Source: Egibacteraceae bacterium (lineage in GTDB: Bacteria > Actinomycetota > Nitriliruptoria > Euzebyales > Egibacteraceae). From it: DNA of 64,000 nucleotides. The stretch lies in contig JBOGED010000195.1 of assembly GCA_050743625.1 (NCBI GenBank), positions 1,643-65,642 on the forward strand. The letters are read 5' to 3'. Every line of letters starts with the position of its first letter. The first letter of the stretch is position 1. The notes beneath the pieces are model-generated. The model searched no databases. It was not told the origin of the DNA and saw only the letters and a list, made by a program, of their open reading frames with translations. Both the position numbers and the translations under genes were made by a program. Of this stretch, positions 1 to 64,000 are shown piece after piece.

Positions 1-190
1 CTCCGGCCGCGTCAACCAGCCGGTCGATGCGTGGAATCTTCTCCAACGGCGTCTCCATACCCCGCAGCCTAGTGGCCCATCGCCGAAATTCCTTTAGCAG
101 TCCCGGAGCGCACACCCTACGCCCGGGACCGCCCGACGGTCGTTGTGTGCTGGCGTGGTTGCCAAGCGGCGAGCGCCATAGCATGCGGAT

Positions 191-973
191 GTGGCCGTTC
201 TCGACGAGCTCACGAGCGTGGTGCTTGCGCCCAATCCGTCGCCGATGACGTTAGAGGGGACGAACACGTACCTCCTTGGCGCACCGGGCAGCGGCACCAT
301 GATCGTCGTCGACCCTGGACCGGACAGCCCGCAACATCGCACCGCGGTAGAAGCGGAGCTGGCCCACCGGGACGCTGAGGTGGTGGCAGTTGTGCTGACC
401 CACCATCACGCCGATCACGCCGGGGCGGCGGGATGGGCGGCGGCCTGGGGAGCCACGCTCTACGCCTTCGCACCCGCACTGATCCACGCCGCCGCTGTCG
501 CGCGGCTGGCCGATGGGCAGGCGTTGGACCACGGCGGCGTGCGAATCGAGGCGGTGCACACCCCTGGGCACGCGAGCGACCACCTGTGCCTGCGCGTCCC
601 CGCGACTGGCGCCGTGCTCACCGGCGACCACGTCCTGGGACGCGGGACCACCGTAGTGGCATGGCCGGACGGGAACATGACGGCGTACATGGACTCCCTC
701 AAGCGCCTCGGAAGCCTGGGGGCGCGGGTCCTCTACCCCGGGCATGGCCCGGTGATCGACCAGCCCGCGCGGGTCGTTGCGTCGTACCTTGCCCACAGAG
801 CGGAGCGTGAGGACCAGATCCTCGCGGCGCTCGCCGCCGGCTACCGCACGCCCTCGCAGATCGTTGCCCGCGTCTACGCCGGCGTCGATGCCGCCCTGCA
901 CCCCTTCGCGGAGCGAAGCGTGCGCGCCCACCTCGATAAGCTCGTCACCGACCATCGAATCCCCCCTATGTAG
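191..973 (+). CDS. MBL-fold metallo-hydrolase (hydroxyacylglutathione-hydrolase-like)
   Basis: 260-aa ORF with a GTG start. It has the HxHxDH motif (THHHADH) and downstream HTPGH and PGHG histidines typical of the metallo-beta-lactamase fold. Confidence 0.85.
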   Translation: MAVLDELTSVVLAPNPSPMTLEGTNTYLLGAPGSGTMIVVDPGPDSPQHRTAVEAELAHRDAEVVAVVLTHHHADHAGAAGWAAAWGATLYAFAPALIHAAAVARLADGQALDHGGVRIEAVHTPGHASDHLCLRVPATGAVLTGDHVLGRGTTVVAWPDGNMTAYMDSLKRLGSLGARVLYPGHGPVIDQPARVVASYLAHRAEREDQILAALAAGYRTPSQIVARVYAGVDAALHPFAERSVRAHLDKLVTDHRIPPM

Positions 974-984
974 GAGCACAGCAC

Positions 985-2514
985 GTGACGATCAAGCTAC
1001 CGCCAGCGAAGTCGGTTGCTGCCAACCCGACCCAAGACGCACTCAAGGCGATGACCTCGCGAATGCCGAACGCGCAGCTCACTGAGTTCGACAACTGGCA
1101 CGTGAAGGCGCGGGTCACCGCGCGCTCCGGTTCCTCGACGTTCGTCGTCACGGACGTCCCCGGATGGACAGAGAAACAATCCATGCCTCGCGCCGAGTAC
1201 GAGGCTGTCGCGGCCATGCAAGACGAGCACATCGCGAGCCGGGACATGATCCTCGTCGAGGGGTACATCGGGCCGGAGAACTCTCCCGTGCGAGTCCCCG
1301 CACGGGTCTACATCGATGCGAGCTTCGCGAACATCCCGGCCATGCAGCAGCAGCTTTACTATCCCAAGGACGAGGACTGGGGAGATGACCAGGCATTCAC
1401 CGTCATCTACACACCAGATCTGCCAGCCCCTGGCTACTCCGGCGATCGCCTTATCGCGATTGACTTGCAGTATTGGGTCACGCGCGTCTGGAACGCCGAC
1501 TACTTCGGCGAGAGCAAGATGGGTGCCTTGCGGATGTGGAACGAGTATGTCTACCAGCGGGGCGGTCTCGCGATGCACGCGGGGGCCAAGGTCATTCCCG
1601 TTGAGGGCGGTGAGAAGGTCTGCCTGATCGTAGGGCTGTCGGGTACCGGAAAGACCACGACCACGTTCACGAGGCAAAACAATTCGCTCCCGGTGCAAGA
1701 CGACTTTGTCGCGCTGATGCCTGGCGGTGAGGTCTATTCCTCTGAGGACGGATGTTTCGCCAAGACATTTGGTCTGGACCCTCGGCAGGAGCCGACGATC
1801 TACCGGGCGCTCACGACACCCGAGGGGTGGCTCGAGAACGTCGCCGTCGACCAGCGGGGAGGCGTCGACTTCTTCGACGGCAGCTACACCGCCAACGGTC
1901 GCGGTACGTTCAAGCTGTCGATGATCGAGCATTTCGATCCCCGCAGGGTCGGCAAGGGGGATTTCCTGCTTATCCTCAACCGCAACGAGACGATCGTCCC
2001 CGCGGTCGCGAAGATGGCGTCCAAGGAGCAGGCGGTCGCGTACTTCATGTTAGGGGAGACGAGGGGCACGTCCGCCGGCGGGGCGACCGAGGCCGGCAGG
2101 TCCCTGCGAATACCAGGCACGAATCCGTTCTTCCTGCAATACGACTATATGCAGGGCAACCGCCTCGGCCAACTGCTGGAGTCGATGGACTACGGATTCG
2201 AGGTGTACGTGCTGTCGACCGGCCGGATCGGGGGCTCGAAGAAGGTCACGATCCCGCACACGTCAGCGATCGTGAAGGCCATCGCCGAGCGCACCATCGA
2301 GTGGGAGCCCGACCCGGACTTCGGCTACCTGACCGCAACCGCGGTCCCAGGCATCGACGACCCCGAGCTCCTCCAACCCCGCCGCCTCTACCAACGAGAA
2401 AACCGCACCCAGGAGTACGAAGACTCAGTCGAGGCCCTAAAAGCGGACCGCCGCGTGTACATGAAGCAACACGAGGGCCTGAACCAGAAGTACATCGACG
2501 CCCTCAACCCATAG
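985..2514 (+). CDS. pckA: Phosphoenolpyruvate carboxykinase (ATP-dependent type)
   Basis: 509-aa ORF with the kinase-1a P-loop GLSGTGKTT. Overall length and motifs (RGTFKL, GGATEAG region) fit ATP-type PckA rather than the roughly 600-aa GTP type. Confidence 0.9.
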   Translation: MTIKLPPAKSVAANPTQDALKAMTSRMPNAQLTEFDNWHVKARVTARSGSSTFVVTDVPGWTEKQSMPRAEYEAVAAMQDEHIASRDMILVEGYIGPENSPVRVPARVYIDASFANIPAMQQQLYYPKDEDWGDDQAFTVIYTPDLPAPGYSGDRLIAIDLQYWVTRVWNADYFGESKMGALRMWNEYVYQRGGLAMHAGAKVIPVEGGEKVCLIVGLSGTGKTTTTFTRQNNSLPVQDDFVALMPGGEVYSSEDGCFAKTFGLDPRQEPTIYRALTTPEGWLENVAVDQRGGVDFFDGSYTANGRGTFKLSMIEHFDPRRVGKGDFLLILNRNETIVPAVAKMASKEQAVAYFMLGETRGTSAGGATEAGRSLRIPGTNPFFLQYDYMQGNRLGQLLESMDYGFEVYVLSTGRIGGSKKVTIPHTSAIVKAIAERTIEWEPDPDFGYLTATAVPGIDDPELLQPRRLYQRENRTQEYEDSVEALKADRRVYMKQHEGLNQKYIDALNP

Positions 2515-2642
2515 GCAACCGCGGCGCCAAGGACCGCGCGGAGCGAAGCGGCCCGTGCGCGCGGTTCGGGGGGCTCGATGCCCCCGAACCGCAGCAGCGT
2601 GAAAAGAACGCCTCGACGTAACCGGAGGGGACTTCGGGACCT

Positions 2643-3290
2643 TTAGCCCAGCCCCAAACTATCCCGAAGCCGGATCAATCCGTCCCGCAACCTTGTCTTC
2701 ACCGTGCCGAGGGGAGCATCGAGGAGCTCCGCCACCTCGCGGTAGGTGTACCCCCCGTAATACGCAAGCTCGACGGCTTCGCGCTGTAGCTCCGTGAGGT
2801 GACTCAAGGCAGCCCGGACCTGTTGGTGCTCGAGGCGGACCTCCACCTCTTCGGCGACCGCGTCGAAGTCCTCGCTCTGTAGGTCTCGGGTTCCCACTGA
2901 GACGTCTCGTTTACGAGCGGCCTCCTCACTCCGCACCCGGTCGACGGCCCGGCGATGCGCCATGGTCATGATCCAGGACCTGGCGCTGCCCCGTCCCGGG
3001 TCGAAGCGGGGAGCCTGCCGCCAGACCTCTAGCAGGACCTCTTGCGCGACCTCCTCCGACTGGGCGGGATCTCGGAGCACTCGACGGATCAGCCCGTACA
3101 CGGGGCCGGATACCCGGTCGTAAAGGGCCGCAAAGGGCGCCTGATCGCCCTTGGCGACCTGGGTGAGCAGTTGCTCAAGCGTGGGTTCCGCCCCCTGGAT
3201 GGCGAACGGTGCGAACGAGCCTTCGTTGCGCCGGCCGCTGCCGCCGTGGCGGCGCAAAGGGGGGCGGGCGTCAGGCAAGCACAGCTCCAA
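2643..3290 (-). CDS. sigK: ECF RNA polymerase sigma factor, SigK-like
   Basis: Region 2 (VYGLIRRVLRD..AEEVAQEVLLEVWR) and region 4 (LTELQREAVELAYYGGYTYREVAELL..PLGTVKTRLRDGL) resemble mycobacterial SigK as I recall it. The N-terminal 30-35 residues of the ORF look non-coding, so the true start is probably internal. Confidence 0.8.
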   Translation of the reverse strand: MELCLPDARPPLRRHGGSGRRNEGSFAPFAIQGAEPTLEQLLTQVAKGDQAPFAALYDRVSGPVYGLIRRVLRDPAQSEEVAQEVLLEVWRQAPRFDPGRGSARSWIMTMAHRRAVDRVRSEEAARKRDVSVGTRDLQSEDFDAVAEEVEVRLEHQQVRAALSHLTELQREAVELAYYGGYTYREVAELLDAPLGTVKTRLRDGLIRLRDSLGLG

Positions 3291-4399
3291 TCCGCGATCG
3301 TTGAATCTACGGCGATGGTCGGAGAGGCCAGTCTATGCAGGAAGTGACACGTGGAAGAGACCCGGGTCCATTGCGCTGCGGAGGAAAGCTGGCAGTCGGC
3401 GGGGGCGGGACACCTTGGGGGCGCGTGAATTTCTGACTCCAGACCTCCTGACACAGCGGCATGAAATGCCAGTTCAGTGCCGTGCGCTGCTGTCGCTGGT
3501 GCGATAATTCATGCGGCGCGACAGGCCGCGGGCAGCCTCGGCAGCTCAGCCCCGCAACGGCGGGCTCCTCCACACTTTTCTGGTTGTCGTGGCCAACAGC
3601 TGCGCAACCCCACTGGGTGACCGCACGAATTATCGCACTATGTCAGGAGCTCTGTAGGCCGACCGGGCCAATGTCGCCTGGTCCTGCTGGGTAACGCCCT
3701 GAAGAGGAAGGCCCATGGCGACTGCGACCTCGATAGCCTCATTCCAAGCTTGTGCGCTCGCCCGTGCGACAAAGGTGAAGCGCAAGACCATCTCGAAACG
3801 GATGCGGCCAAGCTGGCCGAGACCAACATCTCGCTCAAGCAATGCCGGCACCAGCCATCCCGTACAAGGGCAATGGCTGGCACGCGTGGCCAGAGGCCAC
3901 CTCGCCTATTGCGTCGTGCGGCTACGTGCGCTTCGACGCCCGTACCCGAGGCAGGAGCCCAGCGCATGAGTAGCGTTCGTAGGATCTGTGCGGGGGCCGT
4001 CCGCAACGACGGTCCCTACCGCGATCCTTTGATTTTCTGTACTCCTGGTGAAAGAATCCCTCAGCACAGCCGCTATTTTGATAGATGAGCTAAATGAGAT
4101 ATTTGCTCCCTTCCAGCACCGTTCGAACATTCCTACGACGAGCTTGCAGGCTTGAGAAACGCAATGGCCCGACCCGACACAACGGGAACGCAAACGGGCG
4201 ACAAGGCCCGGTGCCAACGGCCACCCGGATCAGCCAGCGTCTGGCCACCCTTGGCTCATGGCCTCGCATGGTGGCCTCATACCAGCAGCCACGAAAGGGC
4301 AGTCATGCTGCAGCGGCACTGCAGGAACGAGGCAAGGGGCTTGCTTCGTAAGTCGTGCCGTTCAACGCTAGTGCCGCTTTATGCACAAGGGGAACAGCT

Positions 4400-5722
4400 G
4401 TGACCGAGATAGCCGAGTGGGACGGCTCGGCGGCCCGAGCGTTGAGGAAGGCCTTGCGCATGACGCAGGAATCCTTCGCCAAGCATTTGGGAGCGAGCGT
4501 ACGGACCGTCCGCGTATGGGAAGCCTCTGGACCTGCCATCACCCCCGCGATGGTGTACCAAGAGGCACTCGACACCGCACTGAAGCAAACCACGCCTGAA
4601 CAGCGCTTACGGTTTAGCGCGCTGCTGGCTGATGAGCAGCGGCCGGACGCGAGGTGGATGGCAGGTGCTGAAGAGGAGGAGGACACGAACCGTCGAGGCT
4701 TCGTCGCGCGGTTCGCCGCAGCGGTCATCACCGCAGGCCTCGTCCCCGGAGACACTGTCGAGCGCCTCGCGGCACCCATGGGCGGCCGGGTGGACTCCAG
4801 CCTCGTGTCCAGCCACGAAGACCTCGCCGATAAGCTCGCGACGGCTCACCGAATCGTGCGCCCCGACATCCTCATCACTCCAGTCTCGAAACACGCCGAC
4901 GAGCTGCTCACCCTCCTGGAACAGCCAATGTCTTCGCCGGACCGAGCCAAGCTCTACGAGCTGACGACGGCCGTGTGCGCATACGCGGGCACGCTCGCGT
5001 TCGGCCTTACGGACCGAGTCCGCGCCCGTCGCTACTTCTCACTGGCCCGCGACGTAGCCGACGACCGCGACAACGATATCCTCCACGCCCAGGCCCTCGG
5101 CGCCTCAAGCGCTATGCACTCCCCACTCCCGCAGGGCGGTCGGGGAGGCAACCCCGAACGCGCCACGGCCATGCTGTCCGAAGCAGTCGACCACGCCGAC
5201 CGAGCCGACGCGCACACCCGCTCGTGGCTGAACCGTTGGCTCGCGTTAGAGCTAGCCGCAGCAGGCGACGAGCGCGGCTTTCGGTTTCACATGCACCGGG
5301 TCGAACAGGCCTTTGCCGAACCCATCGAGGACGGCAAAGGATATTTTGGTCGCGCGCACGATGGCAGCTTTGGCATAGACGACGAGCGTCTCTACGCCGA
5401 TACGGGCCTTGGCCTGATGCTCTTAGGCAAGGCCGACGCCGCGGCGAACCTGTTGGCCCGTGCCCTGACACCTAAGGCAACCCGCTGGGGCGTCTTTCAC
5501 AGCACGATACTGACCGACACCGCTGCCGCTCGTGTCCTGCAGCGCGAGCCCGAGGCGGCCTGCGCCACCCTCTGCCATGCGCTGGACATGACTCTTGCCG
5601 CCGGCTGTCCCGTTGGCGTCGAACGCATCCGCGGCGTGCGTGCCCGTTTCCCGTCAATGTGGACCTCGCTATGGTACGTACGCGACCTCGACGAGCGCTT
5701 GCCTCCCGGGAAGCTCGCCTAA
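4400..5722 (+). CDS. XRE-family helix-turn-helix transcriptional regulator with a long helical C-terminal domain
   Basis: HTH segment LRKALRMTQESFAKHLGASVRTVRVWE near the N-terminus. A GTG at 4400 is preceded by GGGGAA. The Ala/Leu-rich, TPR-like C-terminal part resembles actinobacterial XRE/TPR regulators. Confidence 0.7.
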   Translation: MTEIAEWDGSAARALRKALRMTQESFAKHLGASVRTVRVWEASGPAITPAMVYQEALDTALKQTTPEQRLRFSALLADEQRPDARWMAGAEEEEDTNRRGFVARFAAAVITAGLVPGDTVERLAAPMGGRVDSSLVSSHEDLADKLATAHRIVRPDILITPVSKHADELLTLLEQPMSSPDRAKLYELTTAVCAYAGTLAFGLTDRVRARRYFSLARDVADDRDNDILHAQALGASSAMHSPLPQGGRGGNPERATAMLSEAVDHADRADAHTRSWLNRWLALELAAAGDERGFRFHMHRVEQAFAEPIEDGKGYFGRAHDGSFGIDDERLYADTGLGLMLLGKADAAANLLARALTPKATRWGVFHSTILTDTAAARVLQREPEAACATLCHALDMTLAAGCPVGVERIRGVRARFPSMWTSLWYVRDLDERLPPGKLA

Positions 5723-5825
5723 CGCAGCAACTGCCCTTATCCTGACGCGTCGTGTGTGACCTTGGTGAGCGTACGCGTCGACGGCTCGACCAAGTTGGCG
5801 TCGGATCCGATTTAGAGGCGGCCGA

Positions 5826-6245
5826 TCAGATCGCGGGGATGGGAACGACGTCGATCGCCCCGGCGTGACGGAGCGCCTCTTGGCTGAACCCCCCGGTCCG
5901 GACGCCGAACATCCCGATTCCGGCGCGTCCTGCGGCATAGGCATCCCATGGGCTATCTCCCACGAGAAGTGCCTGAGACGGTGCCACGCCCATGGAGTCG
6001 CGTGCTTCAAGAAACGACGCTCGTGATCGTCGGACATCTGCGACGCCTCTCCCACATGCCCGCCGAGCAGCCACGGCACCAACCGCTGCCCACCCATCCC
6101 GATCCCGTCGTGGATACGCCACAGCGGCACGTCATATCCCCGCGCGTGCAAAGGCCTCCCTCCACGCGAGCACATGATGGAAGACCGAGTCCACCAGCGT
6201 CCCGTCCAGGTCCAGGAGCACGCCTACTGGATCGTGGCTTGCCAT
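5826..6245 (-). pseudogene. HAD-superfamily phosphatase, disrupted by at least two frameshifts
   Basis: The reading from 6245 gives MASHDPVGVLLDLDGTLVDSVFHHVLAWREAFARAGI-stop (HAD motif I, DxDGT). It continues in a second frame (YDVPLWRIHDGIGMGGQRLV...) and then a third (LLVGDSPWDAYAAGRAGIGMFGVRTGG, HAD motif IV). Confidence 0.55.
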
Positions 6246-6272
6246 AGATCGTCCTACCCCGCACCGCGGAAC

Positions 6273-7235
6273 TTACGCGTTCGCGTCAAGGCTCTCGCGC
6301 ACCTCGAGGCTGCCGAAGAGGGTGAACGAGCGGATGACGAGTACCGGACCGTCCTCGGGCGCGGGGCGGTCGCAGGCGAGGCATTCCTGGGAGCCGAAGA
6401 GCGCGAAGGCTCGCGGCTCGACACGGACGTCTGGTGGGACGATGACGTCGACGCTCCCGAAAAGTGACAGCGCGTCCACCTCTTGGGCCGTGGCCGGTAC
6501 CCGGTAGGTGGTTTCGCCGAAGACGGCGGCGGCGTCGTAGCTCCCGACGAACCGCCCCGCACCCAGCAGGGCGAGCACGACGCCGCCCGCGGCGAGCCAT
6601 CGGGCAACGCGGCCGGACCGGCGGCGTTGAGGATGCCTGGCGGGCGCTGGCGCGGGCAGCGCGGTGGCCGGGCGTTCGCGCTCTTGTGTTCGGACCTTGA
6701 CCTCTCCGAGCACGGCGAACGCCCGCACCCGGAGGAGCGGCCCTCGGTCGTCGGATGGCGGGAGGCTCCGGTCCTTGCGCTCGCCGAGCAGCGCGAACCC
6801 TGACATCTCGACCTCGACGTCGGGCGGGACCACGATGTTCACCTCGCCCAGCCAGGCGACCGCCGTCACGGCCACCTCTTCACGATCGAGCTGGGCATGC
6901 CGGAAGTCGAGCGTGGTCTCGCCTAGCGCCGCGATCGTGACCGTCTCGTCCGCCGGACGCCAACGGCCTTCCACCTTGTCCTCGCCGAGGACCGCGGCAA
7001 TCAGCCTGCGGGGCCGGCGGGTGCGATCTGGCCTAGCGTCGAGTGCTGGCAGGCCGGTGAGGGCAGGCTCCAGCTCCCCGCGGGTGTGTGCCCTCAGCAC
7101 GATGTCGATGCGCTCGTCGAACTCATCGAGCTCGAGCAACCCGTCACCCACCGCCTCCTGCAGGCGCCGCTCCGCCGCCTCGCGCTCCGCCGGCGTCAGC
7201 CGGGCTCCCCCCGCCTGTTCAATATTCATATTCAT
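6273..7235 (-). CDS. DUF1707-domain protein with duplicated LiaF-like C-terminal repeats
   Basis: The N-terminal segment AEREAAERRLQEAVGDGLLELDEFDERIDIVLRAHTRGELEPALTGLP matches the DUF1707/SHOCT-like signature. A central TM segment separates two similar beta-rich halves (LGEVNIVVPPDVEVE / FGSVDVIVPPDVRVE). Confidence 0.7.
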   Translation of the reverse strand: MNMNIEQAGGARLTPAEREAAERRLQEAVGDGLLELDEFDERIDIVLRAHTRGELEPALTGLPALDARPDRTRRPRRLIAAVLGEDKVEGRWRPADETVTIAALGETTLDFRHAQLDREEVAVTAVAWLGEVNIVVPPDVEVEMSGFALLGERKDRSLPPSDDRGPLLRVRAFAVLGEVKVRTQERERPATALPAPAPARHPQRRRSGRVARWLAAGGVVLALLGAGRFVGSYDAAAVFGETTYRVPATAQEVDALSLFGSVDVIVPPDVRVEPRAFALFGSQECLACDRPAPEDGPVLVIRSFTLFGSLEVRESLDANA

Positions 7236-7303
7236 CGAAGCCTAGTGTCCGCGCCCCGTCATCCGGTGTCGACCGGGGGTTGCATATCGAGGGCCGAAAG
7301 TGA

Positions 7304-7339
7304 GGCGAGGGACCGGGGTGGGCCACCCGGTCCCTCGCC
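7304..7339. terminator. GC-rich hairpin downstream of the 3-module Gly/Asp-rich gene
   Basis: GGCGAGGGACCGGG-gtgggcca-CCCGGTCCCTCGCC forms a perfect 14-bp stem. The stem core GAGGGnCCGGG recurs after the two paralogous genes. Confidence 0.6.
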
Positions 7340-7372
7340 GTGACCCGCGGCTGGCGGTTGCCGCGGTCGGGG

Positions 7373-8104
7373 TTAGGCGTGGATCGCGATGGCGTCGCCG
7401 CCGTCGCCGCCGCTGGCGTTCGCGCGGCCGACGTCTTCGCAGCTGACCAGGATGGCGCAGATGCCGATGCCTAAGGCGAGGCCGCCGTCGCCACCGTCGC
7501 CACCGATGGCGATGGCCCTGTTGCGGCCGTGGCCCTTGCCCCAGTTCAGTGCTTTGGCGTCGCCGCCGTCGCCGTCGCTGGCGTTCGCGCGGCCGACGTC
7601 TTCGCAGCTGACCAGGATGGCGCAGATGCCGATGCCTAAGGCGAGGCCGCCGTCGCCGCCGTCGCCACCGATGGCGATGGCGCGGTTGTGACCACGGTGG
7701 TTGTCGTCATCGTCATCGTCGTGCTTCTTTTTGTCATGGTCATCGTTGTCGTCGCGGAATTTGTGCTTGTCATCGTCATCGTCATCGTCGAAGAAAAAGT
7801 CGCTGTCGCCGCCGTCCAGGTTGATGGCGGTGGCGTCGCCGCCGTCACCGCCGCTGGCGTTGCCGCTGCCGACGTCTTCGCAGTCCGCGAGGATCGCGCA
7901 GATGCCGATGCCGAGGCCGAGTCCGCCGTCTCCGCCGTCTCCGCCCTTGGCGATGGCGATGTTGTCGTCGCCATTGTCGTCGCCATTGTCGCCGCCATCG
8001 CCGTCGTCGTGGGCGTGAGCGGCCGGAGCCAGCCCGGCGCCCATCATCGCTCCGACCAAGGCGCAAATGAACAATACGTGAAGATTTTTTCGAACGATAG
8101 GCAA
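7373..8104 (-). CDS. Secreted Gly/Asp-rich protein with three two-Cys modules and a poly-Asp/His/Lys linker
   Basis: Signal peptide ending in AAHA. Three copies of IAIGGDGGDGGLALGIGICAIL(V/A)(S/D)CEDVG(R/S)(A/G)NAS(G/D)GDGGDA. Linker FFFDDDDDDDKHKFRDDNDDHDKKKHDDDDDDNHRGH. Two modules are near-identical at the DNA level (7389-7520 versus 7560-7690). Confidence 0.75.
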   Translation of the reverse strand: MPIVRKNLHVLFICALVGAMMGAGLAPAAHAHDDGDGGDNGDDNGDDNIAIAKGGDGGDGGLGLGIGICAILADCEDVGSGNASGGDGGDATAINLDGGDSDFFFDDDDDDDKHKFRDDNDDHDKKKHDDDDDDNHRGHNRAIAIGGDGGDGGLALGIGICAILVSCEDVGRANASDGDGGDAKALNWGKGHGRNRAIAIGGDGGDGGLALGIGICAILVSCEDVGRANASGGDGGDAIAIHA

Positions 8105-8759
8105 GGCGAAACACTCCTTCTTGATCGAAAGCGTCGTATTCTGCCGCCTCCCGACGCCTTAAGCAGCCCATCAGCCGCGATCGGAAAGTCCTGGAACCGA
8201 GTTCCCCTCTCGCGATGGCATTGTAAGCCGGCTATCCCACTGAGAGTGAGTAAGAGTAGGCGCTTATAGTGCTTTTCCGAACTTTTCGGAAGAGCTAGTC
8301 ATTCGTGATTAGGAGAATGGTATCGGGATGAAATATCCTACACTTATATGACTAAATATGGCTATTGGTAGGTATCCCGCGGCTCGGTCGTATCACTCAG
8401 GGTTATCTTGGGCTTGGTCACAGGGTCTCTTACCGTTCTGACGAGTTCCGCTCGCTCCCGCTGTGGAAGGCATAAGTCGTCTGGGGGCTCCACGCCATAT
8501 CCATGAGATCCCACACACAACAGCTGGCGGCACTATTTGACGGCATTCCCCGTGATGGGCAAGCGCGTTGGCGCGCCTATGCGCCCGCAAACGCACATCC
8601 GGTCTTGCGAATGTGCAGGGACACGAGTCGCGTGGAGTATCCGCGCGGGCGGCAGATTGTGTGCGGGATCCTGGCGGTCCGTACTCGCCCGAGCCCGCGC
8701 ACAACTCGTGGCCTTCACGTCGGCGAGACTCGTCGCAACGGTAAAGGGCGAGATGCAAA

Positions 8760-8787
8760 GAGGGACCGGGAAGTATCCCGGTCCCTC
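8760..8787 (-). terminator. Hairpin downstream of the small Gly-rich gene 8830..9093
   Basis: GAGGGACCGGG-aagtat-CCCGGTCCCTC forms an 11-bp perfect stem, 43 nt after the stop codon. Confidence 0.55.
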
Positions 8788-8829
8788 ATGTGCGTATCGG
8801 CGCAGGGGCGAGGGCCGATCGTTCCCGTC

Positions 8830-9093
8830 TTAGCCGATGGCGACCGCTTTCCCGCCGTCTCCACCGCTTGCGTCGGCGACTCCATTGTTCTTGCAGCCGG
8901 CAGAGCCGATGACGGCGATGTTCACCGCGCAGACTCCTACACCGACCGCGATGCCACCGTTGCCACCATTACCTCCGGCCGCGAACGCGGCACCACCCGC
9001 GTGGGCTGCCGGTGCGAGCCCGAACATCATCGTCCCAACGATCAGGACGACCATCACGACGATCCGAAGTTTGTTTCGCAGGATAGACAACAT
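8830..9093 (-). CDS. Small secreted Gly-rich two-Cys peptide (single module)
   Basis: 87 aa. Signal peptide MLSILRNKLRIVVMVVLIVGTMMFGLAPAAHA. Mature part GGAAFAAGGNGGNGGIAVGVGVCAVNIAVIGSAGCKNNGVADASGGDGGKAVAIG. It is a paralogue of 9442..9705 and of the modules in 7373..8104. Confidence 0.75.
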   Translation of the reverse strand: MLSILRNKLRIVVMVVLIVGTMMFGLAPAAHAGGAAFAAGGNGGNGGIAVGVGVCAVNIAVIGSAGCKNNGVADASGGDGGKAVAIG

Positions 9094-9387
9094 AGACCCT
9101 TTCTTGCGTAAGGACGCCCAGGTCTCCCCTCAGGCGACCGCCATTTCCCTTTGGGCAAAGTTGCGGAACAGAAATGGCCCCCTTTGCCTCCCTTTTCCGC
9201 AACAACAGGGAAGCATATCGATGCAGCCGCTAGGCGACAAGGGGGCTATGCGAATTAATTTGAAGTAACTAGTTATAGCGGGAAATAGTAAAAGCATGGA
9301 AATCCGGAAAAGGGGCTATGGCGGCAAATTCCTTTAGTGAATATCTGTCGTGAATAGTATTTACCGGAGTATAGGTGCGGGCATGGC

Positions 9388-9415
9388 GAGGGGCCGGGTC
9401 GCGGCCCGGCCCCTC
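9388..9415 (-). terminator. Hairpin downstream of the small Gly-rich gene 9442..9705
   Basis: GAGGGGCCGGG-tcgcgg-CCCGGCCCCTC has the same stem core as the hairpins at 7304 and 8760. Confidence 0.55.
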
Positions 9416-9441
9416 ACCCGACTTGATCCGTAACCTGGTCG

Positions 9442-9705
9442 TTACCCGCGGGCGATGGCGACAGCTTTGCCGCCGTTCCCACCGTTGGCCTTGGCAACGC
9501 CGTTATTGCGGCAGCCAGCGTTGCCGAAGACGGCGATGTTGACCGCACACACGCCGACGCCCACGGCGGCCCCGCCGTTTCCGCCGTTACCGCCGACCGC
9601 AACCGCCGTGCCGGCGTTGGCCATTGGGATTAACCCGATCGTAATCATGCCCATCACGAGCAACACCATGAGGGCAACACGAAATTTCTTTAGCGCAACA
9701 GACAA
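9442..9705 (-). CDS. Small secreted Gly-rich two-Cys peptide (single module)
   Basis: 87 aa. Signal peptide ending in PMANA. Mature part GTAVAVGGNGGNGGAAVGVGVCAVNIAVFGNAGCRNNGVAKANGGNGGKAVAIARG. Confidence 0.75.
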   Translation of the reverse strand: MSVALKKFRVALMVLLVMGMITIGLIPMANAGTAVAVGGNGGNGGAAVGVGVCAVNIAVFGNAGCRNNGVAKANGGNGGKAVAIARG

Positions 9706-9944
9706 GATGGATCACCCTTCGCGACTCGAAGGCGCCGCCGGTATCCCGCCGCAAGGCGCCTGAATTTGGTGAGATGCGGCTGGGCAATCTTCACCCCGCT
9801 CGCAACTGTGGACAGTATAATCCATTCCTAGCTCACGTACAAGCGATAAGAGGTAATAATCTTGAGGGTGGTCGGGGTCGCGGCGCGTTTATCGATAGCA
9901 TCGCATGTGCCGCGCTGTCCCGTCTGAGTGGGAGGGGGCTGCTG

Positions 9945-10900
9945 ATTCGCACTGAGATGAGAACCGGCTGCACGTCGCCCGCTTTACCGATTTTGCCTTA
10001 AGAGCGACATGCCAGCCGGCCTAAGGGCTTGGGAGGAAAATGACGTTATGGTTTGTCTGACTTGGGCCGACCGGCAAGGTGTCGGTCGACAGGTGTCCGT
10101 GGAGCATCCGCGACCGATACGTCGTCAATGCTCCACACAACCAGCTTCCCCCAGGTGAGTGTGCGTTCATGAGCGCATACGCCTGAGCACGCACATCACA
10201 CCGGAGCGCACCCGCGGACGGGCGCACGGTGGATGCGGTTCCCCAAGGGGGCGTATACGCGCCAATGGCAACGTTATTTGCACCCGTGCCCTGACTAACC
10301 AACTCTGCACAGCAGCTCATGCCGGCTGCCGCCGCGCCCCGGAGGATAAGAATCCGGCAAACCAGGCATCCCGTGATCTTTCCGCGTTCGAGTGGGGCAC
10401 CGAACGAAGCGCCGGGCGCTACTGAGAATCGGCTGCACGTCGCCCGGTTTGTCGGATTTTTGCCTTAAGGGCGGCGGCGTCAGCCAGCATTTTCCTGCAC
10501 TGTGCAGAGTTATGCCGAACTGCCGGCATTACTCTGCACAGTACGGTGAAGTGCTCCACCAGACTGGGGTGTTTCACCCAAACGGGGCCGCATATCGTCC
10601 CGTTTGCCGGATTCTCATCATCCGGGATGACGGCGCCAGCCGGCATGAGCTGCTGTGCAGAGTTATGCCAAACTACCGGCATTACTCTACACAGTGCAGG
10701 ATTAGGCCGCCAACCAACTGGCGCGAACCCGGCAAACCGGGCGGCATGTAGCCGATTCTCATCTCAGTACGGGGAAGTGGCTCCACCCGACTGGGGTGTT
10801 TAGCCCGAATGGGAACTGCACATCGCACGGTTTGCCGGATTCTCATCATCCGGAGGTTGTCAATGGCGCCAGCCGGCATTACCTGCACTGTGCAGGCCTG
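9945..10900. repeat. Cluster of nested palindromic MITE/REP-like repeats (families A and B, both orientations)
   Basis: Family A hairpins CTGTGCAGAGTTATGCCG-n-CGGCATTACTCTGCACAGTGCAGG lie at about 10496-10545 and 10653-10700, with a partial copy at 10868-10900. Family B units (GGATTAGGCCGGCTG..TAAGGC..CCGGCAAACCGGGCGAC..GCCGATTCTCATCTCAGTGCAGG) lie at 9948-10024 and 10420-10495 (reverse) and 10695-10770 (forward). Sub-repeats GTTTGCCGGATTCTCATCATCCGG and GACTGGGGTGTTT also occur. Confidence 0.8.
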
Positions 10901-11072
10901 ACTAAACCGCCAACGAGCTCTAGTTTGTAGCGACCTGTATGAGAAGAGCTGCGTCTCTCGGCGCTAGTGGAGCGTCGCATAAGTCGTTTGAATGTCCGTC
11001 GGCGCCATTTGTGCTGGATATCGGCGGTCCATACTCCGCCGGGTCCAGCACAAAGAACTTCGGCAACGGTCA

Positions 11073-12314
11073 CTAGGGGGGTGCGATCTCCGAGGGTGGG
11101 TCCTCTACTTCTGTGAGATTCTCGTCCGAGGATGAGTCGATGTTCGTTGCTGTTGTTTCCTTATTGGTGATTGCTGGTGGCGTGTCAGATCGCTGGGACG
11201 GTTCCTCTGCGGGAGGCGGTGGAGCAGATTTCGTTAGGGGGAGTGGCTCAAACCCGTCGGGCGGCGGTTGTGAGGATTGCTCGATCAGCTCCGGGGGAGG
11301 CTGTTCTGGAACCTCCGTGGTCACCGCTCCCGTCTTTGGCTCATCGGCTGTGGTGTCGCCGGCTGTGGTGTCGCCGGCAGTCGCGTCATCGGCGGCCGCG
11401 GGAGTGCCGGCCGCAGCGAGAGCGGTCGAGGGAGGAGCCTCTACAAGCGGGTCATTCGGAGCAGGACCGGCGGTCACGGTCGCGGCGTGGTCATTGGCTG
11501 GTGGGGACTCGGCGGTGGAGAGCAGCGCCGGCGGTTCAACGGGCGTCGGCGGTTCAACGGGCGTCGGCGGTTCAAGGGCCGCGGGTGGCTCGGCCGTCGC
11601 GACCGGCTTCGCTTCGTCCAGCGGAGCCGGTCCCGCAGGCGTGGCCATATGCGGTGAGACGGGCTGATGCTCTGGGGCGGGCTCGAAGTCGGTCCACGGC
11701 GTGCCCAGGTAGGTGGGAGTTGTCGTGGTGACGGGCTGCATGGGGAGCAATGGGTTGCCGCACTGGCAGCGGACCCGCGGGACGCCGTGGGCGTCGACGA
11801 GCACGCCGCTGCCCTGCTGGAGCACCGCTTGGAAGGCTCGGAGACTGCCATCCTTGAACCCATGGTTGGTGACGCGGAGATCCCGGTCGAGCGTGCGTGG
11901 AGTGAGCTCGCGCATGTACGCCCCGATCTGGTCGACCTCGAGGCTCCACCCGAGCGCCGGGTCGGCGTTCAACGCTTGCGTCCACGCCGCCGCGCGTGCG
12001 GAGTCGGAGGTGAGGAACGCGATGAGCCGCTCCGGGTCACAGCCGGTGCCAGAAGTGACGCCAGCCGACGGAGCCGGAGCCGGGGCGTCCGAAGCCGGAG
12101 CCAGGGCGTCGAACGCCGGCGCGCCTGGACCCGGTGCCTCAGCGGCCGCCGCGGGACTGGGGACGAAGGGGTCGGAGCCCTGTTCCGCGGCCTGCTCCAG
12201 GACGATCTGGCTCTCGCCGGCCAGCCAGCCGGTGAAGCCCAACCATCCCGCGGCGCTGACGACGGCGGTGACAGCGATGATGGCCAACGTGAGGTTGCCG
12301 CTCTTCGATACCAT
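11073..12314 (-). CDS. Membrane-anchored protein with a conserved globular domain and a Pro/Ala/Thr-rich tail
   Basis: The ATG at 12314 is preceded by GAGGAA. There is an N-terminal TM helix (LTLAIIAVTAVVSAAGWLGFTGWLAG). The central domain contains GVPRVRCQCGNPLLP. The tail has short repeats (PPTPVEPPTPVEPP, TAGDTTAGDTTA) mirrored by 18-nt and 15-nt DNA tandem repeats. The gene lies directly downstream of the ABC pair on the same strand. Confidence 0.65.
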   Translation of the reverse strand: MVSKSGNLTLAIIAVTAVVSAAGWLGFTGWLAGESQIVLEQAAEQGSDPFVPSPAAAAEAPGPGAPAFDALAPASDAPAPAPSAGVTSGTGCDPERLIAFLTSDSARAAAWTQALNADPALGWSLEVDQIGAYMRELTPRTLDRDLRVTNHGFKDGSLRAFQAVLQQGSGVLVDAHGVPRVRCQCGNPLLPMQPVTTTTPTYLGTPWTDFEPAPEHQPVSPHMATPAGPAPLDEAKPVATAEPPAALEPPTPVEPPTPVEPPALLSTAESPPANDHAATVTAGPAPNDPLVEAPPSTALAAAGTPAAADDATAGDTTAGDTTADEPKTGAVTTEVPEQPPPELIEQSSQPPPDGFEPLPLTKSAPPPPAEEPSQRSDTPPAITNKETTATNIDSSSDENLTEVEDPPSEIAPP

Positions 12315-12325
12315 TGTCGTATTCC

Positions 12326-14080
12326 TCACAAAACTCGTTGCGCGACGGGACGGCGTGGCGGCGACATCTGTGGCTGCCAATGCCCGACAAGGTCGGCGTA
12401 GATAGGCGAGGTGGCGAGCAAGGACGCGTGCGTCCCGAGGAGGGGCGTCGCGCCGTTCATGAGCAGGATCCGCTCGGCGCGGAGGGCGGAGCTGATCCGG
12501 TGGGCGATGACGATGAGCGTGCCTCCCCGGGACGCGAAGGCCTGTTCGGCGCGCGCCTCGGCGACGGGGTCGAGGTGGCAGGTGGCCTCGTCAAGCAGCA
12601 CGATCGCGGCTCGGGAGAGGTAGACCCGGGTCAGGGCGACGAGCTGCCGCTCACCGGTGGACAGCTCGGCGCCGTCTGGGCCGAGCAGCGCGCCGTAGCC
12701 GCCCAACCGCTCCACCACCGGCCGCATGCCGACGAGCTCAGCGGCTCGGTCGAGCTCGTCGTCGTCGGCGTGCGGCCACAGGTAGGTGAGGTTGTCGCGG
12801 AGCGTGCCCGCGAACACGTATGCCTCCTGCGGGATCAGCGCGACGACGCGCCGGAGGTGCGGTCCAGAGACATCGACCAAGGGAACGCCGCCGAGACGCA
12901 CCTCCCCGCGGTCTGGGGGTACCAGCCCCGCGAGAAGGTTCGCGAGCGTCGACTTGCCAATGCCGCTCGGGCCCACGATCGCGAGGTGGGTGCCATGTGA
13001 GATCCCAAGGGTGAGGTCCCGTACGACCGGCTCCGCATGCGCACCGTACGCGAACGTGACGCCGTCGAGCTCAAGGTCGTGGCCGGCCGGCACCAGCCCC
13101 AGACCGGCCGGTGGCTCGGGAGGGACCCGGCACGCGACCGCGAGGTTCGCCAACACGACGCGCAGCTGCAAGCCCCAGCTCCCCGTCACGTCGACGAGGG
13201 AGTCCAAGGCGGGCGCGAGGCTGCCGGTGAGGTAGACGATCGCGCCACTCAGCTCGCCGATCGACAGCTGCTGGCGCCGGAGCAACCACGGGGATGCGAT
13301 CAGAATTCCGATGACGGGGAGGTCGGCTCCGAGGGTAACGACGAGGGTTCTGATGGTGTCGGCGCGGGCCATCCGGCGGGACGCGAGGGCCTGCTGGTCG
13401 ATGGACGCGCCCACCAGCGCGGCGGCGCGTTGCCCGGCGCCACACGCCACCACGTCGCGCAGGCCGCCGAGGACCTCACCGGCGGATCGCGCGATCGCCT
13501 CGGTCTCGAGCACGAGCGACCGTTGCCGCTGGCTCAGCGGTCGCAGGAGGCTCACATAGAGCACCAGGGCGAGGATCAGCGGTGGTGCCACGAGCAGTGC
13601 GATGCTGGGTGCAAGGGCGGCGATACCCACGAGGCTCGCGATCAACCCGAAACCGACCTGTCGCATGGTCTGTATCAGCGCGGACAGGAGCCCGCGCACC
13701 GACTCCACCTGTTGGGCGAGTCGCGCGACCTCTGTGCCGTCCGGCGCGCCCTGCCGGGCGGTCCCCCTTACCAGCGCCGCGACGGCGACGTCGCGGGCGA
13801 GCGCGTCGCGGACCGGCTCCACCACCTCGGCGAGCCAGGGAAACAGCCGGCGTGTGGCGACCGTGGAGACCACGCGGGCGATACCGAGCAAGCCGAGCCA
13901 ACTCAAGCCCACCATCGGGCGCCCGGCCAGGAAGCCCTCGTCGAGCGCGGCGGCGACGTAGAGCCCAGAGGTCAGCGCGGGGAGCGCCTCGACGAGGGAC
14001 CAGCCGACGACCCGCAGGAGCGCACGCCACTGGCGCGACAGGTGCCGGAAAAGCAGTGCCCAACCGCCGCCGCGCCTCAC
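12326..14080 (-). CDS. ABC exporter, fused permease-ATPase (half-transporter 2 of the class IV lanthipeptide operon)
   Basis: Six-TM N-terminal domain. Walker A GPSGIGKST, signature LSTGERQ and Walker B IVLLDEATCHLD. Its start overlaps the upstream gene by 4 nt. Confidence 0.9.
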   Translation of the reverse strand: MRRGGGWALLFRHLSRQWRALLRVVGWSLVEALPALTSGLYVAAALDEGFLAGRPMVGLSWLGLLGIARVVSTVATRRLFPWLAEVVEPVRDALARDVAVAALVRGTARQGAPDGTEVARLAQQVESVRGLLSALIQTMRQVGFGLIASLVGIAALAPSIALLVAPPLILALVLYVSLLRPLSQRQRSLVLETEAIARSAGEVLGGLRDVVACGAGQRAAALVGASIDQQALASRRMARADTIRTLVVTLGADLPVIGILIASPWLLRRQQLSIGELSGAIVYLTGSLAPALDSLVDVTGSWGLQLRVVLANLAVACRVPPEPPAGLGLVPAGHDLELDGVTFAYGAHAEPVVRDLTLGISHGTHLAIVGPSGIGKSTLANLLAGLVPPDRGEVRLGGVPLVDVSGPHLRRVVALIPQEAYVFAGTLRDNLTYLWPHADDDELDRAAELVGMRPVVERLGGYGALLGPDGAELSTGERQLVALTRVYLSRAAIVLLDEATCHLDPVAEARAEQAFASRGGTLIVIAHRISSALRAERILLMNGATPLLGTHASLLATSPIYADLVGHWQPQMSPPRRPVAQRVL

Positions 14081-15906
14081 GTGAGCACCCCTTGGTGCTC
14101 CTCCTGCGTGGAGCCGGCGAACACCGCCTGGTACTCCGGGTCGTCCCAGAGCAGCACGTGCGGCGCCAACGCCCTGATCCGTCCCCCGTCGAGCCAGGCG
14201 ACGAGGTCAGCTCTGGCCGCCGCGGCGGCTCGGTGCGCCACCACCATGCGGGTGCGGCCCGCCGGCGAGGCATACAGAGCCGTCTCCACCTGGACCTCGG
14301 TGGCGGTGTCGAGGCTCGAGGTCGCGTCGTCGAGCACCAACACCCGCCCACCCTGCGCGATCGCGCGGGCGAGGCCGAGCCGCTGGACCTCGCCACCCGA
14401 CAACGGCATCCGCGCGGGCGGTGTTGCGTAGCCGGCGGGAAGGCGGCGGACGAAGCCGTCCGCCTGAGCAGCCTCGGCGGCGCGCTCGACCTCCGCTCGG
14501 CTGGCCGACGGCCGGCCGTAGGCGATCGCGGCCTCGATCGTCGAGCCGAGCAGCGCGGGGCGCTCGAAGGCGTAGGAGACCGCGCGGCGCAGCTCGCCCT
14601 CGCGGATCCGCGAGACGGGGACGCCGTCGAGCAGCACCTCGCCCTCGTCGGGATCGACGAGGCGCCCGACTAGGGAGGCCAACGTCGTCTTGCCCGCGCC
14701 CGAGCGGCCGACGATCGCGACGGCGGCGCCGGCCGGAATGTCGAGGTCGAGCTGGTCGAGCACCACGGTCTCGCCCGCGCGGACGGTGATGCCTCGGAAC
14801 GTCACCGCGCCTGGGCCATCGGGCAGCGGGCGTGTGCCGGGGAAGTGGATGGGGCGCTCGGCGAGTACCTCAGCCACCCTGGCGGCGCCGGCGCGTGCGC
14901 TGACCGACTCCAGGACGGAGTCGATCTGCTCAAAGAGGCCGAGGGCCAGGGTGAAGTAGCCGACCGCGGCGAGCAGGTCGCCGGGCGTGAGGCGCCCGGC
15001 CGTCACGCCGAAGCCGGCCACGGCGAGCACGACGATCTGGAGCAGTGGCACGAGCAGCCCGAACTGCCACGTCACCTCCTGCTGTGCCCTCCACATACCG
15101 CGGCCGGTGGCCGACAGCTGGGGGAGCGGAGCGAGGACCCGGTCGATCTCGCGAGTCACCGTCCCGCTCGCGCGGATCGTCCGTATGCCCCGGAGCGCGT
15201 CGATGAGCCTTGTGGCGATCGCGGCCTGCAGCCGCCGGTAGTCGAGGAACAGATCCGACGCCTCGTGGATGAACCTGCGCAGGAACATGAACGTGATCGG
15301 CGCGCTGACGAGGAAGGTCGCGGCGAGGCGCCAGTCGATCAGCCAGAGCGCCACCACGGCGCCGATCGTGGTGGCCACGGTCACGACCGCGTCGAGCACC
15401 TCGCCCAACACCTGCGCGGCACCGGGTGCGTCACCGGTGAGCCGGGTCATCACGTCGCCTGCCCCGAAACGGCGCTGCCCCGCGATCCCCAGCGCGAGCA
15501 CGTGCCGGAACAGCCGGTGCCGCAGCCAGGCGACGACCGACGCTCCATAGGACGCGCCGGCCACGCTCGCCAGCATCTCCGCGAGCATCCCGGCGGCGAC
15601 CAGCGCGCCGAGGCGCACGAGTGCCACGCCGGGTGGCTCTCCTTGCAGCGCGGCGTCGACCGCCACCGCCAGCGCGGCGGGGAACAGCAATGCCGCGCCC
15701 GCATCGACGAGCATCGCGATGACGAGGGCGATGGTCCAACGCGGCGTTCGCCTCGCCGCCTGCAGCAGTAGGCGGTTGACCGTCGGCGGAGGCTCGTACG
15801 CGCCGGCCGAAGTCAATGGGGGATGACCCTGGGAAGCCGCCGCCGGCTCAGGGATCGGCCGGGGGGATCCCCGATTGTGCTTGCCCGCTCGCTCAGTGAA
15901 CATCAT
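14077..15906 (-). CDS. ABC exporter, fused permease-ATPase (half-transporter 1 of the class IV lanthipeptide operon)
   Basis: TM domain followed by Walker A GRSGAGKTT, signature LSGGEVQR and Walker B VLVLDDATSSLD. Confidence 0.9.
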   Translation of the reverse strand: MMFTERAGKHNRGSPRPIPEPAAASQGHPPLTSAGAYEPPPTVNRLLLQAARRTPRWTIALVIAMLVDAGAALLFPAALAVAVDAALQGEPPGVALVRLGALVAAGMLAEMLASVAGASYGASVVAWLRHRLFRHVLALGIAGQRRFGAGDVMTRLTGDAPGAAQVLGEVLDAVVTVATTIGAVVALWLIDWRLAATFLVSAPITFMFLRRFIHEASDLFLDYRRLQAAIATRLIDALRGIRTIRASGTVTREIDRVLAPLPQLSATGRGMWRAQQEVTWQFGLLVPLLQIVVLAVAGFGVTAGRLTPGDLLAAVGYFTLALGLFEQIDSVLESVSARAGAARVAEVLAERPIHFPGTRPLPDGPGAVTFRGITVRAGETVVLDQLDLDIPAGAAVAIVGRSGAGKTTLASLVGRLVDPDEGEVLLDGVPVSRIREGELRRAVSYAFERPALLGSTIEAAIAYGRPSASRAEVERAAEAAQADGFVRRLPAGYATPPARMPLSGGEVQRLGLARAIAQGGRVLVLDDATSSLDTATEVQVETALYASPAGRTRMVVAHRAAAAARADLVAWLDGGRIRALAPHVLLWDDPEYQAVFAGSTQEEHQGVLT

Positions 15907-16012
15907 CTAAGACATGCGAGCCGCGACGGACACTGCATGATCCAAGGTCCTTTCGGTGGATCTGTAGGCGTGGCATTGCTGCCTGATCCTTGCGATGCTG
16001 GGTGAGGTGAGG

Positions 16013-16064
16013 GGTACGGAGGACGAGCCCCCAGGACTTGAATCCTGGGACTCGCCTCCGTACC
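16013..16064 (-). terminator. Long imperfect hairpin between the class IV precursor gene and the ABC genes (candidate attenuating terminator)
   Basis: GGTACGGAGG-ac-GAG-ccc-CCAGGA-cttgaa-TCCTGG-ga-CTC-g-CCTCCGTACC, located 48 nt downstream of the precursor stop codon. Confidence 0.45.
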
Positions 16065-16111
16065 TCTCCGGGCCGACCTGACTCTTGTAAGGCCGGATGG
16101 TCGTCTGTGCC

Positions 16112-16303
16112 CTAGAACTGAATGTTCGCTTGGGTCCCAACGCAGGTGACTGCGCAGGAAAGGCCGCAGACGAAGACGTTGACTCCGACGTTGACCCGGA
16201 CCCGGCGCCTATGGCGAAGGCCGATCTCGGTGCTGCTTGCCGTGACAGGATCGGTTTCCGGCAGGAGCTGCAACGCGGTGACGTCGACTTCCAGTGTTTG
16301 CAT
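16112..16303 (-). CDS. Class IV lanthipeptide precursor (LanA)
   Basis: 63 aa: MQTLEVDVTALQLLPETDPVTASSTEIGLRHRRRVRVNVGVNVFVCGLSCAVTCVGTQANIQF. A strong RBS (GGAAGGAGGTGAACA) lies 3 nt before the ATG. The leader LLPETDPV resembles the venezuelin-type leader as I recall it. The C-terminus is Cys/Ser/Thr-rich. GC3 is high. The gene sits between the peptidase and the transporters of a LanL operon. Confidence 0.8.
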   Translation of the reverse strand: MQTLEVDVTALQLLPETDPVTASSTEIGLRHRRRVRVNVGVNVFVCGLSCAVTCVGTQANIQF

Positions 16304-18158
16304 CGATGTTCACCTCCTTCCGTGGTGTCGTGGATGAACGGAGAAATCGCACGATGCGTGCCTGCAGCGGGTCGGGACCACCGGGACCGAGCACCTCGTG
16401 CCCGTCCGGGACCTCGACGTAGTCGAGGTCCAGGCCTTCACACCTGCCCAGCCCGAGCAGGCGGCCTCGGAGCAGGCGTGAGTGGCTGACCGGGATCAGC
16501 TCGTCGTGGTCGCCGTGGACGATCAGCAGCTTGGCGGTGATCGCGGGGCAGAGCCGCAGCACGTCACGAGGCCCGTGCGCGTCGCCCAGCTCCTCGTGAC
16601 CGCCCAGCCGCTCGAGCAACCCGCGGACCGCCGGGGAGCCGTCGGCGTAGAGCCGGGGTCCCGAAAGGAAGGGCGCGATCGCGGCGCAGTGGGACCACGA
16701 GCTGGACTCGCGGGCCGCGCAGAGCAGCGCCAGGAACGCGCCGTAGCTGATCCCGAGGAGCATGAGCCCCTCGTGGCCGCGCTCGGCGGTGAGGGACCGT
16801 GCGACGGCCAAGATGTCCTCGACGTCCGGGCCGCCCCAAGCGCCGTGGATGGCGTCCGCGTGCGCCGCCCCGTATCCGGTGCTACCGCGGGGGTTGAGCG
16901 CGACGACGGCAATGCCGGCGCGAGCCAATGCTTGGAACAGTGGGTCGAACTCGAAGCGCCAGGCGTCGGCGGGACCGCCATGCAGCGCGACGACGAGGCG
17001 CTCGGCCCTGCGCCACCCTTCGCCCCCATAGACGATGGCCTCGATGGGACCGGCCGGGCCGTCGAGGCGCTCGATGCGAGCGGGCTCCCAACCTTCCCCG
17101 GACTCTCCGGCCACCGACCAGCCCTGACCTCCTTCGACGCCGACGGTGGCCACGGCTGGCGGCATGGCGGGGGTAGAAAACGGAAAGCGCAGCAGCTCAT
17201 CGTCCCAGTACGCGGTGCCGCGGACCTGGCCCGCGGGGATCTCGACGGGGGTGAGGTGGTCCTTGGCGGGGCTGTACACCACGAGGCAGGACCGCACGCC
17301 CTCGTTCAGGTGCACCAGGACGCGCTCCTGGCTCGTGTCCAGCGTCAGCGGCCGTGGCGCGTGGCTGGGGTGGTGCAGTGCCTCAGGGAACCGCACCGGC
17401 TCACCCGAGCCGAGCCTGGCCCAGCCGAGCCGGTCCTCGCCAGCCGCGTCCGTGCTGACCACCACCAGTCCGGACCGAGGGCCGGCCAGCAGCAACCGGT
17501 CGTTGCTCTGTGTGGAGACGTGGAGCAGTGGGGTCCACTCACCGGTCCGAAGGTCGAGGCCTCCCGCCTTGATCGGGCCGCCGTCCTCGGCGCGGTTGAG
17601 GCCCAGCAGGGTTCCCGCCTCGTCGAGCCAGGCGCCGCCGTAGAGCAGGCCAGGCAGCTCGATCACCCGCTCGAGGCGCGGTCGCCCATGCGTGACACGC
17701 CAGATGGTCGAGCATCCCGCGCTGTCCGTCTCGATCGCGAGCGCGTGCGAGCCCGCTCCGAGCGACGGCAAGAGCCGCAACCCGAGGCTTTCGACTACCG
17801 CGAGCACCTCCTCGCCTACGGCGCCCCCGCGGGGCCCCCAGCAGGAGCTGGGGAGGCGGGCCTCGATGCTGTCGACGCATCGGGCATCGAGCATGGCGAT
17901 CTCGTGGACCGTTTCGCGGTTGCGGCACAACAGGATGCGCCCGTCGTCGAGTGGCAGGAGCTGATCGGTGATCTCGACGGATCCGGGGACCTCGAGCGGC
18001 CGCCGATGGGCCGACGCGCCGCGAAACGACCAGGCCTCGAGCCTCGGGTGGTCCCGCTCGACGATGGCGAGGCACGCGGCGTGGCTGCCGTCCGGGGAGA
18101 ACCGGAAGCTCACCCGGTCCAGGACGAGCGTGCCGGTTTTCTCCAGGGTGGCGGTCAC
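16209..18158 (-). CDS. S9-family serine peptidase (prolyl-oligopeptidase / acylaminoacyl-peptidase-like), candidate leader peptidase
   Basis: N-terminal beta-propeller-like region. C-terminal alpha/beta-hydrolase domain with GISYGA (nucleophile Ser), HGDHDELIP (Asp) and PDGHEV (His). The GTG at 18158 overlaps the LanL stop codon (GTGA). The 3' tail overlaps the precursor start by 95 nt. Confidence 0.85.
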   Translation of the reverse strand: MTATLEKTGTLVLDRVSFRFSPDGSHAACLAIVERDHPRLEAWSFRGASAHRRPLEVPGSVEITDQLLPLDDGRILLCRNRETVHEIAMLDARCVDSIEARLPSSCWGPRGGAVGEEVLAVVESLGLRLLPSLGAGSHALAIETDSAGCSTIWRVTHGRPRLERVIELPGLLYGGAWLDEAGTLLGLNRAEDGGPIKAGGLDLRTGEWTPLLHVSTQSNDRLLLAGPRSGLVVVSTDAAGEDRLGWARLGSGEPVRFPEALHHPSHAPRPLTLDTSQERVLVHLNEGVRSCLVVYSPAKDHLTPVEIPAGQVRGTAYWDDELLRFPFSTPAMPPAVATVGVEGGQGWSVAGESGEGWEPARIERLDGPAGPIEAIVYGGEGWRRAERLVVALHGGPADAWRFEFDPLFQALARAGIAVVALNPRGSTGYGAAHADAIHGAWGGPDVEDILAVARSLTAERGHEGLMLLGISYGAFLALLCAARESSSWSHCAAIAPFLSGPRLYADGSPAVRGLLERLGGHEELGDAHGPRDVLRLCPAITAKLLIVHGDHDELIPVSHSRLLRGRLLGLGRCEGLDLDYVEVPDGHEVLGPGGPDPLQARIVRFLRSSTTPRKEVNIDANTGSRRHRVAAPAGNRSCHGKQHRDRPSP

Positions 18159-20860
18159 GCCGTGGCTCCCGCGACGGTCACGGGCTCGGCCATCCACATG
18201 CGCGGGCCTGGATGCTCGAGCCGCATCAGGAACGCGAGCACTCCGGCGAGCCCGACACCGTAGTCGGCGACGACTGTCACCCGCGACTCGTCGGGGATGA
18301 CGATCCTGCCCTCACGGAGCGCGTGGCAGGCGAACATCGGCGCGACGAGCTCGGTTGCCCAGTCCCGGTAGCGCGGCTCGTCCAGAGCCTCCGCCAGGTC
18401 CAGCAGGAACTCGCCGTTGCCGGCCAGCCCGTGACAGGACGCGGGGGAGGCCAGCCACCGCGTGCGGCGTACCGCCATACTCGCCATCTCGGCCAGCTCC
18501 CGGTGGCGCTCGTCGCCGGTGACCCGCCAGAGGCGGAGCAAGAAGGAGCCGACGCCGGACGAGCCGTGGCACCAGTGCACGAAGCGGCTGTCCTCGTCTG
18601 CTGGGCCTTCGCTCCAGGTCGCGATGCCGCCGTCGCGCTGGGCGGCCGCGCAGAGCGTCTCGCCGGCCTCCTTGGCGATCTCGACGCAGTCGTCGCGGCC
18701 AAAGGCGAGGCCGGCAGCCAGCAGGAACCAGGCGATGCCGGCGACCCCATGCGCGAAGCCGTAATAGGTCTGGCCGGTGAGGGCTGAGTCGAACGAGGCG
18801 GGGATCGGCCAGGCCACTCCGGTCGGGCCGTATTCGGCCGTCTTGAGCAGGCCGTCGGCGCAGCGCTCCACGCGCTCTGGAAGCTCGGCGTCCCCTGTCG
18901 CTCGCCAGAGATACAGCTGGGTGAGGCCCGCGCCGGCCGCGCCATGCGTGATGTCTGGGTTTGGCCAGGTCACCGGGACGCGTTTGGCGAGCGCGAGCGC
19001 CCGAGCCGCCATCTCGAGGTCGTTGAGCGCTTCGGCGGCGTCGTAGAGCGCCCACGCCGTCCCCGACCGGCCGAAGTACAAGCCGGGCAAGAGGCGCGGC
19101 TCCGCGGCCATCCGCCGCTCGATCCAGGCGCAGGCTGTCCGTAGCGGATCGTGCCAGCGCTCGCCGCCGTGGCGGCTCGCCGCCTGAGCCAGCACGGCGA
19201 CGACACCGGCGGCGCCGTGCTGGACCGCGCAGGGATCGGTGGCCGCGCCGAAGGGGGTCGACGGCCACAGGCGGGACTTCTCAGGGGTCATCGAGGAGAT
19301 CAGGTGCGCGAGGCCGTCCTCGATGAGGCGCTGGTGATCGGGAAGCGACGTGGTTGGCCGCGTCACGGGCCGGAGTGCGCGCTCCTCCGCGTCGAGGAAC
19401 GCGGTGACGCGCTCCAGGCTCCAGCGGCGCTCGGGCGCCTCGTCCATCAAGCCGATGATCAGCGGCCGCAGGCGCCTGGCGGCCTCGCAGTCGGCGGCCA
19501 TCGCCGTCAACCAGCCATCGAGGCGACCCTGTGTGGACCGCACCGCGAGGGAATCCTCGGGCAGAGCGGGGTCGCTGCCGGTCGCGAGGAGGAAGCTGAT
19601 GGCCCCCAGGCTGTACAGGTCCGCCTCCTTGGCGGCAGGAGATCCCGCCAGCTGCTCGGGCGCCGCATACGCGCGCGTCCCGGCCCGTGTCCCCTCGGCC
19701 CCGAACGGCGCGGCCAGCTCGAGATCGACGATCCGGATCTCGCCATCAGGCGTGATCATGATGTTGTTCGGCGTCAGGTCGCGAAGCGCGACTCCCGCCG
19801 CACGTACCCGAGCGAGCGCGCGCGCGAGCTGGCGGATCATCTTTGCGGCCGCCAACCACGGGAGGCCAGGTCCATCCTCGGTATGGTCGGCGACCCAGTC
19901 CCGCAAGCCATCCCCGTCGACGAGCTCTGAGACAAGGAATACATGCCCACCCTGCTCGAGCAGCCTGATCGGGCGCGGGGTGATCCGCAGCGGCAGGAGC
20001 AGCAGGAGCATCTCGGCCTCGTGCCGCAACGCGTCGCGGACGTCCCTGCCGTGCTCGTCCGCCTGGACGTGAGGTCTGGCCTCCTTCACGATCACGTCAG
20101 CATCGGTCGCCGTATCCGTGGCGCGATACACGCCGCCCTTATTCGCGTGGCGGATCGCCTCGCGGACGATGAAGCGATCCCCGAGCAGCACCGACCGTGG
20201 CCGGCTGGGTCCCGTGGCCGGCGTCTCGGCGTCCTCTCCGACCGGGGGGACGACACCAGCGGGTGGGTTGAACCACGCGTCCCGCCGGTCCTCGACGAGG
20301 GCGCCGCCCGGCCCGATGATCATCGGCCGGTAGTAGCCGTCGTTGGTCAGGACCGCCGTCCCGGCAAAGGCTCCATACCGGTAGTGCACAAGGCTGCCCG
20401 GTCGGTACGGGCGGTCAGAGAGAATGGCGGGGCCCGCAAGCCCGGCGGTCACGGCATCGAGCTCGGCCGCCAGGCGACGGAAGTGGTCGTCGTCGTCGGG
20501 GTAGGCGGTCAGGAACTTCCCCGCGCCCCCACGGTGGTAATGCGTCGAGTTCAGGATCCCCGCCTGCTCCCGGCTCTTCGCGAACTTGAACGCGCACCCG
20601 CTGGCCGTCAGCACGCCCACCGCCCTGGTGAGCACCGCTCCCGCCGAGGCGCGGGTCGCCGACACGTGCAGCTTCCAACCTTGGTCGCGCTCCTGGTACC
20701 GGGGCGGCCGTACATGGCACCAGAGCTCGTCCAGCCAGACGTCCCAGCCTCGCGCCCCTTCTTGGTCCATCCCGGCGCGAAGTAGATCAATGAGTGAAGA
20801 ATCATTCATATCGTCGCGCTTAGGCTCAAATAATGGCGCAACAAAATCGACATTGTTCAA
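18155..20860 (-). CDS. Class IV lanthipeptide synthetase (LanL: lyase-kinase-LanC cyclase)
   Basis: 901 aa. N-terminal OspF-like lyase motif QGWKLHVSA. Ser/Thr kinase core (VIVKEARPH, DLTPNNIMI, DLELAA). The C-terminal LanC-like domain retains the zinc ligand motifs GFAHGVAG, WCHGSSG and CHGLAGNGE, which indicates class IV rather than class III. Confidence 0.9.
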   Translation of the reverse strand: MNNVDFVAPLFEPKRDDMNDSSLIDLLRAGMDQEGARGWDVWLDELWCHVRPPRYQERDQGWKLHVSATRASAGAVLTRAVGVLTASGCAFKFAKSREQAGILNSTHYHRGGAGKFLTAYPDDDDHFRRLAAELDAVTAGLAGPAILSDRPYRPGSLVHYRYGAFAGTAVLTNDGYYRPMIIGPGGALVEDRRDAWFNPPAGVVPPVGEDAETPATGPSRPRSVLLGDRFIVREAIRHANKGGVYRATDTATDADVIVKEARPHVQADEHGRDVRDALRHEAEMLLLLLPLRITPRPIRLLEQGGHVFLVSELVDGDGLRDWVADHTEDGPGLPWLAAAKMIRQLARALARVRAAGVALRDLTPNNIMITPDGEIRIVDLELAAPFGAEGTRAGTRAYAAPEQLAGSPAAKEADLYSLGAISFLLATGSDPALPEDSLAVRSTQGRLDGWLTAMAADCEAARRLRPLIIGLMDEAPERRWSLERVTAFLDAEERALRPVTRPTTSLPDHQRLIEDGLAHLISSMTPEKSRLWPSTPFGAATDPCAVQHGAAGVVAVLAQAASRHGGERWHDPLRTACAWIERRMAAEPRLLPGLYFGRSGTAWALYDAAEALNDLEMAARALALAKRVPVTWPNPDITHGAAGAGLTQLYLWRATGDAELPERVERCADGLLKTAEYGPTGVAWPIPASFDSALTGQTYYGFAHGVAGIAWFLLAAGLAFGRDDCVEIAKEAGETLCAAAQRDGGIATWSEGPADEDSRFVHWCHGSSGVGSFLLRLWRVTGDERHRELAEMASMAVRRTRWLASPASCHGLAGNGEFLLDLAEALDEPRYRDWATELVAPMFACHALREGRIVIPDESRVTVVADYGVGLAGVLAFLMRLEHPGPRMWMAEPVTVAGATA

Positions 20861-21647
20861 CTAATCCCCCAGATGACTGAAGCCACCGTAGGCGCGTGAA
20901 GTCGGCGACGCCTACTTAGGAATCCGTGAATGCACGCGAGCCGCGTACGTTCCCCGCCTGTAAACTAACCCTTAGTTAGTCAGGAATCCTTGTATTGCCC
21001 GGTGGGGGCCAATACGCCTTCCATGTTCCCGCCTTCCTTCTCATCCCGCTCATGGAAGTTGTAGCCCTCCTGTTCACTCTCCGCAAGGCTATTTTCTCTT
21101 CGGTGCCGCCCGTGAGGACAGCACTACCTAGAGCTGATATGCTTCGCAGCCTTTCATCCCCTTTCTCGGTATCGCCCGAATTATCTTAGTCAAACAGGCA
21201 AGATCGTTGGTCCGGTAATTCCTATACAAGATGATTACTGACCGTAATCTAACTGATACGGCGACGCCGTTATCGGGACACGAAATTGTGCGCCGGATGA
21301 TGGCTGACTCGGAGACTTCGCCACGGATCGACTGGATAGGGATGAGGTGAGCGTTGGCCAGATATGCGACAGATACCCTGTGAGGTTTGCGATAATGGCG
21401 CTTGGAACAACGTCAACTTCTGAGCTGGAGTGCATCTGTCGGGTAAAAGCATGACACAATCTGTATACCGGCTGCCCCAGGCCAAGCTGGTGGTCCGTCG
21501 CCGAGGTCCTTTCAATGGCGGGGCGCGATCTGCGCCCCGCTCGCTTGTGCGGGAGGAGCGACGCGTATCCGCTGAGAACGCTGAGCGACGAGCAACGCCG
21601 CGAGGCCCGGGCGTGGGATGCGCATTCCGACGTGAAAGGAACTTAAG

Positions 21648-21842
21648 TGGTCGCGCGGATAGGCCGTGACCGGCTGTGCGGCATGGAACCGCAGCTTTCC
21701 TCCGCATGCGAAGGAAAGCTGCGGTCTTGTTCCCGCGGCGCGCGTTGAACCCGCAGAAATCCTCCGTATACGGAGGAAAGCTGCAGTGTGACCATGCATC
21801 TGCTCTCTGTCTGCGCGCTGAGGGCCGGGCGCCTATCCGCGC
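21648..21842. repeat. MITE-like element: 14-bp terminal inverted repeats enclosing two family C hairpins
   Basis: TCGCGCGGATAGGC (21648-21661) is matched by its exact reverse complement at 21829-21842. Inside lie CCGCAGCTTTCCTCCGcatgCGAAGGAAAGCTGCGG (21689-21724) and CCGCAGAAATCCTCCGTATACGGAGGAAAGCTGCAGTGTGACC (21751-21793). Confidence 0.6.
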
Positions 21843-21849
21843 GAGCGGT

Positions 21850-22048
21850 TAGGCGACGGGCCACTGGTCATCCGCGACAGGAAGGGGCCGCTGGCGCACA
21901 CGACCTCGGGGATGTTCATCGCTAACGCCGCCTGGGCCGCCCTTGCCATGCTGGCGCACAACCCGGGCGGTGGAGCCTGCGCTGTGCGTCGGCAAGGGGA
22001 CCGTGCGGACTGCTCTACCTGCGTCTCGTTATTAACTGGTGATCCATA
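21850..22048 (+). pseudogene. Remnant of a transposase C-terminus (IS1380-like)
   Basis: The + frame reads ..RDRKGPLAHTTSGMFIANAAWAALAMLAHNPGGG..stop. The segment F-x-AN-AAW-x-LA-x-LAHN is a motif I associate with IS1380-family transposase C-termini. There is no intact upstream ORF. Confidence 0.35.
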
Positions 22049-22746
22049 GCGGGTTCCTTTTGGCATTCGATTACGCCTGCATCCCGTCGATCGCAGTTCG
22101 ATGCTCAAGGACCTCTTCTACGGATCGCCAGTTAGGAGCGCCCTCGGACCCCCGAGACGACACAGGAGCGGTAGCGCCCCAGCTGTCTTGTCCGACACGA
22201 CTCCGTCCACACCATCCCAGAATTCCGCCGCCAAGAGTTAAGTTATCTTAATATAAATTGCCATCGGTAGGCGGGCGCTCACGGAGGGTGTTATTATATC
22301 GTGCTGCCTTCGGTTAGTGGCTGATGTGGTCACTGGAGCTTCTGCGAAACGAATTCTGTCCCTTTCGGGCGAGGGATGGTAAGCCAGACATTCCAGTTGG
22401 TTAAATGTCGCAAGCTGTCTCGACGTGGTTCAAGGTGGCAATTTTCAGGCCTTGGTGAAATTTATATGGGCAAGATCCTCGTGATGAGGGAGCTTGCCTC
22501 TATGCGGCTAAAAAAATCACTATCTGGGGTTGACTTCCAGGGACTCATCATTACCATCGGGTGACCTGGGGATGAACAACGTGGCCCAGAAGGGCGGCTA
22601 GGAAGTAGTCCGATGGCGTAAAGGCGGCGGCGCATTCTCGAGTGTTTCGGATAAGTCCGACTGTATGTGTCGTCGTGTAGTTGAGGAATCACTTCCAGCT
22701 CCTCCCGACGAGGTGAACTCTGATCACCACTTCGGAGGAATGAGCG

Positions 22747-23253
22747 ATGGCAGGCTTCGATTTTGGCATGTTCACTGCTATGTCACGGGGCAACGGCGCA
22801 GACGATCCTGTGCTGGTCGAGATGCGTAACGACGCCTCCCTGACACGGGCGGCGAGGCGGAGCGCTGAGGGGCGGCGACCGGCGGCCTCTCGTGTGGCAT
22901 CACGCCAAAGGAAGGCGCGGTGGAGGCTCCATGTGTCTGCGGCGCACGCGTCTGCGCAGGCGATGTTTGCTCGATCGCTTCCCCTGCCGGGGGAGGCGCA
23001 TGCGGGCTTCAAGCTTGCGAGTACGAGCGAGCACGTTGCCTCAACCGAAGGTAGGCGACGCTTCGCAGCCATGGGTCTCCACGAGGTGACGAAGAAGTCG
23101 TCCGATGGGGCGAGGCGCCCTACTGGACGGCAGCGGGCCTCGCCGCTCCCCGTATTCTCGCGGACCATCCGTACGCGTGACGCGCGGGAAAGGCTCGTTC
23201 GCTGCCGGTACGGCGCGTTGCTACCGCGGGCTCGTCCCGCATCGGCCTCATAG
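22747..23253 (+). pseudogene. Degenerate stand-alone homologue of the LanL/LanKC N-terminal lyase domain (relic or inactive paralogue)
   Basis: 168 aa. The segment RWRLHVSAAHASAQAMF..GFKLASTSE..RCRYGAL aligns with GWKLHVSATRASAGAVL..AFKFAKSRE..VHYRYGAF of the LanL at 18155..20860. The Lys of GWK is replaced by Arg. The ORF is Arg-rich and has lower GC3 than its neighbours. Confidence 0.4.
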
Positions 23254-23482
23254 ACGTGGCTCACCAGACTGATCTCATCTTTCGAAACTTCGGTCATGTC
23301 TATGTGGACAAAAAGCAAATAAATAGAAAGAAGCGCCCACCCTCCGTTTTTCAAAAAAGATCCGTCAACCCCTTGACTGATATCCAGGCGTCATTTTAAA
23401 TAGCAACCCCGGGTGGCGGAACCGCGTCGAGGTTGGCAGCGGGCGCGCGTCGATAGAGGGACCCAAAGAGAACAGGCATATC

Positions 23483-26098
23483 ATGGATATGCAGTATGAA
23501 ATGTATTGCCTTACGGATCCGATCTTCTACGACTCGCTTATCAATGCGCGGGCAGAGAATCTCGAATTCGAGGTTGCCCGACGCCCAGTACCGCAGGGGT
23601 GGCAGCGCTTTGACAATGATGGCTGGTTGATATACCAAACGGCCGATATGCAACTTCCGTTGCAGGGGTGGAAGATCCACGTTTCGGCATGTATGCACAA
23701 CGCCGAGGAGATTCTCGCCACGGTCTGGGATTACTGTATCGCGCGCGGTATCTCGTTCAAGTTTCTGTGCGGGCGTCATATCCTCTATATGGCTAACTCT
23801 AAATACGCGGGCCGGGGTGGCAGTGGGAAGCTTGTGACGATCTATCCGGTGGACGAGGCTGAGCTGGAATTGGTGCTCAAGGAGGTGGGTGAGCTCCTAG
23901 AAGGCCAGCCGGGTCCTTACATCTTGAGCGATCTGCGCTGGGGCTCGGGACCCCTGTATGTCCGGTACGGGGGCTTCGCCGAGCGGTACCGCCTGTCGGA
24001 GCAAGGGGAGTGGGAACTCGCCATGGAAGACCCCACCGGCGAACTGGTTCCCGATAGACGCGAGCCGACATTCAAGGTTCCGCCGTGGGTGACGCTTCCC
24101 GACTTTCTCGTTCCCCACCTGGCGGCGCGCAACAGCACGACGGTAACGGATCTTCCCTACAATATTGAACGGGCGCTGCACTTCTCCAACGGAGGCGGCC
24201 TGTACCTTGCCCAGGACCGGCGGACGGGCGAGCAGGTCGTGCTCAGGGAAGCACGGCCTCACGCCGGGCTCGCTGCCGACGGGACGGACGCCGTCACCAG
24301 GTTGCAGCACGAACGGGCGATCCTAGAACGACTGGCCGGCCTCGACGTAGCGCCAGGTCTCCGCGACTACTTCATGCTGGGCGAGCATCACTTCCTCGTC
24401 CAGGACTTCGTCCAAGGGCAACCCCTCAATAGAGCCTTCATCGAGCGCTACCCCCTGATCCAGCGCGGAATCGACCAGCGCGTGGTCGCCGAGTACACGG
24501 CGTGGGCGCTGGCTGTCCTCCGTGAGGTCGAGCAGACCATCGCTGCGCTACACGAACGCGGCATTGTCTTCGGAGACCTCCACGTGCTCAACATCATGCT
24601 CCTGCCCGACGATCGCGTCAGGCTCATCGATTTCGAGGTCGCGGCACACGTCCGCGAGGGAGGCCGGCCAAGTCTGGCCAACCCGGCCTTCGCCGCGCCG
24701 CCGGACCGCACCGGTTTCGACATCGACCGGTACGCACTGGCCTGCCTGCGCCTCTTCATGTTCTTGCCCCTGACCTATCTGCTACCGCTCGAGCTGGGCA
24801 AGGCAGAGCATCTCGCCGAGGAGATCGCCGAGCGTTTTCCGGTCACTCGCGAGTTCCTGGAAGAGGCGCTGCAAGTGATCATCGGCACGAAAGAACGGCA
24901 GGAGACAGACGCCGGGACAGGATCGGGGAGCGCGCTCCGTCACCTGCCGCTGCCCAGCCCAGGCCGCTCCGGCTGGGAGCGTACACGTGAGTCCATGACT
25001 CAAGCCATCCTGACCAGCGCAACGCCGGACCGTGACGATCGCCTCTTCCCGGGAGACATCGAGCAGTTCAACTCGGGTGGTCTCAACGTCGCCTATGGCG
25101 CAGCAGGAGTGTTGTATGCGCTGTCCGTGACCGGGGCGGGCCGTTACCCGGAGCACGAGGAGTGGCTCACGCGACAGGTTATGCGCTTGGACCAGAAGGC
25201 CCGTCTGGGCTTCTACGATGGGCTTCACGGCGTGGCCTACGTCCTAGCCCATCTCGGGTATCGAGGCGAAGCCCTGAGGGTCCTCGACATGTGCCTGGCC
25301 GAGAAGTGGGAGAGGCTAGGCCTCGACCTCTTCGCAGGTCTCGCTGGTGTCGGCCTGAACGTGGCGCACCTTGCCGCAGTGACTGGTGACGCGTCGCTGC
25401 GAGACACCGCGCTTCGGGCGGCGGACATGATTGCGGACCGGTTGGGCGACGAGGACAGTGTCCCGACCGTCAGCGGCGGCGATCACCCCTACGCCGGGCT
25501 CATGCGCGGATCTTCCGGACCCGGCCTCCTGTTCGTCCGCTTGTACGAACTCACCGGCGACAGCGGCTTCCTGGACCTCGCCGCGACGGCGTTGCGCCAA
25601 GACCTCCGGCGCTGTATGACCCACGAGGATGGGGGCATGGAGGTCAACGAAGGCTGGCGGACTATGCCCTACCTCGCGACCGGCAGCGTGGGCATTGGGT
25701 TGGTACTGGACGACTATCTCGTTCACCGCCAAGATGAGCGGTTCGCGGATGCCAGCGCCGCGATCCGGGGAGCTGCCGAGTACGACTACTACGCCGAGTC
25801 GCAAGTCTTTGACGGCCGTGCAGGCATCATCCTCTACCTCAGTCGTTCGCACCGCGTCGGTGCGGCCGCGAAGGACCCGCTCGTGGCCGACCACGTACGC
25901 CGTCTCGCGTGGCATGCCATGCCCTACCAGGGCTATCTGGCCTTCCCAGGCGAGCAGCTGCTTCGGCTATCCATGGATCTCGCCACGGGCACGGCCGGGG
26001 TCCTCCTCGCCCTAGGCGCTGCACTGCACGACGAGCCCGTGGGCCTGCCATTCCTCAATCCCCGGCAGCCTTCGAGTTTCTCGCGGTCATCTTCATGA
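23483..26098 (+). CDS. ramC: Class III lanthipeptide synthetase (LanKC; RamC/AmfT-like)
   Basis: 871 aa. Lyase motif QGWKIHVSA. Kinase core (VVLREARPHAG, DLHVLNIML, DFEVAA). The C-terminal LanC-like repeats lack the Cys/His zinc ligands: LMRGSSG replaces WCHGSSG and LATGSVG replaces CHGLAG. Confidence 0.9.
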   Translation: MDMQYEMYCLTDPIFYDSLINARAENLEFEVARRPVPQGWQRFDNDGWLIYQTADMQLPLQGWKIHVSACMHNAEEILATVWDYCIARGISFKFLCGRHILYMANSKYAGRGGSGKLVTIYPVDEAELELVLKEVGELLEGQPGPYILSDLRWGSGPLYVRYGGFAERYRLSEQGEWELAMEDPTGELVPDRREPTFKVPPWVTLPDFLVPHLAARNSTTVTDLPYNIERALHFSNGGGLYLAQDRRTGEQVVLREARPHAGLAADGTDAVTRLQHERAILERLAGLDVAPGLRDYFMLGEHHFLVQDFVQGQPLNRAFIERYPLIQRGIDQRVVAEYTAWALAVLREVEQTIAALHERGIVFGDLHVLNIMLLPDDRVRLIDFEVAAHVREGGRPSLANPAFAAPPDRTGFDIDRYALACLRLFMFLPLTYLLPLELGKAEHLAEEIAERFPVTREFLEEALQVIIGTKERQETDAGTGSGSALRHLPLPSPGRSGWERTRESMTQAILTSATPDRDDRLFPGDIEQFNSGGLNVAYGAAGVLYALSVTGAGRYPEHEEWLTRQVMRLDQKARLGFYDGLHGVAYVLAHLGYRGEALRVLDMCLAEKWERLGLDLFAGLAGVGLNVAHLAAVTGDASLRDTALRAADMIADRLGDEDSVPTVSGGDHPYAGLMRGSSGPGLLFVRLYELTGDSGFLDLAATALRQDLRRCMTHEDGGMEVNEGWRTMPYLATGSVGIGLVLDDYLVHRQDERFADASAAIRGAAEYDYYAESQVFDGRAGIILYLSRSHRVGAAAKDPLVADHVRRLAWHAMPYQGYLAFPGEQLLRLSMDLATGTAGVLLALGAALHDEPVGLPFLNPRQPSSFSRSSS

Positions 26099-26137
26099 TC
26101 CGAAACTCACCCAGCAACCAAGGAAGGAGGTGAACAG

Positions 26138-26266
26138 ATGGCCCTTCTCGATCTTCAAGGAATGGAACTGCCCGTCGAGGCGAAGGATGCACTCGCCGGC
26201 AAGAGCAGCAGAAGCAAGCACAGCTGCGGCCCGAGCGTGCTCAGCATCACGATTATTTGCCTGTGA
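26138..26266 (+). CDS. ramS: Class III lanthipeptide precursor, SapB/AmfS-like (not in the ORF track, 42 aa)
   Basis: MALLDLQGMELPVEAKDALAGKSSRSKHSCGPSVLSITIICL. The class III leader motif LLDLQ is present. The core carries SxxSxxxC (S23-S26-C30) and SxxSxxxxC (S33-S36-C41). The RBS GGAAGGAGGTGAACA lies 1 nt before the ATG. The gene lies directly after the LanKC and before two ABC genes, matching ramCSAB order. Confidence 0.85.
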   Translation: MALLDLQGMELPVEAKDALAGKSSRSKHSCGPSVLSITIICL

Positions 26267-26367
26267 CGCTGACCACAATCACGATGCGGAGATGATGGAC
26301 GTCTCTGCGACAACCAGCATGGCGTAGCAGCGTCTCCTAGAGAGACAACGCAGGCTATAGCGGTTGC

Positions 26368-26407
26368 GGTCTCGGGCGGGCGGGATGCAGCCCGTTCGTC
26401 CGAGACC
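26368..26407 (+). terminator. Imperfect hairpin downstream of the class III precursor
   Basis: GGTCTCGG-g-CGGGC-gggatgca-GCCCG-ttcgt-CCGAGACC. There is no clear U-tract. It may act as an attenuator between ramS and the transporter genes. Confidence 0.3.
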
Positions 26408-26410
26408 ATT

Positions 26411-28261
26411 ATGCCCGCGCCGCCCTTCGAATCCAAGAGAACATTCGGTCACGGAAATGGGGATCTCGTGAGGAGCAAGCCGGGCGCGCGACTCTGGGCG
26501 TGGTGCTTGCCTCGCGATGCAGCTGACCGCCTTGTCATCCGGGTCGCCCGGCATGGTGGCGGCTGGGTCGGTGTGCTTGCGGTCACGGCGATCGCGAGCG
26601 CCGTGATGGAGACGCTCCTCCCAGCCGCTCTCGGACGCGCGGTGGACGTTGTGCTTAGCGGCGGCGACGCGGCCGCATGGATCACGCGATGCGGCATGTT
26701 GATCGTACTCCTCGTGGTCTGTGATGTGCTGAGCAGTCTCGCCGACGGTGCGAGCAGTGCGGAGTCCACGGCGTGGCTACGCCACACGCTGTTGCGTCAC
26801 GTCCTGGCGCTCGGGACGCGGACCGCCCGGCGGTTCACTCCCGGAGACCTGGTGAGCCGCATGGTCGGCAATACGGCTGAGGCCGGGCGTGTGGGGGCAG
26901 CCGCGGTCGTGGGCATGGCCTCCGCCATCCCTTCGGTCGGCAGCCTCATCGCACTCGTGCTTATCGATCCGTGGCTTTGCGTCGCGTTCCTGGCTGGGTT
27001 CCCCCTGCTCGCGCTGCTGCTACGAGCCTTCGTCCGGGACTCCTCGAATATCGCCACTCAGTACCTTGGGGTTCAGGGCGCCATCGCGGCACGGCTCGTT
27101 GACGCCTTGGCGGGGGCACGCACGATCGCGGCCGCCGGGACGGTGGACCGTGAGGTAGAACGTGTGCTCGCCCCACTGCCCGAGCTGTACGAGCATGGCC
27201 AGGGGATGTGGCGCGCGCAGACCAGGATCGTCTCACAGGCTGGCCTCCTCGGTCTGCTCGAGGTCGCGGTGCTCGCGGTCGCGGGGTTCGAGCTCGCGCG
27301 GGGGCGGATCACCCTCGGTGACATGCTCGCCGCCAGCCAGTACGTGACGCTGGGCATGGGGCTCGGTGGAATCGTGGCGTTCCTCACTCGACTGTCCCGT
27401 GTCCGGGCTGGAGCCAGGCGCACGGCGGAGGTTCTCGCTGAGGCGCCGATGAGATATGGGACGGGGAACCTGCCCGCCGGACCCGGGCGGCTCGAGTTTC
27501 GCGGAGTGACCGTGAGCGTAGGCGGCGAGCGGGTACTGGATGGTCTTGACCTCGTCGTGCCGGGGGGAGCCGCGGTCGCGGTCGTGGGACGTTCCGGAGC
27601 CGGCAAGTCGCTGCTCGCCGCGCTTGCTGGGCGGCTCATCGACCCTGACGAGGGGCAGGTAGTCCTGGACGATGTGCCGCTCCACCATTTGGACCGTCGC
27701 GAGCTCCGTCGTGAGGTCGGCTACGGCTTCGACCGTCCGGCGCTGATCGGGCACACCGTTGCCGAGGCGATCGGGTTCGGGCAGCACGCGCCCAGTCAGA
27801 GGCGGCTGGAGGACGCCGCCCGCGCCGCTTGCGCTGACGTCTTCATCCGCCGGTTGCCGCAGGGCTACCGGACGCGGCTCGCCGACGCGCCGATGTCCGG
27901 GGGAGAGGTCCAGCGCATCGGGCTCGCACGCGCGTTCGCCCAGGCGGGGCGTGTGCTGGTGCTGGACGACGCCACCTCGAGCCTCGACACCGTGACCGAG
28001 CTGCAGATTAGCCGTACGCTCACCGGCGAGTTGAGCGACCGCACCCGTCTTATCGTTGCCCATCGAGCCTCCACAGCCGCCCGGGCGGACCTCGTCGCTT
28101 GGCTGGACGGGAATCGGGTACGGGCGCTCGGGCCACATCACGAGCTGTGGAGCAACCCGGACTACCGTGCCGTCTTCATCGCGGATGTGGCGGAACTCGA
28201 GACCGTCGACACCGTCGACGCGGTCCACACCCGCAACGGGAGTCGAGGTGGGCCGGCGTGA
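26411..28261 (+). CDS. ramA: ABC exporter, fused permease-ATPase (RamA-like)
   Basis: TM domain followed by Walker A GRSGAGKSL, signature MSGGEVQR and Walker B VLVLDDATSSLD. The start is uncertain; the first 40 or so residues may not be translated. Confidence 0.85.
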   Translation: MPAPPFESKRTFGHGNGDLVRSKPGARLWAWCLPRDAADRLVIRVARHGGGWVGVLAVTAIASAVMETLLPAALGRAVDVVLSGGDAAAWITRCGMLIVLLVVCDVLSSLADGASSAESTAWLRHTLLRHVLALGTRTARRFTPGDLVSRMVGNTAEAGRVGAAAVVGMASAIPSVGSLIALVLIDPWLCVAFLAGFPLLALLLRAFVRDSSNIATQYLGVQGAIAARLVDALAGARTIAAAGTVDREVERVLAPLPELYEHGQGMWRAQTRIVSQAGLLGLLEVAVLAVAGFELARGRITLGDMLAASQYVTLGMGLGGIVAFLTRLSRVRAGARRTAEVLAEAPMRYGTGNLPAGPGRLEFRGVTVSVGGERVLDGLDLVVPGGAAVAVVGRSGAGKSLLAALAGRLIDPDEGQVVLDDVPLHHLDRRELRREVGYGFDRPALIGHTVAEAIGFGQHAPSQRRLEDAARAACADVFIRRLPQGYRTRLADAPMSGGEVQRIGLARAFAQAGRVLVLDDATSSLDTVTELQISRTLTGELSDRTRLIVAHRASTAARADLVAWLDGNRVRALGPHHELWSNPDYRAVFIADVAELETVDTVDAVHTRNGSRGGPA

Positions 28262-30042
28262 GCCGCGCGGAGCGGAGGCACATGCTCTTGCGCGTCCTGT
28301 CTGCTCCGCTGCGACGCCGGCCTTGGGTCATCGTGCAGCTCGCGGGCTGGTCGATCGTCCAGGCGCTGCCCGCGTTCCTGTCAGGCTATGCCGTCGCGCG
28401 CGCAATCGACGACGGCTTCCTCGCCGGCCGTACCGCGACAGGGTTTGCCTGGCTGGGCCTCATGGCAATGTCTGTCGTTGCCGGAGCCTGGGGTACCCGT
28501 CAGGTCTACCAACGGCTGGCGGGCATCGTCGAACCGTTCCGGGATGAGCTGGTCCGCCGTGTCGTGACCGGTGTGCTCCACCACTCCATCGCGCGCGGGA
28601 ACCCTCCCGACACCGCCGGGGTTGGGAGGCTCACCCAACACGTCGAGATCGTGCGCGAGGCGTTCGCCAGCTTGATCATGGTTTCGCTCAACTTCGCCTT
28701 CACCGTGACGAGCGCACTGCTCGGCATGCTCTCCTTGGTCCCCATCGTCTTGGCGTTCGTTCTTCCCCCCTTGGTGCTCGGCCTCGGATTGTTCTTCGGC
28801 GCGCTCGCCGCGATGGCGGCGCGGCAGCGGGTCTTCGTCTTGGCCGACGAGCGCCTCGCCGAGACGGCGAGCACCGTGGTAGGCGGCCTGCGCGACGTGG
28901 TCGCGTGCGGTGCCGAGGAGCAGGTCCGCGCCACGGTTGGTGAGCACGTCGACGCGCAGGCTCACGCCGCACACGCGTTGGCGCGCCTCTCAACGGTCCG
29001 GATCCTGGCCCTGGCCGTTGGCGGCTGGCTGCCGCTGCTGGGCATCCTGGCTGGCGCGCCGTGGCTGCTGCGTAACGGGGCGACGACGGGTGCGGTCCTG
29101 GGCGCGTTTACGTACGTGGCCTATGGACTGCAGCCGGCCCTGGAAACCCTGATCCAGGGCCTCGGCGGCAGCGGCCTGTGGCTTGCGGTTACCCTGGGCC
29201 GGATCGTTGAGGTGAGCAGCGGTCCGGGCGAGATCCCCCACGCTACCGAACGGCTACAGCCGCGGCCCCATCGGCAAGATCTGCGGCTTTGCGGAATCAC
29301 CTTCGGCTACGGAACACACGCCGAACCGGTGATCCGCGATCTCGACCTGGTCATCTCCGATGGTGACCACGTCGCCATCGTGGGCCCGAGTGGCATCGGA
29401 AAGTCGACGCTCGCGAACCTCATGACGGGGCTGCTCGAACCTCAAACCGGAGAGGTGCGGATCGGCGGCGTTCCCGTCCGCGAGCTTGGCGTGGACAGCC
29501 TGGCCCTTCATCGCGTGCTGATTCCTCAAGAGGCGTACGTCTTCACCGGCATGCTCAGGGAGAACCTCACCTACCTGCGGCACGACGTCTCTCAAGCCGA
29601 GATCGACGAGGCGGTCGAGGCAATGGGGCTAAGACCGCTCGTTGAGCGGGTCGGCGGATACAACGCCGAGGTGGATGCCTCAGCGCTCTCGGCTGGCGAA
29701 CGCCAGCTCATCGCCTTGACTCGCGCGTATCTCTCGCCGGCGAGGCTTGTGGTCTTGGACGAGGCCACGTGCCATCTGGACCCGGTCGCGGAAGTGGGGG
29801 CTGAGCGGGCGTTCGCCCGCCGTCCGGGCACGCTCGTCGTGATCGCGCATCGGGTGAGCTCGGCGATTCGTGCGCGCCGGATCCTCGTCATGGACGGCGC
29901 GCACGTGCTGGATGGCACCCACGAGAGCCTGCTGGCGGCCTCGCCGTTGTACCGCGACTTGGTCGGCCACTGGACAGTCACTGACCCGACGGCTCCCCTC
30001 AGCCAAGGGATTACCGCGGGCTTGAGCTGGCAACAGCCATGA
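28258..30042 (+). CDS. ramB: ABC exporter, fused permease-ATPase (RamB-like)
   Basis: The GTG at 28258 overlaps the upstream stop codon (GTGA). Walker A GPSGIGKST, signature LSAGERQ and Walker B LVVLDEATCHLD. The longer track ORF starting at 28099 is an upstream extension. Confidence 0.85.
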   Translation: MSRAERRHMLLRVLSAPLRRRPWVIVQLAGWSIVQALPAFLSGYAVARAIDDGFLAGRTATGFAWLGLMAMSVVAGAWGTRQVYQRLAGIVEPFRDELVRRVVTGVLHHSIARGNPPDTAGVGRLTQHVEIVREAFASLIMVSLNFAFTVTSALLGMLSLVPIVLAFVLPPLVLGLGLFFGALAAMAARQRVFVLADERLAETASTVVGGLRDVVACGAEEQVRATVGEHVDAQAHAAHALARLSTVRILALAVGGWLPLLGILAGAPWLLRNGATTGAVLGAFTYVAYGLQPALETLIQGLGGSGLWLAVTLGRIVEVSSGPGEIPHATERLQPRPHRQDLRLCGITFGYGTHAEPVIRDLDLVISDGDHVAIVGPSGIGKSTLANLMTGLLEPQTGEVRIGGVPVRELGVDSLALHRVLIPQEAYVFTGMLRENLTYLRHDVSQAEIDEAVEAMGLRPLVERVGGYNAEVDASALSAGERQLIALTRAYLSPARLVVLDEATCHLDPVAEVGAERAFARRPGTLVVIAHRVSSAIRARRILVMDGAHVLDGTHESLLAASPLYRDLVGHWTVTDPTAPLSQGITAGLSWQQP

Positions 30043-31466
30043 CCCGCGGGAGGCCGGTTTGCCCGTCCGTCACTTTGGCCCGCCTCGTCAGCGGGTCTCG
30101 GTCGCAAACGATCACCGAATGGATGTCGAACATGCTTGCTCGCCATGGGTACGGTCCGGGAGCGACCACCCCGAATCTGACCGTGCCCGCGCTGCCGTAT
30201 CCGATCGAGCGCGCGACGCTGGTCAACGGGCTGCGCGTCGTGATCGCTCCGGACTCGCGTGCGCCCGCGATCGCCGTCACGGTGTACTACGACGTCGGCA
30301 TCCGCTCCGAGCCTGAGGGGCGGACCGGCTTCGCGCACCTGTTCGAGCACTTGATGTTCCAAGGGTCGGCGTCCCTCGAGAAGCTCGCGCACTCCCGATA
30401 CGTGCACTCGTCTGGCGGGGACTTCGACGGGACGACCCACCTTGACTACACAAACTTCTACGAGATCCTGCCGAGCAACGCGCTGGAGCGCGCATTGTTC
30501 CTCGAGGCCGACCGCATGCGAGCGCCGCGACTGACCGAGCAGAACCTCGCGAACCAGATCGCGGTGGTGAAGGAAGAGGTCCGCCTCAAGGTGATGAACC
30601 AAGCGTACGGCGGGTTCCCGTGGCTGCAGCTGCCGCCGGTGCTGTTCGACACGTTCCCGAACGCGCACAACGGCTACGGCGACTTCGCCGACCTGGAGGG
30701 GGCGAGGATCGAGGACGCGCAGGGTTTCTTCGACCGCTACTACGCGCCTGGCAACGCGGTGCTGGCGGTGGTCGGCGATCTCGACGTCGCCGAGACGCTC
30801 CGGCTGATCGAGCGGCACTTTGGTGATATCCCCGCGCGCCCGGTGCCTGAGCGTCCCAGCTTCGCCGAGCCGGACCTCGACGGCCCGCGCCACGACCGGA
30901 CAGTCGACCGTCACGCCCCGATGCCCGCGGTAGCGCTGGGCTGGCGGGTGCCCGACCCGATCACCGACTTCGGTGCGTACCTTCCATACCTGGTGCTCTC
31001 CGTGGTGCTGACCGACGGGGATGCGTCGCGCCTCCGCCGCCGTCTCGTGAAGGACGACCGGCTCGTCACCGCCCTGTCCGCCTTCCTGTCGGTCATGGGC
31101 GACCCGTTCGATGTGCGTGAGCCGAGCGCGATGGTGGTGAGCGCGATCCATACCAGGCCGGTCGAGGATGTCCTGGTGGCACTCGACGAGGAACTGGACC
31201 GCCTGGCGACGGACGGTCTCGTGGACGGCGAGCTAGAACGCGCGCGGGTGCGGCTCGTAGTCGGCCAGATCGGCCGGACCGAGCCGCTTCTCGACCGGGC
31301 TCGGTTGATAGCGGTCTTGGAGCAGCAGCGCGGCCGTGCCGAGCTAGCCGGCGAGCTGCCGGGGCTGCTCGCCGAGGTCACCGGCGAGCAAGTCGTGAAG
31401 GCCGCCGCCATGCTGCGCCCCGACCGGCGTGCAGTGCTCGAGCTGGTGCCGGGAGGTCGGAAGTGA
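30039..31466 (+). CDS. M16-family zinc peptidase, catalytic subunit (pitrilysin/insulinase-like)
   Basis: Inverted zinc motif HxxEH in FAHLFEHLMFQGS. The ATG overlaps the ramB-like stop codon (ATGA), implying translational coupling. Confidence 0.85.
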   Translation: MTRGRPVCPSVTLARLVSGSRSQTITEWMSNMLARHGYGPGATTPNLTVPALPYPIERATLVNGLRVVIAPDSRAPAIAVTVYYDVGIRSEPEGRTGFAHLFEHLMFQGSASLEKLAHSRYVHSSGGDFDGTTHLDYTNFYEILPSNALERALFLEADRMRAPRLTEQNLANQIAVVKEEVRLKVMNQAYGGFPWLQLPPVLFDTFPNAHNGYGDFADLEGARIEDAQGFFDRYYAPGNAVLAVVGDLDVAETLRLIERHFGDIPARPVPERPSFAEPDLDGPRHDRTVDRHAPMPAVALGWRVPDPITDFGAYLPYLVLSVVLTDGDASRLRRRLVKDDRLVTALSAFLSVMGDPFDVREPSAMVVSAIHTRPVEDVLVALDEELDRLATDGLVDGELERARVRLVVGQIGRTEPLLDRARLIAVLEQQRGRAELAGELPGLLAEVTGEQVVKAAAMLRPDRRAVLELVPGGRK

Positions 31467-32848
31467 CCGCGATCGTCGAGCCCCGGCCTGTCCCCCCGCT
31501 CACGCCGCCGCGTTCGGTCCCGCCGCTCTTGATCGCCAAGCACAAGCTCGACACCGACCTGAAGGTTCTCGCAGTCGAGAGCGGTGGGGCGCCCCTGGTG
31601 CAGCTACGGCTGTGGGTGCCGTTCGCGGGGCCCCCAGCAGGAGCTGGGGAGGAGGGCCTGGACGCTGTCGACGCGTCCGGCTCCAGCGAGGCCGACACCG
31701 CGCGCGCGACGTTGCTCGCCAGGACCTTGCTGTCCGCCACACAGCGGCGGAGTAACGCCGAGCTGGCCACGGCGTTCCAGGCGCTGGGGGCCACATTGCG
31801 TGTTGGGGCCGACCCGGACGGCCTGCTATTCACGGGCAAGGCGCTCGCGAGCAGCCTACGGGACCTGCTAGAGCTGCTCGCTGAGGTGCTGACCTCCGCT
31901 ACCTACCCCGAGGATGAGGTCGCGGGAGAGCGTGCCCGCGTTGTGGAGGAGCTCACGATGGCGCGGTCGGCGCCGTCGGTGCTGGCCAGCGAGGCACTGC
32001 TACGACGCATGTTCCGCGGTCATCCCTACGCATGCAAGGTGCCCAAGCCCGAGCAACTGGCGGAGACGCGTCCAGACGACCTGCGGCGCCAACACGCGGA
32101 AGGCGTGCTGCCGGACGGGAGCACGCTCGTGCTCGTGGGTGATGTGCCGGCTCACCAGGCGCTGGCTCAGGCCGCTGAGGCGCTGTCCGGCTGGAACGCC
32201 GTGGGATCGACTCCTGTGGCGCCAGCCGTGCTGGCGCCGGAGCCCGGCCCCGTCCTGCTCGTGAACCGGCCGGGCTCGGTTCAGTCGTCCATCCGCATGG
32301 GCGGCCTGGCGTTGCCGCGGTCGGATCCCGACTACGCCGCCTTGAAGCTGGCGAAGACCATCTTCGGCGGCTACTTCGCATCCCGTCTGGTGGAGAACAT
32401 CCGCGAGGACAAAGGCTACGCCTACTCACCACACTGCGTGATCCGGCACGCGGTAGCGGGCTCTACGCTGCAGCTCGGAGCAGACGTGGCTAGCCAGGTC
32501 ACCGCCCCCTCGCTGCTGGAGATCGCCTACGAGCTGGGTCGCATGGCAACCCTGCCAGTGGGCGCCAACGAGCTGGAGAACGCTTGCCAGTACGCGATCG
32601 GCACGCTCGCGCTGGAAACCACGACGCAGGGCGACCTCGCCGACAAGATCGTTGCGCTGGAGGCCAGCGGGCTCGGCCCCGACTGGCTGGATGAGCACTC
32701 GCGCCGCTTGGCAACGGTAACGGTCGAGCAGGTGATGGAGCAGGCGGCCCGCTTCCTCGCGCCTATGCGGCTCGTGACGGTCGTCCTAGGCGACGCCAAC
32801 GTGGTCGAGCCGTCGATGCGCACACTCACCGAGGTCACACGGGGTTAA
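31463..32848 (+). CDS. M16-family peptidase, non-catalytic partner subunit
   Basis: Same fold and length as the upstream gene but without HxxEH; the equivalent region reads ARATLLARTLLSATQ. The GTG overlaps the upstream stop codon (GTGA). Confidence 0.8.
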   Translation: MTAIVEPRPVPPLTPPRSVPPLLIAKHKLDTDLKVLAVESGGAPLVQLRLWVPFAGPPAGAGEEGLDAVDASGSSEADTARATLLARTLLSATQRRSNAELATAFQALGATLRVGADPDGLLFTGKALASSLRDLLELLAEVLTSATYPEDEVAGERARVVEELTMARSAPSVLASEALLRRMFRGHPYACKVPKPEQLAETRPDDLRRQHAEGVLPDGSTLVLVGDVPAHQALAQAAEALSGWNAVGSTPVAPAVLAPEPGPVLLVNRPGSVQSSIRMGGLALPRSDPDYAALKLAKTIFGGYFASRLVENIREDKGYAYSPHCVIRHAVAGSTLQLGADVASQVTAPSLLEIAYELGRMATLPVGANELENACQYAIGTLALETTTQGDLADKIVALEASGLGPDWLDEHSRRLATVTVEQVMEQAARFLAPMRLVTVVLGDANVVEPSMRTLTEVTRG

Positions 32849-32956
32849 CCTCAATGCCGCCAATTTGGGCGGCTGACGCGGTGCGCTTCGCCATCGGCGG
32901 GTCCAAGTTTCTACCAATCGGCGTCGTTTGCCGCCCGCTACCGGCGCGCTGTCTGC

Positions 32957-33049
32957 TTTTGCGCGCCGGCGCGCAAAAACGGCGGCCAACCGGTGCTATC
33001 GGTGTCGCGAACGCCGTTGGCCTGCGACTTTTGCGCGTATGCGCGCAAA
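32957..33049. promoter_or_regulatory. Pair of related palindromes TTTGCGCG(C)..(G)CGCGCAAA upstream of the LtrA-like gene (candidate operator sites)
   Basis: A perfect 22-bp palindrome TTTTGCGCGCCGGCGCGCAAAA lies at 32957-32978. A second copy, TTTGCGCG-tatg-CGCGCAAA, lies at 33030-33049. Confidence 0.4.
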
Positions 33050-33196
33050 GACGGAGGCTTGACCCCGTTTACGCAGCTATCTCGCCAGACCCTATGTGAG
33101 TGGCATTGGCGTTAACCTCATCCCTGCGATGCGGCACGCATGCGTGCCGAATCCTGGCCACAAGCGCATGGGTGGCGTGCCACCATCGGGGTTGTG

Positions 33197-34441
33197 ATGA
33201 ATACGCGTCGCGTTCGGATGGAGGCGGTGGACGAGACCGCCAGGGTTACCCCGATTGAGCTCTTCTTCGACTTGGTGTTCGTGTTCGCGTTGACGCAGGT
33301 GACCGCCCTGATGGCGGACGACCTGTCGGGGCGCGGGTTGCTCCGCGGGCTGTTGGTGCTCGCATTGGTGTGGTGGGGTTGGGTCGGCTACTCATGGCTT
33401 GGAAACGTGGTCCGCGCGGACGAGGGCGTCGTGCGGTTGGCCATGTTCGGGGCGATGGGGGCGATGTTCGTGCTCGCCTTGACGATCCCCGAGGCCTTCG
33501 ACGACCTACCCGGGGGGTTGGCCGGCCCGGTGGTCTTCGCCGTGGTGTACTTCGCGGTCCGAGCGTTGCACCTGGCGATGTTCTGGGTGGTCAGCCGCGG
33601 CGACCCCGGCTTGCGCCGCCAGCTCGTGCACTTCACGCCGTCGATGCTGGGTGGTACCGCGCTGCTGCTGGTCGCATCGCAGCTCGACGGGCTGGCGCAG
33701 ACCTTGGTGTGGGGCGCGACGGTGCTCGCGGATTACGGTGGCACCCTGCTGGGAGGCTCGGCGGGTTGGCGGCTGTACTCTCCCGGCCACTTTGCCGAGC
33801 GCCACGGACTCATCCTCATTGTGGCCCTGGGCGAGTCGATCGTCGCGATCGGTGTCGGGGTCGCCGCGTTGCCGATCTCCTGGCCGATCATCCTGGCCTC
33901 GATGCTCGGTCTGGTGGTGGCGGCGAGCATCTGGTGGGCCTACTTCGACGTGGTAGCGCTCGTCGGTGAGCGCACGCTCGCGAGGGCCTCGACCCAGGAC
34001 CGTCCGCGGTTGGCCCGCGACTCCTACAGCTACCTCCACCTGCCGATGGTGACCGGGGTGGTGCTGGTGGCACTGGGGATGAAAAAAGTGCTCGAGTACG
34101 TCGGCAATCCGAGCGAGCACCAGATCACCGACCCACTCACGATGCTGCCACTCGTCGCGCTGTACGGGGGAGTGGTGCTCTACCTGCTGGCCCATGTCGC
34201 GTTCCGGCTGCGCAACCTGCACAGCGTCAATGTGCAACGCGTGGCCGTGGCTCTGGCGCTCTTGGCGGCCGTCCCATTGGCCGCGCAGATGCCGGCGCTG
34301 GCCGCGCTTGCCCTGCTCGCCGCCGTCGCCGCCGGCCTGATCATCTTCGAGATGACCCGCTACGCCGACGTGCGGGACCGGGTCCGCCACGTCGGCGAGG
34401 TCGCGGTATCCGAGCGGCAGTCTCACCGGTCACGGGAGTGA
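33197..34441 (+). CDS. LtrA-family (low temperature requirement A) polytopic membrane protein
   Basis: N-terminal signature ELFFDLVFVFALTQV, followed by about 10 hydrophobic helices. Confidence 0.8.
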   Translation: MNTRRVRMEAVDETARVTPIELFFDLVFVFALTQVTALMADDLSGRGLLRGLLVLALVWWGWVGYSWLGNVVRADEGVVRLAMFGAMGAMFVLALTIPEAFDDLPGGLAGPVVFAVVYFAVRALHLAMFWVVSRGDPGLRRQLVHFTPSMLGGTALLLVASQLDGLAQTLVWGATVLADYGGTLLGGSAGWRLYSPGHFAERHGLILIVALGESIVAIGVGVAALPISWPIILASMLGLVVAASIWWAYFDVVALVGERTLARASTQDRPRLARDSYSYLHLPMVTGVVLVALGMKKVLEYVGNPSEHQITDPLTMLPLVALYGGVVLYLLAHVAFRLRNLHSVNVQRVAVALALLAAVPLAAQMPALAALALLAAVAAGLIIFEMTRYADVRDRVRHVGEVAVSERQSHRSRE

Positions 34442-34518
34442 CGCGCTGGGCCCTTATGGCCGGGGTTCGTAACGGATACGTGAGAAAGCCTGGCCACAAG
34501 GCCGAACCGACGCGAACA

Positions 34519-34556
34519 GCACCGGCCGTGGCGTGGTTGGTCGCCACGGCCGGTGC
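34519..34556 (+). terminator. Perfect 15-bp stem hairpin downstream of the LtrA-like gene
   Basis: GCACCGGCCGTGGCG-tggttggt-CGCCACGGCCGGTGC. Confidence 0.6.
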
Positions 34557-34985
34557 TGCCGCTGCCAGCCGACCGGAGGGGGGCCGGTCGAGTGGCCGAA
34601 CCAGGCGTCTCGCCGGTTCTTCGGGAGGTTTGCGTGTCCTTTAGTGGTCTTGATCATGGACGGCGGGCCAAGGCTTGGGGCACCCCCGACGGCGTTTCGC
34701 AAGGGACGTCAACCAAACCTAGGGCTTGCGGTTGCGTGTTTTCCGTTCGAGCGAGGACCCACCCCGTCCGCAGCCCGGCAATTCGTGGTTTCGTCCCTTC
34801 CGCCCGCGCGTTACGGTCGTAGCCCGCTGTGTAGTTGTAGCTCTCCCGTTCGCCGGCTGCAACACTGTGCGGCGACACGTTCTTGTTGTGTTCGCCGAGG
34901 TCTTACGGGTGCGAGTCATCGGCGTCTTGCGTACGATAGAAGCTCGCGGCGGGGCATAGCTGGCGAGCGCGCGGGGCTTGAGCGG

Positions 34986-36164
34986 ATGGGCGAGAACGAT
35001 GCGGAAACAGCGGGTGTGGGCGGGCGCGCCCGGATGGAAGGCGGTGAGATTCCCCGCGTGAGCTACACCGATCTCTTGGCGGCGATCGCGGCGTTCGGTC
35101 TTCCCAACGCGTCGACCGCGCTACCGGGCGTCCCGCTTGCTCCCGCGCAATGGCGGCGGCTTATGGAGGGCACCGCGGCGGCGCGCCTGAGTGGTCATCT
35201 CGTCGAGGCCATTGACTCCAAAGCATTCGCCGTGACCGCTGAGCAGGCCCGGCAGGCGGCAGAGCTTCATCGCAAGCTGACGTGGCGGGTACTGGGGCTC
35301 GAGCGGCGGTTGCTGGAGGTGGCCGGGCTGCTCAGTGCGCTCGGTATCGAGATGCGCGTGTTGAAAGGGCCGGCGCTCGCCCGCACGTGCTACCCAAAGG
35401 TGTCCGCGCGCACCTTCGCCGACGTCGACGTGCTCGTGCCGGCGGATCGGTTCGACGAGGCGGGGGCGGCGCTGGCGGATGCGGGCTGCGCACGCACCCT
35501 CCCGCAGCTTCGGGAAGGGTTTGACCGACGGTTCGGGAAGAACGCGACGTTCGTCGGTCTCGATGGCTTACAGGTCGACGTGCACCGCACGTTCGTCGTC
35601 GGTCCCTACGGGCTCCTGATCACCCTCGAGGACCTGTTCGCCACGCACGAGTCATTCGCCCTTGGCGGGCGCATGCTGAAGGCGTTGGGCACCGAGGAGC
35701 AGTTCCTCAACGCCTGTTACCACGCGGCGTTGGGTGACGTGCCTCCGCAGCTGAGTGCCCTCCGTGACGTCGCCCAGATGCTCCTCGGCGCCAAGCTCGA
35801 CGTCGACCGCGCCCGTCGGCTCGCCGAAGCATGGCGGGGAACGGCCGTCCTGGCTCGGGCGGTCGCGTTGACGTGGCGAACGCTTCGCCTGAGCGAGCAG
35901 CCCCCGCTTGCCGTATGGGCGCGAGGGTTCACCCCCACCAGGTGGGATCGGCGGCTGCTCACCTGCTATGTGTCCGCGAACCGGAGCAACAGCCTGAAGT
36001 ACCTCGCGTCCGCGCGTGTCATCCCCGGCACGGGTGCCAAGCTCGCGTACCTGCGAGGACTCCTGCTTCCCGACCGCGCGTTCCTCGCGCGGCGGAGAGT
36101 GGCGTACGGTGCCTGGTGGCACCACGGCGCGATGGGGCTTCTGGGGCGGGAGCCGAAGCGATGA
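34986..36164 (+). CDS. Nucleotidyltransferase-family protein of the type found in RiPP/lasso clusters (PF14907-like), copy 1
   Basis: FADVDVLVPADRFDEAGAALADAGC is an NTase-fold motif. It is a paralogue of 44353..45540 and similar in length once the implausible 150-aa N-terminal extension of the track ORF is removed. Its stop codon overlaps the next start (ATGA). Confidence 0.7.
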   Translation: MGENDAETAGVGGRARMEGGEIPRVSYTDLLAAIAAFGLPNASTALPGVPLAPAQWRRLMEGTAAARLSGHLVEAIDSKAFAVTAEQARQAAELHRKLTWRVLGLERRLLEVAGLLSALGIEMRVLKGPALARTCYPKVSARTFADVDVLVPADRFDEAGAALADAGCARTLPQLREGFDRRFGKNATFVGLDGLQVDVHRTFVVGPYGLLITLEDLFATHESFALGGRMLKALGTEEQFLNACYHAALGDVPPQLSALRDVAQMLLGAKLDVDRARRLAEAWRGTAVLARAVALTWRTLRLSEQPPLAVWARGFTPTRWDRRLLTCYVSANRSNSLKYLASARVIPGTGAKLAYLRGLLLPDRAFLARRRVAYGAWWHHGAMGLLGREPKR

Positions 36165-36955
36165 TCGTATCGCTGTACCTGTTCACGACAGCGTGGCTCG
36201 AGCGGTTCTTCCGCATCGTGAAGGCCTGCTTCGACGGGGTCTGGCTGGGAGTGCTGAGCAGGGAACGGCTGCACGCCATCGACGCCTTGTACTACCACCG
36301 GGAGAAGCGGTACGCCGACGAGGAGTACAACCGTGGCGGACTTTGGCCGTGGGAGCAGGCCGCGCTCGACCGGTTCTTCGTGGGCTGTACGCGTGTCGTG
36401 GTGACTGGCGCGGGGGGCGGCCGTGAGGTCCTCGCCCTGCGCAAGCTCGGCTACGACGCCATCGGGTTCGAATGCAACCCTCAGCTCGCCGCCATTGGCG
36501 ATCGGCTCCTGGCCTCCGAAGGCCAACCGGGGCGGCTCTCACCGGCGCCCCGGGACGCCTGGCCCGGCACGGCGGGTCCCTGCGACGGCGTCATCGTCGG
36601 CTGGGGGTCGTACATGCTCATCCAAGGGCGCGCGCACAGGGTGGAGTACCTGCAAGGGGCCCGAGCGTGCCTGCCCGAGGGTGCCCCGATCCTCGTCTCG
36701 TTCTTCGCGCGTGGTGGAACGCCGATCTCTCTGCGAATCGTGGCGGTGGTCGGGAGCGCCTTGCGAAAGGTTCGAGGTCAACCTCCCGTAGAGATGGGCG
36801 ACGCGCTCCAACGTAATTATGTGCATTACTTCACGAGAGCCGAGATCGTCGACGAGCTTGCCGAAGGTGGTTTTGCGCTCGAGTTTTACGACACGAAGGA
36901 CTACGGGGTTGCGATTGCTCGTGCGGTCAAGGGAGAGCGAGATGAGCATGATTAA
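36161..36955 (+). CDS. Class I SAM-dependent methyltransferase
   Basis: Motif I VVVTGAGGGREVLALRKLGYDAIGFECNP. Translationally coupled on both sides. Confidence 0.75.
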   Translation: MIVSLYLFTTAWLERFFRIVKACFDGVWLGVLSRERLHAIDALYYHREKRYADEEYNRGGLWPWEQAALDRFFVGCTRVVVTGAGGGREVLALRKLGYDAIGFECNPQLAAIGDRLLASEGQPGRLSPAPRDAWPGTAGPCDGVIVGWGSYMLIQGRAHRVEYLQGARACLPEGAPILVSFFARGGTPISLRIVAVVGSALRKVRGQPPVEMGDALQRNYVHYFTRAEIVDELAEGGFALEFYDTKDYGVAIARAVKGERDEHD

Positions 36956-37202
36956 GGTCCGTGACGGCGCCGCCGTGTGGCGCGAGATCGAGGGAGAAAC
37001 GATCCTGCTTGCGCTCAAGGCGTCTGTGTACCTAGGGCTTAACCACACAGGAACGATACTCTGGGAGACGATGGTCGGCGGGACGACCTCGGACAACCTC
37101 ACCGATCTCCTCGTAGCGCAATTCGCCATCGACCGCGAGGATGCGGCGTCGGACGTCGCCGCCTTTGTCGACGGATGCCGCGCACACGGATTGCTCGAGT
37201 AG
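36942..37202 (+). CDS. PqqD-family RiPP recognition protein (lasso B1-like)
   Basis: 86 aa: MSMIKVRDGAAVWREIEGETILLALKASVYLGLNHTGTILWETMVGG..DREDAASDVAAFVDGCRAHGLLE. This has the typical PqqD/RRE length and pattern. Confidence 0.8.
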   Translation: MSMIKVRDGAAVWREIEGETILLALKASVYLGLNHTGTILWETMVGGTTSDNLTDLLVAQFAIDREDAASDVAAFVDGCRAHGLLE

Positions 37203-37210
37203 CCGGCACC

Positions 37211-37651
37211 ATGGCGGCGCCCGCGGAGCGGTTGACAACGGTGAGGGTCCTGTTTACGGCATGCTCGGTAGAGATCGCGATCCGTGCGCTGCCGATTCCT
37301 CGCTTCGTTCGCCTACTCGGGGTCACGCTTGCCACTGACGAAGGCGGCATCCCCCCAGAGCCGGCGACCGCTCCCGCGCTGTCGACGTTCGACCCCATCG
37401 AGCGCCGCCGGATACGGGCAGTGCTACGGGTTATGCGGCGTTGGCCTTTCGGGCGAGGCTCTTGCCTGCGCCAAGCCCTGCTGCTCGGCCACTTCCTTCG
37501 CGCGCGCCACCCGGTATTGCATCTCGGGGTGGCGGGACGCGGTGAGGAGATGGCTGCCCACGCGTGGATCGCGGTGTCAGGCGTCACCATCGGCGGCCTG
37601 GAAGGGTTTCTCCCGCTGATCGGTCGAGCGGGCGGTGATGAGGCGGGATGA
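37211..37651 (+). CDS. Lasso peptide biosynthesis B2 protein (transglutaminase-like Cys protease)
   Basis: RRWPFGRGSCLRQALLLGHFLRARH..LHLGV....AAHAWIAVSG carries the catalytic Cys and His in the spacing typical of PF13471-type B2 proteins. Confidence 0.8.
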   Translation: MAAPAERLTTVRVLFTACSVEIAIRALPIPRFVRLLGVTLATDEGGIPPEPATAPALSTFDPIERRRIRAVLRVMRRWPFGRGSCLRQALLLGHFLRARHPVLHLGVAGRGEEMAAHAWIAVSGVTIGGLEGFLPLIGRAGGDEAG

Positions 37652-37658
37652 ACGCCGT

Positions 37659-37791
37659 ACTGTGCAGAGTTAGTCCGGTATACCGGACTAACTCTGCACA
37701 GTGCAGGATTAGGCCGGCTGGCGCCGTCACTGCTAAGGCGAAAGATCCGGCAAACCGGGCGACGTGTCGCCGATTCTCATCTCAGTGCAGG
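37659..37791. repeat. Composite family A hairpin plus family B unit inserted between the B2 and ABC genes
   Basis: CTGTGCAGAGTTAGTCCGGTATACCGGACTAACTCTGCACAGTGCAGG is followed by GATTAGGCCGGCTGGCGCCGTCACTGCTAAGGCGAAAGATCCGGCAAACCGGGCGACGTGTCGCCGATTCTCATCTCAGTGCAGGG. Confidence 0.8.
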
Positions 37792-37829
37792 GCTAGGGGT
37801 GGAACGCGATCCCATCCGGAGGGCTCCTT

Positions 37830-39653
37830 GTGAGCGCGCCCATCGACGAGCTTTTTGGGCCGGTGAGCCGTAAACCGATCAAGCGGCTGCCCAGGCTCGT
37901 CGGTCAGGCGGTGGTGCTGGTGTGGCGGGCCGCCCCACGCCAATTCGCGCTGTCCGTGGTCTCGCAGGTTGGCGCGGGCTTGGGGCTCGCCGGCCAGTTG
38001 CTCGCCGGGCGGCGGCTGCTGGCGAGCGTACTTGCTGGCCAAGGGCTCAACGCAGTGCTCGACGACCTGGTGTTGCTCACGATCTTCACCGCGCTCGTGT
38101 CCTTCGCGGGGATGGCCCGGACGGAGCAACAACGGATCTTGAGTGAACTCGTCGCGAAATACGCAACGAATAAGGTGATCGAGGTCGCTTCCGCTGTCGA
38201 CCTCATCGCCTATGACGATCCCCAGTTTCACGACCGCTTTCAACGCGCCCGCATGAATGCCGCCGTGCGCCCTCTCCAGATGGCGAGCGGTGTTCTCGGC
38301 GTGCTCAGCGCGACAGCTGCCATCGCGGGCATTAGCCTCGCCCTGTTCGCGCTTGAGCCGCTATTCCTTCTGCTCGTCCTGGTCGCCTACATCCCGGTGT
38401 GGCTCGCGACGGCGCGTGGAAGCAAGCTCATTCATGCCTTTTCAGTACAACAAACCGCGCGTGACCGTCGCCAGGCATACCTCTGTCACATCCTGACGGA
38501 GAAGGACGCCGCCAAGGAGATGCGGACGTTCGACCTCCATGTCCCTCTCCGGCGCCGGCACGATCAGCTCATCGACGAGAAGCTGACGTATCTGCGTTCG
38601 GTGACGCGGCGCCGACTCCTGCTCGGGCTGGTGGCGAACGTCGCGACCGCGGCACTGACCGCCGCGAGCCTCGCCGTGTTGGTGGGGTTCGTCACGACGG
38701 GGCGTCTTACGCTCGCCTCCGCGGGGGCCGCGGCCGGTGCCATCGTCTTGCTCGGCCAGCGGCTGCAGGCGTTGACCAGCGGCGCGGGAGCGATCTATGA
38801 GAGCGCGCTCTTCCTAGAGGACTTCACGGGTTTTGTCGACATAATGCCCGCATTGCGCGCCGCGCGGCCCACCGCCTTGCCCCCACGCTGGCGAGTCCTT
38901 CGCGCGGAGCACGTCAGCTTCCGCTATCCCGCGCGCCAAGAGCCGAGTCTCCGCGATGTCTCGATCGAGATCCGCGCAGGCCAGGTCGTCGCCCTCGTCG
39001 GCGAGAACGGTTCGGGAAAGACGACGCTTGCGAAGATCTTGGCAGGGCTCTATGCCCCCTCCTCGGGCAGCGTGACGCTCGACGGTGCCGACGCCCGCGC
39101 GGTGGACCCGGCGCGCTGGCGCGACAGCCTCGGCGTGCTGTTCCAAGACTTCATGCGCTACCACTTCTCCGCGGGAGAGAACATCGGCCTCGGCCGGCAC
39201 GAGCACAGCGATGATCAATCCAGGATCCACCGGGCCGGCCGCGAGGCCGGTGTGGACGAGATGGTCGCGCGGCTGGAGCACGGATACGACACGCTGCTTG
39301 GACCCGAGTTCTACGGGGGCAGCGACCTGTCCGGGGGCCAGTGGCAACGCCTTGCCCTCGCCCGCGTGTTCTTCAGGGACGCGCCATTCCTGATCCTCGA
39401 CGAGCCGACCGCCGCGCTCGACGCGCGCGCCGAGGCCGCGCTCTTCGAGCGCGTCCGCCTGCTGTCGCGCGGCCGTTCCGTGCTCCTCATCTCGCACCGA
39501 CTCGCGAGCGTCCGGTCCGCTGACCGCATCTATGTGCTCGCTCACGGGCGAGTCGTCGAACAGGGCACTCACGACGAGCTGATCGCGCAAGGAGGGCTGT
39601 ACGCCGAGCTATTCAAGCTTCAGGCGTCAGCCTATCTCGGCCAAAAAGCCTAA
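37830..39653 (+). CDS. ABC exporter, fused permease-ATPase (lasso D-type)
   Basis: TM domain followed by Walker A GENGSGKTT, signature LSGGQWQR and Walker B FLILDEPTAALD. Confidence 0.9.
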   Translation: MSAPIDELFGPVSRKPIKRLPRLVGQAVVLVWRAAPRQFALSVVSQVGAGLGLAGQLLAGRRLLASVLAGQGLNAVLDDLVLLTIFTALVSFAGMARTEQQRILSELVAKYATNKVIEVASAVDLIAYDDPQFHDRFQRARMNAAVRPLQMASGVLGVLSATAAIAGISLALFALEPLFLLLVLVAYIPVWLATARGSKLIHAFSVQQTARDRRQAYLCHILTEKDAAKEMRTFDLHVPLRRRHDQLIDEKLTYLRSVTRRRLLLGLVANVATAALTAASLAVLVGFVTTGRLTLASAGAAAGAIVLLGQRLQALTSGAGAIYESALFLEDFTGFVDIMPALRAARPTALPPRWRVLRAEHVSFRYPARQEPSLRDVSIEIRAGQVVALVGENGSGKTTLAKILAGLYAPSSGSVTLDGADARAVDPARWRDSLGVLFQDFMRYHFSAGENIGLGRHEHSDDQSRIHRAGREAGVDEMVARLEHGYDTLLGPEFYGGSDLSGGQWQRLALARVFFRDAPFLILDEPTAALDARAEAALFERVRLLSRGRSVLLISHRLASVRSADRIYVLAHGRVVEQGTHDELIAQGGLYAELFKLQASAYLGQKA

Positions 39654-39658
39654 AAGAA

Positions 39659-39692
39659 TGCAGCTTTCTTTCGTAGATGGAGGAAAGCTGCA
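39659..39692. terminator. Family C hairpin between the convergent ABC and precursor genes (likely bidirectional terminator)
   Basis: TGCAGCTTTCtttcgtagatgGAGGAAAGCTGCA, the same hairpin family as at 21689, 21751 and 60552. Confidence 0.5.
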
Positions 39693-39711
39693 TTTAGGTC
39701 TACGTGCGAAT

Positions 39712-39867
39712 TTATCCAGAAAGAAAGACTTGGGCCCCCACAAGCCCGTCGACCAGGCTGCTGAACTGGTCTTGGCCTCTCCCGATCTTGTTGAACGGCT
39801 GCTGGGCCGTCAGCTCATGCACTGACCCCAGCTCGACTATCCTTGGGGATTCGTACGAGATGGTCAT
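39712..39867 (-). CDS. Lasso-type RiPP precursor peptide (51 aa)
   Basis: MTISYESPRIVELGSVHELTAQQPFNKIGRGQDQFSSLVDGLVGAQVFLSG. The leader fits the Y-x-x-P-x-(L/I)-x-x-x-G-x5-T pattern of lasso leaders. It lies within a PqqD/B2/ABC/kinase neighbourhood. The longer track ORF (39903 start) adds 12 residues. Confidence 0.6.
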   Translation of the reverse strand: MTISYESPRIVELGSVHELTAQQPFNKIGRGQDQFSSLVDGLVGAQVFLSG

Positions 39868-39953
39868 AAGATCTTCTTTCTTCTCCGCTTGCTTCCCACC
39901 CAACGTTTACCCGCAATCGATAGACTATATCTCGCGAGCGAAGCGGGCAAGGC

Positions 39954-40847
39954 TTGTTGCGGGCGGGGACACCATTGCGAACAAGAGAACCGGTCGGGGC
40001 ATATGGGTTATCTCTCACGGGCCTCGACCATGCCGGTAGAGTTCTGCAACCGGCGCCGGCCGACTGGGAACCCATGCGAGTCATTCATAAAATCGGCGCG
40101 CCGGGCCGTGAAGGCGCTCGTTGCATGGTCGGGCGAGACCGGGCTGAGTGGCTCATACAAGATGGTCCGTCCATCGTCGTCGATCGGGCCACGGCATCAG
40201 TCGTGATCACCGCTTCCTCGCCGTTGCGTGTCGATGCGCTGGTGCATCCCTACCTCGCCTTTCCCGCGGCGGTGTCCAGCTACTGGGCTGGCCGCTGTTC
40301 GCTGCACGCCGGTGCGCTCGCCGTCGACGGGAAGGTATGGGCACTGGTAGGCCAGAAAGGAGGCGGGAAGAGCTCGACGCTTGGGTGGTTCGCGCAGCGG
40401 GGCCACAGCGTCGTCACCGACGATCTGCTCATCATCGACCACGGGCGTGCCCTCGCCGGTCCGCGATGTATCGACCTTCGTGAGGAGGCCTCCCGCGATC
40501 TGGGAGCAGGCGAGGATCTGGGTGTTATCGGCATGCGGACGCGGTTTCGCGTCCGGCTCGGTCCGGTCCCTCCATGTCTACCCCTTGCGGGCTGGATCTT
40601 TCTCTCATGGGCGGACAAGCTGCATGTGGAGGCCATCCCCCCTGGCGAGCTGCTCAGGAGGATCTTCGCCAATCAGGCGTTGAGCCTCATCCCTCCCGAT
40701 CCGCACGTGTACCTCGATCTCGCCTCGCTTCCCGCTTGGGCGGTAGGGCGGCCTCGACGGCTGGACGCGCTTCCCGCGGTTTCCCGGCGCATCCTTGACC
40801 TCATCCAAGAGTGTGCTGAGACAACCACGCAGACTGCAACAGGCTGA
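39954..40847 (+). CDS. HPr-kinase-related (HprK-like) P-loop kinase
   Basis: P-loop ALVGQKGGGKSSTLGWFAQRGHSVVTDDLLII resembles the HprK C-terminal domain. The start is uncertain. The 3' end overlaps the convergent AsnB-like gene. Confidence 0.65.
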   Translation: MLRAGTPLRTREPVGAYGLSLTGLDHAGRVLQPAPADWEPMRVIHKIGAPGREGARCMVGRDRAEWLIQDGPSIVVDRATASVVITASSPLRVDALVHPYLAFPAAVSSYWAGRCSLHAGALAVDGKVWALVGQKGGGKSSTLGWFAQRGHSVVTDDLLIIDHGRALAGPRCIDLREEASRDLGAGEDLGVIGMRTRFRVRLGPVPPCLPLAGWIFLSWADKLHVEAIPPGELLRRIFANQALSLIPPDPHVYLDLASLPAWAVGRPRRLDALPAVSRRILDLIQECAETTTQTATG

Positions 40848-41907
40848 GGGTGCGACCGTCTGGTGGGTTCGACGCCCAGGTCCGCCGGAGGGCGGCAACA
40901 TCGACCAGGGACGAGTCGATCCCCATGCCATCCCACGCGCGGATAAACTCCCGCGTCCGGGGACCCCATATGGCCTCGTCGAACGCTGCCTTCGAGCCGC
41001 GCGCCAGGACAGAGGAGGGCAGGAGGTCGGCGAAGAATCGCGTCATGACCGTCGTTCGGTCCTCGAAGCCGGCCGCCCCACCAGCTTTCGCGAACGCGGC
41101 GATGACGCTCGGTGCCATGAACGGGTTCCGGACGCGTACGTCGACGGGGGCGGCGAGCGTTTCGAGCGCGCGGACGCCCGCTTGGAAGTCGCGGCTGCGC
41201 CACCACGCGTCGAGGCCGCGATCCCAGCGCTGCGGCCAGCTCGCCTCCCAGGCGGCGAGCTCCCAGGAGGCCTCAGCGGCTGCCTTGGGCAAAAGCCAAG
41301 GCAGCGCATCCGCCTGCCTTCGGTAGGCCACCCGAGCGCGGATCCCGCGCGGTGACGCGGCGAGGATCAGGCGCGGGAGGTCGCGGGGGACCGGCCGGAC
41401 CCGCCCAGCCAGGAGCCTCGCGACCCGCGAGCCGCTCGACCCGAACATCTGGTCGCCACCGATCCCGGTGAGCAACGAGCCGCCGCGAGCACTCTCGAGG
41501 AGCGGGAGGTGCGCGTAGGCGTTGGGAGGAAACAGGAGCCCGTGGCGATCGAGCACACGCGTCGCGACGGGGCCGAGCGCCTCCAGCTCGCCACGGACCT
41601 CGATGCGGAGCCAGTCGACCAGGCCGAGATGCGCGACCACCAGCTCCTGCCACTCGGTCTCGTCCGTACCCGCGGCGTCGGGATACCGGAAGGTCGCGGG
41701 GACAGGGAGCGGCAGGCCCTCTCGCCGCGCCACGTCAACCGCGACCGCGAGGACCGTAGACGAGTCCCGGCCTCCAGAGAAGCTCACCAGGCAAGGCGGC
41801 CTGACCAGCGCCGATCGGACCACTTTCTGGACCGCGGTGATCGGGCTCTCCTCGACGGCGGCATGCCCGCGCAGCCTCGGCACGGTCGGATCGGTGCCGA
41901 TGAGCAT
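40801..41907 (-). CDS. Asparagine-synthetase-related PP-loop ATPase lacking the N-terminal glutaminase-like domain (short lasso-cyclase-like), copy 1
   Basis: The PP-loop motif VSFSGGRDSS lies only about 45 residues from the proposed start (ATG 41907). The track ORF start at 42024 lies inside a family A repeat and is rejected. It is a paralogue of 62857..64000. Confidence 0.7.
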   Translation of the reverse strand: MLIGTDPTVPRLRGHAAVEESPITAVQKVVRSALVRPPCLVSFSGGRDSSTVLAVAVDVARREGLPLPVPATFRYPDAAGTDETEWQELVVAHLGLVDWLRIEVRGELEALGPVATRVLDRHGLLFPPNAYAHLPLLESARGGSLLTGIGGDQMFGSSGSRVARLLAGRVRPVPRDLPRLILAASPRGIRARVAYRRQADALPWLLPKAAAEASWELAAWEASWPQRWDRGLDAWWRSRDFQAGVRALETLAAPVDVRVRNPFMAPSVIAAFAKAGGAAGFEDRTTVMTRFFADLLPSSVLARGSKAAFDEAIWGPRTREFIRAWDGMGIDSSLVDVAALRRTWASNPPDGRTLSLLQSAWLSQHTLG

Positions 41908-41956
41908 GCCGACGGCGATGTCGAGGGGACGCGGCTCGGGTCTCGCGACCCCGCAT

Positions 41957-42003
41957 CGTGCAGAGTTATGCCGGTGTACCGGCATAACTCTGCACAGTGC
42001 AGG
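41957..42003. repeat. Family A palindromic hairpin between the GT4 and AsnB-like genes
   Basis: CGTGCAGAGTTATGCCGGTGTACCGGCATAACTCTGCACAGTGCAGG. Confidence 0.8.
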
Positions 42004-42020
42004 AAAAAGCGGGGCGGGGC

Positions 42021-43160
42021 TCACCGACCATTGAGCACCTCGTCGTAGAGGTCCTCCAAGCGCCGGACGGCGTGGGCAATCCGGAAGCGCTTGGCGCTTT
42101 GCCGGGCCTGCGCCGCCATCTCGGCGCGCTGCCCGGGATCCCTCAACAGGCTGTCGATGGCGTTCGCCATGAGTGCTGGCTGGGCGGGTGGGACGAGGAG
42201 GCCTTCACGCCCGTCCGTGACGACCTCAGGGACGCCGCCCGTGGTGGTGGCGACGGCGGGTACGCCGGCCGCCAAGGCCTCTATGAGCGCCAGCGACAGG
42301 CCCTCGTAACGGGAGCTGATCACGAAGGCGTCGAACGCCGGCAGGATCTCCTGGACATCGTCGCGACAACCGGTGAACATCACGCGCTCGCCGATGCCGG
42401 CCGTGACGGCGTGAGCCCGCAGGCGTGCCTCAAGCGGCCCACTGCCGACCAGGACGAGACGCAGCCGTGGGTGATGGCCCGCCACCTGGCGCACGGCCTC
42501 GAGCATCGTGCGGTGGTCCTTGGCCGGGGTAAAGCTGCCGACCGCGCCGAGCACCACGTCGCCGTCGGCGAGCCCTAGCGTGCGGCGGGCGAGGGCGCGT
42601 GCCTCGGGTCCGCTCCGGACGAGCGCCTCGTCGATACCGTGATGCAGGACCTCGACGCTCGGCATCGAGACCCAGAACATCCACCGGGGCGGTCGGATCG
42701 AGTCCGCCACCCCCTGTGAGATGGCCACAACCGCGGCGTTCCGCCCGTACGTCGCCGCGTTGACCAGGTAGGTCGGCAACCGGTAGCGCGGCCACACGCT
42801 GTGCTCGGTATGCATGAGGATCGGGCCTGCCCGAGCGAGTGCGATCCGGGCAACGCTGGCGGGCAGCGGGCTATGGGTATGGACGACGCCGAAATCCCCT
42901 GTGCGCACGAGCCGGCGAAGGCGCCATACCCAGGAAAGGTCTGGCAGAACCCCACCCTCGAGGCAGTGGACGGCAAGGCCGCGACCGCGGATCTCCTCGA
43001 CGAACGCGCCCTGGTGGGGCAATAGGTAGGCGACCTCGACGTGGACGCGCTCGCGATCGAAATACGGGGCGGACGCGCTGATCAACCGCTCCATTCCTCC
43101 CCGTCCCAGGCCCTTGGTGAGCAGGAGCACACGTACCGGGCGGGCCCTCGTCATGGACAA
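42021..43160 (-). CDS. Glycosyltransferase family 4 (GT-B, RfaG-like)
   Basis: N-terminal VLLLTKGLGRGGMERL. The C-terminal motif EGLSLALIEALAAGVPAVATTTGGVPEVV is the typical E-x7-E region. Confidence 0.85.
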   Translation of the reverse strand: MSMTRARPVRVLLLTKGLGRGGMERLISASAPYFDRERVHVEVAYLLPHQGAFVEEIRGRGLAVHCLEGGVLPDLSWVWRLRRLVRTGDFGVVHTHSPLPASVARIALARAGPILMHTEHSVWPRYRLPTYLVNAATYGRNAAVVAISQGVADSIRPPRWMFWVSMPSVEVLHHGIDEALVRSGPEARALARRTLGLADGDVVLGAVGSFTPAKDHRTMLEAVRQVAGHHPRLRLVLVGSGPLEARLRAHAVTAGIGERVMFTGCRDDVQEILPAFDAFVISSRYEGLSLALIEALAAGVPAVATTTGGVPEVVTDGREGLLVPPAQPALMANAIDSLLRDPGQRAEMAAQARQSAKRFRIAHAVRRLEDLYDEVLNGR

Positions 43161-44356
43161 GGTGGAGCACCTTCACCCGAGGCATCACGGAGCGCCCGTG
43201 CGACCGGCTCCGCGTGAGCGTGGAGGCTCATGACGGCCTTGGCCAATCGGTCGATCTGCTCGTCCCTCATGTGTGACCAGAGAGGCAAGGAAAGTACGCG
43301 TGCGGCCGCATCCTCGGTGACCGGAAGCGGGCGGCGAGGTGGCTCGCCGGCATAGCACCGCTGCCGGTGGACGGGGGGATGGTAATAGCGTCGCGAGTCA
43401 ATCCCCTCGCGGCGCAACGCCACGCCGAGGGCTTCGGCGCCGAGCCCGAACCCGCCAGCTGAGATGAGCATGGTCATGTCCTTGAAGGTCGACACGTCGC
43501 CGGGATCGACTGCGGGGAAGGTGCATCCCGGCAGTCCGTGAACCGCGCTCCGGAAGCGCTCGACGAGCTCAGTGCGGCGAGACACCCGCGCATCCAGACC
43601 CCGCAAGGAGGCCAGCCCGATCGTCGCGTGCAGCTCTGACATCCGGGCGTTGAGCCCGGGGAACAGGCAGTCATAGTCGCCGGGATTCCCGTAGTCCCGT
43701 CCAAGACGCACCGTCTCCGCGAGCCCGCCGTCGTTCGTGGCGACCAACCCACCCTCACCGGCGACGACGACCTTCGTCGGGCTCAGGCTGAAGACCTCCG
43801 CTGTCCCGAACCCGCCGATCGCTCGCTGGCGACGCCGGCTGCCGAGGGCGTGCGCCGCGTCGTAGACCAGCGGGAGCCGGGCCGCGTCAGCCTGCCTCTG
43901 CAAGCCCTCGACGTCGCAGGGGGTCCCGTAGAGATGCACCGCCATGATCGCGCTCGCTCCACCGGCGCCGAGCGCCGCCGATGCGGGATCCAGCGTGAGC
44001 GTCTCCGGGTCGATATCCGCCCAGTCCGGGCTGCCGCCCGCCCAGCGGATCGCATGTGCGGTCGCCGAGAACGTGAAGCTGGGTACCACCACACGGCCCC
44101 AGGCGTTCACGGCTTGCAGGACGAGCATAAGCCCTGCGGTGCAGCTCGAGGTGGCCACCACATGGCGGACGCTGAGATAGGCGGCGGCCGTCTCCTCAAG
44201 CCGGCGGACGACCGGGCCGTTGGTGAGCATGCCGCTGGCGAGAACCGATTCGAGCGCTCGGGCAATGCTCGGCACGTCCTGGATCGCCGGGCGAACGAGG
44301 GGGAGGCCCTCTGGGAAGGCAGGATCACCGCCGAGGATCACTGGGCGGCGCGTCAT
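43151..44356 (-). CDS. DegT/DnrJ/EryC1/StrS-family PLP-dependent sugar aminotransferase (PglE-like)
   Basis: The proposed start MTRRPVILGGDPAFPEG (ATG 44356) overlaps the upstream stop codon (ATGA). The PLP-lysine region reads FSLSPTKVVVAGEGG. The 108 upstream residues of the track ORF are rejected. Confidence 0.85.
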   Translation of the reverse strand: MTRRPVILGGDPAFPEGLPLVRPAIQDVPSIARALESVLASGMLTNGPVVRRLEETAAAYLSVRHVVATSSCTAGLMLVLQAVNAWGRVVVPSFTFSATAHAIRWAGGSPDWADIDPETLTLDPASAALGAGGASAIMAVHLYGTPCDVEGLQRQADAARLPLVYDAAHALGSRRRQRAIGGFGTAEVFSLSPTKVVVAGEGGLVATNDGGLAETVRLGRDYGNPGDYDCLFPGLNARMSELHATIGLASLRGLDARVSRRTELVERFRSAVHGLPGCTFPAVDPGDVSTFKDMTMLISAGGFGLGAEALGVALRREGIDSRRYYHPPVHRQRCYAGEPPRRPLPVTEDAAARVLSLPLWSHMRDEQIDRLAKAVMSLHAHAEPVARALRDASGEGAPPCP

Positions 44357-45540
44357 GGCCGCCTCCGCGAGCACACGACGGACGAGAGGCCGCGTCCTAA
44401 CCAGCGGAGCCGGTGCTGCCCGTGGTGAGCGAGCCACGCGGGATCGGGCAGGACAAGGGCTCGCATGAACGCCGCCTTGGAGCCAACGCCCTCTATCGCC
44501 TGCAGGGTGTCGAGGGCCCGATGGGCGTATCGCCGGCTTCGGTAGCCCGCGAGAAACCGTTGTTCCCTCCTGCTCGGCGTATACCGGTGAGCCCAGACAG
44601 ACAGGGGCACCGCGTCGGACAGCGCGAGCCGCTCCCACGACAGCCGTACCGCGAAGGCAAGCGCCCCTTCGGCGGCCCACGCCCTCGCCATCTCGAGCAC
44701 GCGGTCGGTGTTCAGCATGTCGGCCAGCACGTGCTGAGCGACATCCCGGAGCCGTACCAGGCGCGGGGGGACGCCAAGCGCCGCCTGATAGCAGGAGTGG
44801 AGAAAGTGCGCCTCAGGCGGCAGCGCCATGATCGGCCTGCTCCCGACCGAGAACACCGTCGCATCGTGGAACAGGGAGTCGAGCGGGATGGTCAGGCCGA
44901 ACGGACCGGAAATCAGGTTGCGGTGCAGGTTGATGGACATCCCGTCAGCCCGCGAGAGTGTGACGGCCATACCGAACGTCTCGTCGAAGCCTGGCCGTAA
45001 TGTCGGTGACCCGCGTTGGTACCCGAGCGCCATCAGCACATGCAGCGCCGTATGGAGCTGCGCTTGCGGTACGAGCACGCCAACGTCCCGGTAGGGACGT
45101 GCCGCAGGATCTGGGTAGGCGAAACGGGCCGTCGCCGCGCCGTTGAGGGCCCGCGATGCGATGCCGGCCCGGTTGAGCGCCTCCACGGCCTCCAAGAGCC
45201 CGGCCTCGCGCAACAGCACCCCACCCGTCGCCCGCGCATGCAGCTGGCGCGCCCCCCGGGCCTGCTCACGGGTCGCGGGCAACGCCTGCGACGCGATCGC
45301 GTGGAGCAGCAGCCCGCTGAGCCGATGCTGGTCGACCTGTGACAGGAAGTACCGCCAGCGCGCATCCTCCAAGAGCTCTGCCGGCCAAGCTAGCCGGGAG
45401 CCCGGTAAACCCGCGGCCGCCGTGGCATGCAAGAGACGCCCGATCGCGCTGGCGTGGGCGGGAGAGGCGGACCCGGCGGGATTGTGTGAGGGATAGGCGA
45501 CATATAGGTCGCGTATCCCGCACACAGGGAATCCGGCCAT
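44353..45540 (-). CDS. Nucleotidyltransferase-family protein (PF14907-like), copy 2, embedded in the polysaccharide operon
   Basis: YRDVGVLVPQAQLHTALHVLMALGYQR is an NTase motif. It is collinear with 34986..36164 (for example DVAQHVLADML versus DVAQMLLGAKL). It is translationally coupled at both ends. Confidence 0.7.
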   Translation of the reverse strand: MAGFPVCGIRDLYVAYPSHNPAGSASPAHASAIGRLLHATAAAGLPGSRLAWPAELLEDARWRYFLSQVDQHRLSGLLLHAIASQALPATREQARGARQLHARATGGVLLREAGLLEAVEALNRAGIASRALNGAATARFAYPDPAARPYRDVGVLVPQAQLHTALHVLMALGYQRGSPTLRPGFDETFGMAVTLSRADGMSINLHRNLISGPFGLTIPLDSLFHDATVFSVGSRPIMALPPEAHFLHSCYQAALGVPPRLVRLRDVAQHVLADMLNTDRVLEMARAWAAEGALAFAVRLSWERLALSDAVPLSVWAHRYTPSRREQRFLAGYRSRRYAHRALDTLQAIEGVGSKAAFMRALVLPDPAWLAHHGQHRLRWLGRGLSSVVCSRRRP

Positions 45541-47288
45541 CAGGCGTCGTGGCCGTTGAGCGGCGTGGACGCGGGTGCCGCCATGCGGGCGTGGTTATCC
45601 GGTTGCGTCCCATGGCCAGGGTTGCCGTACTGACGGCCTGGCGCCGCGCCGTGCCCTGCGGCCACCCCGACGAGCACCACACCCAGGACCGGGGCCTCCA
45701 GCCGGCCGAGGAGCTCTCTGGTGAGCGCGGCGGACTCGGCGGTCGTATACCCACTCCGGGCGACGACCACCACCGCGTCAGCATGGGGGATGAGCGCCGC
45801 GGGGTCGTTGACGCCCAGCATCGAGCCCGCGTCGATGATGACGATGTCGGCGATCTCGCTCGCCTCCCTGATCAGGGTCTGGTCCGAGCGCAAGATCTGA
45901 CCGAGCCTCGCGAGCTGTCGCCCGCTTGGCACGATCCACACGCCGCTGATGTCGGTCTGCTGGGCCAGCGTCGACAACGAGGTCTTCTCCGAGTCCCGCA
46001 GCAGGAAATCCGCCACACCCGGATGGGGCAGGGCGCCGAGGTACCGATGCGCTCCCGGATTGCGAAAGTCGCAATCCAACACAAGCACCCGCGTACCGAT
46101 CTCTGCGAAGCTGGCGGCAAGGTTCGCGACGGTGCTGGTCTTGCCCTCGCCCGTGCTGGCAGAGGTGACAAGCACGACGCTGGGGGGCGTCCCTTTAGTC
46201 TCACGAGACGCGGTGGCCAGCTCCGACGGGCCTGGCGGATGCCCGCTGCCGGGCGGTTGTGGGGCCAGCACCCAGCGTGGCATGAGCTGCAGTGACAGGC
46301 GCAAGGCCGTGTACGCCTCCGCCGTTTGCGACCGAGGATCGGAGCGGACGATGACTGCGTGGTCGGATAGCGCACGGGATGGGAGGCGAGGGACCTCCGC
46401 GACGACCGGGAGGCCAAATGCGTGCTCGACACTGCCGCGTGTCCGCAGCCGGCTGTCGACCCGATCGAGCCGGTAGGCCAGCGCAAGCCCCAGCGCGAGC
46501 CCCATGACCGCCCCGATGGCGATGCGGGCGGCCAAGCTGGCCGGGGGTCGGATACCCTGCTGGGTCGGGATGGGGATCGCCTCTTGCAAGGTGTAGAGCC
46601 CTCCCATCGCCGCCTCCGCCCCGGAGAGCTGCTCGATCCGCCGCAAGGTGGCGCTGTACTCACCTTGGAGCGCGTCCCGCTCGGTCAGCGTGACCTGGTA
46701 CTGGGCGTCCGCCCCCAGCGCGACTGTCAGGTTCGCGGGGGACGCCACCGCCGCGATCTCTTGCAGCCTTCTCGCGACGTCAAGGCTGAGGTCGCGGATT
46801 CGCTCCTCCTGAGAGCGCCGCAGCCTTTCGGCGCTCTCGAGCGCGGCTTGCCGCGCCTCCTCGGCCTCGGCCCGCACGTAGCGCACCGCCTCCTCCGCGA
46901 GCGTGTTCGCGAGCAGAGCGGCGAGCGTGGGGTCCTCATCTTCGGCGGTCAACGACAGGATGCCGGTCTCTGGATCGCCGGTGGCGATGACCTTGCTGGC
47001 GAGCTCCGCCGGCTCGAGGCCCACGCCGAGCCGCTCGGCGGCGGCGGTCGGGATCGGCCCTGTGGCGATCAGCAGAGCGAGCACGTCCAGCCCGATCGCA
47101 TTGCCCTCGCGCTCCGGCAGGGCGTCCTGGACCAACAGGTGGGTCGCCGAGTAGATGACGGGCTCGGGCTCCCGGGGCGTGGTCAGCCAGGCGACGACCG
47201 TAGCCAGCTGGAGCGAGAGGAGCACCACTGGCCACCTACGGCGCAGGATCCTCAGATAGTGAACGGGTCCCATTACCGCACCTGTCAA
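45540..47288 (-). CDS. Polysaccharide co-polymerase / BY-kinase-like protein (Wzc-like: Wzz domain plus P-loop ATPase)
   Basis: N-terminal TM helix, coiled-coil and second TM helix, then Walker A SASTGEGKTSTVANLA and VLVLDCDFRNP. No obvious C-terminal Tyr cluster; there is only one Tyr in the tail. Confidence 0.8.
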   Translation of the reverse strand: MTGAVMGPVHYLRILRRRWPVVLLSLQLATVVAWLTTPREPEPVIYSATHLLVQDALPEREGNAIGLDVLALLIATGPIPTAAAERLGVGLEPAELASKVIATGDPETGILSLTAEDEDPTLAALLANTLAEEAVRYVRAEAEEARQAALESAERLRRSQEERIRDLSLDVARRLQEIAAVASPANLTVALGADAQYQVTLTERDALQGEYSATLRRIEQLSGAEAAMGGLYTLQEAIPIPTQQGIRPPASLAARIAIGAVMGLALGLALAYRLDRVDSRLRTRGSVEHAFGLPVVAEVPRLPSRALSDHAVIVRSDPRSQTAEAYTALRLSLQLMPRWVLAPQPPGSGHPPGPSELATASRETKGTPPSVVLVTSASTGEGKTSTVANLAASFAEIGTRVLVLDCDFRNPGAHRYLGALPHPGVADFLLRDSEKTSLSTLAQQTDISGVWIVPSGRQLARLGQILRSDQTLIREASEIADIVIIDAGSMLGVNDPAALIPHADAVVVVARSGYTTAESAALTRELLGRLEAPVLGVVLVGVAAGHGAAPGRQYGNPGHGTQPDNHARMAAPASTPLNGHDA

Positions 47289-49207
47289 CGCATGCCCATG
47301 GCTTGGACGCGATCCGCTTGGGCGCGCGGGGTCTCAGCTCCGGCCTCGCGCTGCGATCGAGATGGGTCCTCGCGGGCGTCGCCCGCGATCGCGAAGAGGA
47401 CATCGGCGACCGCGGCGTCGTCGTGGTGACGAGCCAGCTCCTCCAGCCTGGTGATACCGGCGTCCAGGACCCGTGCGTCGAGCTGCGCGGGACGGAGCTT
47501 GAACACCGCGGGGTGGTGGGTTGGGATCGGCATCTCGTCAGCGCTGTGAAGCTCTTCGGCGAACTTCTCGCCTGGTCGCCTCCCGACGACGCGTAGGGGC
47601 ACGTCGATGCCTACCCGCCGTCCCGACAAGCGGATCATTCGCTCGGCCAGGTCGAGAATCCTCACCGGCTCGCCCATCTCGAGCATGAAGATCTCCCCCC
47701 CATCCGCGAGCGCCGCCGCTTGCAAGACGAGCTGGACCGCCTCTGGAATGCTCATAAAGAAACGAGTCATCCGCGGATCGGTTACCGTCACCGGGCCGCC
47801 AGCGGCGATCTGGCGCATGAACGTGGGGATCACGCTGCCGCGGCTGCCCAGCACGTTGCCGAAACGGACCGCGCAGTAGTGCGAGCCTTGCGGCGCCCGC
47901 GCGAGCAGGATCTGCTCACCGAGCCGCTTCGACGCCCCCATCACGGACGAAGGACGGACGGCCTTGTCGGTCGATACGAAGACGAGCCGTTCCACTCCCA
48001 CGTTGGCCGCCGACTCCACGACATTCACCGTGCCAAGGACGTTCGTGGCGACCGCTTCGCAAGGATACTCCTCGAGGATCGGTACGTGCTTGTGCGCGGC
48101 CGCATGGAAGATCACCTCCGGCCGGTGGCGGATCATCAGCTTGTCCATGATGGACCGGTCCCTGATGTCCGCGAGGACCTGAACGCATGCCGCTTCCACG
48201 CTCGCGGCGCTCTCGAACAGATGGGTCTCGTCGTGATCGAGGAGTATCAGCGAGGCCGGATCGGATGCGGCGACCTGCCGGGCGATCTCCGAGCCGATCG
48301 AGCCGCCCGCGCCGGTGATGAGCACCCGCCGGCCTGCCAGTATGCGGTCGATCGCGTCGCGGTCGGTCGTGATCTGCCGCCGCCCGAGCAAGTCGTCGAT
48401 ACAGAGATCGCGAACGTCGCGAACGCTGATCCTGCCGTCGACCAGCTCACGCACGCTCGGGAGGACCTTGAGCGGCAACCCGGCGGCGTCGGCCGCATCG
48501 GCTACCCGCCGGACCAACTCGCTGCTGGCCGACGGGATCGCGAGCAGCGCCTGCTCTGCCCGGAACCGCTCCACGGCGGCCGGCATCTGGTCGATGCCTC
48601 CGATGACCGGCACACCGCACAGGGAAAGGTGCTGCTTCCGCGGATCGTCGTCGAGCGCCGCCACGGCGACGAGCCCGCTGCCCGCCGTCCGCGCCAGGTC
48701 ACGGAGGATGGCCGCGCCGGATTCACCCGCCCCAATGACAAGGACCCGCGTCGCCTGCCTTGAGCTCACACGACGGAAGGCGAAGAGCCGGGACTGGAAG
48801 CGCAGCCCGCCGACGAGCAGCATCGCGATCACCGGACCGAGAAAGAGCACCGAAGCGGGCAGGACGCGATGACCGTCTAAGAACCACCTGAGGTTAATTA
48901 TCCCCGCCATGGCGCTGGCCAGCACGACTCGCCGTGCTTCTTGAATGCTGGCGTGTCGCCACATCTGGCCATACAAACCCCATACGGCGTGCGCGAATAG
49001 GTGCACACCCAGTGCGAGGGGAATGAAGCGTGGAAAGTTCCTCCAATACGCGTGCGGCACGAGACCATCAAAGCGTGCGAGCAACACAATCAGATATGCG
49101 AAACTCACGAGCACGGCATCCAGTACCAGCAGGGGCAACCCGCCGCGTACCCGGGTGGCTGCCAGAGACACGCGCAGCTGCCAGCCAGACAACGACGCGG
49201 GACACAT
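47285..49207 (-). CDS. Membrane-bound NDP-sugar 4,6-dehydratase/epimerase (CapD/PglF/WbpM-like)
   Basis: N-terminal TM helices and two Rossmann motifs (VLVIGAGESGAAI and VLITGAGGSIGSE). ATG 49207 is preferred over the extended track start at 49414. Confidence 0.85.
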   Translation of the reverse strand: MCPASLSGWQLRVSLAATRVRGGLPLLVLDAVLVSFAYLIVLLARFDGLVPHAYWRNFPRFIPLALGVHLFAHAVWGLYGQMWRHASIQEARRVVLASAMAGIINLRWFLDGHRVLPASVLFLGPVIAMLLVGGLRFQSRLFAFRRVSSRQATRVLVIGAGESGAAILRDLARTAGSGLVAVAALDDDPRKQHLSLCGVPVIGGIDQMPAAVERFRAEQALLAIPSASSELVRRVADAADAAGLPLKVLPSVRELVDGRISVRDVRDLCIDDLLGRRQITTDRDAIDRILAGRRVLITGAGGSIGSEIARQVAASDPASLILLDHDETHLFESAASVEAACVQVLADIRDRSIMDKLMIRHRPEVIFHAAAHKHVPILEEYPCEAVATNVLGTVNVVESAANVGVERLVFVSTDKAVRPSSVMGASKRLGEQILLARAPQGSHYCAVRFGNVLGSRGSVIPTFMRQIAAGGPVTVTDPRMTRFFMSIPEAVQLVLQAAALADGGEIFMLEMGEPVRILDLAERMIRLSGRRVGIDVPLRVVGRRPGEKFAEELHSADEMPIPTHHPAVFKLRPAQLDARVLDAGITRLEELARHHDDAAVADVLFAIAGDAREDPSRSQREAGAETPRAQADRVQAMGMR

Positions 49208-49519
49208 TTGAGTATTCCGCCTCACGACCAGGCCACACGTGTTGCCGCCACCCGCCCCATAGCCGACATGTCTCGCCCGCTTTCCGCCCCGCTTGGTACT
49301 GGTGGTCCACAGTACCTCCCGCATCGCCCTCGCCAGCTTAAGCCGCAAATCCGTTCCGTCAATAGCCATCGAGTAGTAACCCGTGTGGGCCAATGGCGAC
49401 ACATGCGTCGCCAATGCTCCTCAAAGACACATCGGAGTTTTTATATATGTTCACGTCTTGCCGTGGACGCAGTGAGCTGATGCGGTACCATCCAGCGGGC
49501 GGGATTGGGCGTATGAATA

Positions 49520-51322
49520 GTGCCAAAGGTGGGTGCATTGGTCGGTGCGGTGACCCAGCTGGGGACGGCGCGGCGGCGTGGGCGCTGGGTCGCAGAGATA
49601 CGGCCGCTGCTCGGTACGCGGCGGTGGCGGCTGATCGCGCTGGCCGCCAGCTCCACGATCGGTGGGTTTAGCCAAGCGCTGATCCTCGTCGCGCTTGTCA
49701 ATATCGCGCTCGCACTGACCGCCGGACGTCAACGGGTGAACCTCACCGTCGGCGTTGTCCGCCTGGGGGAGGCCCCCATTGGGATGGTATTCGCGATTGC
49801 CGCGGGACTGATCGTGGTGGTGCTTGTCGCCACCTACCTGGCGGCGACTCTCGCCGCGCGCATGAGCGCTGACGTGCTCGCGTCGCTTCGCCGGGCGATG
49901 TTCGCGAGCTTCATGGAAGCGTCGTGGAGCCTGCAGGTCACCGAGAGCCGCGGAGGGTTCCAAGAGCTCGTCACCAACCACAGCGAGAAGGCCGCGACGG
50001 TTGTGTTGCACGTTGCGGCCTTGATCGTGGGAGTCACGAACCTCGGCGCCTTACTGCTCAGTGCGCTGCTGATCGACACCCTGTCGACGGCGGCGATGCT
50101 CCTTGGGGTAGGCCTGCTGCTCGCCGGGATCCAGCCGCTTGCGCGGCGCATTCGCGAGCACTCGCACGCGCAGGCGCGCGCGGGAACCGCGTTCGCCGCG
50201 GCGGTGTCCGAGTCCGTCGCGCTGGCCCGGGACGTACGGGTGTTCAACGTCGAGCCGTCCATGCGCGCGCGGTTGGGAGGCTACATCGACGCGGTGTCCG
50301 GCCCGTACTTTCGTACCCACTTCAACCAGCGCTTTGTCCCGAGCCTGTTCCAACACCTCGCGTTCGTGCTCGTGCTCTTGGCCATGGGTCTCGTGTACCT
50401 GCTTGGGGCCACCCGCGTCGATGCGCTCGGAGCCGTGGTCCTCCTGTTGCTGCGCGCGCTCGCCTACGCGCAGAACCTCCAGCGAACCGCCCATCAACTC
50501 ACGGAGGCAGGCCCGTACGCCCAGCGATTGCGCGAGCGGAAGGAGCGGTACGAGGGAGCGCGCGTCACCCGAGCTGGGCAGCCGCTGAGGCGGATCGAGT
50601 CGATCGAGCTGCAGGACGTGTGGTTCACCTACCCGACCGGCGCTCCCGGCCTGCAAGAGGTCAGCGTTCGCATCGACCGTGGGCAATCCATCGGTGTCTT
50701 GGGTCCTTCGGGCGGCGGGAAGTCGACCTTGGTCCAGCTGCTGCTGCGCTTGCGGGATCCCGAGCGTGGGCGCTACCTCATCAACGGGTCGGAGGCGTCT
50801 CGGTTCGACCTGGACGACTGGTACCGCAGGGTTGCGTACATGGCGCAAGAGCCGCAACTCTGCTCGGGCAGCGTCCGCGACAACATCCGCTTCCTGCGGG
50901 AGGGCGTTGGCGACGCGGACGTCGAGCGGGCCGCTCGGCTCGCGCGCATCCACGACGAGATCCTCGACCTCGCGCACGGGTACGACAGCGACGTCGGCGA
51001 GCACGGGAAGAACCTGTCCGTCGGGCAGCGCCAGCGTATCTGCCTGGCGCGCGCCCTTGTCGCCGACCCCGCTCTGCTCATTCTCGATGAACCCACCTCA
51101 GCGCTCGACCTGCGCTCGGAGGCGGCGATCCAGCGGACGCTCGACGAGCTGAGGGGAACCGTGACGCTGATCCTCGTCGCCCATCACCTGTCGACCCTCA
51201 GAGGGTGCGACCACTTGATGGTGCTCGAGCGGGGACGGCTCACGGCCTTCGGTCCACCGGAGCTGATCCGAGACGCCAACGCCTTCTACCGTGATGCGCT
51301 CCGGCTCTCGCGCCTCGATTGA
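49520..51322 (+). CDS. ABC exporter, fused permease-ATPase (MsbA-like), copy in the polysaccharide locus
   Basis: TM domain followed by Walker A GPSGGGKST, signature LSVGQRQR and Walker B LLILDEPTSALD. Confidence 0.85.
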   Translation: MPKVGALVGAVTQLGTARRRGRWVAEIRPLLGTRRWRLIALAASSTIGGFSQALILVALVNIALALTAGRQRVNLTVGVVRLGEAPIGMVFAIAAGLIVVVLVATYLAATLAARMSADVLASLRRAMFASFMEASWSLQVTESRGGFQELVTNHSEKAATVVLHVAALIVGVTNLGALLLSALLIDTLSTAAMLLGVGLLLAGIQPLARRIREHSHAQARAGTAFAAAVSESVALARDVRVFNVEPSMRARLGGYIDAVSGPYFRTHFNQRFVPSLFQHLAFVLVLLAMGLVYLLGATRVDALGAVVLLLLRALAYAQNLQRTAHQLTEAGPYAQRLRERKERYEGARVTRAGQPLRRIESIELQDVWFTYPTGAPGLQEVSVRIDRGQSIGVLGPSGGGKSTLVQLLLRLRDPERGRYLINGSEASRFDLDDWYRRVAYMAQEPQLCSGSVRDNIRFLREGVGDADVERAARLARIHDEILDLAHGYDSDVGEHGKNLSVGQRQRICLARALVADPALLILDEPTSALDLRSEAAIQRTLDELRGTVTLILVAHHLSTLRGCDHLMVLERGRLTAFGPPELIRDANAFYRDALRLSRLD

Positions 51323-51325
51323 GCC

Positions 51326-52240
51326 ATGACCCGCCGCCTCAGCGATCTCGTGAGCGGCCGGCGCCCTCCCGCCGTACGCCCCGACACCTTCATCGTCGGC
51401 GCCGCCAAGTGCGGTACGACGGCGATGTACCACTACCTCGGGCAACACCCATCCATCTTCATGTCGGCGTACAAGGAGCCGAACTACTTCTGCGACGACC
51501 TTAACGTCCGGAGCCTCCACGCCCGCAACTTGGATACCTACCTCGCGCTGTTCGTGAGAGGGGAGGGCGCCACCCGCGTAGGAGAGGCATCCGTCGCCTA
51601 CCTGCTCTCGACGCGCGCGGCGTCGAACCTGGCGGCCTTCGCGCCCCGAGGTCGGGTCATCGTCATGCTCCGCAATCCGGTCGACGCGGTGTACTCGATG
51701 CACGGCCAGCTTGTGTTCAGCCGCATCCAGGCGGAGAAGGACTTCGCTCGGGCGCTTGCCCGGCGGCCGGCACCGCACGACAACGACTGGCTCGACTACC
51801 GCCGGTTCATGCGCTTCGGTGAGCAAGCCCAGCGGTACTTCACCGCGTTCGAGCGCTCGCGCATCTGCATCGTGCGCTACGAGGAGCTGCGCGCCGACAC
51901 GGCCGCCACGTACGACCGGGTGTTGCGCTTCCTCGGTGTGACGCCGCACCAGCTCAGCGGGTTCGGTGTGGTCAACGCGCACAAGGTGCCGCGATCCGAC
52001 GCGGTGCAGCGCCTGCTCACCCAGCCTCCAGACCGTTCGCGGTCGTTCGCTCGCGCGGCCATCCCAGACCGAATGCGGCACCAGATCCTCAGGTGGCTGA
52101 TCCGGCGCAACACTCGGCGCGCCCCCCGCGAGCCCATGCCACCCAGTCTTCGAGCCAGGCTCGTCGCGCAGATCCACGACGACATCCAACACCTGCAGGA
52201 GCTGACACAGCTCGACCTCACCAAGTGGCAAGAACCTTGA
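51326..52240 (+). CDS. Sulfotransferase (PAPS-dependent family)
   Basis: The 5'-PSB loop FIVGAAKCGTTAMYHYL and the following KEPNYF resemble cytosolic/heparan-type sulfotransferase folds. Confidence 0.8.
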   Translation: MTRRLSDLVSGRRPPAVRPDTFIVGAAKCGTTAMYHYLGQHPSIFMSAYKEPNYFCDDLNVRSLHARNLDTYLALFVRGEGATRVGEASVAYLLSTRAASNLAAFAPRGRVIVMLRNPVDAVYSMHGQLVFSRIQAEKDFARALARRPAPHDNDWLDYRRFMRFGEQAQRYFTAFERSRICIVRYEELRADTAATYDRVLRFLGVTPHQLSGFGVVNAHKVPRSDAVQRLLTQPPDRSRSFARAAIPDRMRHQILRWLIRRNTRRAPREPMPPSLRARLVAQIHDDIQHLQELTQLDLTKWQEP

Positions 52241-53094
52241 CGCAACTCCCAAACTTCTTCCTTATCGGTGCGCACAAAGCCGGCACCACGAGCATCAGCG
52301 TGCTGCTCGCCGCCCATCCTCAGATCGCGGTGGCTCGTCCCAAAGAGCCAGGGTTCTTCGCCAGAGACCGCGTCTACGCGAAGGGGCGCGGCTGGTACGC
52401 CGCCTGCTTCGATCACGCCGGGGAGAGCCGCGCGATCGGGGATTGCAGCACGATCTATTCCCAGTGTGGGGTCTTTCCCCAGACGGCGGCGCGGATCGCC
52501 GCGTTGACCCCTGCGGCCCGCATCATCTACGTCGGGCGCCATCCTCTCGAACGGGTTGCCTCGGCGTGGGTGCAGTATCGAGCGCAAGGACGGCCAGACG
52601 TCCCCGCGGACTTCTCCGCCGCGGTGCGATCCGTTCCCCAGCTGCTCGACGCCACCCTCTACTGGAAGCAGCTCTCGCGGTACCGCGGTCGCTTCTCGGA
52701 CCAGCAGATCCTCGCGCTGACCTTTGACGATTTCGTCGCCGACCCGGCCGGCGTGATGCGTCGCGTCTACCGTTTCCTCGGCGTCGACCCCGACTTCGTC
52801 CCCGAGGCCGCGAGCTGGGCGCATAACGTCTCCGCCGGCCAGCGCGAGCCCACGGCAATCCTGATGGTGTTGCGCAAGCTCAGGCCTCGGGACGGGCCTT
52901 TTCGCTTGCCAGTAGGCGCCATCACGCGAATCCGGCGCTGGACAACGCGACCGCTGCGATATCCCGCGTTCGACGCGGGCACGCGCGAGTGGGTGCTCGA
53001 GCGAGTCTGGAGCGACAACGCCGCGTTCCTTCGCTACGCCGGCGCAAGGTCCGACCTCTGGTCACGTCCCGTGAGCGCGCGGGGTGCCTCATGA
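52237..53094 (+). CDS. Sulfotransferase (second, paralogous)
   Basis: FLIGAHKAGTTSISVLL and KEPGFF motifs. The TTG at 52237 overlaps the upstream stop codon (TTGA). The longer track start at 52093 is rejected. Confidence 0.75.
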   Translation: MTQLPNFFLIGAHKAGTTSISVLLAAHPQIAVARPKEPGFFARDRVYAKGRGWYAACFDHAGESRAIGDCSTIYSQCGVFPQTAARIAALTPAARIIYVGRHPLERVASAWVQYRAQGRPDVPADFSAAVRSVPQLLDATLYWKQLSRYRGRFSDQQILALTFDDFVADPAGVMRRVYRFLGVDPDFVPEAASWAHNVSAGQREPTAILMVLRKLRPRDGPFRLPVGAITRIRRWTTRPLRYPAFDAGTREWVLERVWSDNAAFLRYAGARSDLWSRPVSARGAS

Positions 53095-54473
53095 ACGTGA
53101 TACATACCGGCCGTGTGCGGCGGGATCACGCCACCATGGTCATCGGCCTGGCCGGCATCGCGCTCGCGGTCGGCGGCGCGATGTGGGCGGGCAACACGCT
53201 CAGCTACAACATCTGGGCTGGCCTGATCGTCGCTGTGGCGCTGCTTGGGGTAAGCCTGCCGTTGCTGGCTCGCGCCGAGCGGGACCGGCGCATCGCCCGT
53301 CTGCTCATCGCGGCGCTCGTCGTCAGGCTGGCGGCGTCGGCTGTCCGATACGTCATGGTCTTCGCCTTCTTGGACTTCGGGGACGTGCTCAACTACGTGC
53401 GAGCCGGCGATCAGCTCGCTGAGCTTTTCCGCCAGGGTGTCTTCTCCTTCGACCTCGGGCGTTCCCTCGTGGGCACAGGGTTCGTCCAGGTCGTCACGGG
53501 CGTCGTCTTGACGGTGACGGGCTCGTCGCTGTTGGGTGCGTTTTTCATCTTTGCGTGGCTCGGATATTGGGGGATGTACTTCTTCTATCGCGCCTTCCGC
53601 ACCGCATGTCCAGAGGGCGACGGCGTGCGCTACGCATGGCTCGTGCTATTTATGCCCTCTTTGGTCTTCTGGCCCGCGGGCATTGGCAAAGAAGCGTGGA
53701 TGCTTCTCACCTTAGGCCTCAGCGCCTACGGCGTCGCTCGTGTGTTGAACCATCACGCGGGCGGATACCCGCTCCTCGCCCTCGGTCTGGGCGGCGTGAC
53801 GATGGTGCGGCCGCACATGAGCGTGTTGCTGTGCTGCGGCCTCGTCGCGAGTTATCTCGCGCGGTCCTCCCGCCACGGCGTGTCGCCAGAGCGCTCGCAC
53901 GTCGGTCTCGCGGCACGCCTTGGCGGGATGGTGATGCTCGCTGCGCTCAGCGTGGTGGTCGTCACGCAGGCGGAGCGCTTCTTCGGTGTGGAGGACCGGG
54001 ACCTGACGGCACAGGTCGATGCGGTCCTGGCCTTGACCCACCAGCGAAGCACACGGGGGGGCTCGGAGTTCGAGGCCACCCCGGTCCGGTCACCACTCCA
54101 GCTGCCAGGGGCGATCGCGACCGTGCTCTTACGGCCGTTCCCCTTCGAGGCGCACAACACCCGGGCGCTGATCGCCTCCCTCGAGGGCGTTGCGCTCATC
54201 GGTCTGGCGGTCATCTCGCTGCCACGGCTGCGAGGTGTCCCCTCTCACATGAGACGAAATCCTTATGTGACGTTCGTGGTGGTGTACTCGCTCCTGTTCG
54301 TCGTGGCGTTCTCCAACATCGGGAACCTCGGCCTCCTCGCCCGCCAACGGATACAGGCGTTCCCCATCCTGCTGGTCCTCTTCGCGCTCCCCCCGCGGCC
54401 TACCGGCGCACAGGCTCCGAGGGTGTGGGCTCGGGGGCGGGAAAGTCCGGGTTCACGCCCCCCTCGCCGGTGA
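53091..54473 (+). CDS. Polytopic membrane protein, possible polysaccharide polymerase (Wzy/EpsG-like)
   Basis: The ATG at 53091 overlaps the upstream stop codon (ATGA). There are at least 10 predicted hydrophobic helices. I found no recognisable catalytic motif. Confidence 0.5.
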   Translation: MNVIHTGRVRRDHATMVIGLAGIALAVGGAMWAGNTLSYNIWAGLIVAVALLGVSLPLLARAERDRRIARLLIAALVVRLAASAVRYVMVFAFLDFGDVLNYVRAGDQLAELFRQGVFSFDLGRSLVGTGFVQVVTGVVLTVTGSSLLGAFFIFAWLGYWGMYFFYRAFRTACPEGDGVRYAWLVLFMPSLVFWPAGIGKEAWMLLTLGLSAYGVARVLNHHAGGYPLLALGLGGVTMVRPHMSVLLCCGLVASYLARSSRHGVSPERSHVGLAARLGGMVMLAALSVVVVTQAERFFGVEDRDLTAQVDAVLALTHQRSTRGGSEFEATPVRSPLQLPGAIATVLLRPFPFEAHNTRALIASLEGVALIGLAVISLPRLRGVPSHMRRNPYVTFVVVYSLLFVVAFSNIGNLGLLARQRIQAFPILLVLFALPPRPTGAQAPRVWARGRESPGSRPPRR

Positions 54474-55008
54474 TGCCCTGGGGGCGGAGCAGCCCGAGGA
54501 TCGTCCACCCGATGATGCGGAGGTCGAGCCAGATATTGCGGTGCTGGATGTACCAGATATCCAGCTCGATCCGTTCTGGCCAGCTGAGGCTGTTACGGCC
54601 CTTGGTCGCGGCGTAGCCGGTGAGCCCGGGACGCACGCGCAGGCGCCGGCGCTCGTGAGCGCCGTAGCGGGCGACCTGCTCGGGCAGCGTCGGGCGTGGG
54701 CCGACGATGTCCATCTCACCGCGGAGCACGTTCCAGAACTGTGGAAGCTCATCCAGGCTGTAGGTGCGCAGCAGCTTGCCCAGCCTGGTCGTGCGGTCGC
54801 GATCGGTTTCGCCGGGGTAGCGAGGCGGGTGCATGGTGCGAAACTTGCAGATCCAGAACTCGCGTCCCTCGAAGCCGCTGCGGCGCTGGCGGAACAGCAC
54901 CGGACGGCCCATACCGACCAGGATGGCCGCGGAGATCACGGCGAGCAGGGGGCTCAGCACTGTCAACGCGACCATGGCAACGATGAGGCTCAACGTTCGT
55001 CTCGCCAC
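54400..55008 (-). CDS. Small bacterial sugar transferase / phosphoglycosyl transferase (PglC/WbaP C-terminal type)
   Basis: LFRQRRSGFEGREFWICKFRTMH and DELPQFWNVLRGEMDIVGPRP are hallmark motifs. The GTG at 55008 gives about 202 aa with one N-terminal re-entrant helix. Confidence 0.85.
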   Translation of the reverse strand: MARRTLSLIVAMVALTVLSPLLAVISAAILVGMGRPVLFRQRRSGFEGREFWICKFRTMHPPRYPGETDRDRTTRLGKLLRTYSLDELPQFWNVLRGEMDIVGPRPTLPEQVARYGAHERRRLRVRPGLTGYAATKGRNSLSWPERIELDIWYIQHRNIWLDLRIIGWTILGLLRPQGITGEGGVNPDFPAPEPTPSEPVRR

Positions 55009-56156
55009 CCTAGTCCCTTCCTGTGTGCCACGGCCTGGTACGCCTGGATCGAGGCATCGGCGAGCCGCCGCTGGTCGAAGGACCGGTGGGCATAGGCGGC
55101 GGCGCGCTGCCCCAGCCGCGCTCGCAGCCGCGGGTCGTCGAGGAGCCGTGCGATTGCGGCGATCAGGGCATCCGTGTCCCGTGGGGGGACGAGCAGCAGG
55201 TGGCGCTCGTGCTGGCCGATCTCGCGGCACCCGCGGATGTCCGTCAGCACCAGCGCGCAGCCGCAGGCGGCCGCTTCCATGCCTGCCCGCGAGATGCCCT
55301 CGCGGTAGGTGGGAAGCGCGAAGATGTCCAAGGCGGAGTAGAGCTCTCGCATGTCCCGTCGCATACCGAGGAACCTGACCCCTTCCTGATCGGCGCTCAG
55401 GTGATCCGATTTGTCAGGATCGAGCGGGCCCGCCCAGACAAACGTGGCGCGCCCGGCTAACGCTCGAGCGGCGGCGCTGAACTCACGAACGCCTTTCGCC
55501 TCGATGAGCCGGCCGACACCTCCCACCAGCACCTCGCCGTCCGCCACTCCGAGCTCCGCTCGGACGCGCGTGCGCCCCGCCGGGTCGTGACGGAAGAGAT
55601 CGAGGTCGATGCCGTTGCCGACCGTCCGTGCGCGCCGCTGGGGGACGAGGTGGCGCAGCGCCCGCCGGTCGGTGTCGTTCTGGTACAGCTCGACGTCGGA
55701 GAACGACGCGGCGACCGCCTCGGCGCCATAGACGAGTACCCGTCTCACCAATCCGTCTTCGGGCTGCGCCCACAGCCCGTGACAGGTGTTGACGACCACC
55801 GGCACCCTCGCGACCCGCCCCGCGATCCGGCCCAGCACGCCGGTCTTCGGGTTATGCGTATGAAGGACGTCGAGGTCCAGGATCCGCAGGACGCTCAGAA
55901 GCTCGCGGGCCGCGGCGAGGTCGCGGCGCGGATCCCAGCGCCGGGTGAGCGACGGGACGGCGACGTGGCGTACGCCGAGGTGCTCGACCTCCGCGACGAA
56001 GGGCCCCGGCGCCGAGATGCCATAGACCTCGAACCCCGCGTCCACGTCGACCTGGAGCTCCGCGCCGAGCAGGATCGCGAGGCTGGTGTCGACGGTGCAC
56101 AGGTGGGCGACTCGCAGCCGTTTGAGCCCGTGGAGGGATCGCCGCCCGTGCTTCAC
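54990..56156 (-). CDS. Glycosyltransferase family 4
   Basis: GT-B fold with the motif PTYREGISRAGMEAAACGCALVLTDIRGCREI. Confidence 0.85.
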   Translation of the reverse strand: MKHGRRSLHGLKRLRVAHLCTVDTSLAILLGAELQVDVDAGFEVYGISAPGPFVAEVEHLGVRHVAVPSLTRRWDPRRDLAAARELLSVLRILDLDVLHTHNPKTGVLGRIAGRVARVPVVVNTCHGLWAQPEDGLVRRVLVYGAEAVAASFSDVELYQNDTDRRALRHLVPQRRARTVGNGIDLDLFRHDPAGRTRVRAELGVADGEVLVGGVGRLIEAKGVREFSAAARALAGRATFVWAGPLDPDKSDHLSADQEGVRFLGMRRDMRELYSALDIFALPTYREGISRAGMEAAACGCALVLTDIRGCREIGQHERHLLLVPPRDTDALIAAIARLLDDPRLRARLGQRAAAYAHRSFDQRRLADASIQAYQAVAHRKGLGWRDER

Positions 56157-57001
56157 GCCGGGACTCCCACGCGTGTGGTGGCGTTGAGGATGCTCGCGTA
56201 GGCGCGCTCCGCGAACAGGTGCCCCGCAAGCTTGGCGGCGACGGCATCGAGCGGGTCGGTCTCGCGCACGGGGATGCGCTTGAGCTGGATCGGGTCGTCA
56301 CCGGGCAGGTTGCGGCCGACCCTGCCGGTGGCGGCCGAGCGGAACCTCATCCGCAGCGCCGCCTCGATCCCGCGGGCGGGGACGCTCCATGGATACGCGA
56401 AGTGCGCCGGGGCGACTCCCACATGGCGCTCGATCTCCTCGGCGCCAAGGTCCAGCTGGTCGGGCGTGAATCGCTCGGGATGACCGTGGGAACCCGCGGA
56501 GTTGCCGATCGTGCAAAGACCTGAGTCAGACAGCTCCTTGGCCTGATCCCACGTCAGAAGCGGCCCGAGCGCCGGGGCCGCAGAGCCGCCCAGATGCGGC
56601 TGGCCGTTGGCCTGCGCCGTGACCAGATAGACGGTGAACGGCAACCTCCGCGCCTCCAACAGCGGCCAGGCATGGCGATAGACGCCCGTGGAGCCGCCGT
56701 CGAATGTGAGCACGACCCGATGCGTGCGGTCGCCCCTGGCCAGCCCATCGAGCGCGGCGTCGAGGCTGACTACGTCGTGATCGCGCAACAGGCTGATCTG
56801 GCGGGCGAACTCGCCCTCCGTCGCGCCTTCGATGTGGTGAAAGGCGAGGAGGCTGACACCTTGCGCCGCCCTCGAGGGCCGGGAACGCCCTCGTATCAGC
56901 GCACGCCATACTCGGTCACTGGAAAGAAGGACCGTCGCCAGACGGTTCAAGCCGACTACCAAGACTCCCGACCTCATGCGCCCGCCTACTTCGTCCGTCA
57001 C
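56153..57001 (-). CDS. Polysaccharide deacetylase (NodB-homology domain)
   Basis: LTFDGGSTGVY (the DD/TFDG motif region), plus H-x-x-x-H-like GSHGHPE and YPWS motifs. Confidence 0.75.
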   Translation of the reverse strand: MTDEVGGRMRSGVLVVGLNRLATVLLSSDRVWRALIRGRSRPSRAAQGVSLLAFHHIEGATEGEFARQISLLRDHDVVSLDAALDGLARGDRTHRVVLTFDGGSTGVYRHAWPLLEARRLPFTVYLVTAQANGQPHLGGSAAPALGPLLTWDQAKELSDSGLCTIGNSAGSHGHPERFTPDQLDLGAEEIERHVGVAPAHFAYPWSVPARGIEAALRMRFRSAATGRVGRNLPGDDPIQLKRIPVRETDPLDAVAAKLAGHLFAERAYASILNATTRVGVPA

Positions 57002-57117
57002 TCCACCCGCATACGGATCTCGCCGGATCCGCCCCTCTGGTCAGTGATCCCCCAAATGGGGGAACGAGGACTCACTCTTACTTGCTGGCCGCATGATGCT
57101 CATGCGATACCTGCAGG

Positions 57118-58179
57118 TCAAGAGGACAATGCAGACCGTCGCGTCTGCGACACGCCAGCGGCGGCCAGCGCGGCGGCGGCCAGCGTCACCGCGGGAAAGT
57201 GCAGTACGTAATCGACCGTTGCGTTCGTGAGCAGCGCGGCTATCGCCGCCGCGGCGATGACCGCCCCCACGTCGTGCCGGCTGCACCAGAGCCGGGCGAA
57301 CACCCACGCCGCCACGGCGATGCCGAGCGCCAGGCCGACCAGACCCGTCTCAGCGGCGAGCTGCAGGAGCTCATGGTGGGCCCACCGCCAATCGTCGTCG
57401 AGCCTGGCGGTCGGGCTCAGCTCGGCGAACCGGCCTGGACCGACTCCGGTCAATGGCTTGGCGTGCACCATCGCGAGCGCGTCGTGCCACAGCTCCACGC
57501 GCACCGCCGAGAAGGTCGCATCGACGAGGCGTGTTTCACGGGACGAGGTCCCGCGGGCGCCGAGCGACAACGCCCCCATGGTCGTGGAGATCACCAGCGC
57601 GAGCACGACCAGCGATACGCCCCCCAAGATCGCCGTTCGGCCGTTCCCCACCCGGCGTTGCCCGAGCCACGCGAGCCCGACGAGTGCCATGCCAACCGCC
57701 GCCGCCCGGCAATCGCTCGCCACCACGGCGGCGGCAGACCCCGCGGCCATCAGGAAGGCCACCGCGCGTACCGCGACGTGCCGCTGCCGGGCTGCCAGCA
57801 TCAACGCGGCCGCCGCGCCAAGCACCTGGAAGGCACAGGCGGCGTTGGCGTAGCCCAAGAACCGCTCGTGGATCGCGTCGGGTAGCAGGAGCAGTCCCGC
57901 CGCGCACGCCGTCACCACGGCCGGCACCGCCCACCGGCACCGGCGCGTGATCAGCCGAGCCAGGGCGAACGTCACACCGGCGGCGGCGACGAGCAGGCTC
58001 GCCGGCCCGCTCCGGCCGCCCGAGATCGCGGTGGACACCTGAATCCACAGCACGAGGGCGGTCAGCAGCGCCACGCCGGTGCCCGCCGTGACGAGGTCCG
58101 GTCGGCGCCGTACCCGAGGATCCGTCGCAACTGTGTGACGGATCCTGGAATCCTGGCGATGCCGCTGATCGGCCGACAC
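57118..58179 (-). CDS. O-antigen ligase / Wzy_C-family membrane protein
   Basis: About 10 TM helices, with the periplasmic-loop motif WRWAHHELLQLAAETGLVGL typical of the O-antigen ligase-like family. Confidence 0.7.
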   Translation of the reverse strand: MSADQRHRQDSRIRHTVATDPRVRRRPDLVTAGTGVALLTALVLWIQVSTAISGGRSGPASLLVAAAGVTFALARLITRRCRWAVPAVVTACAAGLLLLPDAIHERFLGYANAACAFQVLGAAAALMLAARQRHVAVRAVAFLMAAGSAAAVVASDCRAAAVGMALVGLAWLGQRRVGNGRTAILGGVSLVVLALVISTTMGALSLGARGTSSRETRLVDATFSAVRVELWHDALAMVHAKPLTGVGPGRFAELSPTARLDDDWRWAHHELLQLAAETGLVGLALGIAVAAWVFARLWCSRHDVGAVIAAAAIAALLTNATVDYVLHFPAVTLAAAALAAAGVSQTRRSALSS

Positions 58180-58324
58180 TCGGCTCTCTTGTCGCTTGCC
58201 AGCTTTGCCCGCTGCCCAACACCAGTATAGATCGCTGGGGGCTACCGCTTGGCCGCTGGTTAGGGCAAGCTGGAGGTCTACGGCGCGGGCCAGGGCGGGC
58301 TATGCGGGCAGCGGGAGGGATTGC

Positions 58325-60391
<2,067 letters not shown>

Positions 60392-60400
<9 letters not shown>

Positions 60401-60480
60401 GATAAACACCCCAGTCGGGTGGAGCACTTCGCCGTACTGTGCATCAGGATTAGGCCCAATGCCAGGTTACTTAAGAAGTC
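60392..60480. repeat. Degenerate composite repeat (families A and B) at the 5' break of the hppD pseudogene
   Basis: CCACTTTGGGGATAAACACCCCAGTCGGGTGGAGCACTTCGCCGTACTGTGCATCAGGATTAGGCCC shares sub-repeats with 10555-10610, 10785-10840 and the family A/B units. Confidence 0.6.
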
Positions 60481-60551
60481 GCGCGGGTGACAGGCGGCGC
60501 TGGCCGTGTGCCGGGAAGGCTGCGCCCTTGTTCCTTCGAGCACGCGCGTAA

Positions 60552-60595
60552 CCTGCAGGATTCCTCTGTATACGGAGGAATCCTGCAGTGTGACC
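60552..60595. repeat. Family C palindromic hairpin
   Basis: CCTGCAGGATTCCTCTGTATACGGAGGAATCCTGCAGTGTGACC. Compare 21751-21793. Confidence 0.75.
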
Positions 60596-60660
60596 GGGCA
60601 CTGGCGCGTGCTGATGACCGTACCCGTATCCCCCGCGTGACCTCTAAGGCAGCAGTATTG

Positions 60661-60746
60661 GGATTAGGCCGGCTGACGCTGTCGCTCTTAAGGTGGCAAA
60701 TCTGGTAAAACGGGCGACATGTAGCCGGTTCTTATCTCAGTGCAGG
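60661..60746. repeat. Family B repeat unit just upstream of the acetyltransferase gene
   Basis: GGATTAGGCCGGCTGACGCTGTCGCTCTTAAGGTGGCAAATCTGGTAAAACGGGCGACATGTAGCCGGTTCTTATCTCAGTGCAGG. Confidence 0.75.
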
Positions 60747-60758
60747 AGCATTGGTCCC

Positions 60759-61367
60759 ATGAGCCTCTACATTGCGGGTGCGGGCGGGTTGGGGCGCGAG
60801 GTGCTCGATGCGCTTATTGCCCTGGGCGACGTGGCGACTGCCTTTCTCGACGACGGACGCGCGGGGGAGATCGTCCGCGGCTTACCAGTCCTCCTTCCGG
60901 GGGACGCTGAAGGTGGACGGTTCGTCGTCGGGCTGGCCGACCCCGTGGCGCGCGGCCGGCTCGCGGTCCTGCTCAAAGCCCGGGGCTTGCGACCGCGTAC
61001 CGTCGTCCACCCGTGGGCGATCGTCGGGCCGGAGACGACGCTCGGGCCGGGCTGTATCGTGCTCGGCGGAGCGCATGTCTCGTCGAGCATCACGGTCGGC
61101 GCCCACTGCCAGGTCCAGTACAACGCGACGGTGGGTCATGACGCGATCCTCGACGACTACGTGGCGGTCTTTCCCGGCGCCAATATCTCAGGCAACGTGC
61201 GGCTGGAACGCGGGGTCACCGTCGGCAGCGGCGCGATCGTCCTGCAAGGCCGCACGGTCCATGAGGGCGCGTTTGTCGGGGCGGGAGCGGTCGTCACCCG
61301 GGACGTACCCCCAGGCGCCGTCGTCACCGGCGTGCCAGCACGCCGTGTCGGCGGGTGTGCCGGCTGA
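60759..61367 (+). CDS. NeuD/PglD/VioB-family sugar N-acetyltransferase (left-handed beta-helix)
   Basis: N-terminal Rossmann-like segment LYIAGAGGLGREVLDAL, followed by hexapeptide repeats (IGPGCIVLGGAHVSSSITVGAHCQVQYNATVGHDAILDDYVAVFPGANISGNV). The ATG at 60759 lies after the repeat unit. Confidence 0.8.
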   Translation: MSLYIAGAGGLGREVLDALIALGDVATAFLDDGRAGEIVRGLPVLLPGDAEGGRFVVGLADPVARGRLAVLLKARGLRPRTVVHPWAIVGPETTLGPGCIVLGGAHVSSSITVGAHCQVQYNATVGHDAILDDYVAVFPGANISGNVRLERGVTVGSGAIVLQGRTVHEGAFVGAGAVVTRDVPPGAVVTGVPARRVGGCAG

Positions 61368-61390
61368 GACCAGCCGGCACCGCGGTCGAG

Positions 61391-61939
61391 TCACAGGCCC
61401 GTAAGCCGGTGAAAGGCGCGGTTGTAGTAGACGATCGGTTCACCCTCGGAGGTCCTGCAACGCTGGACGTGTCCGAGGAGGATTATGTGGTCGCCTCCAG
61501 CAAGTCGTTCCTCGATCCGGCTTTCGATCACCGCGAGCGCATCGGGAAGAATAGGGAGCCCCCACGGACTGCGGATGAACTCGCCCGAGCCGAACTTGTC
61601 CGCACCTTTCGTCGCGAAGGTGAGCGCGGTCCGCTTGTGCGTTGGCCGCAGGACATTCACTGCGAACCGGTCAGAAGTCGTAAATGAGGAGGCGCACGCC
61701 GCACCGCGATCGAGGCACACGAGCACGAGCGGTGGCTGCAGCGACACCGCGGTGAAGGCGCAAGCGGTGAAACCCCACGGCCGCCCTTCGGCGTCCATAG
61801 TGGTGACGATCGTGACACCTGCCGAGAAACGCGCGAGCGCGTCGCGCAGCGCGGCCTCCGGAGCGGATTGTTCGGAGGTGGACAGCGGGCATTCCGTTCG
61901 CTGTAGCCCAAGGGCCATCTTGATCTCTCCGCTTCTCAC
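61391..61939 (-). CDS. Flavin reductase-like (split-barrel FMN-binding) protein
   Basis: FSAGVTIVTT.DAEGRPWGFTACAFTAVSLQPPLVLVCL is the canonical flavin_reduct domain signature. Confidence 0.8.
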   Translation of the reverse strand: MRSGEIKMALGLQRTECPLSTSEQSAPEAALRDALARFSAGVTIVTTMDAEGRPWGFTACAFTAVSLQPPLVLVCLDRGAACASSFTTSDRFAVNVLRPTHKRTALTFATKGADKFGSGEFIRSPWGLPILPDALAVIESRIEERLAGGDHIILLGHVQRCRTSEGEPIVYYNRAFHRLTGL

Positions 61940-62241
61940 TAGGAAGGAACGTCGCGGAGGCGTGGCCGTCCCTCGCTCGGCATGGCCTCGTTGATCTCGC
62001 CAAGGGAGACCAGGTAGTCCGCGATGCGCCCGGGAGTCCGGAAGTACTCCACGTCGAAACCGTCCAGCGGCAGCTCGTGTCCGTACGCCTCTTCCAGGCC
62101 CACGATGAGCGACACCACAGCGATCGAGTCGAGCACCCCGGTGTCGATCAGGTCGGTGTCCGGGGTAGGGATGTCGACGGTGAGGAGATCACGGATCAAG
62201 AGGCTGATCCGCTTGGCGAGGTCGCCGTGCCCGCGCATCAA
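61939..62241 (-). CDS. Acyl/peptidyl carrier protein (phosphopantetheine-binding)
   Basis: 100 aa. DTGVLDSIAVVSLIVGLEEAYGHELP contains the (L)DS(I/L) Ser attachment motif in the helix II context. Confidence 0.75.
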   Translation of the reverse strand: MMRGHGDLAKRISLLIRDLLTVDIPTPDTDLIDTGVLDSIAVVSLIVGLEEAYGHELPLDGFDVEYFRTPGRIADYLVSLGEINEAMPSEGRPRLRDVPS

Positions 62242-62856
62242 CCCGTCCCCGCGTCCACCGAAGTCCCTGCGGTCGCGGTCGCGGTCTGGTCACGCCCTTC
62301 CGTGAAGCGTTCACGCAGCATCTTGCAGCGCCGGGATCATCCGAAGGTTCTTGACGTTGTAGTAACGACCGTGGAGGCGTCGATGCTCAATTGCGTCCCT
62401 TTCGGCTTTGCCCGCTCCCGCCCGGAACACGTTTAGGGTACCCCCGGTCGTTGTGAAAAGAAAGGGCGACCTGCGCGGACAGGCGATACGCGCCTGAGGC
62501 GGGCAGCACCTTATTGTTGCTCGAGTCCCAAGTGCCCGTTGACCGGGAGAAGTCTGTCCCCTTACACTCATCGTTAGCCGGTGTTAATTATCGGTCGGCG
62601 GGTTGTCGATCCAGCTCAATTCTCGTGGGCTTGCAAGGGTATGTCGAGGTAATCGGTGATGACAATCCCGGGCCGGCGCTGTTTCGTCGTCGCGTCGGGT
62701 TGGCGAGGGTTTTCATCATGTTCCAGTCCCACACAATGTACGAGGGAGCGACCGCGTGCATCGAGAGGCCGTGACCCAGATGTTGAGTGGGCGTGCGGAC
62801 AAGGGAACGGTGCCGTGGGAGCACGCGCTCTCACCCCGTTAGAAGTCGCCACCTGC

Positions 62857-64000
62857 ATGGTGTTCGGCGTCGAGGCTGCCAAGCCGCCGCTACGGGAGGC
62901 CGGCGAGGACTCTGCGCGAGCCGTCTTGGAGCGGGTGGTCGCCGAGGCGCTCGCCCGCCCGCCGGTCATGGTGAGCTTCTCTGGCGGGCGGGACTCGTCC
63001 GCCATCTTGGCGCTCGCCACCCACCTGTCGCGCCGGCTCGGGGCCGCGCCGCCGGTGCCGGTTACGCTGCGGTTCGCTCGCTGCGCCCAGACGCACGAGG
63101 CGACCTGGCAGGAGGCCGTCGTCGGCCACCTCGGACTTGACGACTGGATCCGCTTGGAGCTCGACGACGAGGTCGACGCGCTGGGCCCGTATGCTCGCGG
63201 AGTCCTGCTCGCGCACGGGGTTCTCTGGCCGCCGAACGCTCACTTCCACGCTCCTATCTTCGAGGTCGGCCATGGGGGAACGGTGTTGACCGGTGCCGGC
63301 GGGGACGAGGTGATGAGCCCACACAGGTGGTCGCGCGTCGCGCAGGTCCTGACCGGTCGGGTCCGACCACGACCGCGTGACGTGCTTCGTGTCGGTCATG
63401 CGCTCTCTCCCCGTTGGCTGCGGATCGCGGTTCTCCGCCACCGCCGCACCGCGGAGCCAGCCGGCAGTTGGCTGCGACCGGAGGCGGCGCGGGCCCTCAT
63501 GGATGAGTCGGGCACGGACGTCGCGGCGGACCCGTGGCGTTGGGACGCGTGGCTGCGGCACCGGTGGTGGCCAAGTCGGTACCGGCTCCTCGCAGAGGAG
63601 AGCCTGGCGATCATGGCGGCCGATTTCGGCGTGTCCGTCGCGCACCCGCTCATGGACGGACGGTTCCTGGCCGCGGCGGCCCGGCAGTTTCGCCTGGTGG
63701 GGTTCGAGGGCAGGACACTGGCTATGTCGCGGTTGTTCGGCGACTTGTTACCGCCAGCCCTGTGCGCGCGGTCGAGCAAGGCCAGCTTCAACTCGGTCTT
63801 CTTCAACCGGCACTCACGAGCGTTCGTCGCGGACTGGACCGGCGCCGGCGTGGACGACCGGCTCGTCGACGTGGAGGCGCTCCGCCGCGAGTGGTCCGGC
63901 GAGCGCGGGTTCGACGCGCGAACGCTCACCCTCTTGCAGTCGGCCTGGCTCGCGCAACGGTCCCACGACATCGAGGAGGCAGCGGACGGCCGGCTCGATG
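62857..64000 (+). CDS. Asparagine-synthetase-related PP-loop ATPase lacking the N-terminal domain, copy 2 (runs off the window end)
   Basis: Own translation from ATG 62857: MVFGVEAAKPPLREAGEDSARAVLERVVAEALARPPVMVSFSGGRDSSAILALATHL...LTGAGGDEVMS... It is collinear with 40801..41907. There is no stop codon before position 64000. It is not listed in the ORF track. Confidence 0.75.
   Translation, partial: MVFGVEAAKPPLREAGEDSARAVLERVVAEALARPPVMVSFSGGRDSSAILALATHLSRRLGAAPPVPVTLRFARCAQTHEATWQEAVVGHLGLDDWIRLELDDEVDALGPYARGVLLAHGVLWPPNAHFHAPIFEVGHGGTVLTGAGGDEVMSPHRWSRVAQVLTGRVRPRPRDVLRVGHALSPRWLRIAVLRHRRTAEPAGSWLRPEAARALMDESGTDVAADPWRWDAWLRHRWWPSRYRLLAEESLAIMAADFGVSVAHPLMDGRFLAAAARQFRLVGFEGRTLAMSRLFGDLLPPALCARSSKASFNSVFFNRHSRAFVADWTGAGVDDRLVDVEALRREWSGERGFDARTLTLLQSAWLAQRSHDIEEAADGRLD

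What the first reader, a model, noticed from the sequence alone, without database searches (positions are those of the whole stretch)
12326..20860. Class IV (LanL) lanthipeptide operon with an S9 prolyl-oligopeptidase-like gene and an atypical basic precursor
The minus-strand order is LanL (zinc ligands retained), an S9 peptidase coupled by GTGA, a 63-aa LanA and two ABC half-transporters.

The leader ..LQLLPETDPV.. resembles the venezuelin-type class IV leader as I recall it. It offers two Pro residues as potential post-proline cleavage sites. A prolyl oligopeptidase acting as leader protease is documented for the class III flavipeptin system (FlaP). I do not recall it for class IV.

The predicted core is unusual:
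- an Arg-rich block (RHRRRVRV) sits between the leader-like part and the hydrophobic Cys region;
- there are only three Cys, in CGLSCAVTC;
- the Ser and Thr lie immediately before Cys residues.

This suggests small or non-standard rings. A Pro-rich membrane protein (11073..12314) follows the transporters and could be an immunity or accessory factor.
Basis: partly seen in the sequence, partly recalled or inferred. Interest (0 to 1): 0.6.

Follow-up and report, generated by a model that had tools for sequence, protein, structure and literature searches.

The report
Class IV lanthipeptide operon with S9 peptidase
This is a real gene cluster for a ring-containing ribosomal peptide (class IV lanthipeptide) of a widespread but biochemically untested type that carries its own serine peptidase; only the peptide itself, with an unusual arginine-rich segment, is new.

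Summary
The minus strand from 20860 to 11073 encodes, in order:
- LanL (NCBIfam class IV equivalog, 1077 bits against a cutoff of 650; zinc ligands present);
- an S9 serine peptidase joined to LanL by a GTGA overlap;
- a 63-aa precursor with a strong ribosome-binding site;
- a strong hairpin;
- two ABC half-transporters;
- a DUF6777 membrane protein.

- **LanL–S9 pairing is common.** 61 of the 80 best S9-homologue loci from species-representative genomes have LanL directly upstream. Most have an ALQxLPET-leader precursor directly downstream. Walker et al. 2020 (Table S9) already list Peptidase_S9 ("LanP_P") as the third most abundant protein in class IV clusters. I found no biochemical study of such an enzyme.
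- **Ser/Thr immediately before Cys is normal for this family.** It also occurs in venezuelin, where three of four rings run from Cys to a downstream dehydro residue.
- **The Arg-rich segment is a true outlier.** It is 24–26 aa with charge +3/+4, against 6–18 aa and charge 0 to −3 in 18 relatives.
- **The S9 enzyme is closer to acylaminoacyl peptidases (S9C) than to classical prolyl oligopeptidases.**
- **DUF6777 is not conserved with the cluster.**

Verdict: a new member of a known kind, of modest interest.

The parts
18155..20860 (-). lanL: class IV lanthionine synthetase (lyase, kinase and zinc-dependent cyclase domains)
   Evidence: NF038150 scores 1077 bits (cutoff 650) over the full model. 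Pfam finds RamC_N, Pkinase and LANC_like. The WCHG and CHG motifs align to the same motifs of LANCL2. The true start may be the TTG at 20860, M18 (20809) or M31 (20770).
16209..18158 (-). S9-family serine peptidase ('LanP_P'); GTGA overlap with the lanL stop; non-conserved 3' tail overlapping lanA by 95 nt
   Evidence: Pfam PF00326 scores 70.8 bits. The triad is Ser471 (GISYG), Asp552 and His587; Asp and His are invariant and Ser is present in 25 of 26 homologues. The AF2 model has pLDDT 82.7, with a beta-propeller (residues 14-380), an alpha/beta-hydrolase domain (388-607) and a disordered tail (611-649). Fold matches are to S9 peptidases.
16112..16303 (-). lanA: 63-aa precursor. Leader MQTLEVDVTALQLLPETDPV; variable linker TASSTEIGL; Arg-rich and hydrophobic segment RHRRRVRVNVGVNVFV; ring region CGLS-CAVT-CVGT; tail QANIQF.
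   Evidence: NF038157 ALQxL scores 21.0 bits (cutoff 19). An 83%-identical orthologue sits in the same position in L008. The core-coding block is 98% identical against 80% overall.
16313..16317 (-). GGAGG ribosome-binding site, 9 nt upstream of the lanA ATG
   Evidence: Read directly from the sequence. It is conserved in L008.
16009..16068 (-). Long G+C-rich stem-loop directly after lanA, with no U-tract. Probably a partial terminator or mRNA stabiliser that sets the ratio of lanA to transporter transcripts.
   Evidence: The 126-nt stretch folds at -61.7 kcal/mol, z = -5.4, and 0 of 200 shuffles fold as well. The outer stem is identical in L008 while the loop differs.
14077..15906 (-). ABC half-transporter (membrane domain plus ATPase domain), no peptidase domain
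   Evidence: Pfam finds ABC_membrane and ABC_tran. A homologue follows S9-lanA in 42 of 80 related loci.
12326..14080 (-). Second ABC half-transporter; 4-nt overlap with the first
   Evidence: Pfam finds ABC_membrane and ABC_tran. It is conserved downstream in related loci.
11073..12314 (-). DUF6777 membrane-anchored, Pro-rich protein. It starts 11 nt after ABC2. Whether it belongs to the cluster is doubtful.
   Evidence: PF20568 scores 128 bits. Among all fetched loci it is found only in L008-L011. Synteny with L008 continues beyond it.

Best explanation
This is a biosynthetic operon for a class IV lanthipeptide, of the widespread architecture LanL - S9 peptidase - LanA - two ABC half-transporters.

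**Shown by sequence**
- LanL has the lyase, kinase and zinc-cyclase domains.
- LanA has the family's ALQxLPET leader box.
- The S9 enzyme has an intact Ser/Asp/His triad, a beta-propeller and no signal peptide.
- The transporters have no peptidase domain.

**Inferred**
1. LanL binds the leader and phosphorylates then eliminates Ser49, Thr53 and Thr57.
2. LanL joins these to Cys46, Cys50 and Cys54. The most likely product is three consecutive small rings running from each Cys to the dehydro residue three positions downstream (CGLS, CAVT, CVGT), the orientation shown for three of venezuelin's four rings.
3. The cytoplasmic S9 peptidase then cuts within the leader or linker of the modified peptide, plausibly after Pro16 or Pro19. 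This is by analogy with FlaP of class III, and every family member keeps at least one Pro in or near this box.
4. Any remaining residues are trimmed by housekeeping aminopeptidases.
5. The ABC pair exports the product.
6. The hairpin after lanA keeps lanA transcripts in excess over transporter transcripts.

The Arg-rich and hydrophobic stretch probably stays on the mature peptide. That would give a cationic, membrane-seeking N-terminus.
For: - **Enzyme and precursor identity:**
- **Gene order is conserved.** 61 of the 80 best S9-homologue loci have LanL directly upstream. The five upstream synthetases I tested, from Embleya, Kitasatospora, Micromonospora, Pseudonocardiaceae and Egibacteraceae, are all LanL by NF038150 at 999-1120 bits.
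- **A matching precursor follows S9.** An ALQxLPET-leader precursor follows S9 in nearly all of the 58 sources that have one.
- **S9 is unlikely to be a C-terminal trimmer.** It accompanies precursors whose cores differ completely, including venezuelin-type peptides that end at the last Cys (L037, L062). The leader is what they share.
- **S9 is predicted active and intracellular:**
- **No alternative peptidase in the cluster.** The ABC proteins have no C39 domain.
- **Ring orientation has a precedent** in venezuelin (PMC2843593). Tandem C-x(2-4)-[ST] units recur across the family.
- **The core is under constraint.** The core and N-terminal leader coding blocks are 98% and 95% identical to L008, against 72% for the linker.
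- **An S9 leader peptidase has a precedent:** FlaP in class III (PMC8341899).
Against: - No experiment links any class IV S9 enzyme to leader removal. Reviews up to 2025 describe class IV leader removal by unlinked M1 AplP-like proteases.
- The LPETDP box also occurs in VenA, whose cluster has no protease. The prolines may therefore serve LanL recognition rather than cleavage.
- The S9 enzyme resembles acylaminoacyl peptidases and a carboxypeptidase more than prolyl oligopeptidases. Specificity for Pro at P1 is unproven.
- 19 of the 80 homologue loci show no LanL directly upstream at my tblastn threshold; one of these (L063) has almost no upstream sequence.
- The ring pattern is inferred from spacing alone.
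- The sequence comes from a cave metagenome, and there are no expression data.
Confidence: 0.62

Rival explanations
1. The cluster makes the lanthipeptide, but the S9 enzyme is not the leader peptidase. It could trim the C-terminal tail (QANIQF), remove a blocked N-terminal residue, or degrade stray peptide as self-protection. The leader would then be removed by unlinked M1 AplP-like or other housekeeping proteases.
For: - The best fold match is an S9 carboxypeptidase (8wt1), followed by acylaminoacyl peptidases.
- The PDB profile search gives the same S9C neighbours.
- The literature assigns class IV leader removal to unlinked AplP-like enzymes.
- 19 of 80 homologue loci show no LanL directly upstream.
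Against: - S9 is retained next to LanL in clusters whose precursors have no C-terminal tail at all, such as L037 '...VCVGVSC' and L062 '...CIGISCT'. Tail trimming therefore cannot be the shared role.
- S9 is translationally coupled to LanL (GTGA) and sits immediately before lanA.
- It has no signal peptide, so it meets the peptide before export.
Confidence: 0.25
2. The operon is silent or decaying in this organism. The S9 gene has lost its normal stop codon and the peptide is no longer made or processed.
For: - One extra base relative to L008 removes the S9 stop and extends the frame 95 nt into lanA.
- There are no expression data; only DNA runs hold the sequence.
- Venezuelin itself was never detected from its native host.
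Against: - The extension adds only a disordered tail after the last conserved residue (pLDDT below 50 from residue 611).
- The triad is intact.
- L001 also has an S9-lanA overlap.
- All six reading frames are open.
- The lanA core is the most conserved block in the comparison.
- The same sequence appears in the contigs of two runs.
Confidence: 0.08
3. The 63-aa reading frame is not the LanL substrate. The Arg-rich and hydrophobic peptide would be an unrelated small membrane protein, with the true precursor elsewhere.
For: - The segment between the leader box and the first Cys is far longer and more basic than in any relative.
- The peptide fails the VenA-family cutoff (21.4 bits against 35).
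Against: - The leader passes the ALQxL cutoff.
- It occupies exactly the position of the precursor in nearly all of the 58 related sources that have one.
- Its C-terminal part aligns with Egibacteraceae precursors: 'VFVCG..[ST]C..TC' in L012.
- A profile scan of all six frames of the window found no other candidate.
Confidence: 0.05

Closest known systems
Venezuelin system (VenL/VenA/VenT/VenH, Streptomyces venezuelae; Goto et al. 2010, PMC2843593)
   Same: - Trifunctional LanL with zinc ligands.
- Leader with the L-x-x-LPETDP box.
- Hydrophobic core with Ser/Thr directly before Cys.
- Two ABC transporter genes.
- No regulator or obvious immunity gene.
   Different: - The ven cluster has no protease gene; this one has an S9 peptidase between lanL and lanA.
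- The core is unrelated: three Cys in tandem C-x-x-[ST] units, against four Cys in overlapping rings.
- The window peptide fails the VenA-family cutoff (21.4 bits against 35).
- It carries a +4 Arg-rich linker.
ALQxL / VenA-family precursors in LanL-S9-LanA-ABC-ABC clusters of Kitasatospora, Embleya, Yinghuangia, Pseudonocardiaceae and Egibacteraceae (uncharacterised; counted as 'LanP_P' in Walker et al. 2020, Table S9)
   Same: - Same gene order.
- S9 enzymes 40-58% identical and LanL 41-65% identical.
- Same leader box.
- The same logic of tandem C-x(2-4)-[ST] units, for example CQFT-CLILT-CLIFT.
   Different: - The window's linker is 24-26 aa with 4-5 Arg, against 6-18 aa with neutral or acidic charge (often Gly-rich).
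- The core sequence has only one relative (83% identical) among 5.8 billion clustered proteins, and none among 1.84 billion representatives.
FlaP, the prolyl oligopeptidase of the class III flavipeptin cluster (Voller et al. 2013, as described in PMC8341899)
   Same: - An S9-family serine peptidase encoded inside a kinase-type lanthipeptide cluster.
- The precursor leader contains Pro.
- A cytoplasmic location is plausible.
   Different: - FlaP works with a LanKC (class III, labionin), not a LanL.
- Homology between FlaP and this enzyme was not tested here.
- This enzyme's nearest solved relatives are S9C acylaminoacyl peptidases rather than S9A prolyl oligopeptidases.
AplP-like M1 zinc proteases (class III NAI-112; the homologues acting on class IV SflA)
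   Same: They are the currently accepted route for removing class III and class IV leaders, by an endopeptidase cut followed by aminopeptidase trimming. Such trimming could finish the job after an S9 cut here.
   Different: - They are metalloproteases of a different fold.
- They are usually encoded outside the cluster.
- None is present in this operon.

Membership tests
Class IV lanthipeptide biosynthetic cluster (LanL type) | A single synthetase with an N-terminal phospho-Ser/Thr lyase, a central kinase and a C-terminal LanC-like cyclase | tested here: met
   Pfam finds RamC_N, Pkinase and LANC_like. NF038150 (equivalog) scores 1077 bits against a cutoff of 650. The class III model reaches only 480.7 bits, below its cutoff of 575.
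Class IV lanthipeptide biosynthetic cluster (LanL type) | The cyclase domain retains the Cys/Cys/His zinc ligands, which class III LanKC lacks | tested here: met
   HWCHGSSG and SCHGLAGNG align to HWCHGAPG and CHGTAGNG of LANCL2. The ligand assignment itself comes from my own knowledge of LANCL1/NisC.
Class IV lanthipeptide biosynthetic cluster (LanL type) | An adjacent precursor with a recognisable leader and a Cys plus Ser/Thr core | tested here: met
   NF038157 scores 21.0 bits against a cutoff of 19. The core has 3 Cys and 3 downstream Ser/Thr.
Class IV lanthipeptide biosynthetic cluster (LanL type) | The product actually contains (methyl)lanthionine rings | not testable with these tools
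   This needs expression and mass spectrometry.
VenA family class IV lanthipeptide (NF038147) | A whole-peptide match, leader plus venezuelin-type core, above 35 bits | tested here: not met
   The score is 21.4 bits and only residues 3-23 (the leader) match. S9-linked precursors L062 (97.6 bits) and L017 (48.5 bits) do pass.
ALQxL family class IV lanthipeptide (NF038157, leader domain) | The leader motif scores at or above 19 bits | tested here: met
   21.0 bits. The orthologue in L008 scores 18.9 bits, just under the cutoff.
Peptidase family S9 (prolyl oligopeptidase family in the broad sense) | An alpha/beta-hydrolase catalytic domain with a Ser-Asp-His triad, preceded by a beta-propeller | tested here: met
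   PF00326 scores 70.8 bits against a cutoff of 22.6. The triad is aligned to Aeropyrum acylaminoacyl peptidase and conserved. The AF2 model shows the propeller and hydrolase domains. Foldseek gives TM 0.6-0.7 to S9 peptidases.
Prolyl oligopeptidase proper (subfamily S9A) / FlaP-like post-proline leader peptidase | Closest relationship to S9A enzymes, and cleavage after Pro in the modified precursor | tested here: inconclusive
   - The best sequence and fold neighbours are S9C acylaminoacyl peptidases and an S9 carboxypeptidase; porcine POP ranks 46th.
- Pfam reported no hit to the N-terminal ~390 residues.
- Cleavage specificity is not testable here.
Peptidase-containing ABC transporter (PCAT, double-Gly leader removal) | An N-terminal C39 peptidase domain on the exporter | tested here: not met
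   Only ABC_membrane and ABC_tran were found on both proteins.

The most novel reading that the evidence does not exclude
The S9 enzymes translationally coupled to LanL form a dedicated, cluster-encoded family of class IV leader peptidases, serving roughly a third of class IV clusters. They would act on the conserved LPET(D/E)(P/S) box of the modified precursor. This would answer, for this subclass, how class IV leaders are removed. In this member, the product would be a cationic lanthipeptide with three contiguous four-residue 'Cys-first' rings and an Arg-rich N-terminal arm, a scaffold not yet described.
Probability: 0.45. Interest if true: 0.45.

Novelty: new member of a known kind. Interest (0 to 1): 0.3.

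Why it matters
Very few class IV lanthipeptides have been characterised: the venezuelin group (venezuelin, streptocollin, globisporin), SflA, and two from a refactoring screen. How their leaders are removed has been attributed to unlinked housekeeping proteases.

This operon belongs to a large, untested subclass that carries its own S9 peptidase. Any culturable member, such as those in Kitasatospora or Embleya, would be an easier test bed than this cave-metagenome sequence.

The window's specific contribution is small. It is one more core sequence, notable for a cationic Arg-rich arm. If that arm is retained in the product, it could give membrane-directed activity.

Tried and rejected
- **Rfam scan of the whole window** at gathering thresholds gave no match. 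There is no known riboswitch or sRNA in the cluster or in the low-GC gap upstream.
- **Exhaustive phmmer of LanA** against 1.84 billion representatives found only the window's own gene call and one 1327-aa protein matching a short stretch, which I did not follow up. This confirms rarity, but small precursors are seldom called as genes.
- **The first S9 locus search with a single protein** found only one true relative. An alignment-based search was needed.
- **Papers not held.** Hegemann & van der Donk 2018 (PMC5932250) and Ren et al. 2020 (PMC7814421) were unavailable. I therefore could not check the SflA core or the class IV cluster surveys in them.
- **Walker 2020 precursor table.** The stored copy is cut, so the family number of these precursors could not be retrieved.
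- **Sigma-70 promoter and terminator scan.** The counts did not exceed the shuffled expectation.
- **DUF6777 as a cluster component** was rejected for lack of conservation.
- **C-terminal trimming as the shared S9 role** was rejected because many S9-linked precursors end at the last Cys.
- **FlaP comparison.** I could not obtain the sequence, so it was not done.
- **The 19 S9 homologues without LanL.** High-GC reading-frame noise made a quick reading uninformative, and I did not pursue it.
Full report
**1. Observation**

The minus strand between 20860 and 11073 carries six tightly packed reading frames.

- **18155..20860** translates to a protein with RamC_N (lyase), Pkinase and LANC_like domains.
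  - It scores 1077 bits on the NCBIfam equivalog for class IV LanL (cutoff 650). The class III model stays below its cutoff.
  - Its cyclase domain carries HWCHG and SCHGLAGNG. These align to the same motifs of LANCL2. Equating them with the zinc ligands rests on my own knowledge of LANCL1/NisC.
- **16209..18158** starts with a GTG that overlaps the LanL TGA as GTGA. It hits Pfam Peptidase_S9.
- **16112..16303** encodes MQTLEVDVTALQLLPETDPVTASSTEIGLRHRRRVRVNVGVNVFVCGLSCAVTCVGTQANIQF. GGAGG lies 9 nt before the ATG.
- **A 23-bp-class stem-loop follows** (z = -5.4). Its outer stem is identical in the nearest relative, while the loop differs.
- **Two ABC half-transporters** come next, without a peptidase domain, followed by a **DUF6777 protein**.

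**2. Is the small reading frame a real precursor?**

- Its leader passes the NCBIfam 'ALQxL family class IV lanthipeptide' cutoff (21.0 bits against 19).
- An 83%-identical peptide sits in the same place in a related metagenomic contig with the same gene order (L008-L011).
- Between the two contigs, the core-coding 60 nt is 98% identical and the N-terminal leader is 95% identical. The linker is 72% and the S9-lanA stretch is 80% overall.
- This comparison rests on only two sequences. It still points to constraint on exactly the parts that should matter.

**3. How usual is the architecture?**

- The S9 protein has more than 120 full-length homologues at 40-58% identity. They come from Egibacteraceae, Pseudonocardiaceae, Kitasatospora, Streptacidiphilus, Embleya and Yinghuangia.
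- A profile-guided scan of one genome per species found 390 loci encoding a relative. I examined the best 80.
  - 61 have a LanL homologue directly upstream on the same strand.
  - 42 have the ABC pair downstream.
  - 58 sources, counting the window and L008-L011, have an ALQxLPET-leader peptide; in nearly all it follows S9 directly.
- Five upstream synthetases from different genera all score 999-1120 bits as LanL.
- The precursors fall into several core types:
  - CQFTCLILTCLIFTIS in Kitasatospora, Embleya and Yinghuangia;
  - genuine venezuelin-type cores in Pseudonocardiaceae and Planosporangium (VenA family, 97.6 bits);
  - diverse cores in Egibacteraceae.
- The literature already records the association. 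Walker et al. 2020, Supplementary Table S9, lists Peptidase_S9 ('LanP_P') as the third most abundant protein in class IV clusters: 112, against LanL 340.
- I found no paper that characterises such an enzyme.
  - Reviews from 2020 to 2025 describe FlaP (class III) and unlinked AplP-like M1 proteases for class IV.
  - The venezuelin cluster has no protease.

**4. What kind of S9 enzyme is it?**

- The triad is Ser471 (in GISYG), Asp552 and His587. Asp and His are invariant and Ser is present in 25 of 26 homologues. The triad aligns to that of Aeropyrum acylaminoacyl peptidase.
- An AlphaFold model (pLDDT 82.7) shows an all-beta propeller (residues 14-380), an alpha/beta-hydrolase domain (388-607) and a disordered tail (611-649).
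- The best fold matches are an S9 carboxypeptidase and acylaminoacyl peptidases. Porcine prolyl oligopeptidase ranks 46th.
- So it belongs to family S9, but it is not demonstrably a post-proline enzyme.
- It has no signal peptide, so it should meet the peptide before export.
- The disordered tail comes from one extra base relative to L008. That base removes the normal stop and carries the frame 95 nt into lanA. Contigs from two runs of a cave-metagenome study agree with the window. L001 has a similar overlap.

**5. The core**

Across 20 representative family members, almost all have two [ST]C pairs.
- Venezuelin has T31-C32 and S49-C50. Its rings are Cys34-Dhb39, Cys45-Dha49, Cys32-Dhb43 and Cys50-Dhb31. 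Cys-first rings are therefore established for LanL products.
- The family pattern is tandem C-x(2-4)-[ST] units. In the window these are CGLS, CAVT and CVGT.
- I infer three consecutive Cys(i)-to-dehydro(i+3) rings. This is not shown.
- What is unusual is the segment between the leader box and the first Cys.
  - In the window and L008 it is 24-26 residues, with charge +3/+4 and 4-5 Arg.
  - In the other 18 representatives it is 6-18 residues, with charge 0 to -3 and at most one basic residue.
- Compared with the Egibacteraceae peptide ...ALQCRNTRVFVCGNKTCDFTCGVVTIG, the window peptide has lost the first C-x-x-T unit. It has gained RHRRRVRVNVGVN in that position.

**6. Mechanism**

- The shared feature of all S9-linked precursors is the leader, not the core or a C-terminal tail. 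Several end at the last Cys.
- The transporters lack a peptidase domain.
- The most economical reading is that S9 makes the first cut in the leader or linker of the LanL-modified peptide. Aminopeptidases would then finish the trimming, and the ABC pair would export the product.
- Every precursor keeps at least one Pro in or near the LPET(D/E)(P/S) box. This fits a post-proline cut. VenA has the same box without any S9 gene, so the evidence is weak.

**7. DUF6777**

- The DUF6777 gene starts 11 nt after ABC2.
- Among all fetched loci it is found only in the window's close relative. Synteny with that relative continues beyond it.
- It is best treated as a neighbour, not a component.

**8. Verdict**

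- The annotation of a class IV lanthipeptide operon is correct.
- The LanL-S9 pairing is common and already tabulated, although biochemically untested.
- The ring-region pattern is typical for the family.
- The Arg-rich arm is the one real peculiarity.
- This is a new member of a known kind, of modest interest.

Noticed in passing
window 23483..32848 (+ strand): A second, divergently oriented lanthipeptide cluster. It holds a class III LanKC (23483..26098; NF038151, 1124 bits) and a 42-aa SapB/AmfS-family precursor (26138..26266, MALLDLQGMELPVEAKDALAGKSSRSKHSCGPSVLSITIICL; NF033212, 37 bits). These are followed by two ABC transporters (26411..28261, 28099..30042) and two M16 peptidase genes (30039..31466, 31463..32848). 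It looks like a ram/amf-type morphogen cluster with its own M16 pair.
   Followed up: partly
window ~21090..23480: A stretch of about 2.4 kb lies between the two clusters. Its G+C is lower (0.58-0.63 against about 0.70). It has no convincing reading frame, no Pfam or Rfam hit and no homology to L008. In L008 the equivalent position holds a second, divergent LanL-S9 pair.
   Followed up: partly
window 16209..16303: The S9 reading frame overlaps lanA by 95 nt because of one extra C relative to L008 (tcatccacgac against tcatcacgac). The same sequence is found in contigs of two runs of a cave-metagenome study. L001 shows a comparable S9-lanA overlap.
   Followed up: yes
window 15967..16026 (- strand): A 60-nt block just after the lanA hairpin and upstream of the first ABC gene is 97% identical to L008, among the most conserved non-coding sequence in the comparison. 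It may be an internal promoter or a regulatory site.
   Followed up: no
L008 1..3757 (- strand): The nearest relative carries a second LanL (42% identical; NF038150, 893 bits) coupled to a second S9 peptidase (31% identical), divergent from the first cluster. I found no precursor for it in the held sequence.
   Followed up: partly
L012 11832..12711; L014 11800..12521; L025 12015..12724: Several relatives carry two or three tandem precursor genes after S9. L012 has two different cores plus a truncated third copy. Single Egibacteraceae MAGs hold at least three separate LanL-S9 clusters (L001, L013 and L015 in one; L012 and L014 in another).
   Followed up: no
L001 6125..6298: A precursor with the family leader but only one Cys, and a basic stretch after it (LGCKSRRSRSAVTDVQTDPWRPASRPW). 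There is no LanL within the 4.2 kb upstream of its S9 gene. It could be a frameshifted MAG sequence or a divergent core.
   Followed up: no
L023, L026, L028, L030, L031, L039, L043, L045, L050, L053, L056, L058, L060, L069, L078, L086: S9 homologues at 39-44% identity, mostly in Streptacidiphilus and some Kitasatospora, show no LanL upstream at the tblastn threshold I used. Their context was not resolved.
   Followed up: partly
P0108 (Embleya scabrispora S9 homologue): Gly replaces the catalytic Ser in the G-x-S-x-G motif. It is the only such case among 26 aligned homologues.
   Followed up: no

What the first reader, a model, noticed from the sequence alone, without database searches (positions are those of the whole stretch)
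23483..32848. ramCSAB/amf-like SapB-type operon extended by a translationally coupled M16 peptidase pair
The LanKC (no zinc ligands), the 42-aa precursor and the two ABC genes reproduce the ramC-ramS-ramA-ramB order. The precursor MALLDLQGMELPVE...SSRSKHSCGPSVLSITIICL resembles RamS/AmfS as I recall them (M.L.DLQ.M..P.E leader; SxxSxxxC cores; ..SLSITTC.. C-terminus).

The second ring motif has one extra residue (SxxSxxxxC).

Unlike the Streptomyces cluster, no RamR-type response regulator is adjacent. Instead an HxxEH M16 peptidase and its non-catalytic partner follow, with ATGA and GTGA start-stop overlaps.

To my knowledge the protease that removes the SapB leader has not been assigned to the ram cluster. 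A coupled M16 heterodimer is therefore a concrete candidate. M16 pairs also occur in other RiPP clusters, such as AlbE/AlbF of subtilosin.
Basis: partly seen in the sequence, partly recalled or inferred. Interest (0 to 1): 0.6.

Follow-up and report, generated by a model that had tools for sequence, protein, structure and literature searches.

The report
SapB-type lanthipeptide operon with own M16 protease
An uncultured actinobacterium carries a SapB/AmfS-type modified-peptide operon that has picked up a duplicated two-subunit zinc protease, most likely to cut off the peptide's leader; this is a new example of a solution already shown in Bacillus relatives.

Summary
Window 23483-32848 (+) encodes a class III synthetase LanKC without zinc ligands, a 42-aa precursor that passes the SapB/AmfS family model, two ABC exporter genes, and an M16B pair (HLFEH active subunit, then an inactive partner).

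The pair is not a housekeeping gene that merely sits there. 160 loci with related M16 pairs carry no lanthipeptide genes, and 14 other actinobacterial class III/IV loci carry no M16. The genome has a second, standalone pair (70%/57% identity). In trees the operon-linked copies form one clade nested inside the standalone pairs. In the LanKC tree the M16-linked clusters bracket a well-supported clade. This points to one duplication and recruitment, then co-inheritance with at least two losses. Both subunits are under purifying selection (dN/dS about 0.3).

The most likely role is a cytoplasmic leader peptidase (confidence 0.55); no activity was tested.

The idea is not new. M16B heterodimers were shown to remove class III leaders in Paenibacillus and Bacillus in 2022-23. 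What is new is an independent recruitment of a different M16B subfamily in Actinomycetota, into a SapB-type cluster. The ATGA overlap with the transporter gene depends on an uncertain start codon.

In passing: a 51-nt genome-wide repeat sits in frame inside the inactive subunit.

The parts
23483..26098 (+). Class III lanthionine synthetase LanKC (RamC/AmfT type: lyase, kinase and a zinc-less cyclase domain)
   Evidence: NF038151 scores 1124 bits against a cut-off of 575; Pfam finds RamC_N and Pkinase. Zinc ligands are replaced by L/A, F and D. It is 46-54% identical to the LanKC of seven ramCSAB-type loci.
26122..26136 (+). 15-nt Shine-Dalgarno box GGAAGGAGGTGAACA just before the precursor ATG; the identical box precedes the class IV precursor at 16307-16321 (-)
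   Evidence: Two exact matches in the window against 0 expected by chance.
26138..26266 (+). 42-aa SapB/AmfS-family precursor: leader MALLDLQGMELP..., core with S-x2-S-x3-C and S-x2-S-x4-C motifs
   Evidence: ORF listing. NF033212 scores 37.1 bits against a cut-off of 25. Aligns with other precursors.
26368..26407 (+). 17-bp-stem hairpin ending 3 nt before the ABC1 ATG, with a smaller hairpin at 26286-26308. Probably an attenuator or processing structure between precursor and exporter genes (inferred).
   Evidence: RNA fold of 26260-26420: -75.2 kcal/mol, z = -4.6, and 0 of 200 shuffles fold as well.
26411..28261 (+). ABC exporter subunit 1 (RamA/AmfB-like; membrane domain plus ATPase, no C39 peptidase domain). 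The exact start is uncertain.
   Evidence: Pfam ABC_membrane and ABC_tran. 47-54% identical to the first ABC gene of ramCSAB-type loci.
28258..30042 (+). ABC exporter subunit 2 (RamB/AmfA-like). It starts at a GTG in a GTGA overlap with subunit 1.
   Evidence: Pfam ABC_tran. Junction sequence. Homologues are 589-594 aa. 47-51% identical to the second ABC gene of ramCSAB-type loci.
30039..31466 (+). M16B active subunit (HLFEH, with Glu in VVKEEVR). Possible starts are ATG 30039 (ATGA overlap with ABC2), ATG 30123 or ATG 30132 (444 aa, as on record).
   Evidence: Pfam Peptidase_M16 and M16_C. Best solved structures are 4nnz and 3amj_C 'active subunit', E about 1e-43. Motifs are conserved in an alignment. 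dN/dS is 0.29 against L178.
31463..32848 (+). M16B inactive subunit (no HxxEH; conserved R/Y region ...SRLVENIREDKGYAYSP...). GTGA overlap with the active subunit.
   Evidence: Pfam. Best solved structures are 3gwb and 3amj_B 'inactive subunit'. AlphaFold2 model: pLDDT 88, pTM 0.86. dN/dS is 0.31.
31627..31677 (+). 51-nt (17-codon) in-frame insertion in the inactive subunit. It is a copy of a palindromic repeat present about 70 times in the genome.
   Evidence: Absent from all 8 aligned homologues; genome-wide copies found. In the model it falls in a low-confidence loop, residues 55-71.
32849..33139 (.). 291-nt intergenic region after the operon, with a short hairpin just after the stop codon and several perfect GC-rich palindromes. 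Likely the operon end (inferred).
   Evidence: Read from the sequence. No comparable gap or hairpin lies between ABC2 and M16a.

Best explanation
This is a six-gene operon for a SapB/AmfS-type class III lanthipeptide.

Proposed pathway (the roles of LanKC and the exporters follow from family knowledge; the protease step is inferred):
1. LanKC binds the conserved LLDLQ leader of the 42-aa precursor. It phosphorylates and eliminates the serines and closes two rings without zinc.
2. The M16B heterodimer has an HLFEH active subunit and an inactive, substrate-binding partner. Neither subunit has a signal peptide, so the enzyme is cytoplasmic. It removes the leader by an endoproteolytic cut, possibly followed by N-terminal trimming as in PttP1/PttP2.
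3. The two ABC half-transporters have no protease domain of their own. They export the mature amphiphilic peptide, which has a cationic ring A and a hydrophobic ring B.

The protease pair arose by duplication of this lineage's standalone M16B pair. It was recruited once to the 3' end of the ramCSAB-like operon and has since been co-inherited with it.
For: Shown here:
- Gene identities rest on curated models.
- The genome holds a second, standalone pair on C88 next to a HAD hydrolase (70%/57% identity). That layout is conserved in related metagenome-assembled genomes.
- None of 80 species-genome loci and 80 metagenome loci with related M16 pairs has LanKC or ramAB genes nearby.
- None of 14 other class III/IV loci sampled from the phylum has an M16 gene within about 10 kb.
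- The ramB-to-M16 junction recurs in three other sequences, with different downstream genes each time: the P0004 contig, the P0129 contig (4-nt overlaps throughout) and own contig C26.
- Operon-linked M16a and M16b fall in one clade (SH-aLRT 95-96), nested within the HAD-linked clade.
- In the LanKC tree the M16-positive clusters bracket a clade with support 97, so linkage was ancestral and co-divergent.
- dN/dS is about 0.3, and the catalytic motifs are intact.
- No terminator-like site or sizeable gap lies before the pair, whereas a 291-nt palindrome-rich gap follows it.
- The neighbouring class IV operon also carries its own peptidase, of family S9.

From the literature:
- M16B heterodimers remove class III leaders in Paenibacillus and Bacillus, and an extra in-cluster pair is found in 17 of 48 clusters beside the genomic pair. 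That is the same pattern as here (PMC8960859; PMC10604976).
Against: - No activity was tested.
- The two closest complete relatives, L176 and L177 (LanKC 75% identical), have ramCSAB without the pair. The second cluster in this genome has the pair deleted. The pair is therefore dispensable, or replaceable in trans.
- The genome has an M1 peptidase on C370 that could act like AplP.
- A generic actinobacterial M16B pair from Catenulispora did not cleave a class III precursor in vitro (PMC8960859).
- The pair fails the YmfH/YmfF family cut-offs, so it is not an orthologue of the proven enzymes.
- dN/dS is about twice that of the standalone pair, which could mean relaxation rather than new function.
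- The inactive subunit carries a repeat insertion.
Confidence: 0.55

Rival explanations
1. The pair is a hitch-hiking paralogue with no role in the lanthipeptide pathway. It kept the unknown general peptide-degrading function of standalone M16B pairs. The leader is removed by the AplP-like M1 peptidase or by other cellular proteases.
For: - The genome has an M1 family peptidase.
- AplP-like enzymes encoded outside the cluster are the accepted route for actinobacterial class III/IV peptides (PMC10885120).
- L176 and L177 lack the pair, and it is deleted in C26.
- M16a is 70% identical to the standalone copy, with no obvious active-site change.
Against: - The linkage has persisted across LanKC divergence down to 65% identity, with congruent trees and changing downstream neighbours.
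- Purifying selection acts on both subunits.
- The spacing is operon-like.
- There is direct precedent for in-cluster duplicates of M16B pairs acting on class III precursors (PMC8960859).
Confidence: 0.2
2. The pair is an accessory of the pathway but not the leader-cleaving enzyme. It degrades released leader peptide or unmodified or misprocessed precursor (clearance or quality control), or it trims N-terminal overhangs after a first cut by another protease.
For: - M16 enzymes typically degrade short unstructured peptides inside a closed chamber (family knowledge).
- Class III peptides mature by stepwise N-terminal trimming, and PttP1/P2 have aminopeptidase activity as well (PMC10885120).
- The pair is dispensable in close relatives.
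Against: Nothing in the sequence separates this from leader cleavage, and the proven M16B examples perform the endoproteolytic cut themselves (PMC8960859).
Confidence: 0.17
3. The pair is decaying and no longer functional in this genome.
For: - There is a 17-codon repeat insertion in the inactive subunit.
- The sister cluster on C322/C26 is clearly decayed: an in-frame TGA in LanKC, a frameshift in ABC1, and an M16a-M16b deletion fusion.
- dN/dS is higher than in the standalone pair.
Against: - Both reading frames are intact, and all catalytic and R/Y residues are kept.
- dN/dS of 0.3 is far from neutral.
- The insertion is in frame and lies in a predicted surface loop of an otherwise confident fold.
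Confidence: 0.06

Closest known systems
ramCSAB (S. coelicolor) / amfTSBA (S. griseus) SapB-AmfS morphogen clusters
   Same: - Gene order: LanKC, then a roughly 40-aa precursor, then two ABC genes.
- LanKC is 46-54% and the ABC proteins 47-54% identical to those of seven such loci.
- The precursor passes the SapB/AmfS family model and shares the MALLDLQ.ME.P leader.
- The cyclase domain lacks zinc ligands.
   Different: - No RamR/AmfR-type regulator on the contig.
- An M16B pair is appended; it is absent from all seven reference loci.
- Ring A of the core is polar and cationic (SSRSKHSC), and ring B has one extra residue.
- The host belongs to a small non-Streptomyces class of Actinomycetota, probably Nitriliruptoria/Egibacteraceae. 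A role in aerial hyphae is therefore unproven.
PttP1/PttP2, Bcn-gP1/gP2 and ThurP3/P4: M16B heterodimeric leader peptidases of class III lanthipeptides in Paenibacillus and Bacillus (PMC8960859; PMC10604976)
   Same: - A two-subunit M16B enzyme: an HxxEH subunit plus an R/Y subunit.
- It is encoded inside a class III cluster as an extra copy beside a genomic standalone pair.
- The transporter has no protease domain.
   Different: - A different M16B subfamily: 17.8 and 46.1 bits against the YmfH/YmfF models, whose cut-offs are 250 and 285.
- Opposite gene order: the active subunit comes first here.
- A different phylum and a different precursor family: SapB/AmfS with two ring motifs, against Pre_24 with one.
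- Activity is not tested here.
- The recruitment therefore looks independent.
Sph2681/Sph2682 of Sphingomonas sp. A1 (PDB 3AMJ), the structural prototype of heteromeric M16B
   Same: The best-scoring or near-best solved structures for both subunits are the matching chains: active subunit 3amj_C at E = 6e-43, inactive subunit 3amj_B at E = 4e-25.
   Different: It has no link to modified-peptide biosynthesis, and its physiological substrate is unknown.
AplP-like M1 Zn peptidases (NAI-112 and other actinobacterial class III/IV peptides) and FlaP (S9)
   Same: They do the same job, leader removal for class III/IV lanthipeptides. The neighbouring class IV operon has a FlaP-like S9 peptidase, and the genome has one M1 peptidase.
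   Different: They are unrelated protease families (M1 and S9 against M16).

Membership tests
SapB/AmfS-type (ramCSAB/amf) class III lanthipeptide cluster | Class III synthetase LanKC with lyase, kinase and cyclase domains | tested here: met
   NF038151 scores 1124 bits against a cut-off of 575; Pfam finds RamC_N, Pkinase and LANC_like.
SapB/AmfS-type (ramCSAB/amf) class III lanthipeptide cluster | Cyclase domain lacks the Cys/Cys/His zinc ligands | tested here: met
   In an alignment with the neighbouring LanL, WCHG aligns with YLATG and SCHG with VFDG.
SapB/AmfS-type (ramCSAB/amf) class III lanthipeptide cluster | Precursor belongs to the SapB/AmfS family | tested here: met
   NF033212 scores 37.1 bits against a cut-off of 25; it aligns with precursors of seven reference loci.
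SapB/AmfS-type (ramCSAB/amf) class III lanthipeptide cluster | Two S-x2-S-x3-C ring motifs in the core | tested here: inconclusive
   The first motif is canonical. The second is S-x2-S-x4-C, which lies within the general class III range S-x2-S-x2-5-C (PMC8960859) but is not the SapB spacing.
SapB/AmfS-type (ramCSAB/amf) class III lanthipeptide cluster | Two ABC exporter genes directly downstream, homologous to ramA/ramB | tested here: met
   47-54% identity, in the same order, in seven loci.
SapB/AmfS-type (ramCSAB/amf) class III lanthipeptide cluster | Adjacent RamR/AmfR-type response regulator (NarL/LuxR family) | tested here: not met
   None of the genome's 48 GerE-domain hits lies on contig C195. 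A relative, the P0004 contig, has such a regulator and a kinase after its M16 pair.
SapB/AmfS-type (ramCSAB/amf) class III lanthipeptide cluster | Product acts as a surfactant or morphogen for aerial growth | not testable with these tools
   The organism is uncultured.
Heteromeric M16B metallopeptidase | Active subunit with HxxEH and a downstream Glu zinc ligand | tested here: met
   HLFEH and VVKEEVR are conserved across the clade; the best solved structures include 3amj_C.
Heteromeric M16B metallopeptidase | Inactive partner without HxxEH, with a conserved R/Y region in the C-terminal half | tested here: met
   There is no HxxEH. R308, R314, Y319 and Y321 are invariant in 31 sequences. The best solved structures are 3gwb and 3amj_B.
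Heteromeric M16B metallopeptidase | The two subunits form a physical heterodimer | not testable with these tools
   Only adjacency and the 4-nt overlap were seen.
PttP1/PttP2-type (YmfF/YmfH) class III leader peptidase | Membership of the YmfH/YmfF protein families | tested here: not met
   NF047421 scores 17.8 bits (cut-off 250) and NF047422 scores 46.1 bits (cut-off 285).
PttP1/PttP2-type (YmfF/YmfH) class III leader peptidase | Encoded within a class III cluster as an extra copy beside a genomic pair | tested here: met
   The window copy plus the C88 copy, with the trees.
PttP1/PttP2-type (YmfF/YmfH) class III leader peptidase | Cleaves the cognate (modified) precursor | not testable with these tools
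   Needs biochemistry.

The most novel reading that the evidence does not exclude
M16B heterodimers were recruited into class III lanthipeptide clusters independently in two phyla. The pair here would be the first dedicated leader peptidase of the SapB/AmfS family. By extension, the very widespread standalone actinobacterial M16B pairs, whose function is unknown, could serve in trans as leader peptidases for ramCSAB-type clusters that lack a protease gene, such as L176, L177 and perhaps Streptomyces.
Probability: 0.25. Interest if true: 0.6.

Novelty: new variant of a known kind. Interest (0 to 1): 0.4.

Why it matters
- No protease gene lies in the seven reference ramCSAB-type loci examined here. 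Missing proteases are a known obstacle to producing class III lanthipeptides in other hosts (PMC8960859).
- A cluster that carries its own candidate protease gives a directly testable enzyme-substrate pair for this family.
- It offers a possible tool for removing LLDLQ-type leaders.
- It is a clean evolutionary example: a gene duplicated, was recruited once, was co-inherited with the cluster and was lost repeatedly. This parallels the Firmicute M16B case with a different subfamily.
- It also places a SapB-type cluster in a deep-branching, uncultured actinobacterial class, where the peptide's role need not be aerial growth.

Tried and rejected
It added no operon-linked examples.
- DNA of the two key JGI contigs (those of P0004 and P0129) could not be fetched because the sample files were too large. 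Their precursors, and the M16a of the P0129 contig, could not be read; only the M16b (P0285) entered a tree.
- L175 and L178 are cut just upstream of their M16 genes, so their linkage is unknown.
- Rfam found nothing in the window.
- The consensus scan found no promoter or terminator of note inside the operon.
- I first took the standalone pair to be a universal housekeeping gene and rejected that. Only 16 of 143 genomes of the class have a close relative of it.
- I considered that contigs C322 and C26 might come from a co-binned organism. This cannot be excluded for contigs of 2-3 kb.
- My test of whether copies of the 51-nt repeat lie in frame in genes genome-wide was inconclusive. Long stop-free frames are common on all six frames of this GC-rich genome.

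Full report
**1. What is there**

On the + strand, 23483-32848 holds six genes with short or negative spacers.

- **LanKC (23483-26098).** It scores 1124 bits against NCBIfam NF038151 'class III lanthionine synthetase LanKC' (cut-off 575). Pfam finds RamC_N, Pkinase and a weak LANC_like domain. I aligned its cyclase domain with the class IV LanL encoded divergently upstream. The zinc ligands of LanL (WCHG and SCHG) correspond to YLATG and VFDG. This is the Phe-Asp replacement described for the metal-independent ThurKC (PMC10604976).
- **Precursor (26138-26266).** It begins 39 nt after LanKC, behind a strong GGAGG box, and reads MALLDLQGMELPVEAKDALAGKSSRSKHSCGPSVLSITIICL. It scores 37.1 bits against NF033212 'SapB/AmfS family lanthipeptide' (cut-off 25). 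It shares the MALLDLQ.ME.P leader with precursors taken from seven ramCSAB-type loci of other Actinomycetota.
- **Intergenic hairpins.** A 144-nt spacer follows. It folds into hairpins, including one with a 17-bp stem at 26368-26407 (z = -4.6).
- **ABC exporters.** The two genes are 26411-28261 and 28258-30042. They overlap by GTGA and have no C39 peptidase domain.
- **M16 pair.** The first gene ends at 31466 and carries HLFEH plus the Glu of VVKEEVR. The second (31463-32848) lacks HxxEH but keeps the R/Y region. Their best solved relatives are the active and inactive chains of the heteromeric M16B enzyme 3AMJ.
- **Operon end.** After the pair comes a 291-nt palindrome-rich gap, then an unrelated LtrA gene.
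- **Regulator.** No GerE/LuxR regulator lies anywhere on the contig.

One caveat concerns the start of the first M16 gene. The ATG at 30039, which gives the ATGA overlap with ABC2, adds 31 residues that no homologue conserves. The protein on record begins at 30132. No Shine-Dalgarno sequence precedes either start, so coupling to ABC2 is possible but not shown.

**2. Is the M16 pair only a neighbour?**

The evidence argues against chance adjacency.

- **The family is normally standalone.** None of 80 loci from species genomes, spanning Micromonosporaceae to Acidobacteriota, and none of 80 metagenome loci has a LanKC or ramAB-like gene within 10 kb.
- **Other lanthipeptide loci have no M16.** None of seven SapB/AmfS-type loci, and none of seven further class III/IV loci sampled from 400 genomes of the phylum, has an M16 gene nearby.
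- **The window pair is an extra copy.** The genome has a second pair on contig C88 (70% and 57% identity). It lies head-to-head with a HAD hydrolase gene. Related metagenome-assembled genomes and contigs share this layout.
- **Only this genome has two copies.** Within its class (143 species genomes), 16 genomes have a close relative of the pair, and only this genome has two.
- **The ramB-to-M16 junction recurs.**
  - One contig reads ABC-ABC-M16-M16, followed by a convergent response regulator and kinase.
  - One reads ramC-S-S-A-B-M16-M16 with 4-nt overlaps, followed by a BTAD regulator.
  - Own contig C26 has ABC2 followed by the start of M16a behind a GGAGG box.
  - The downstream genes differ every time, so the pair travels with the ram genes.

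**3. Evolutionary history**

- In the M16a tree the window copy and the other known operon-linked copy are sisters (SH-aLRT 95). They are nested inside the clade of HAD-linked copies.
- In the M16b tree the window copy, its closest relatives and the copy from the divergent ramCSSAB-M16 contig form one clade (96). It is sister to HAD-linked copies (99) and has longer branches.
- In the LanKC tree a seven-member clade (97) has the M16-positive contig at its base. The window and the C322/C26 cluster sit at the tip. The two M16-negative relatives, L176 and L177, lie in between.
- The simplest reading is one duplication of the standalone pair, recruitment to the 3' end of the operon, and co-divergence with it. 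The pair was then lost in the L176/L177 branch and deleted in C26.
- In C26, residue 92 of M16a is joined out of frame to about residue 402 of M16b. That second cluster also has an in-frame TGA in LanKC and a frameshift in ABC1.
- Between the window and its nearest relative with DNA (L178), dN/dS is 0.31 for M16b and 0.29 for the available part of M16a. The standalone pair gives 0.14-0.15, and LanKC 0.17. The operon-linked pair is therefore under purifying selection, but evolves about twice as fast as its parent copy.

**4. Mechanism**

The roles of LanKC and the exporters follow from family knowledge. The exporters cannot cut the leader because they have no C39 domain. Neither M16 subunit has an N-terminal hydrophobic signal sequence, as read from the sequence.

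I therefore infer that the heterodimer removes the leader in the cytoplasm, after modification and before export. I put this at about 0.55. The rivals are:

- **A hitch-hiking paralogue (0.2).** The leader would be removed by the genome's single M1 peptidase.
- **An accessory role (0.17).** The pair would clear released leader or trim N-terminal overhangs.
- **Decay (0.06).**

Against the main reading: the pair is dispensable in close relatives, and a generic actinobacterial pair failed to cut a class III precursor in vitro (PMC8960859).

**5. Comparison with what is known**

The operon meets every sequence-level criterion of a SapB/AmfS cluster that I tested, with two exceptions. The adjacent regulator is absent, and the second ring motif has an unusual spacing.

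The protease idea is not new. M16B heterodimers are proven class III leader peptidases in Firmicutes, and 17 of 48 clusters there carry an extra in-cluster pair (PMC8960859; PMC10604976; review PMC10885120). The pair here is not their orthologue. It falls far below the YmfH/YmfF family cut-offs, and its gene order is reversed. The recruitment therefore looks independent.

I found no paper in the held library that links SapB/AmfS-type clusters to M16 enzymes. The one paper that holds all four search terms does not make that link. Hence my class: new variant of a known kind, of moderate interest.

**6. Host**

The genome is a 5.5-Mb metagenome-assembled genome in 650 contigs, 96.7% complete. It belongs to a small class of Actinomycetota. 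SapB-family precursors were found in no other genome of that class.

**7. Limits**

- DNA of two key JGI contigs was not available.
- The trees were built with the quick method (SH-aLRT support only).
- Contigs C322 and C26 are short and could be mis-binned.

Noticed in passing
window 31627-31677 and 17828-17885; own genome, about 70 copies on 63 contigs (for example C556:7043-7093; C88:3484-3534; three tandem copies at C2:23130-23282): A 51-nt repeat with two short palindromes (GGGGCCCCCAGCAGGAGCTGGGGAGGAGGGCCTGGACGCTGTCGACGCGTC) is scattered through the genome in both orientations. Its first stem shows compensatory changes (CCCCAGC/GCTGGGG against CCGCAGC/GCTGCGG). One copy sits in frame as a 17-codon insertion in the M16 inactive subunit and is absent from all homologues. 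Another lies inside the S9 peptidase gene of the class IV operon. This resembles Rickettsia palindromic elements or mycobacterial MIRUs.
   Followed up: partly
own genome contigs C322 (1-2401) and C26 (1-3092): A second, decayed SapB-type cluster. Its LanKC is 68% identical and has an in-frame TGA. A 45-aa precursor (MTLLDLQGMELADQ...) scores 40.9 bits against NF033212. ABC1 is frameshifted and ABC2 is 76% identical. M16a residues 1-92 are then fused out of frame to the last 60 or so residues of M16b. The contigs could be mis-binned or mis-assembled.
   Followed up: partly
window 12326-20860 (-): A divergent class IV lanthipeptide operon: LanL (NF038150, 1077 bits, zinc ligands present), an S9 prolyl-oligopeptidase-family gene at 16209-18197, and two ABC genes that are 50% and 48% identical to those of the class III operon. 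Both lanthipeptide operons of this window therefore carry their own peptidase. An earlier finding already covers this operon.
   Followed up: partly
window 26122-26136 (+) and 16307-16321 (-): An identical 15-nt ribosome-binding box, GGAAGGAGGTGAACA, precedes both lanthipeptide precursor genes. There are 2 matches against 0 expected by chance.
   Followed up: yes
window 20861-23482: A 2.6-kb spacer between the two divergent synthetase genes. Its GC content is lower (0.58-0.63). No convincing ORF, no Rfam match and no Pfam hit was found for its longest ORFs.
   Followed up: partly
window 32849-33139: Several perfect GC-rich palindromes, such as TTTTGCGCGCCGGCGCGCAAAA and CTTTTGCGCGTATGCGCGCAAAG, fill the gap after the operon. 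They probably belong to the intergenic repeat families noted earlier for this window.
   Followed up: no
own class, 143 genomes: The 'standalone' M16B pair is patchy in the host's class (16 of 143 genomes, 4 of them in its family). Yet it is 63-66% identical to pairs of Micromonosporaceae and Cryptosporangium, which suggests acquisition from class Actinomycetes. The two genomes of this genus are also the largest of the family (5.5 and 6.1 Mb).
   Followed up: no
window 34533-36164 (+) and 44353-45540 (-): Two paralogous NTP_transf_5 (PF14907) genes, 44% identical, flank a region of ABC transporter, glycosyltransferase and polysaccharide-synthesis genes. An earlier finding describes a lasso-type cluster here.
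   Followed up: no

What the first reader, a model, noticed from the sequence alone, without database searches (positions are those of the whole stretch)
34986..42024. Lasso-type RiPP gene set with non-canonical parts, spliced into a polysaccharide operon
Within 7 kb the window encodes:
- a PF14907-like nucleotidyltransferase;
- a SAM methyltransferase;
- PqqD (B1);
- the B2 Cys protease;
- an ABC exporter;
- a 51-aa lasso-leader-like precursor;
- an HprK-like kinase;
- an AsnB-related PP-loop enzyme.

The first four genes are chained by ATGA or short overlaps.

Kinase and nucleotidyltransferase tailoring is known from paeninodin- and pseudomycoidin-type lasso clusters. Three things differ here:
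- The only cyclase candidate lacks the whole N-terminal domain.
- The precursor has no Asp/Glu at core positions 7-9.
- The cyclase-like gene is the terminal gene of a long minus-strand polysaccharide operon (CapD-like, Wzc-like, NTase, aminotransferase, GT4, AsnB-like), most members of which overlap by 4-10 nt.

The peptide-maturation genes and the glycan-assembly genes therefore appear to be one functional unit. A peptide-primed, peptide-capped or peptide-regulated sulfated glycan is possible. I do not know of a characterised example.
Basis: partly seen in the sequence, partly recalled or inferred. Interest (0 to 1): 0.85.

Follow-up and report, generated by a model that had tools for sequence, protein, structure and literature searches.

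The report
Lasso-like peptide cluster with short cyclase
This is a real gene cluster for a lasso-type modified peptide from a large, unstudied actinobacterial family whose ring-closing enzyme lacks its usual front half, whose peptides carry a conserved Lys-x5-Asp motif that suggests a new way of closing the ring, and which often sits beside sugar-polymer genes.

Summary

The short synthetase is not a degenerate gene and not a glycan enzyme. It defines a family of about 1,000 clusters at 50% identity, found in at least 286 species. In about 75 of 82 loci it sits in a fixed triple: cyclase, convergent kinase, precursor. Its tree follows the precursor type.

All 94 unique precursors keep the canonical lasso leader register, so B2 cleavage should leave a core that starts QQPFNK. 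Of these, 78 carry K-x5-D at a variable distance from the cleavage site. A cysteine before the Lys co-occurs with a cysteine in the tail. I infer a Lys(Nε)–Asp ring of 26 atoms; this is not demonstrated.

A truncated lasso cyclase has one precedent, triculamin TriC, but that system has no B1/B2 and no leader.

Glycan genes recur next to the cassette (42 of 80 loci; the priming sugar transferase is translationally coupled in some). Cyclase–sulfotransferase and cyclase–nucleotidyltransferase fusions exist.

The parts
34986..36164 (+). NTase1: PF14907 (NTP_transf_5) nucleotidyltransferase
   Evidence: Pfam E 2.1e-29. It is 43% identical to NTase2 at 44353-45540. A homologous N gene is found in about 60 of 80 related cassettes. 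A cyclase-NTase fusion exists (P0219).
36161..36955 (+). Class I SAM-dependent methyltransferase (M)
   Evidence: ATGA overlap with NTase1. No Pfam hit, but a 7-sequence profile hits PDB class I methyltransferases at E 4.7e-7. Present only in the 'FNK' precursor clade.
36942..37202 (+). B1: PqqD-type RiPP recognition element
   Evidence: PF05402 E 8e-16. NF033530 and NF033536 lasso PqqD models hit below their cutoffs. ATG at 36942 or 36948, overlapping the MT stop.
37175..37651 (+). B2: transglutaminase-like Cys protease (leader peptidase); alternative start at 37211
   Evidence: NF033537 scores 59.1 bits against a cutoff of 33; PF13471 hits. Cys97 and His129 are invariant in 64 of 64 homologues. 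The gene is deleted in the 91.5%-identical relative L086.
37659..37702 (.). Perfect 44-nt palindrome (22-nt arms) between B2 and the ABC gene; one copy of a repeat family
37830..39653 (+). D: fused ABC exporter (permease + ATPase)
   Evidence: PF00005 E 1.5e-32; MsbA-like and bacteriocin-exporter NCBIfam hits, all below cutoff.
39657..39694 (.). 12-bp hairpin between the convergent ABC and precursor genes (terminator-like)
39712..39867 (-). A: 51-aa precursor MTISYESPRIVELGSVHELTA|QQPFNKIGRGQDQFSSLVDGLVGAQVFLSG (leader | core; K6, D12, S29)
   Evidence: NF033521 scores above its cutoff. Register Y(-17) P(-14) I(-12) G(-8) T(-2). Against the relative L086, 9 of 10 codon changes are synonymous. 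94 unique homologues sit at the conserved position.
39954..40847 (+). K: HprK/PEPCK-fold P-loop kinase
   Evidence: Pfam PF07475 E 0.009 and TIGR04352 E 0.0027. Profile against PDB Hpr(Ser) kinase E 0.034. AF2 pLDDT 91.2, and Foldseek matches PEPCK and HprK/P at probability 1.00. It converges on the cyclase with a 47-nt 3' overlap, as in most relatives.
40801..42024 (-). C: short AsnB-type PP-loop synthetase (macrolactam synthetase candidate); likely start is the ATG at 41985
   Evidence: PF00733 only. Family of about 390-aa proteins. AF2 pLDDT 86.6, with Foldseek top hits TsnB9, ASNS, beta-lactam and carbapenam synthetases. Weak NF033561 and NF033535 lasso-cyclase hits.
41958..41995 (.). Palindromic repeat copy at the GT4/cyclase junction, overlapping the cyclase start
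42021..49414 (-). Glycan genes upstream of C on the same strand: GT4 (42021-43160), DegT aminotransferase (43151-44356), NTase2 PF14907 (44353-45540), Wzc-like P-loop protein (45540-47288), CapD/PglF-like dehydratase (47285-49414)
   Evidence: Pfam and NCBIfam. Overlaps of 1-10 nt. The same order is kept in L086-88.
49520..58179 (.). Further glycan or tailoring genes: ABC exporter 49520-51322 (+), sulfotransferases 51326-52240 (+) and 52093-53094 (+), PMT_2-like membrane protein 52989-54473 (+), Bac_transf 54400-55230 (-), GT4 54990-56156 (-), deacetylase 56153-57001 (-), Wzy_C 57118-58179 (-)
   Evidence: The sulfotransferases are 30-37% identical to sulfotransferases embedded in K1-type cassettes. 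Cyclase-sulfotransferase fusions exist.
62815..64000 (+). Second short AsnB paralogue (C2), cut by the end of the window
   Evidence: tblastn 46.6% identity over 378 aa; translation. It clusters with cyclases from glycan-rich loci L079, L032 and L033.

Best explanation
The region encodes one member of a large, uncharacterised family of lasso-type RiPP clusters. The family is typical of deep-branching Actinomycetota (Thermoleophilia, Acidimicrobiia; this MAG is Egibacteraceae).

**Proposed pathway.**
1. The 51-aa precursor has a canonical lasso leader. *Shown.*
2. The leader is bound by the PqqD/B1 protein and cut by the B2 Cys protease after Thr(-2)-Ala(-1). This releases the core QQPFNKIGRGQDQFSSLVDGLVGAQVFLSG. 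*Inferred from the invariant register.*
3. The roughly 390-aa AsnB-type enzyme has only the ATP-dependent synthetase half. It adenylates the side chain of the conserved Asp (D12). *Inferred from the chemistry of the family.*
4. The activated Asp is joined, most likely, to the epsilon-amine of the conserved Lys six residues upstream (K6). That gives a 26-atom isopeptide ring and leaves a short N-terminal overhang. *Inferred.*
5. The HprK/PEPCK-fold kinase, the PF14907 nucleotidyltransferase(s), the methyltransferase and probably the nearby sulfotransferases decorate the peptide. A Ser near the C-terminus is the likeliest target. *By analogy with paeninodin and pseudomycoidin.*
6. The ABC transporter exports the product.

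The cyclase gene belongs to the peptide pathway. In this genome it has come to lie at the 3' end of a glycan operon.
For: **Family size.**
- 1604 hits at E<=1e-5.
- 1047 clusters at 50% identity with E<=1e-30, almost all 380-420 aa long.
- 286 species-representative genomes.

**Fixed architecture.**
- The common order is (D Dm) N B1 B2 C> K< A>. The C/K/A triple is present in about 75 of 82 loci.
- C and K converge and overlap at their 3' ends in most loci, as they do in the window.

**The cyclase tracks its substrate.** The cyclase tree follows the precursor type.

**Domain fusions.** B2+C, C+NTase and C+sulfotransferase fusions exist.

**Leader.** Y(-17), P(-14), G(-8) and T(-2) are invariant in 94 of 94 precursors. 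This matches the published lasso leader motif (PMC12070363). B2 Cys and His are invariant.

**The small ORF is translated.** 9 of 10 codon changes against the relative are synonymous.

**Lys-Asp ring.**
- K-x5-D occurs in 78 of 94 precursors, against 6.2 in shuffles. Another 4 have K-x6-D.
- The Lys sits anywhere from core position 1 to 14, and at 21 in one case, while the K-to-D spacing stays fixed.
- A Cys upstream of the Lys co-occurs with a Cys in the tail: 31 have both, 50 have neither, 2 are exceptions (one of them is cut by a contig end). Fisher p = 1.7e-20. This implies the segment before the Lys is kept in the product, so the Lys alpha-amine is not free.
- K-x5-D via N-epsilon gives 26 ring atoms and K-x6-D gives 29. 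Both fall inside the range of known lasso rings. This is my own atom count, made in the same way as the '8 aa/25 atom' and '9 aa, 29 atom' figures in PMC13352647.

**A truncated cyclase can be functional.** A clade of short cyclases pairs with classical G1...D8/D9 cores. Triculamin TriC is an experimentally validated truncated lasso cyclase (PMC12070363).
Against: - No product has been observed for any member of the family.
- The Lys nucleophile is inferred only from sequence patterns. The counts are not corrected for phylogeny.
- The G1-D8/9 clade shows that the short cyclase can presumably use an alpha-amine. A switch of nucleophile within one enzyme family therefore has to be assumed.
- The conserved Lys could serve another role, such as recognition or a modification site.
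- B2 is conserved, yet it would not be chemically required for a Lys-Asp ring.
- The cyclase scores far below the curated cutoffs of every lasso-cyclase model (37 bits against 300).
- In the sister lineage L086, B2 is deleted and the methyltransferase is frameshifted. Part of this locus may therefore be dispensable or decaying.
Confidence: 0.55

Rival explanations
1. Peptide and glycan genes form one functional unit. [quoted passage not shown] It is then linked, through the PF14907 enzymes and/or a Wzy_C-type transferase, to a sugar or oligosaccharide built by the neighbouring pgl-like genes (PglF/E/D/C-like enzymes, GT4s, ABC flippase). This does not exclude the best explanation; it adds to it.
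For: - Glycan-type genes lie within 10 kb in 42 of 80 loci, and in 30 of the 51 loci with full flanks.
- The priming phosphoglycosyl transferase is present in 18 of 80 loci, at a median of 1.1 kb from the cassette and within 2.5 kb in 15 of those 18. It occurs in at least 7 different arrangements.
- In L001, PGT-oxidoreductase-ABC-N-B1-B2-C is one chain of overlapping genes.
- L083 has C-A-B1-B2-PGT.
- L085 has WecG, Epimerase_2 and GT4 around the cassette.
- L081, from an independent family, has N-Wzc...Wzy_C plus a PGT.
- A second PF14907 gene sits inside the window's glycan operon.
- The order is conserved in the 91.5%-identical relative.
- Precedents: pseudomycoidin is phosphoglycosylated by a kinase plus a PF14907 enzyme (PMC8498205), and davasins are glycosylated lasso peptides (PMC11912497).
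Against: - About half of the loci, including the whole G1-D9 Acidimicrobiales clade, show no glycan gene within 10 kb using my seed HMMs.
- No control set of random loci from the same genomes was available, so the enrichment rests on general expectation.
- Many PGT-positive loci are related Gaiellaceae.
- Wzc and Wzy point to an ordinary exopolysaccharide.
- Wzy_C homologues could not be traced across loci.
Confidence: 0.3
2. An ordinary lasso or branched-cyclic peptide made through the N-terminal alpha-amine. Either Gln1 joins D12 in a 12-residue ring, or a second cleavage just before Lys exposes K1 for a 7-residue K1-D7 ring. In either case the conserved Lys has a different role.
For: - The G1...D8/D9 clade uses the same short cyclase family.
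- Three K1-type cores already start with Lys right after the leader, with K at +1 and D at +7.
- B2 is conserved with an intact Cys/His pair.
- Every characterised lasso cyclase, including truncated TriC, uses the alpha-amine (PMC12070363, PMC13352647).
Against: - With a fixed T(-2) register, the distance from residue +1 to the Asp ranges from 7 to 27 residues while the K-D spacing is constant.
- There is no conserved Thr or other cleavage motif at K-2 or K-1.
- The covariation between the upstream Cys and the tail Cys argues that the pre-Lys segment stays in the product.
- B2 is missing from about half of the loci in the window's own clade.
Confidence: 0.2
3. The AsnB-like protein is a glycan-pathway amidotransferase or ligase, terminal gene of the polysaccharide operon. 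Its position next to an incomplete lasso set is coincidental, and a full-length cyclase lies elsewhere in the genome.
For: - It shows a 4-nt overlap or 36-nt gap with GT4 on the same strand.
- 14 of 18 family members hit asn_synth_AEB weakly.
Against: - The C/K/A triple is conserved in about 75 of 82 loci, regardless of whether glycan genes are present.
- The tree tracks the precursor type.
- B2-C, C-N and C-ST fusions exist.
- There is no glutaminase domain to supply ammonia.
- No full-length cyclase is found in the window. The only other PF00733 gene is another short copy.
- A palindromic element separates GT4 from the cyclase start.
Confidence: 0.05

Closest known systems
Paeninodin- and pseudomycoidin-type lasso peptide clusters (Firmicutes; A-K-C-B1-B2-(N)-D)
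   Same: - Lasso leader, split B1/B2 and an ABC exporter.
- An HprK-type kinase that phosphorylates a C-terminal Ser.
- A PF14907 nucleotidyltransferase that adds hexose to the phosphate.
- Sulfotransferases have been noted in some of these clusters (PMC8498205).
   Different: - Those clusters have full-length cyclases and cores with Asp/Glu at positions 7-9.
- Here the cyclase is about 390 aa and the core has K-x5-D at a variable offset.
- The Ser is usually penultimate (…SP, …SG) rather than last.
- The kinase is too diverged for Pfam.
- The host phylum is Actinomycetota, and glycan genes are frequent neighbours.
Triculamin non-canonical lasso BGC (triA/triC/triD/triT, Streptomyces; PMC12070363)
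   Same: The macrocyclase lacks the N-terminal domain of about 150-250 aa, and it has been shown experimentally to make a lasso peptide. The ring-forming Asp lies in a small-residue context (PGDG there, often [ST]-D-G here).
   Different: - Triculamin has no B1/B2, no leader (it has a follower peptide), no kinase and no NTase.
- Its ring uses the N-terminal alpha-amine.
- Its authors found no truncated-cyclase BGC with any other core.
- Sequence relatedness of TriC to this family was not tested, because no TriC sequence was available.
Canonical actinobacterial lasso clusters (A-C-B1-B2-D, e.g. lariatin, fusilassin)
   Same: The same leader motif Y(-17)xxP(-14)xL(-12)...T(-2), PqqD RRE, transglutaminase-fold protease, AsnB-superfamily ATP-dependent cyclase and ABC export.
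   Different: The canonical cyclase is about 550-650 aa with an N-terminal glutaminase-like domain. Core residue 1 is small (G/A/S/C) and the acceptor sits at positions 7-9.
Graspetides (microviridin-type side-chain macrolactams)
   Same: If the Lys-Asp model is right, the cross-link chemistry is the same: Lys N-epsilon to an Asp/Glu side-chain amide.
   Different: Graspetide rings are made by ATP-grasp ligases through acyl-phosphates. Here the enzyme is a PP-loop AsnB-type adenylating enzyme, and no ATP-grasp gene was seen among the annotated genes of the locus.

Membership tests
Lasso peptide BGC (canonical) | Precursor leader with Y(-17)xxP(-14)xL(-12)...T(-2) | tested here: met
   The window has Y-17, P-14, I-12, G-8 and T-2. 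The register is invariant in 94 of 94 homologues. NF033521 scores above its cutoff.
Lasso peptide BGC (canonical) | PqqD-type RRE (B1) and transglutaminase-fold Cys protease (B2) | tested here: met
   PF05402 E 8e-16. NF033537 scores 59 bits against a cutoff of 33. Cys and His are invariant.
Lasso peptide BGC (canonical) | Full-length lasso cyclase (about 550-650 aa, N-terminal glutaminase-like domain plus synthetase domain; NF033535/NF033561) | tested here: not met
   The protein is 407 aa (394 by the NCBI start) with PF00733 only. NF033561 scores 37 bits against a cutoff of 300. The profile aligns to AsnB residues from about 206 onward.
Lasso peptide BGC (canonical) | Core with a small residue at position 1 and Asp/Glu at position 7, 8 or 9 | tested here: not met
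   The core starts with Gln and its first acidic residue is D12. Only about 10 of 94 family precursors are canonical G1-D8/9.
Lasso peptide BGC (canonical) | Threaded lariat topology of the product | not testable with these tools
   Needs NMR, ion mobility or carboxypeptidase assays on the isolated product.
Kinase/NTase-tailored lasso peptides (paeninodin, pseudomycoidin) | HprK-family kinase in the cluster | tested here: met
   Weak by sequence (Pfam E 0.009; PDB profile E 0.034) but clear by fold. AF2 pLDDT is 91, and Foldseek matches PEPCK and HprK/P at probability 1.00. The P-loop GxxGxGKS and the DD motif are invariant.
Kinase/NTase-tailored lasso peptides (paeninodin, pseudomycoidin) | PF14907 nucleotidyltransferase | tested here: met
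   E 2e-29 for NTase1 and 1e-27 for NTase2.
Kinase/NTase-tailored lasso peptides (paeninodin, pseudomycoidin) | C-terminal Ser as phosphorylation site | tested here: inconclusive
   The window peptide ends …FLSG, so the Ser is penultimate. 78 of 94 precursors have a Ser within the last three residues. No biochemical test was possible.
Triculamin-type non-canonical lasso BGC | N-terminally truncated macrocyclase | tested here: met
   definition taken from PMC12070363.
Triculamin-type non-canonical lasso BGC | Absence of B1/B2; leaderless precursor with a follower peptide; PGDG core | tested here: not met
   B1, B2 and a leader are present. The window core has GQDQ around the Asp.
AsnB-type glutamine amidotransferase of polysaccharide loci (e.g. 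TIGR03108 type) | N-terminal Ntn glutaminase domain with Cys1 | tested here: not met
   No GATase domain was found. Only 1 of 18 family members hits TIGR03108, weakly.

The most novel reading that the evidence does not exclude
The short AsnB enzymes define a new branch of lasso-like RiPPs. In this branch the macrolactam closes from a Lys side-chain amine to Asp (K-x5-D, 26 atoms), not from the N-terminal amine. The product is a ring with both an N-terminal and a C-terminal tail. In a third of members the two tails are stapled by a disulfide. The C-terminal Ser region is further phospho-, sulfo- or glyco-modified. In many lineages the modifying enzymes are co-inherited with undecaprenyl-phosphate glycan machinery, which would make the product a peptide-glycan conjugate of the cell envelope rather than a free antibiotic.
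Probability: 0.35. Interest if true: 0.88.

Novelty: new variant of a known kind. Interest (0 to 1): 0.72.

Why it matters
- Lasso peptides are defined by a ring closed from the N-terminal amine by a two-domain cyclase. The only published exception on the enzyme side is triculamin, whose authors asked whether truncated cyclases can make anything else.
- This locus belongs to a family of about 1,000 clusters at 50% identity, in at least 286 species, almost all uncultured soil Actinomycetota. The family answers that question in silico with several distinct core types.
- It also offers a specific, cheap test: K6A and D12A variants with LC-MS.
- If the Lys-Asp ring is real, it widens lasso topology and gives a compact cyclase for engineering internal rings.
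- The recurrent coupling to priming sugar transferases, ABC-2 transporters, sulfotransferases and PF14907 enzymes also gives a handle on what PF14907 proteins do.

Tried and rejected
**Searches that led nowhere.**
- The word-indexed search with the 51-aa precursor found only its own cluster. Relatives had to be found with my own HMM on fetched loci.
- Literature searches found no description of this family. The terms covered lasso plus Thermoleophilia genera, truncated cyclase, AsnB-like RiPP macrolactam, and PF14907/HprK-related kinase. Only the triculamin precedent turned up. The paeninodin JBC paper and the Barrett 2025 cyclase paper are not held.
- No TriC sequence could be obtained, because no supplements are held. 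Relatedness to TriC is therefore untested.
- I tried to reach the parent contig beyond 64 kb to see the partners of the second cyclase. Only a 1.7-kb Logan contig came back.

**Tests that gave no usable result.**
- HMMs seeded with the window's Wzy_C and PMT_2-like proteins found no homologues in the 80 loci. Even L081's Pfam-positive Wzy_C was missed. The O-oligosaccharyltransferase idea could not be tested.
- The sigma-70 promoter scan found nothing, and terminator-like sites were at chance level.
- The two 87-aa Gly/Asn-rich secreted proteins are not chaplins according to Pfam.

**Ideas rejected.**
- AsnB-like as a glycan amidotransferase (see the rival explanations).
- A class V lasso Lys-to-C-terminus ring. 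That ring is made by a clostripain-like GelP, and none is present here.
- The antisense 55-aa ORF at 39658-39825 as the precursor. It has no leader motif and is not conserved.

Full report
**1. What is in the window.**

The sequence is high-GC. The AsnB-like protein is 100% identical to an NCBI protein from an Egibacteraceae MAG.

- PF14907 nucleotidyltransferase, 34986-36164 (+).
- PqqD/B1, 36942-37202 (+).
- Lasso B2 protease, 37175-37651 (+), above the NCBIfam cutoff.
- ABC exporter, 37830-39653 (+).
- PF00733-only protein of 407 aa, 40801-42024 (-).

The 51-aa precursor lies on the minus strand (39712-39867). It scores above the cutoff of NF033521, 'lasso RiPP family leader peptide'.

Two parts needed more work.
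- The putative methyltransferase has no Pfam hit at all. A profile of seven orthologues matches class I SAM methyltransferases in the PDB (E 4.7e-7).
- The kinase is only marginal by sequence. Its AlphaFold2 model (pLDDT 91.2) matches PEP-carboxykinases and HprK/P with probability 1.00.

The overlaps NTase/MT (ATGA), MT/B1 and B1/B2 are visible in the sequence. The minus-strand chain CapD-like, Wzc-like, second PF14907, DegT aminotransferase, GT4, AsnB-like is as described.

**2. The short AsnB protein is a family, and it belongs to the peptide.**

Family size:
- The 5.8-billion-protein search gave 1604 hits at E<=1e-5. The best 120 are all about 375-450 aa and carry PF00733 alone.
- An exhaustive profile search of 1.84 billion representatives found 1047 clusters at E<=1e-30.
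- A scan of one genome per species found 286 genomes. Nearly all are MAGs of Gaiellaceae, Solirubrobacteraceae, Thermoleophilaceae and Acidimicrobiia.

Structure and similarity:
- The PP-loop SGGxDS and about 45 other positions are invariant.
- The profile aligns to E. coli AsnB and beta-lactam synthetase from about residue 206 onward, that is, to the synthetase half only.
- The AF2 model (pLDDT 86.6) finds TsnB9, human ASNS, beta-lactam synthetase and carbapenam synthetase.
- Family members weakly hit both asn_synth_AEB and two lasso-cyclase models, all far below cutoff.

Gene neighbourhoods:
- I called ORFs in 82 fetched loci and built iterative HMMs from the window's proteins.
- The dominant architecture is (ABC-2 ATPase, permease) - PF14907 - PqqD - B2 - short cyclase, then a convergent kinase, then one to three precursors.
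- The cyclase/kinase/precursor triple occurs in about 75 of 82 loci.
- The two convergent genes overlap at their 3' ends in most loci. In the window they overlap by 47 nt.
- So the window's cyclase, kinase and precursor are in the ancestral arrangement. It is the upstream partner genes that have been replaced by glycan genes.

Further links between cyclase and peptide:
- A neighbour-joining tree of cyclases sorts by precursor type.
- Natural fusions exist: B2+cyclase, cyclase+PF14907 and cyclase+sulfotransferase.
- No full-length cyclase is present in the window. The only other PF00733 gene is a second short copy at 62815 to beyond 64000.

**3. The precursor.**

All 94 unique precursors have Y(-17), P(-14), an aliphatic residue at -12, G(-8) and T(-2) at a fixed spacing. 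This is the published lasso leader motif (PMC12070363). B2 keeps its Cys and His in 64 of 64 sequences.

Cleavage should therefore give the core QQPFNKIGRGQDQFSSLVDGLVGAQVFLSG.

Against a relative at about 91.5% nucleotide identity (L086-88), the small ORF shows ten changed codons. Nine are synonymous, and the one replacement is in the leader. The ORF is therefore translated and under purifying selection.

**4. A conserved Lys-x5-Asp.**

The pattern in the family is this:
- 78 of 94 precursors carry K-x5-D, against 6.2 expected from shuffled cores.
- Four more carry K-x6-D.
- About ten, mostly from one Acidimicrobiales clade, are classical G1...D8/D9 cores without Lys.
- The Lys lies anywhere from core position 1 to 14 (21 in one case), while its distance to the Asp does not change.

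A Cys before the Lys and a Cys in the C-terminal tail occur together (31 precursors) or not at all (50). There are two exceptions, one of which is a contig-end truncation (Fisher p = 1.7e-20, not corrected for phylogeny). The simplest reading is a disulfide. That means the pre-Lys segment stays in the product and the Lys alpha-amine is locked in a peptide bond.

An AsnB-type enzyme adenylates a carboxylate and hands it to an amine. The Lys epsilon-amine is then the obvious partner. By my atom count, K-x5-D closed this way gives 26 atoms, the same as the Gly1-Glu8 ring of microcin J25. K-x6-D gives 29. Both are within the known lasso range. The counting scheme follows PMC13352647.

This is an inference, not a demonstration.

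In the window's own clade, B2 is absent within 10 kb in L008, L014, L017 and L052, and it is deleted in L086. That fits a ring that does not need a new N-terminus. B2 could, however, be encoded elsewhere in those genomes.

**5. Relation to what is known.**

- Kinase, PF14907 and sulfotransferase genes in lasso clusters are known from Firmicutes. Paeninodin is phosphorylated on the C-terminal Ser. Pseudomycoidin is phosphoglycosylated (PMC8498205).
- Glycosylated lasso peptides made by a dedicated glycosyltransferase are also known (PMC11912497).
- An N-terminally truncated lasso cyclase has been validated once, for triculamin. That system lacks B1/B2 and the leader. Its authors state they found no truncated-cyclase cluster encoding any other core (PMC12070363).
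- A 2026 review still describes only N-terminal-amine rings and notes that no cyclase crystal structure exists (PMC13352647).
- Class V lasso Lys cross-links are made by a clostripain-like transpeptidase. They are unrelated to this case.
- I found no paper describing this family. The library does not hold most subscription journals.

**6. The glycan link.**

Pfam shows that the window's 42-62 kb stretch holds:
- a PglF/CapD-like dehydratase;
- a DegT aminotransferase;
- a PglD-like acetyltransferase;
- a small Bac_transf;
- two GT4s;
- a deacetylase;
- a Wzy_C protein;
- a Wzc-like P-loop protein;
- a second fused ABC exporter;
- two sulfotransferases.

Among 80 related loci:
- 42 have at least one glycan-type gene within 10 kb (30 of the 51 with full flanks).
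- 18 have a priming phosphoglycosyl transferase, at a median of 1.1 kb from the cassette.

Individual cases:
- In L001 the transferase, an oxidoreductase, the ABC-2 pair, N, B1, B2 and C form one chain of overlapping genes.
- L083 has C-A-B1-B2-PGT.
- L085 has WecG, Epimerase_2 and GT4 around the cassette.
- L081, a Solirubrobacteraceae member of the window's own clade, has N next to a Wzz/Wzc gene, a Wzy_C gene and a PGT.

The association is therefore recurrent and survives rearrangement, which argues for function. It is not universal, and I had no random-locus control.

The sulfotransferases are 30-37% identical to sulfotransferases that sit directly upstream of the cyclase in six loci. With the cyclase-sulfotransferase fusions, they may well act on the peptide.

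**7. Operon structure.**

A perfect 44-nt palindrome lies between B2 and the ABC gene. A related 38-nt palindrome lies between the GT4 stop and the conserved part of the cyclase, overlapping the ATG at 41985 that NCBI uses as the start. A third copy is at 10.5 kb.

These look like a dispersed palindromic repeat. Whether they terminate, stabilise or regulate transcripts is unknown. Co-transcription of GT4 and the cyclase should therefore not be assumed.

**8. Verdict.**

This is a real, non-canonical lasso-type cluster, and its contact with glycan genes is probably meaningful. The cyclase-like gene, however, is a peptide enzyme from a large unrecognised family.

Noticed in passing
window 62815-64000 (+): A second short AsnB paralogue, 46.6% identical to the first, runs off the end of the window. 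Its kinase and precursor partners, if any, lie beyond 64 kb. The glycan region is therefore bracketed by two short cyclases.
   Followed up: partly
window 10502-10539, 37659-37702, 41958-41995: A dispersed palindromic repeat, GTGCAGAGTTA(G/T)(T/G)CCGG...CCGG..TAACTCTGCAC. I found 7 half-site matches against 0.15 expected. Two copies sit at junctions inside the cluster (B2/ABC and GT4/cyclase). It could be REP-like or an operator; its function is unknown.
   Followed up: partly
window 11073-33000: Two RamC-type (class III/IV) lanthipeptide synthetase genes (18155-20860 on the minus strand, 23483-26098 on the plus strand), each with a pair of ABC transporters. There is also an S9 prolyl oligopeptidase (16209-18197) and an M16 peptidase pair (30039-32848). 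A 42-aa ORF at 26138-26266 (MALLDLQGMEL...SSRSKHSCGPSVLSITIICL) looks like a SapB/RamS-type precursor. The window is a RiPP-rich island.
   Followed up: partly
window 8830-9093 (-) and 9442-9705 (-): Two paralogous 87-aa proteins, each with a signal-peptide-like N-terminus, a Gly/Asn-rich body and two Cys (…GGNGGNGG.AVGVGVCAVNIAV.G.AGC.NNGVA…). They have no Pfam hit, so they are not chaplins by Pfam.
   Followed up: partly
L086-L088 (three metagenome assemblies, about 91.5% nt identity to window 34505-49898): The gene order is the same as in the window, glycan genes included. However, the B2 gene is cleanly deleted between PqqD and the palindrome, and the methyltransferase is split over two frames. 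The precursor, kinase, cyclase and ABC gene remain conserved.
   Followed up: yes
P0161, P0206, P0219, P0156 (representative library): Natural fusions of the short cyclase with a sulfotransferase (two cases), with PF14907, and with B2.
   Followed up: yes
window 42021-61367: The glycan locus resembles a bacillosamine-type protein-glycosylation (pgl) set: PglF-like dehydratase, PglE-like aminotransferase, PglD-like acetyltransferase (PglD_N hit), small PglC-like Bac_transf, GT4s, an ABC exporter and a Wzy_C-family protein. Wzy_C is the family that includes O-oligosaccharyltransferases.
   Followed up: no
L062 (one locus): Two cyclase genes and three precursor-like ORFs lie within 21 kb. One of the precursors has a His-rich core (MHHVSWHHDHPHGHGHGGFHHHGSM) unlike all the others.
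   Followed up: no
window 61391-62241 (-): A flavin reductase and a stand-alone acyl/peptidyl carrier protein (PP-binding) lie just upstream of the second short cyclase. Their role is unknown.
   Followed up: no
window 39954-40125: NCBI calls the kinase as 240 aa (P0267). Residues G15, Y17 and G18 of the longer 297-aa reading are conserved across homologues, so the upstream TTG (or a nearby) start is more likely.
   Followed up: partly
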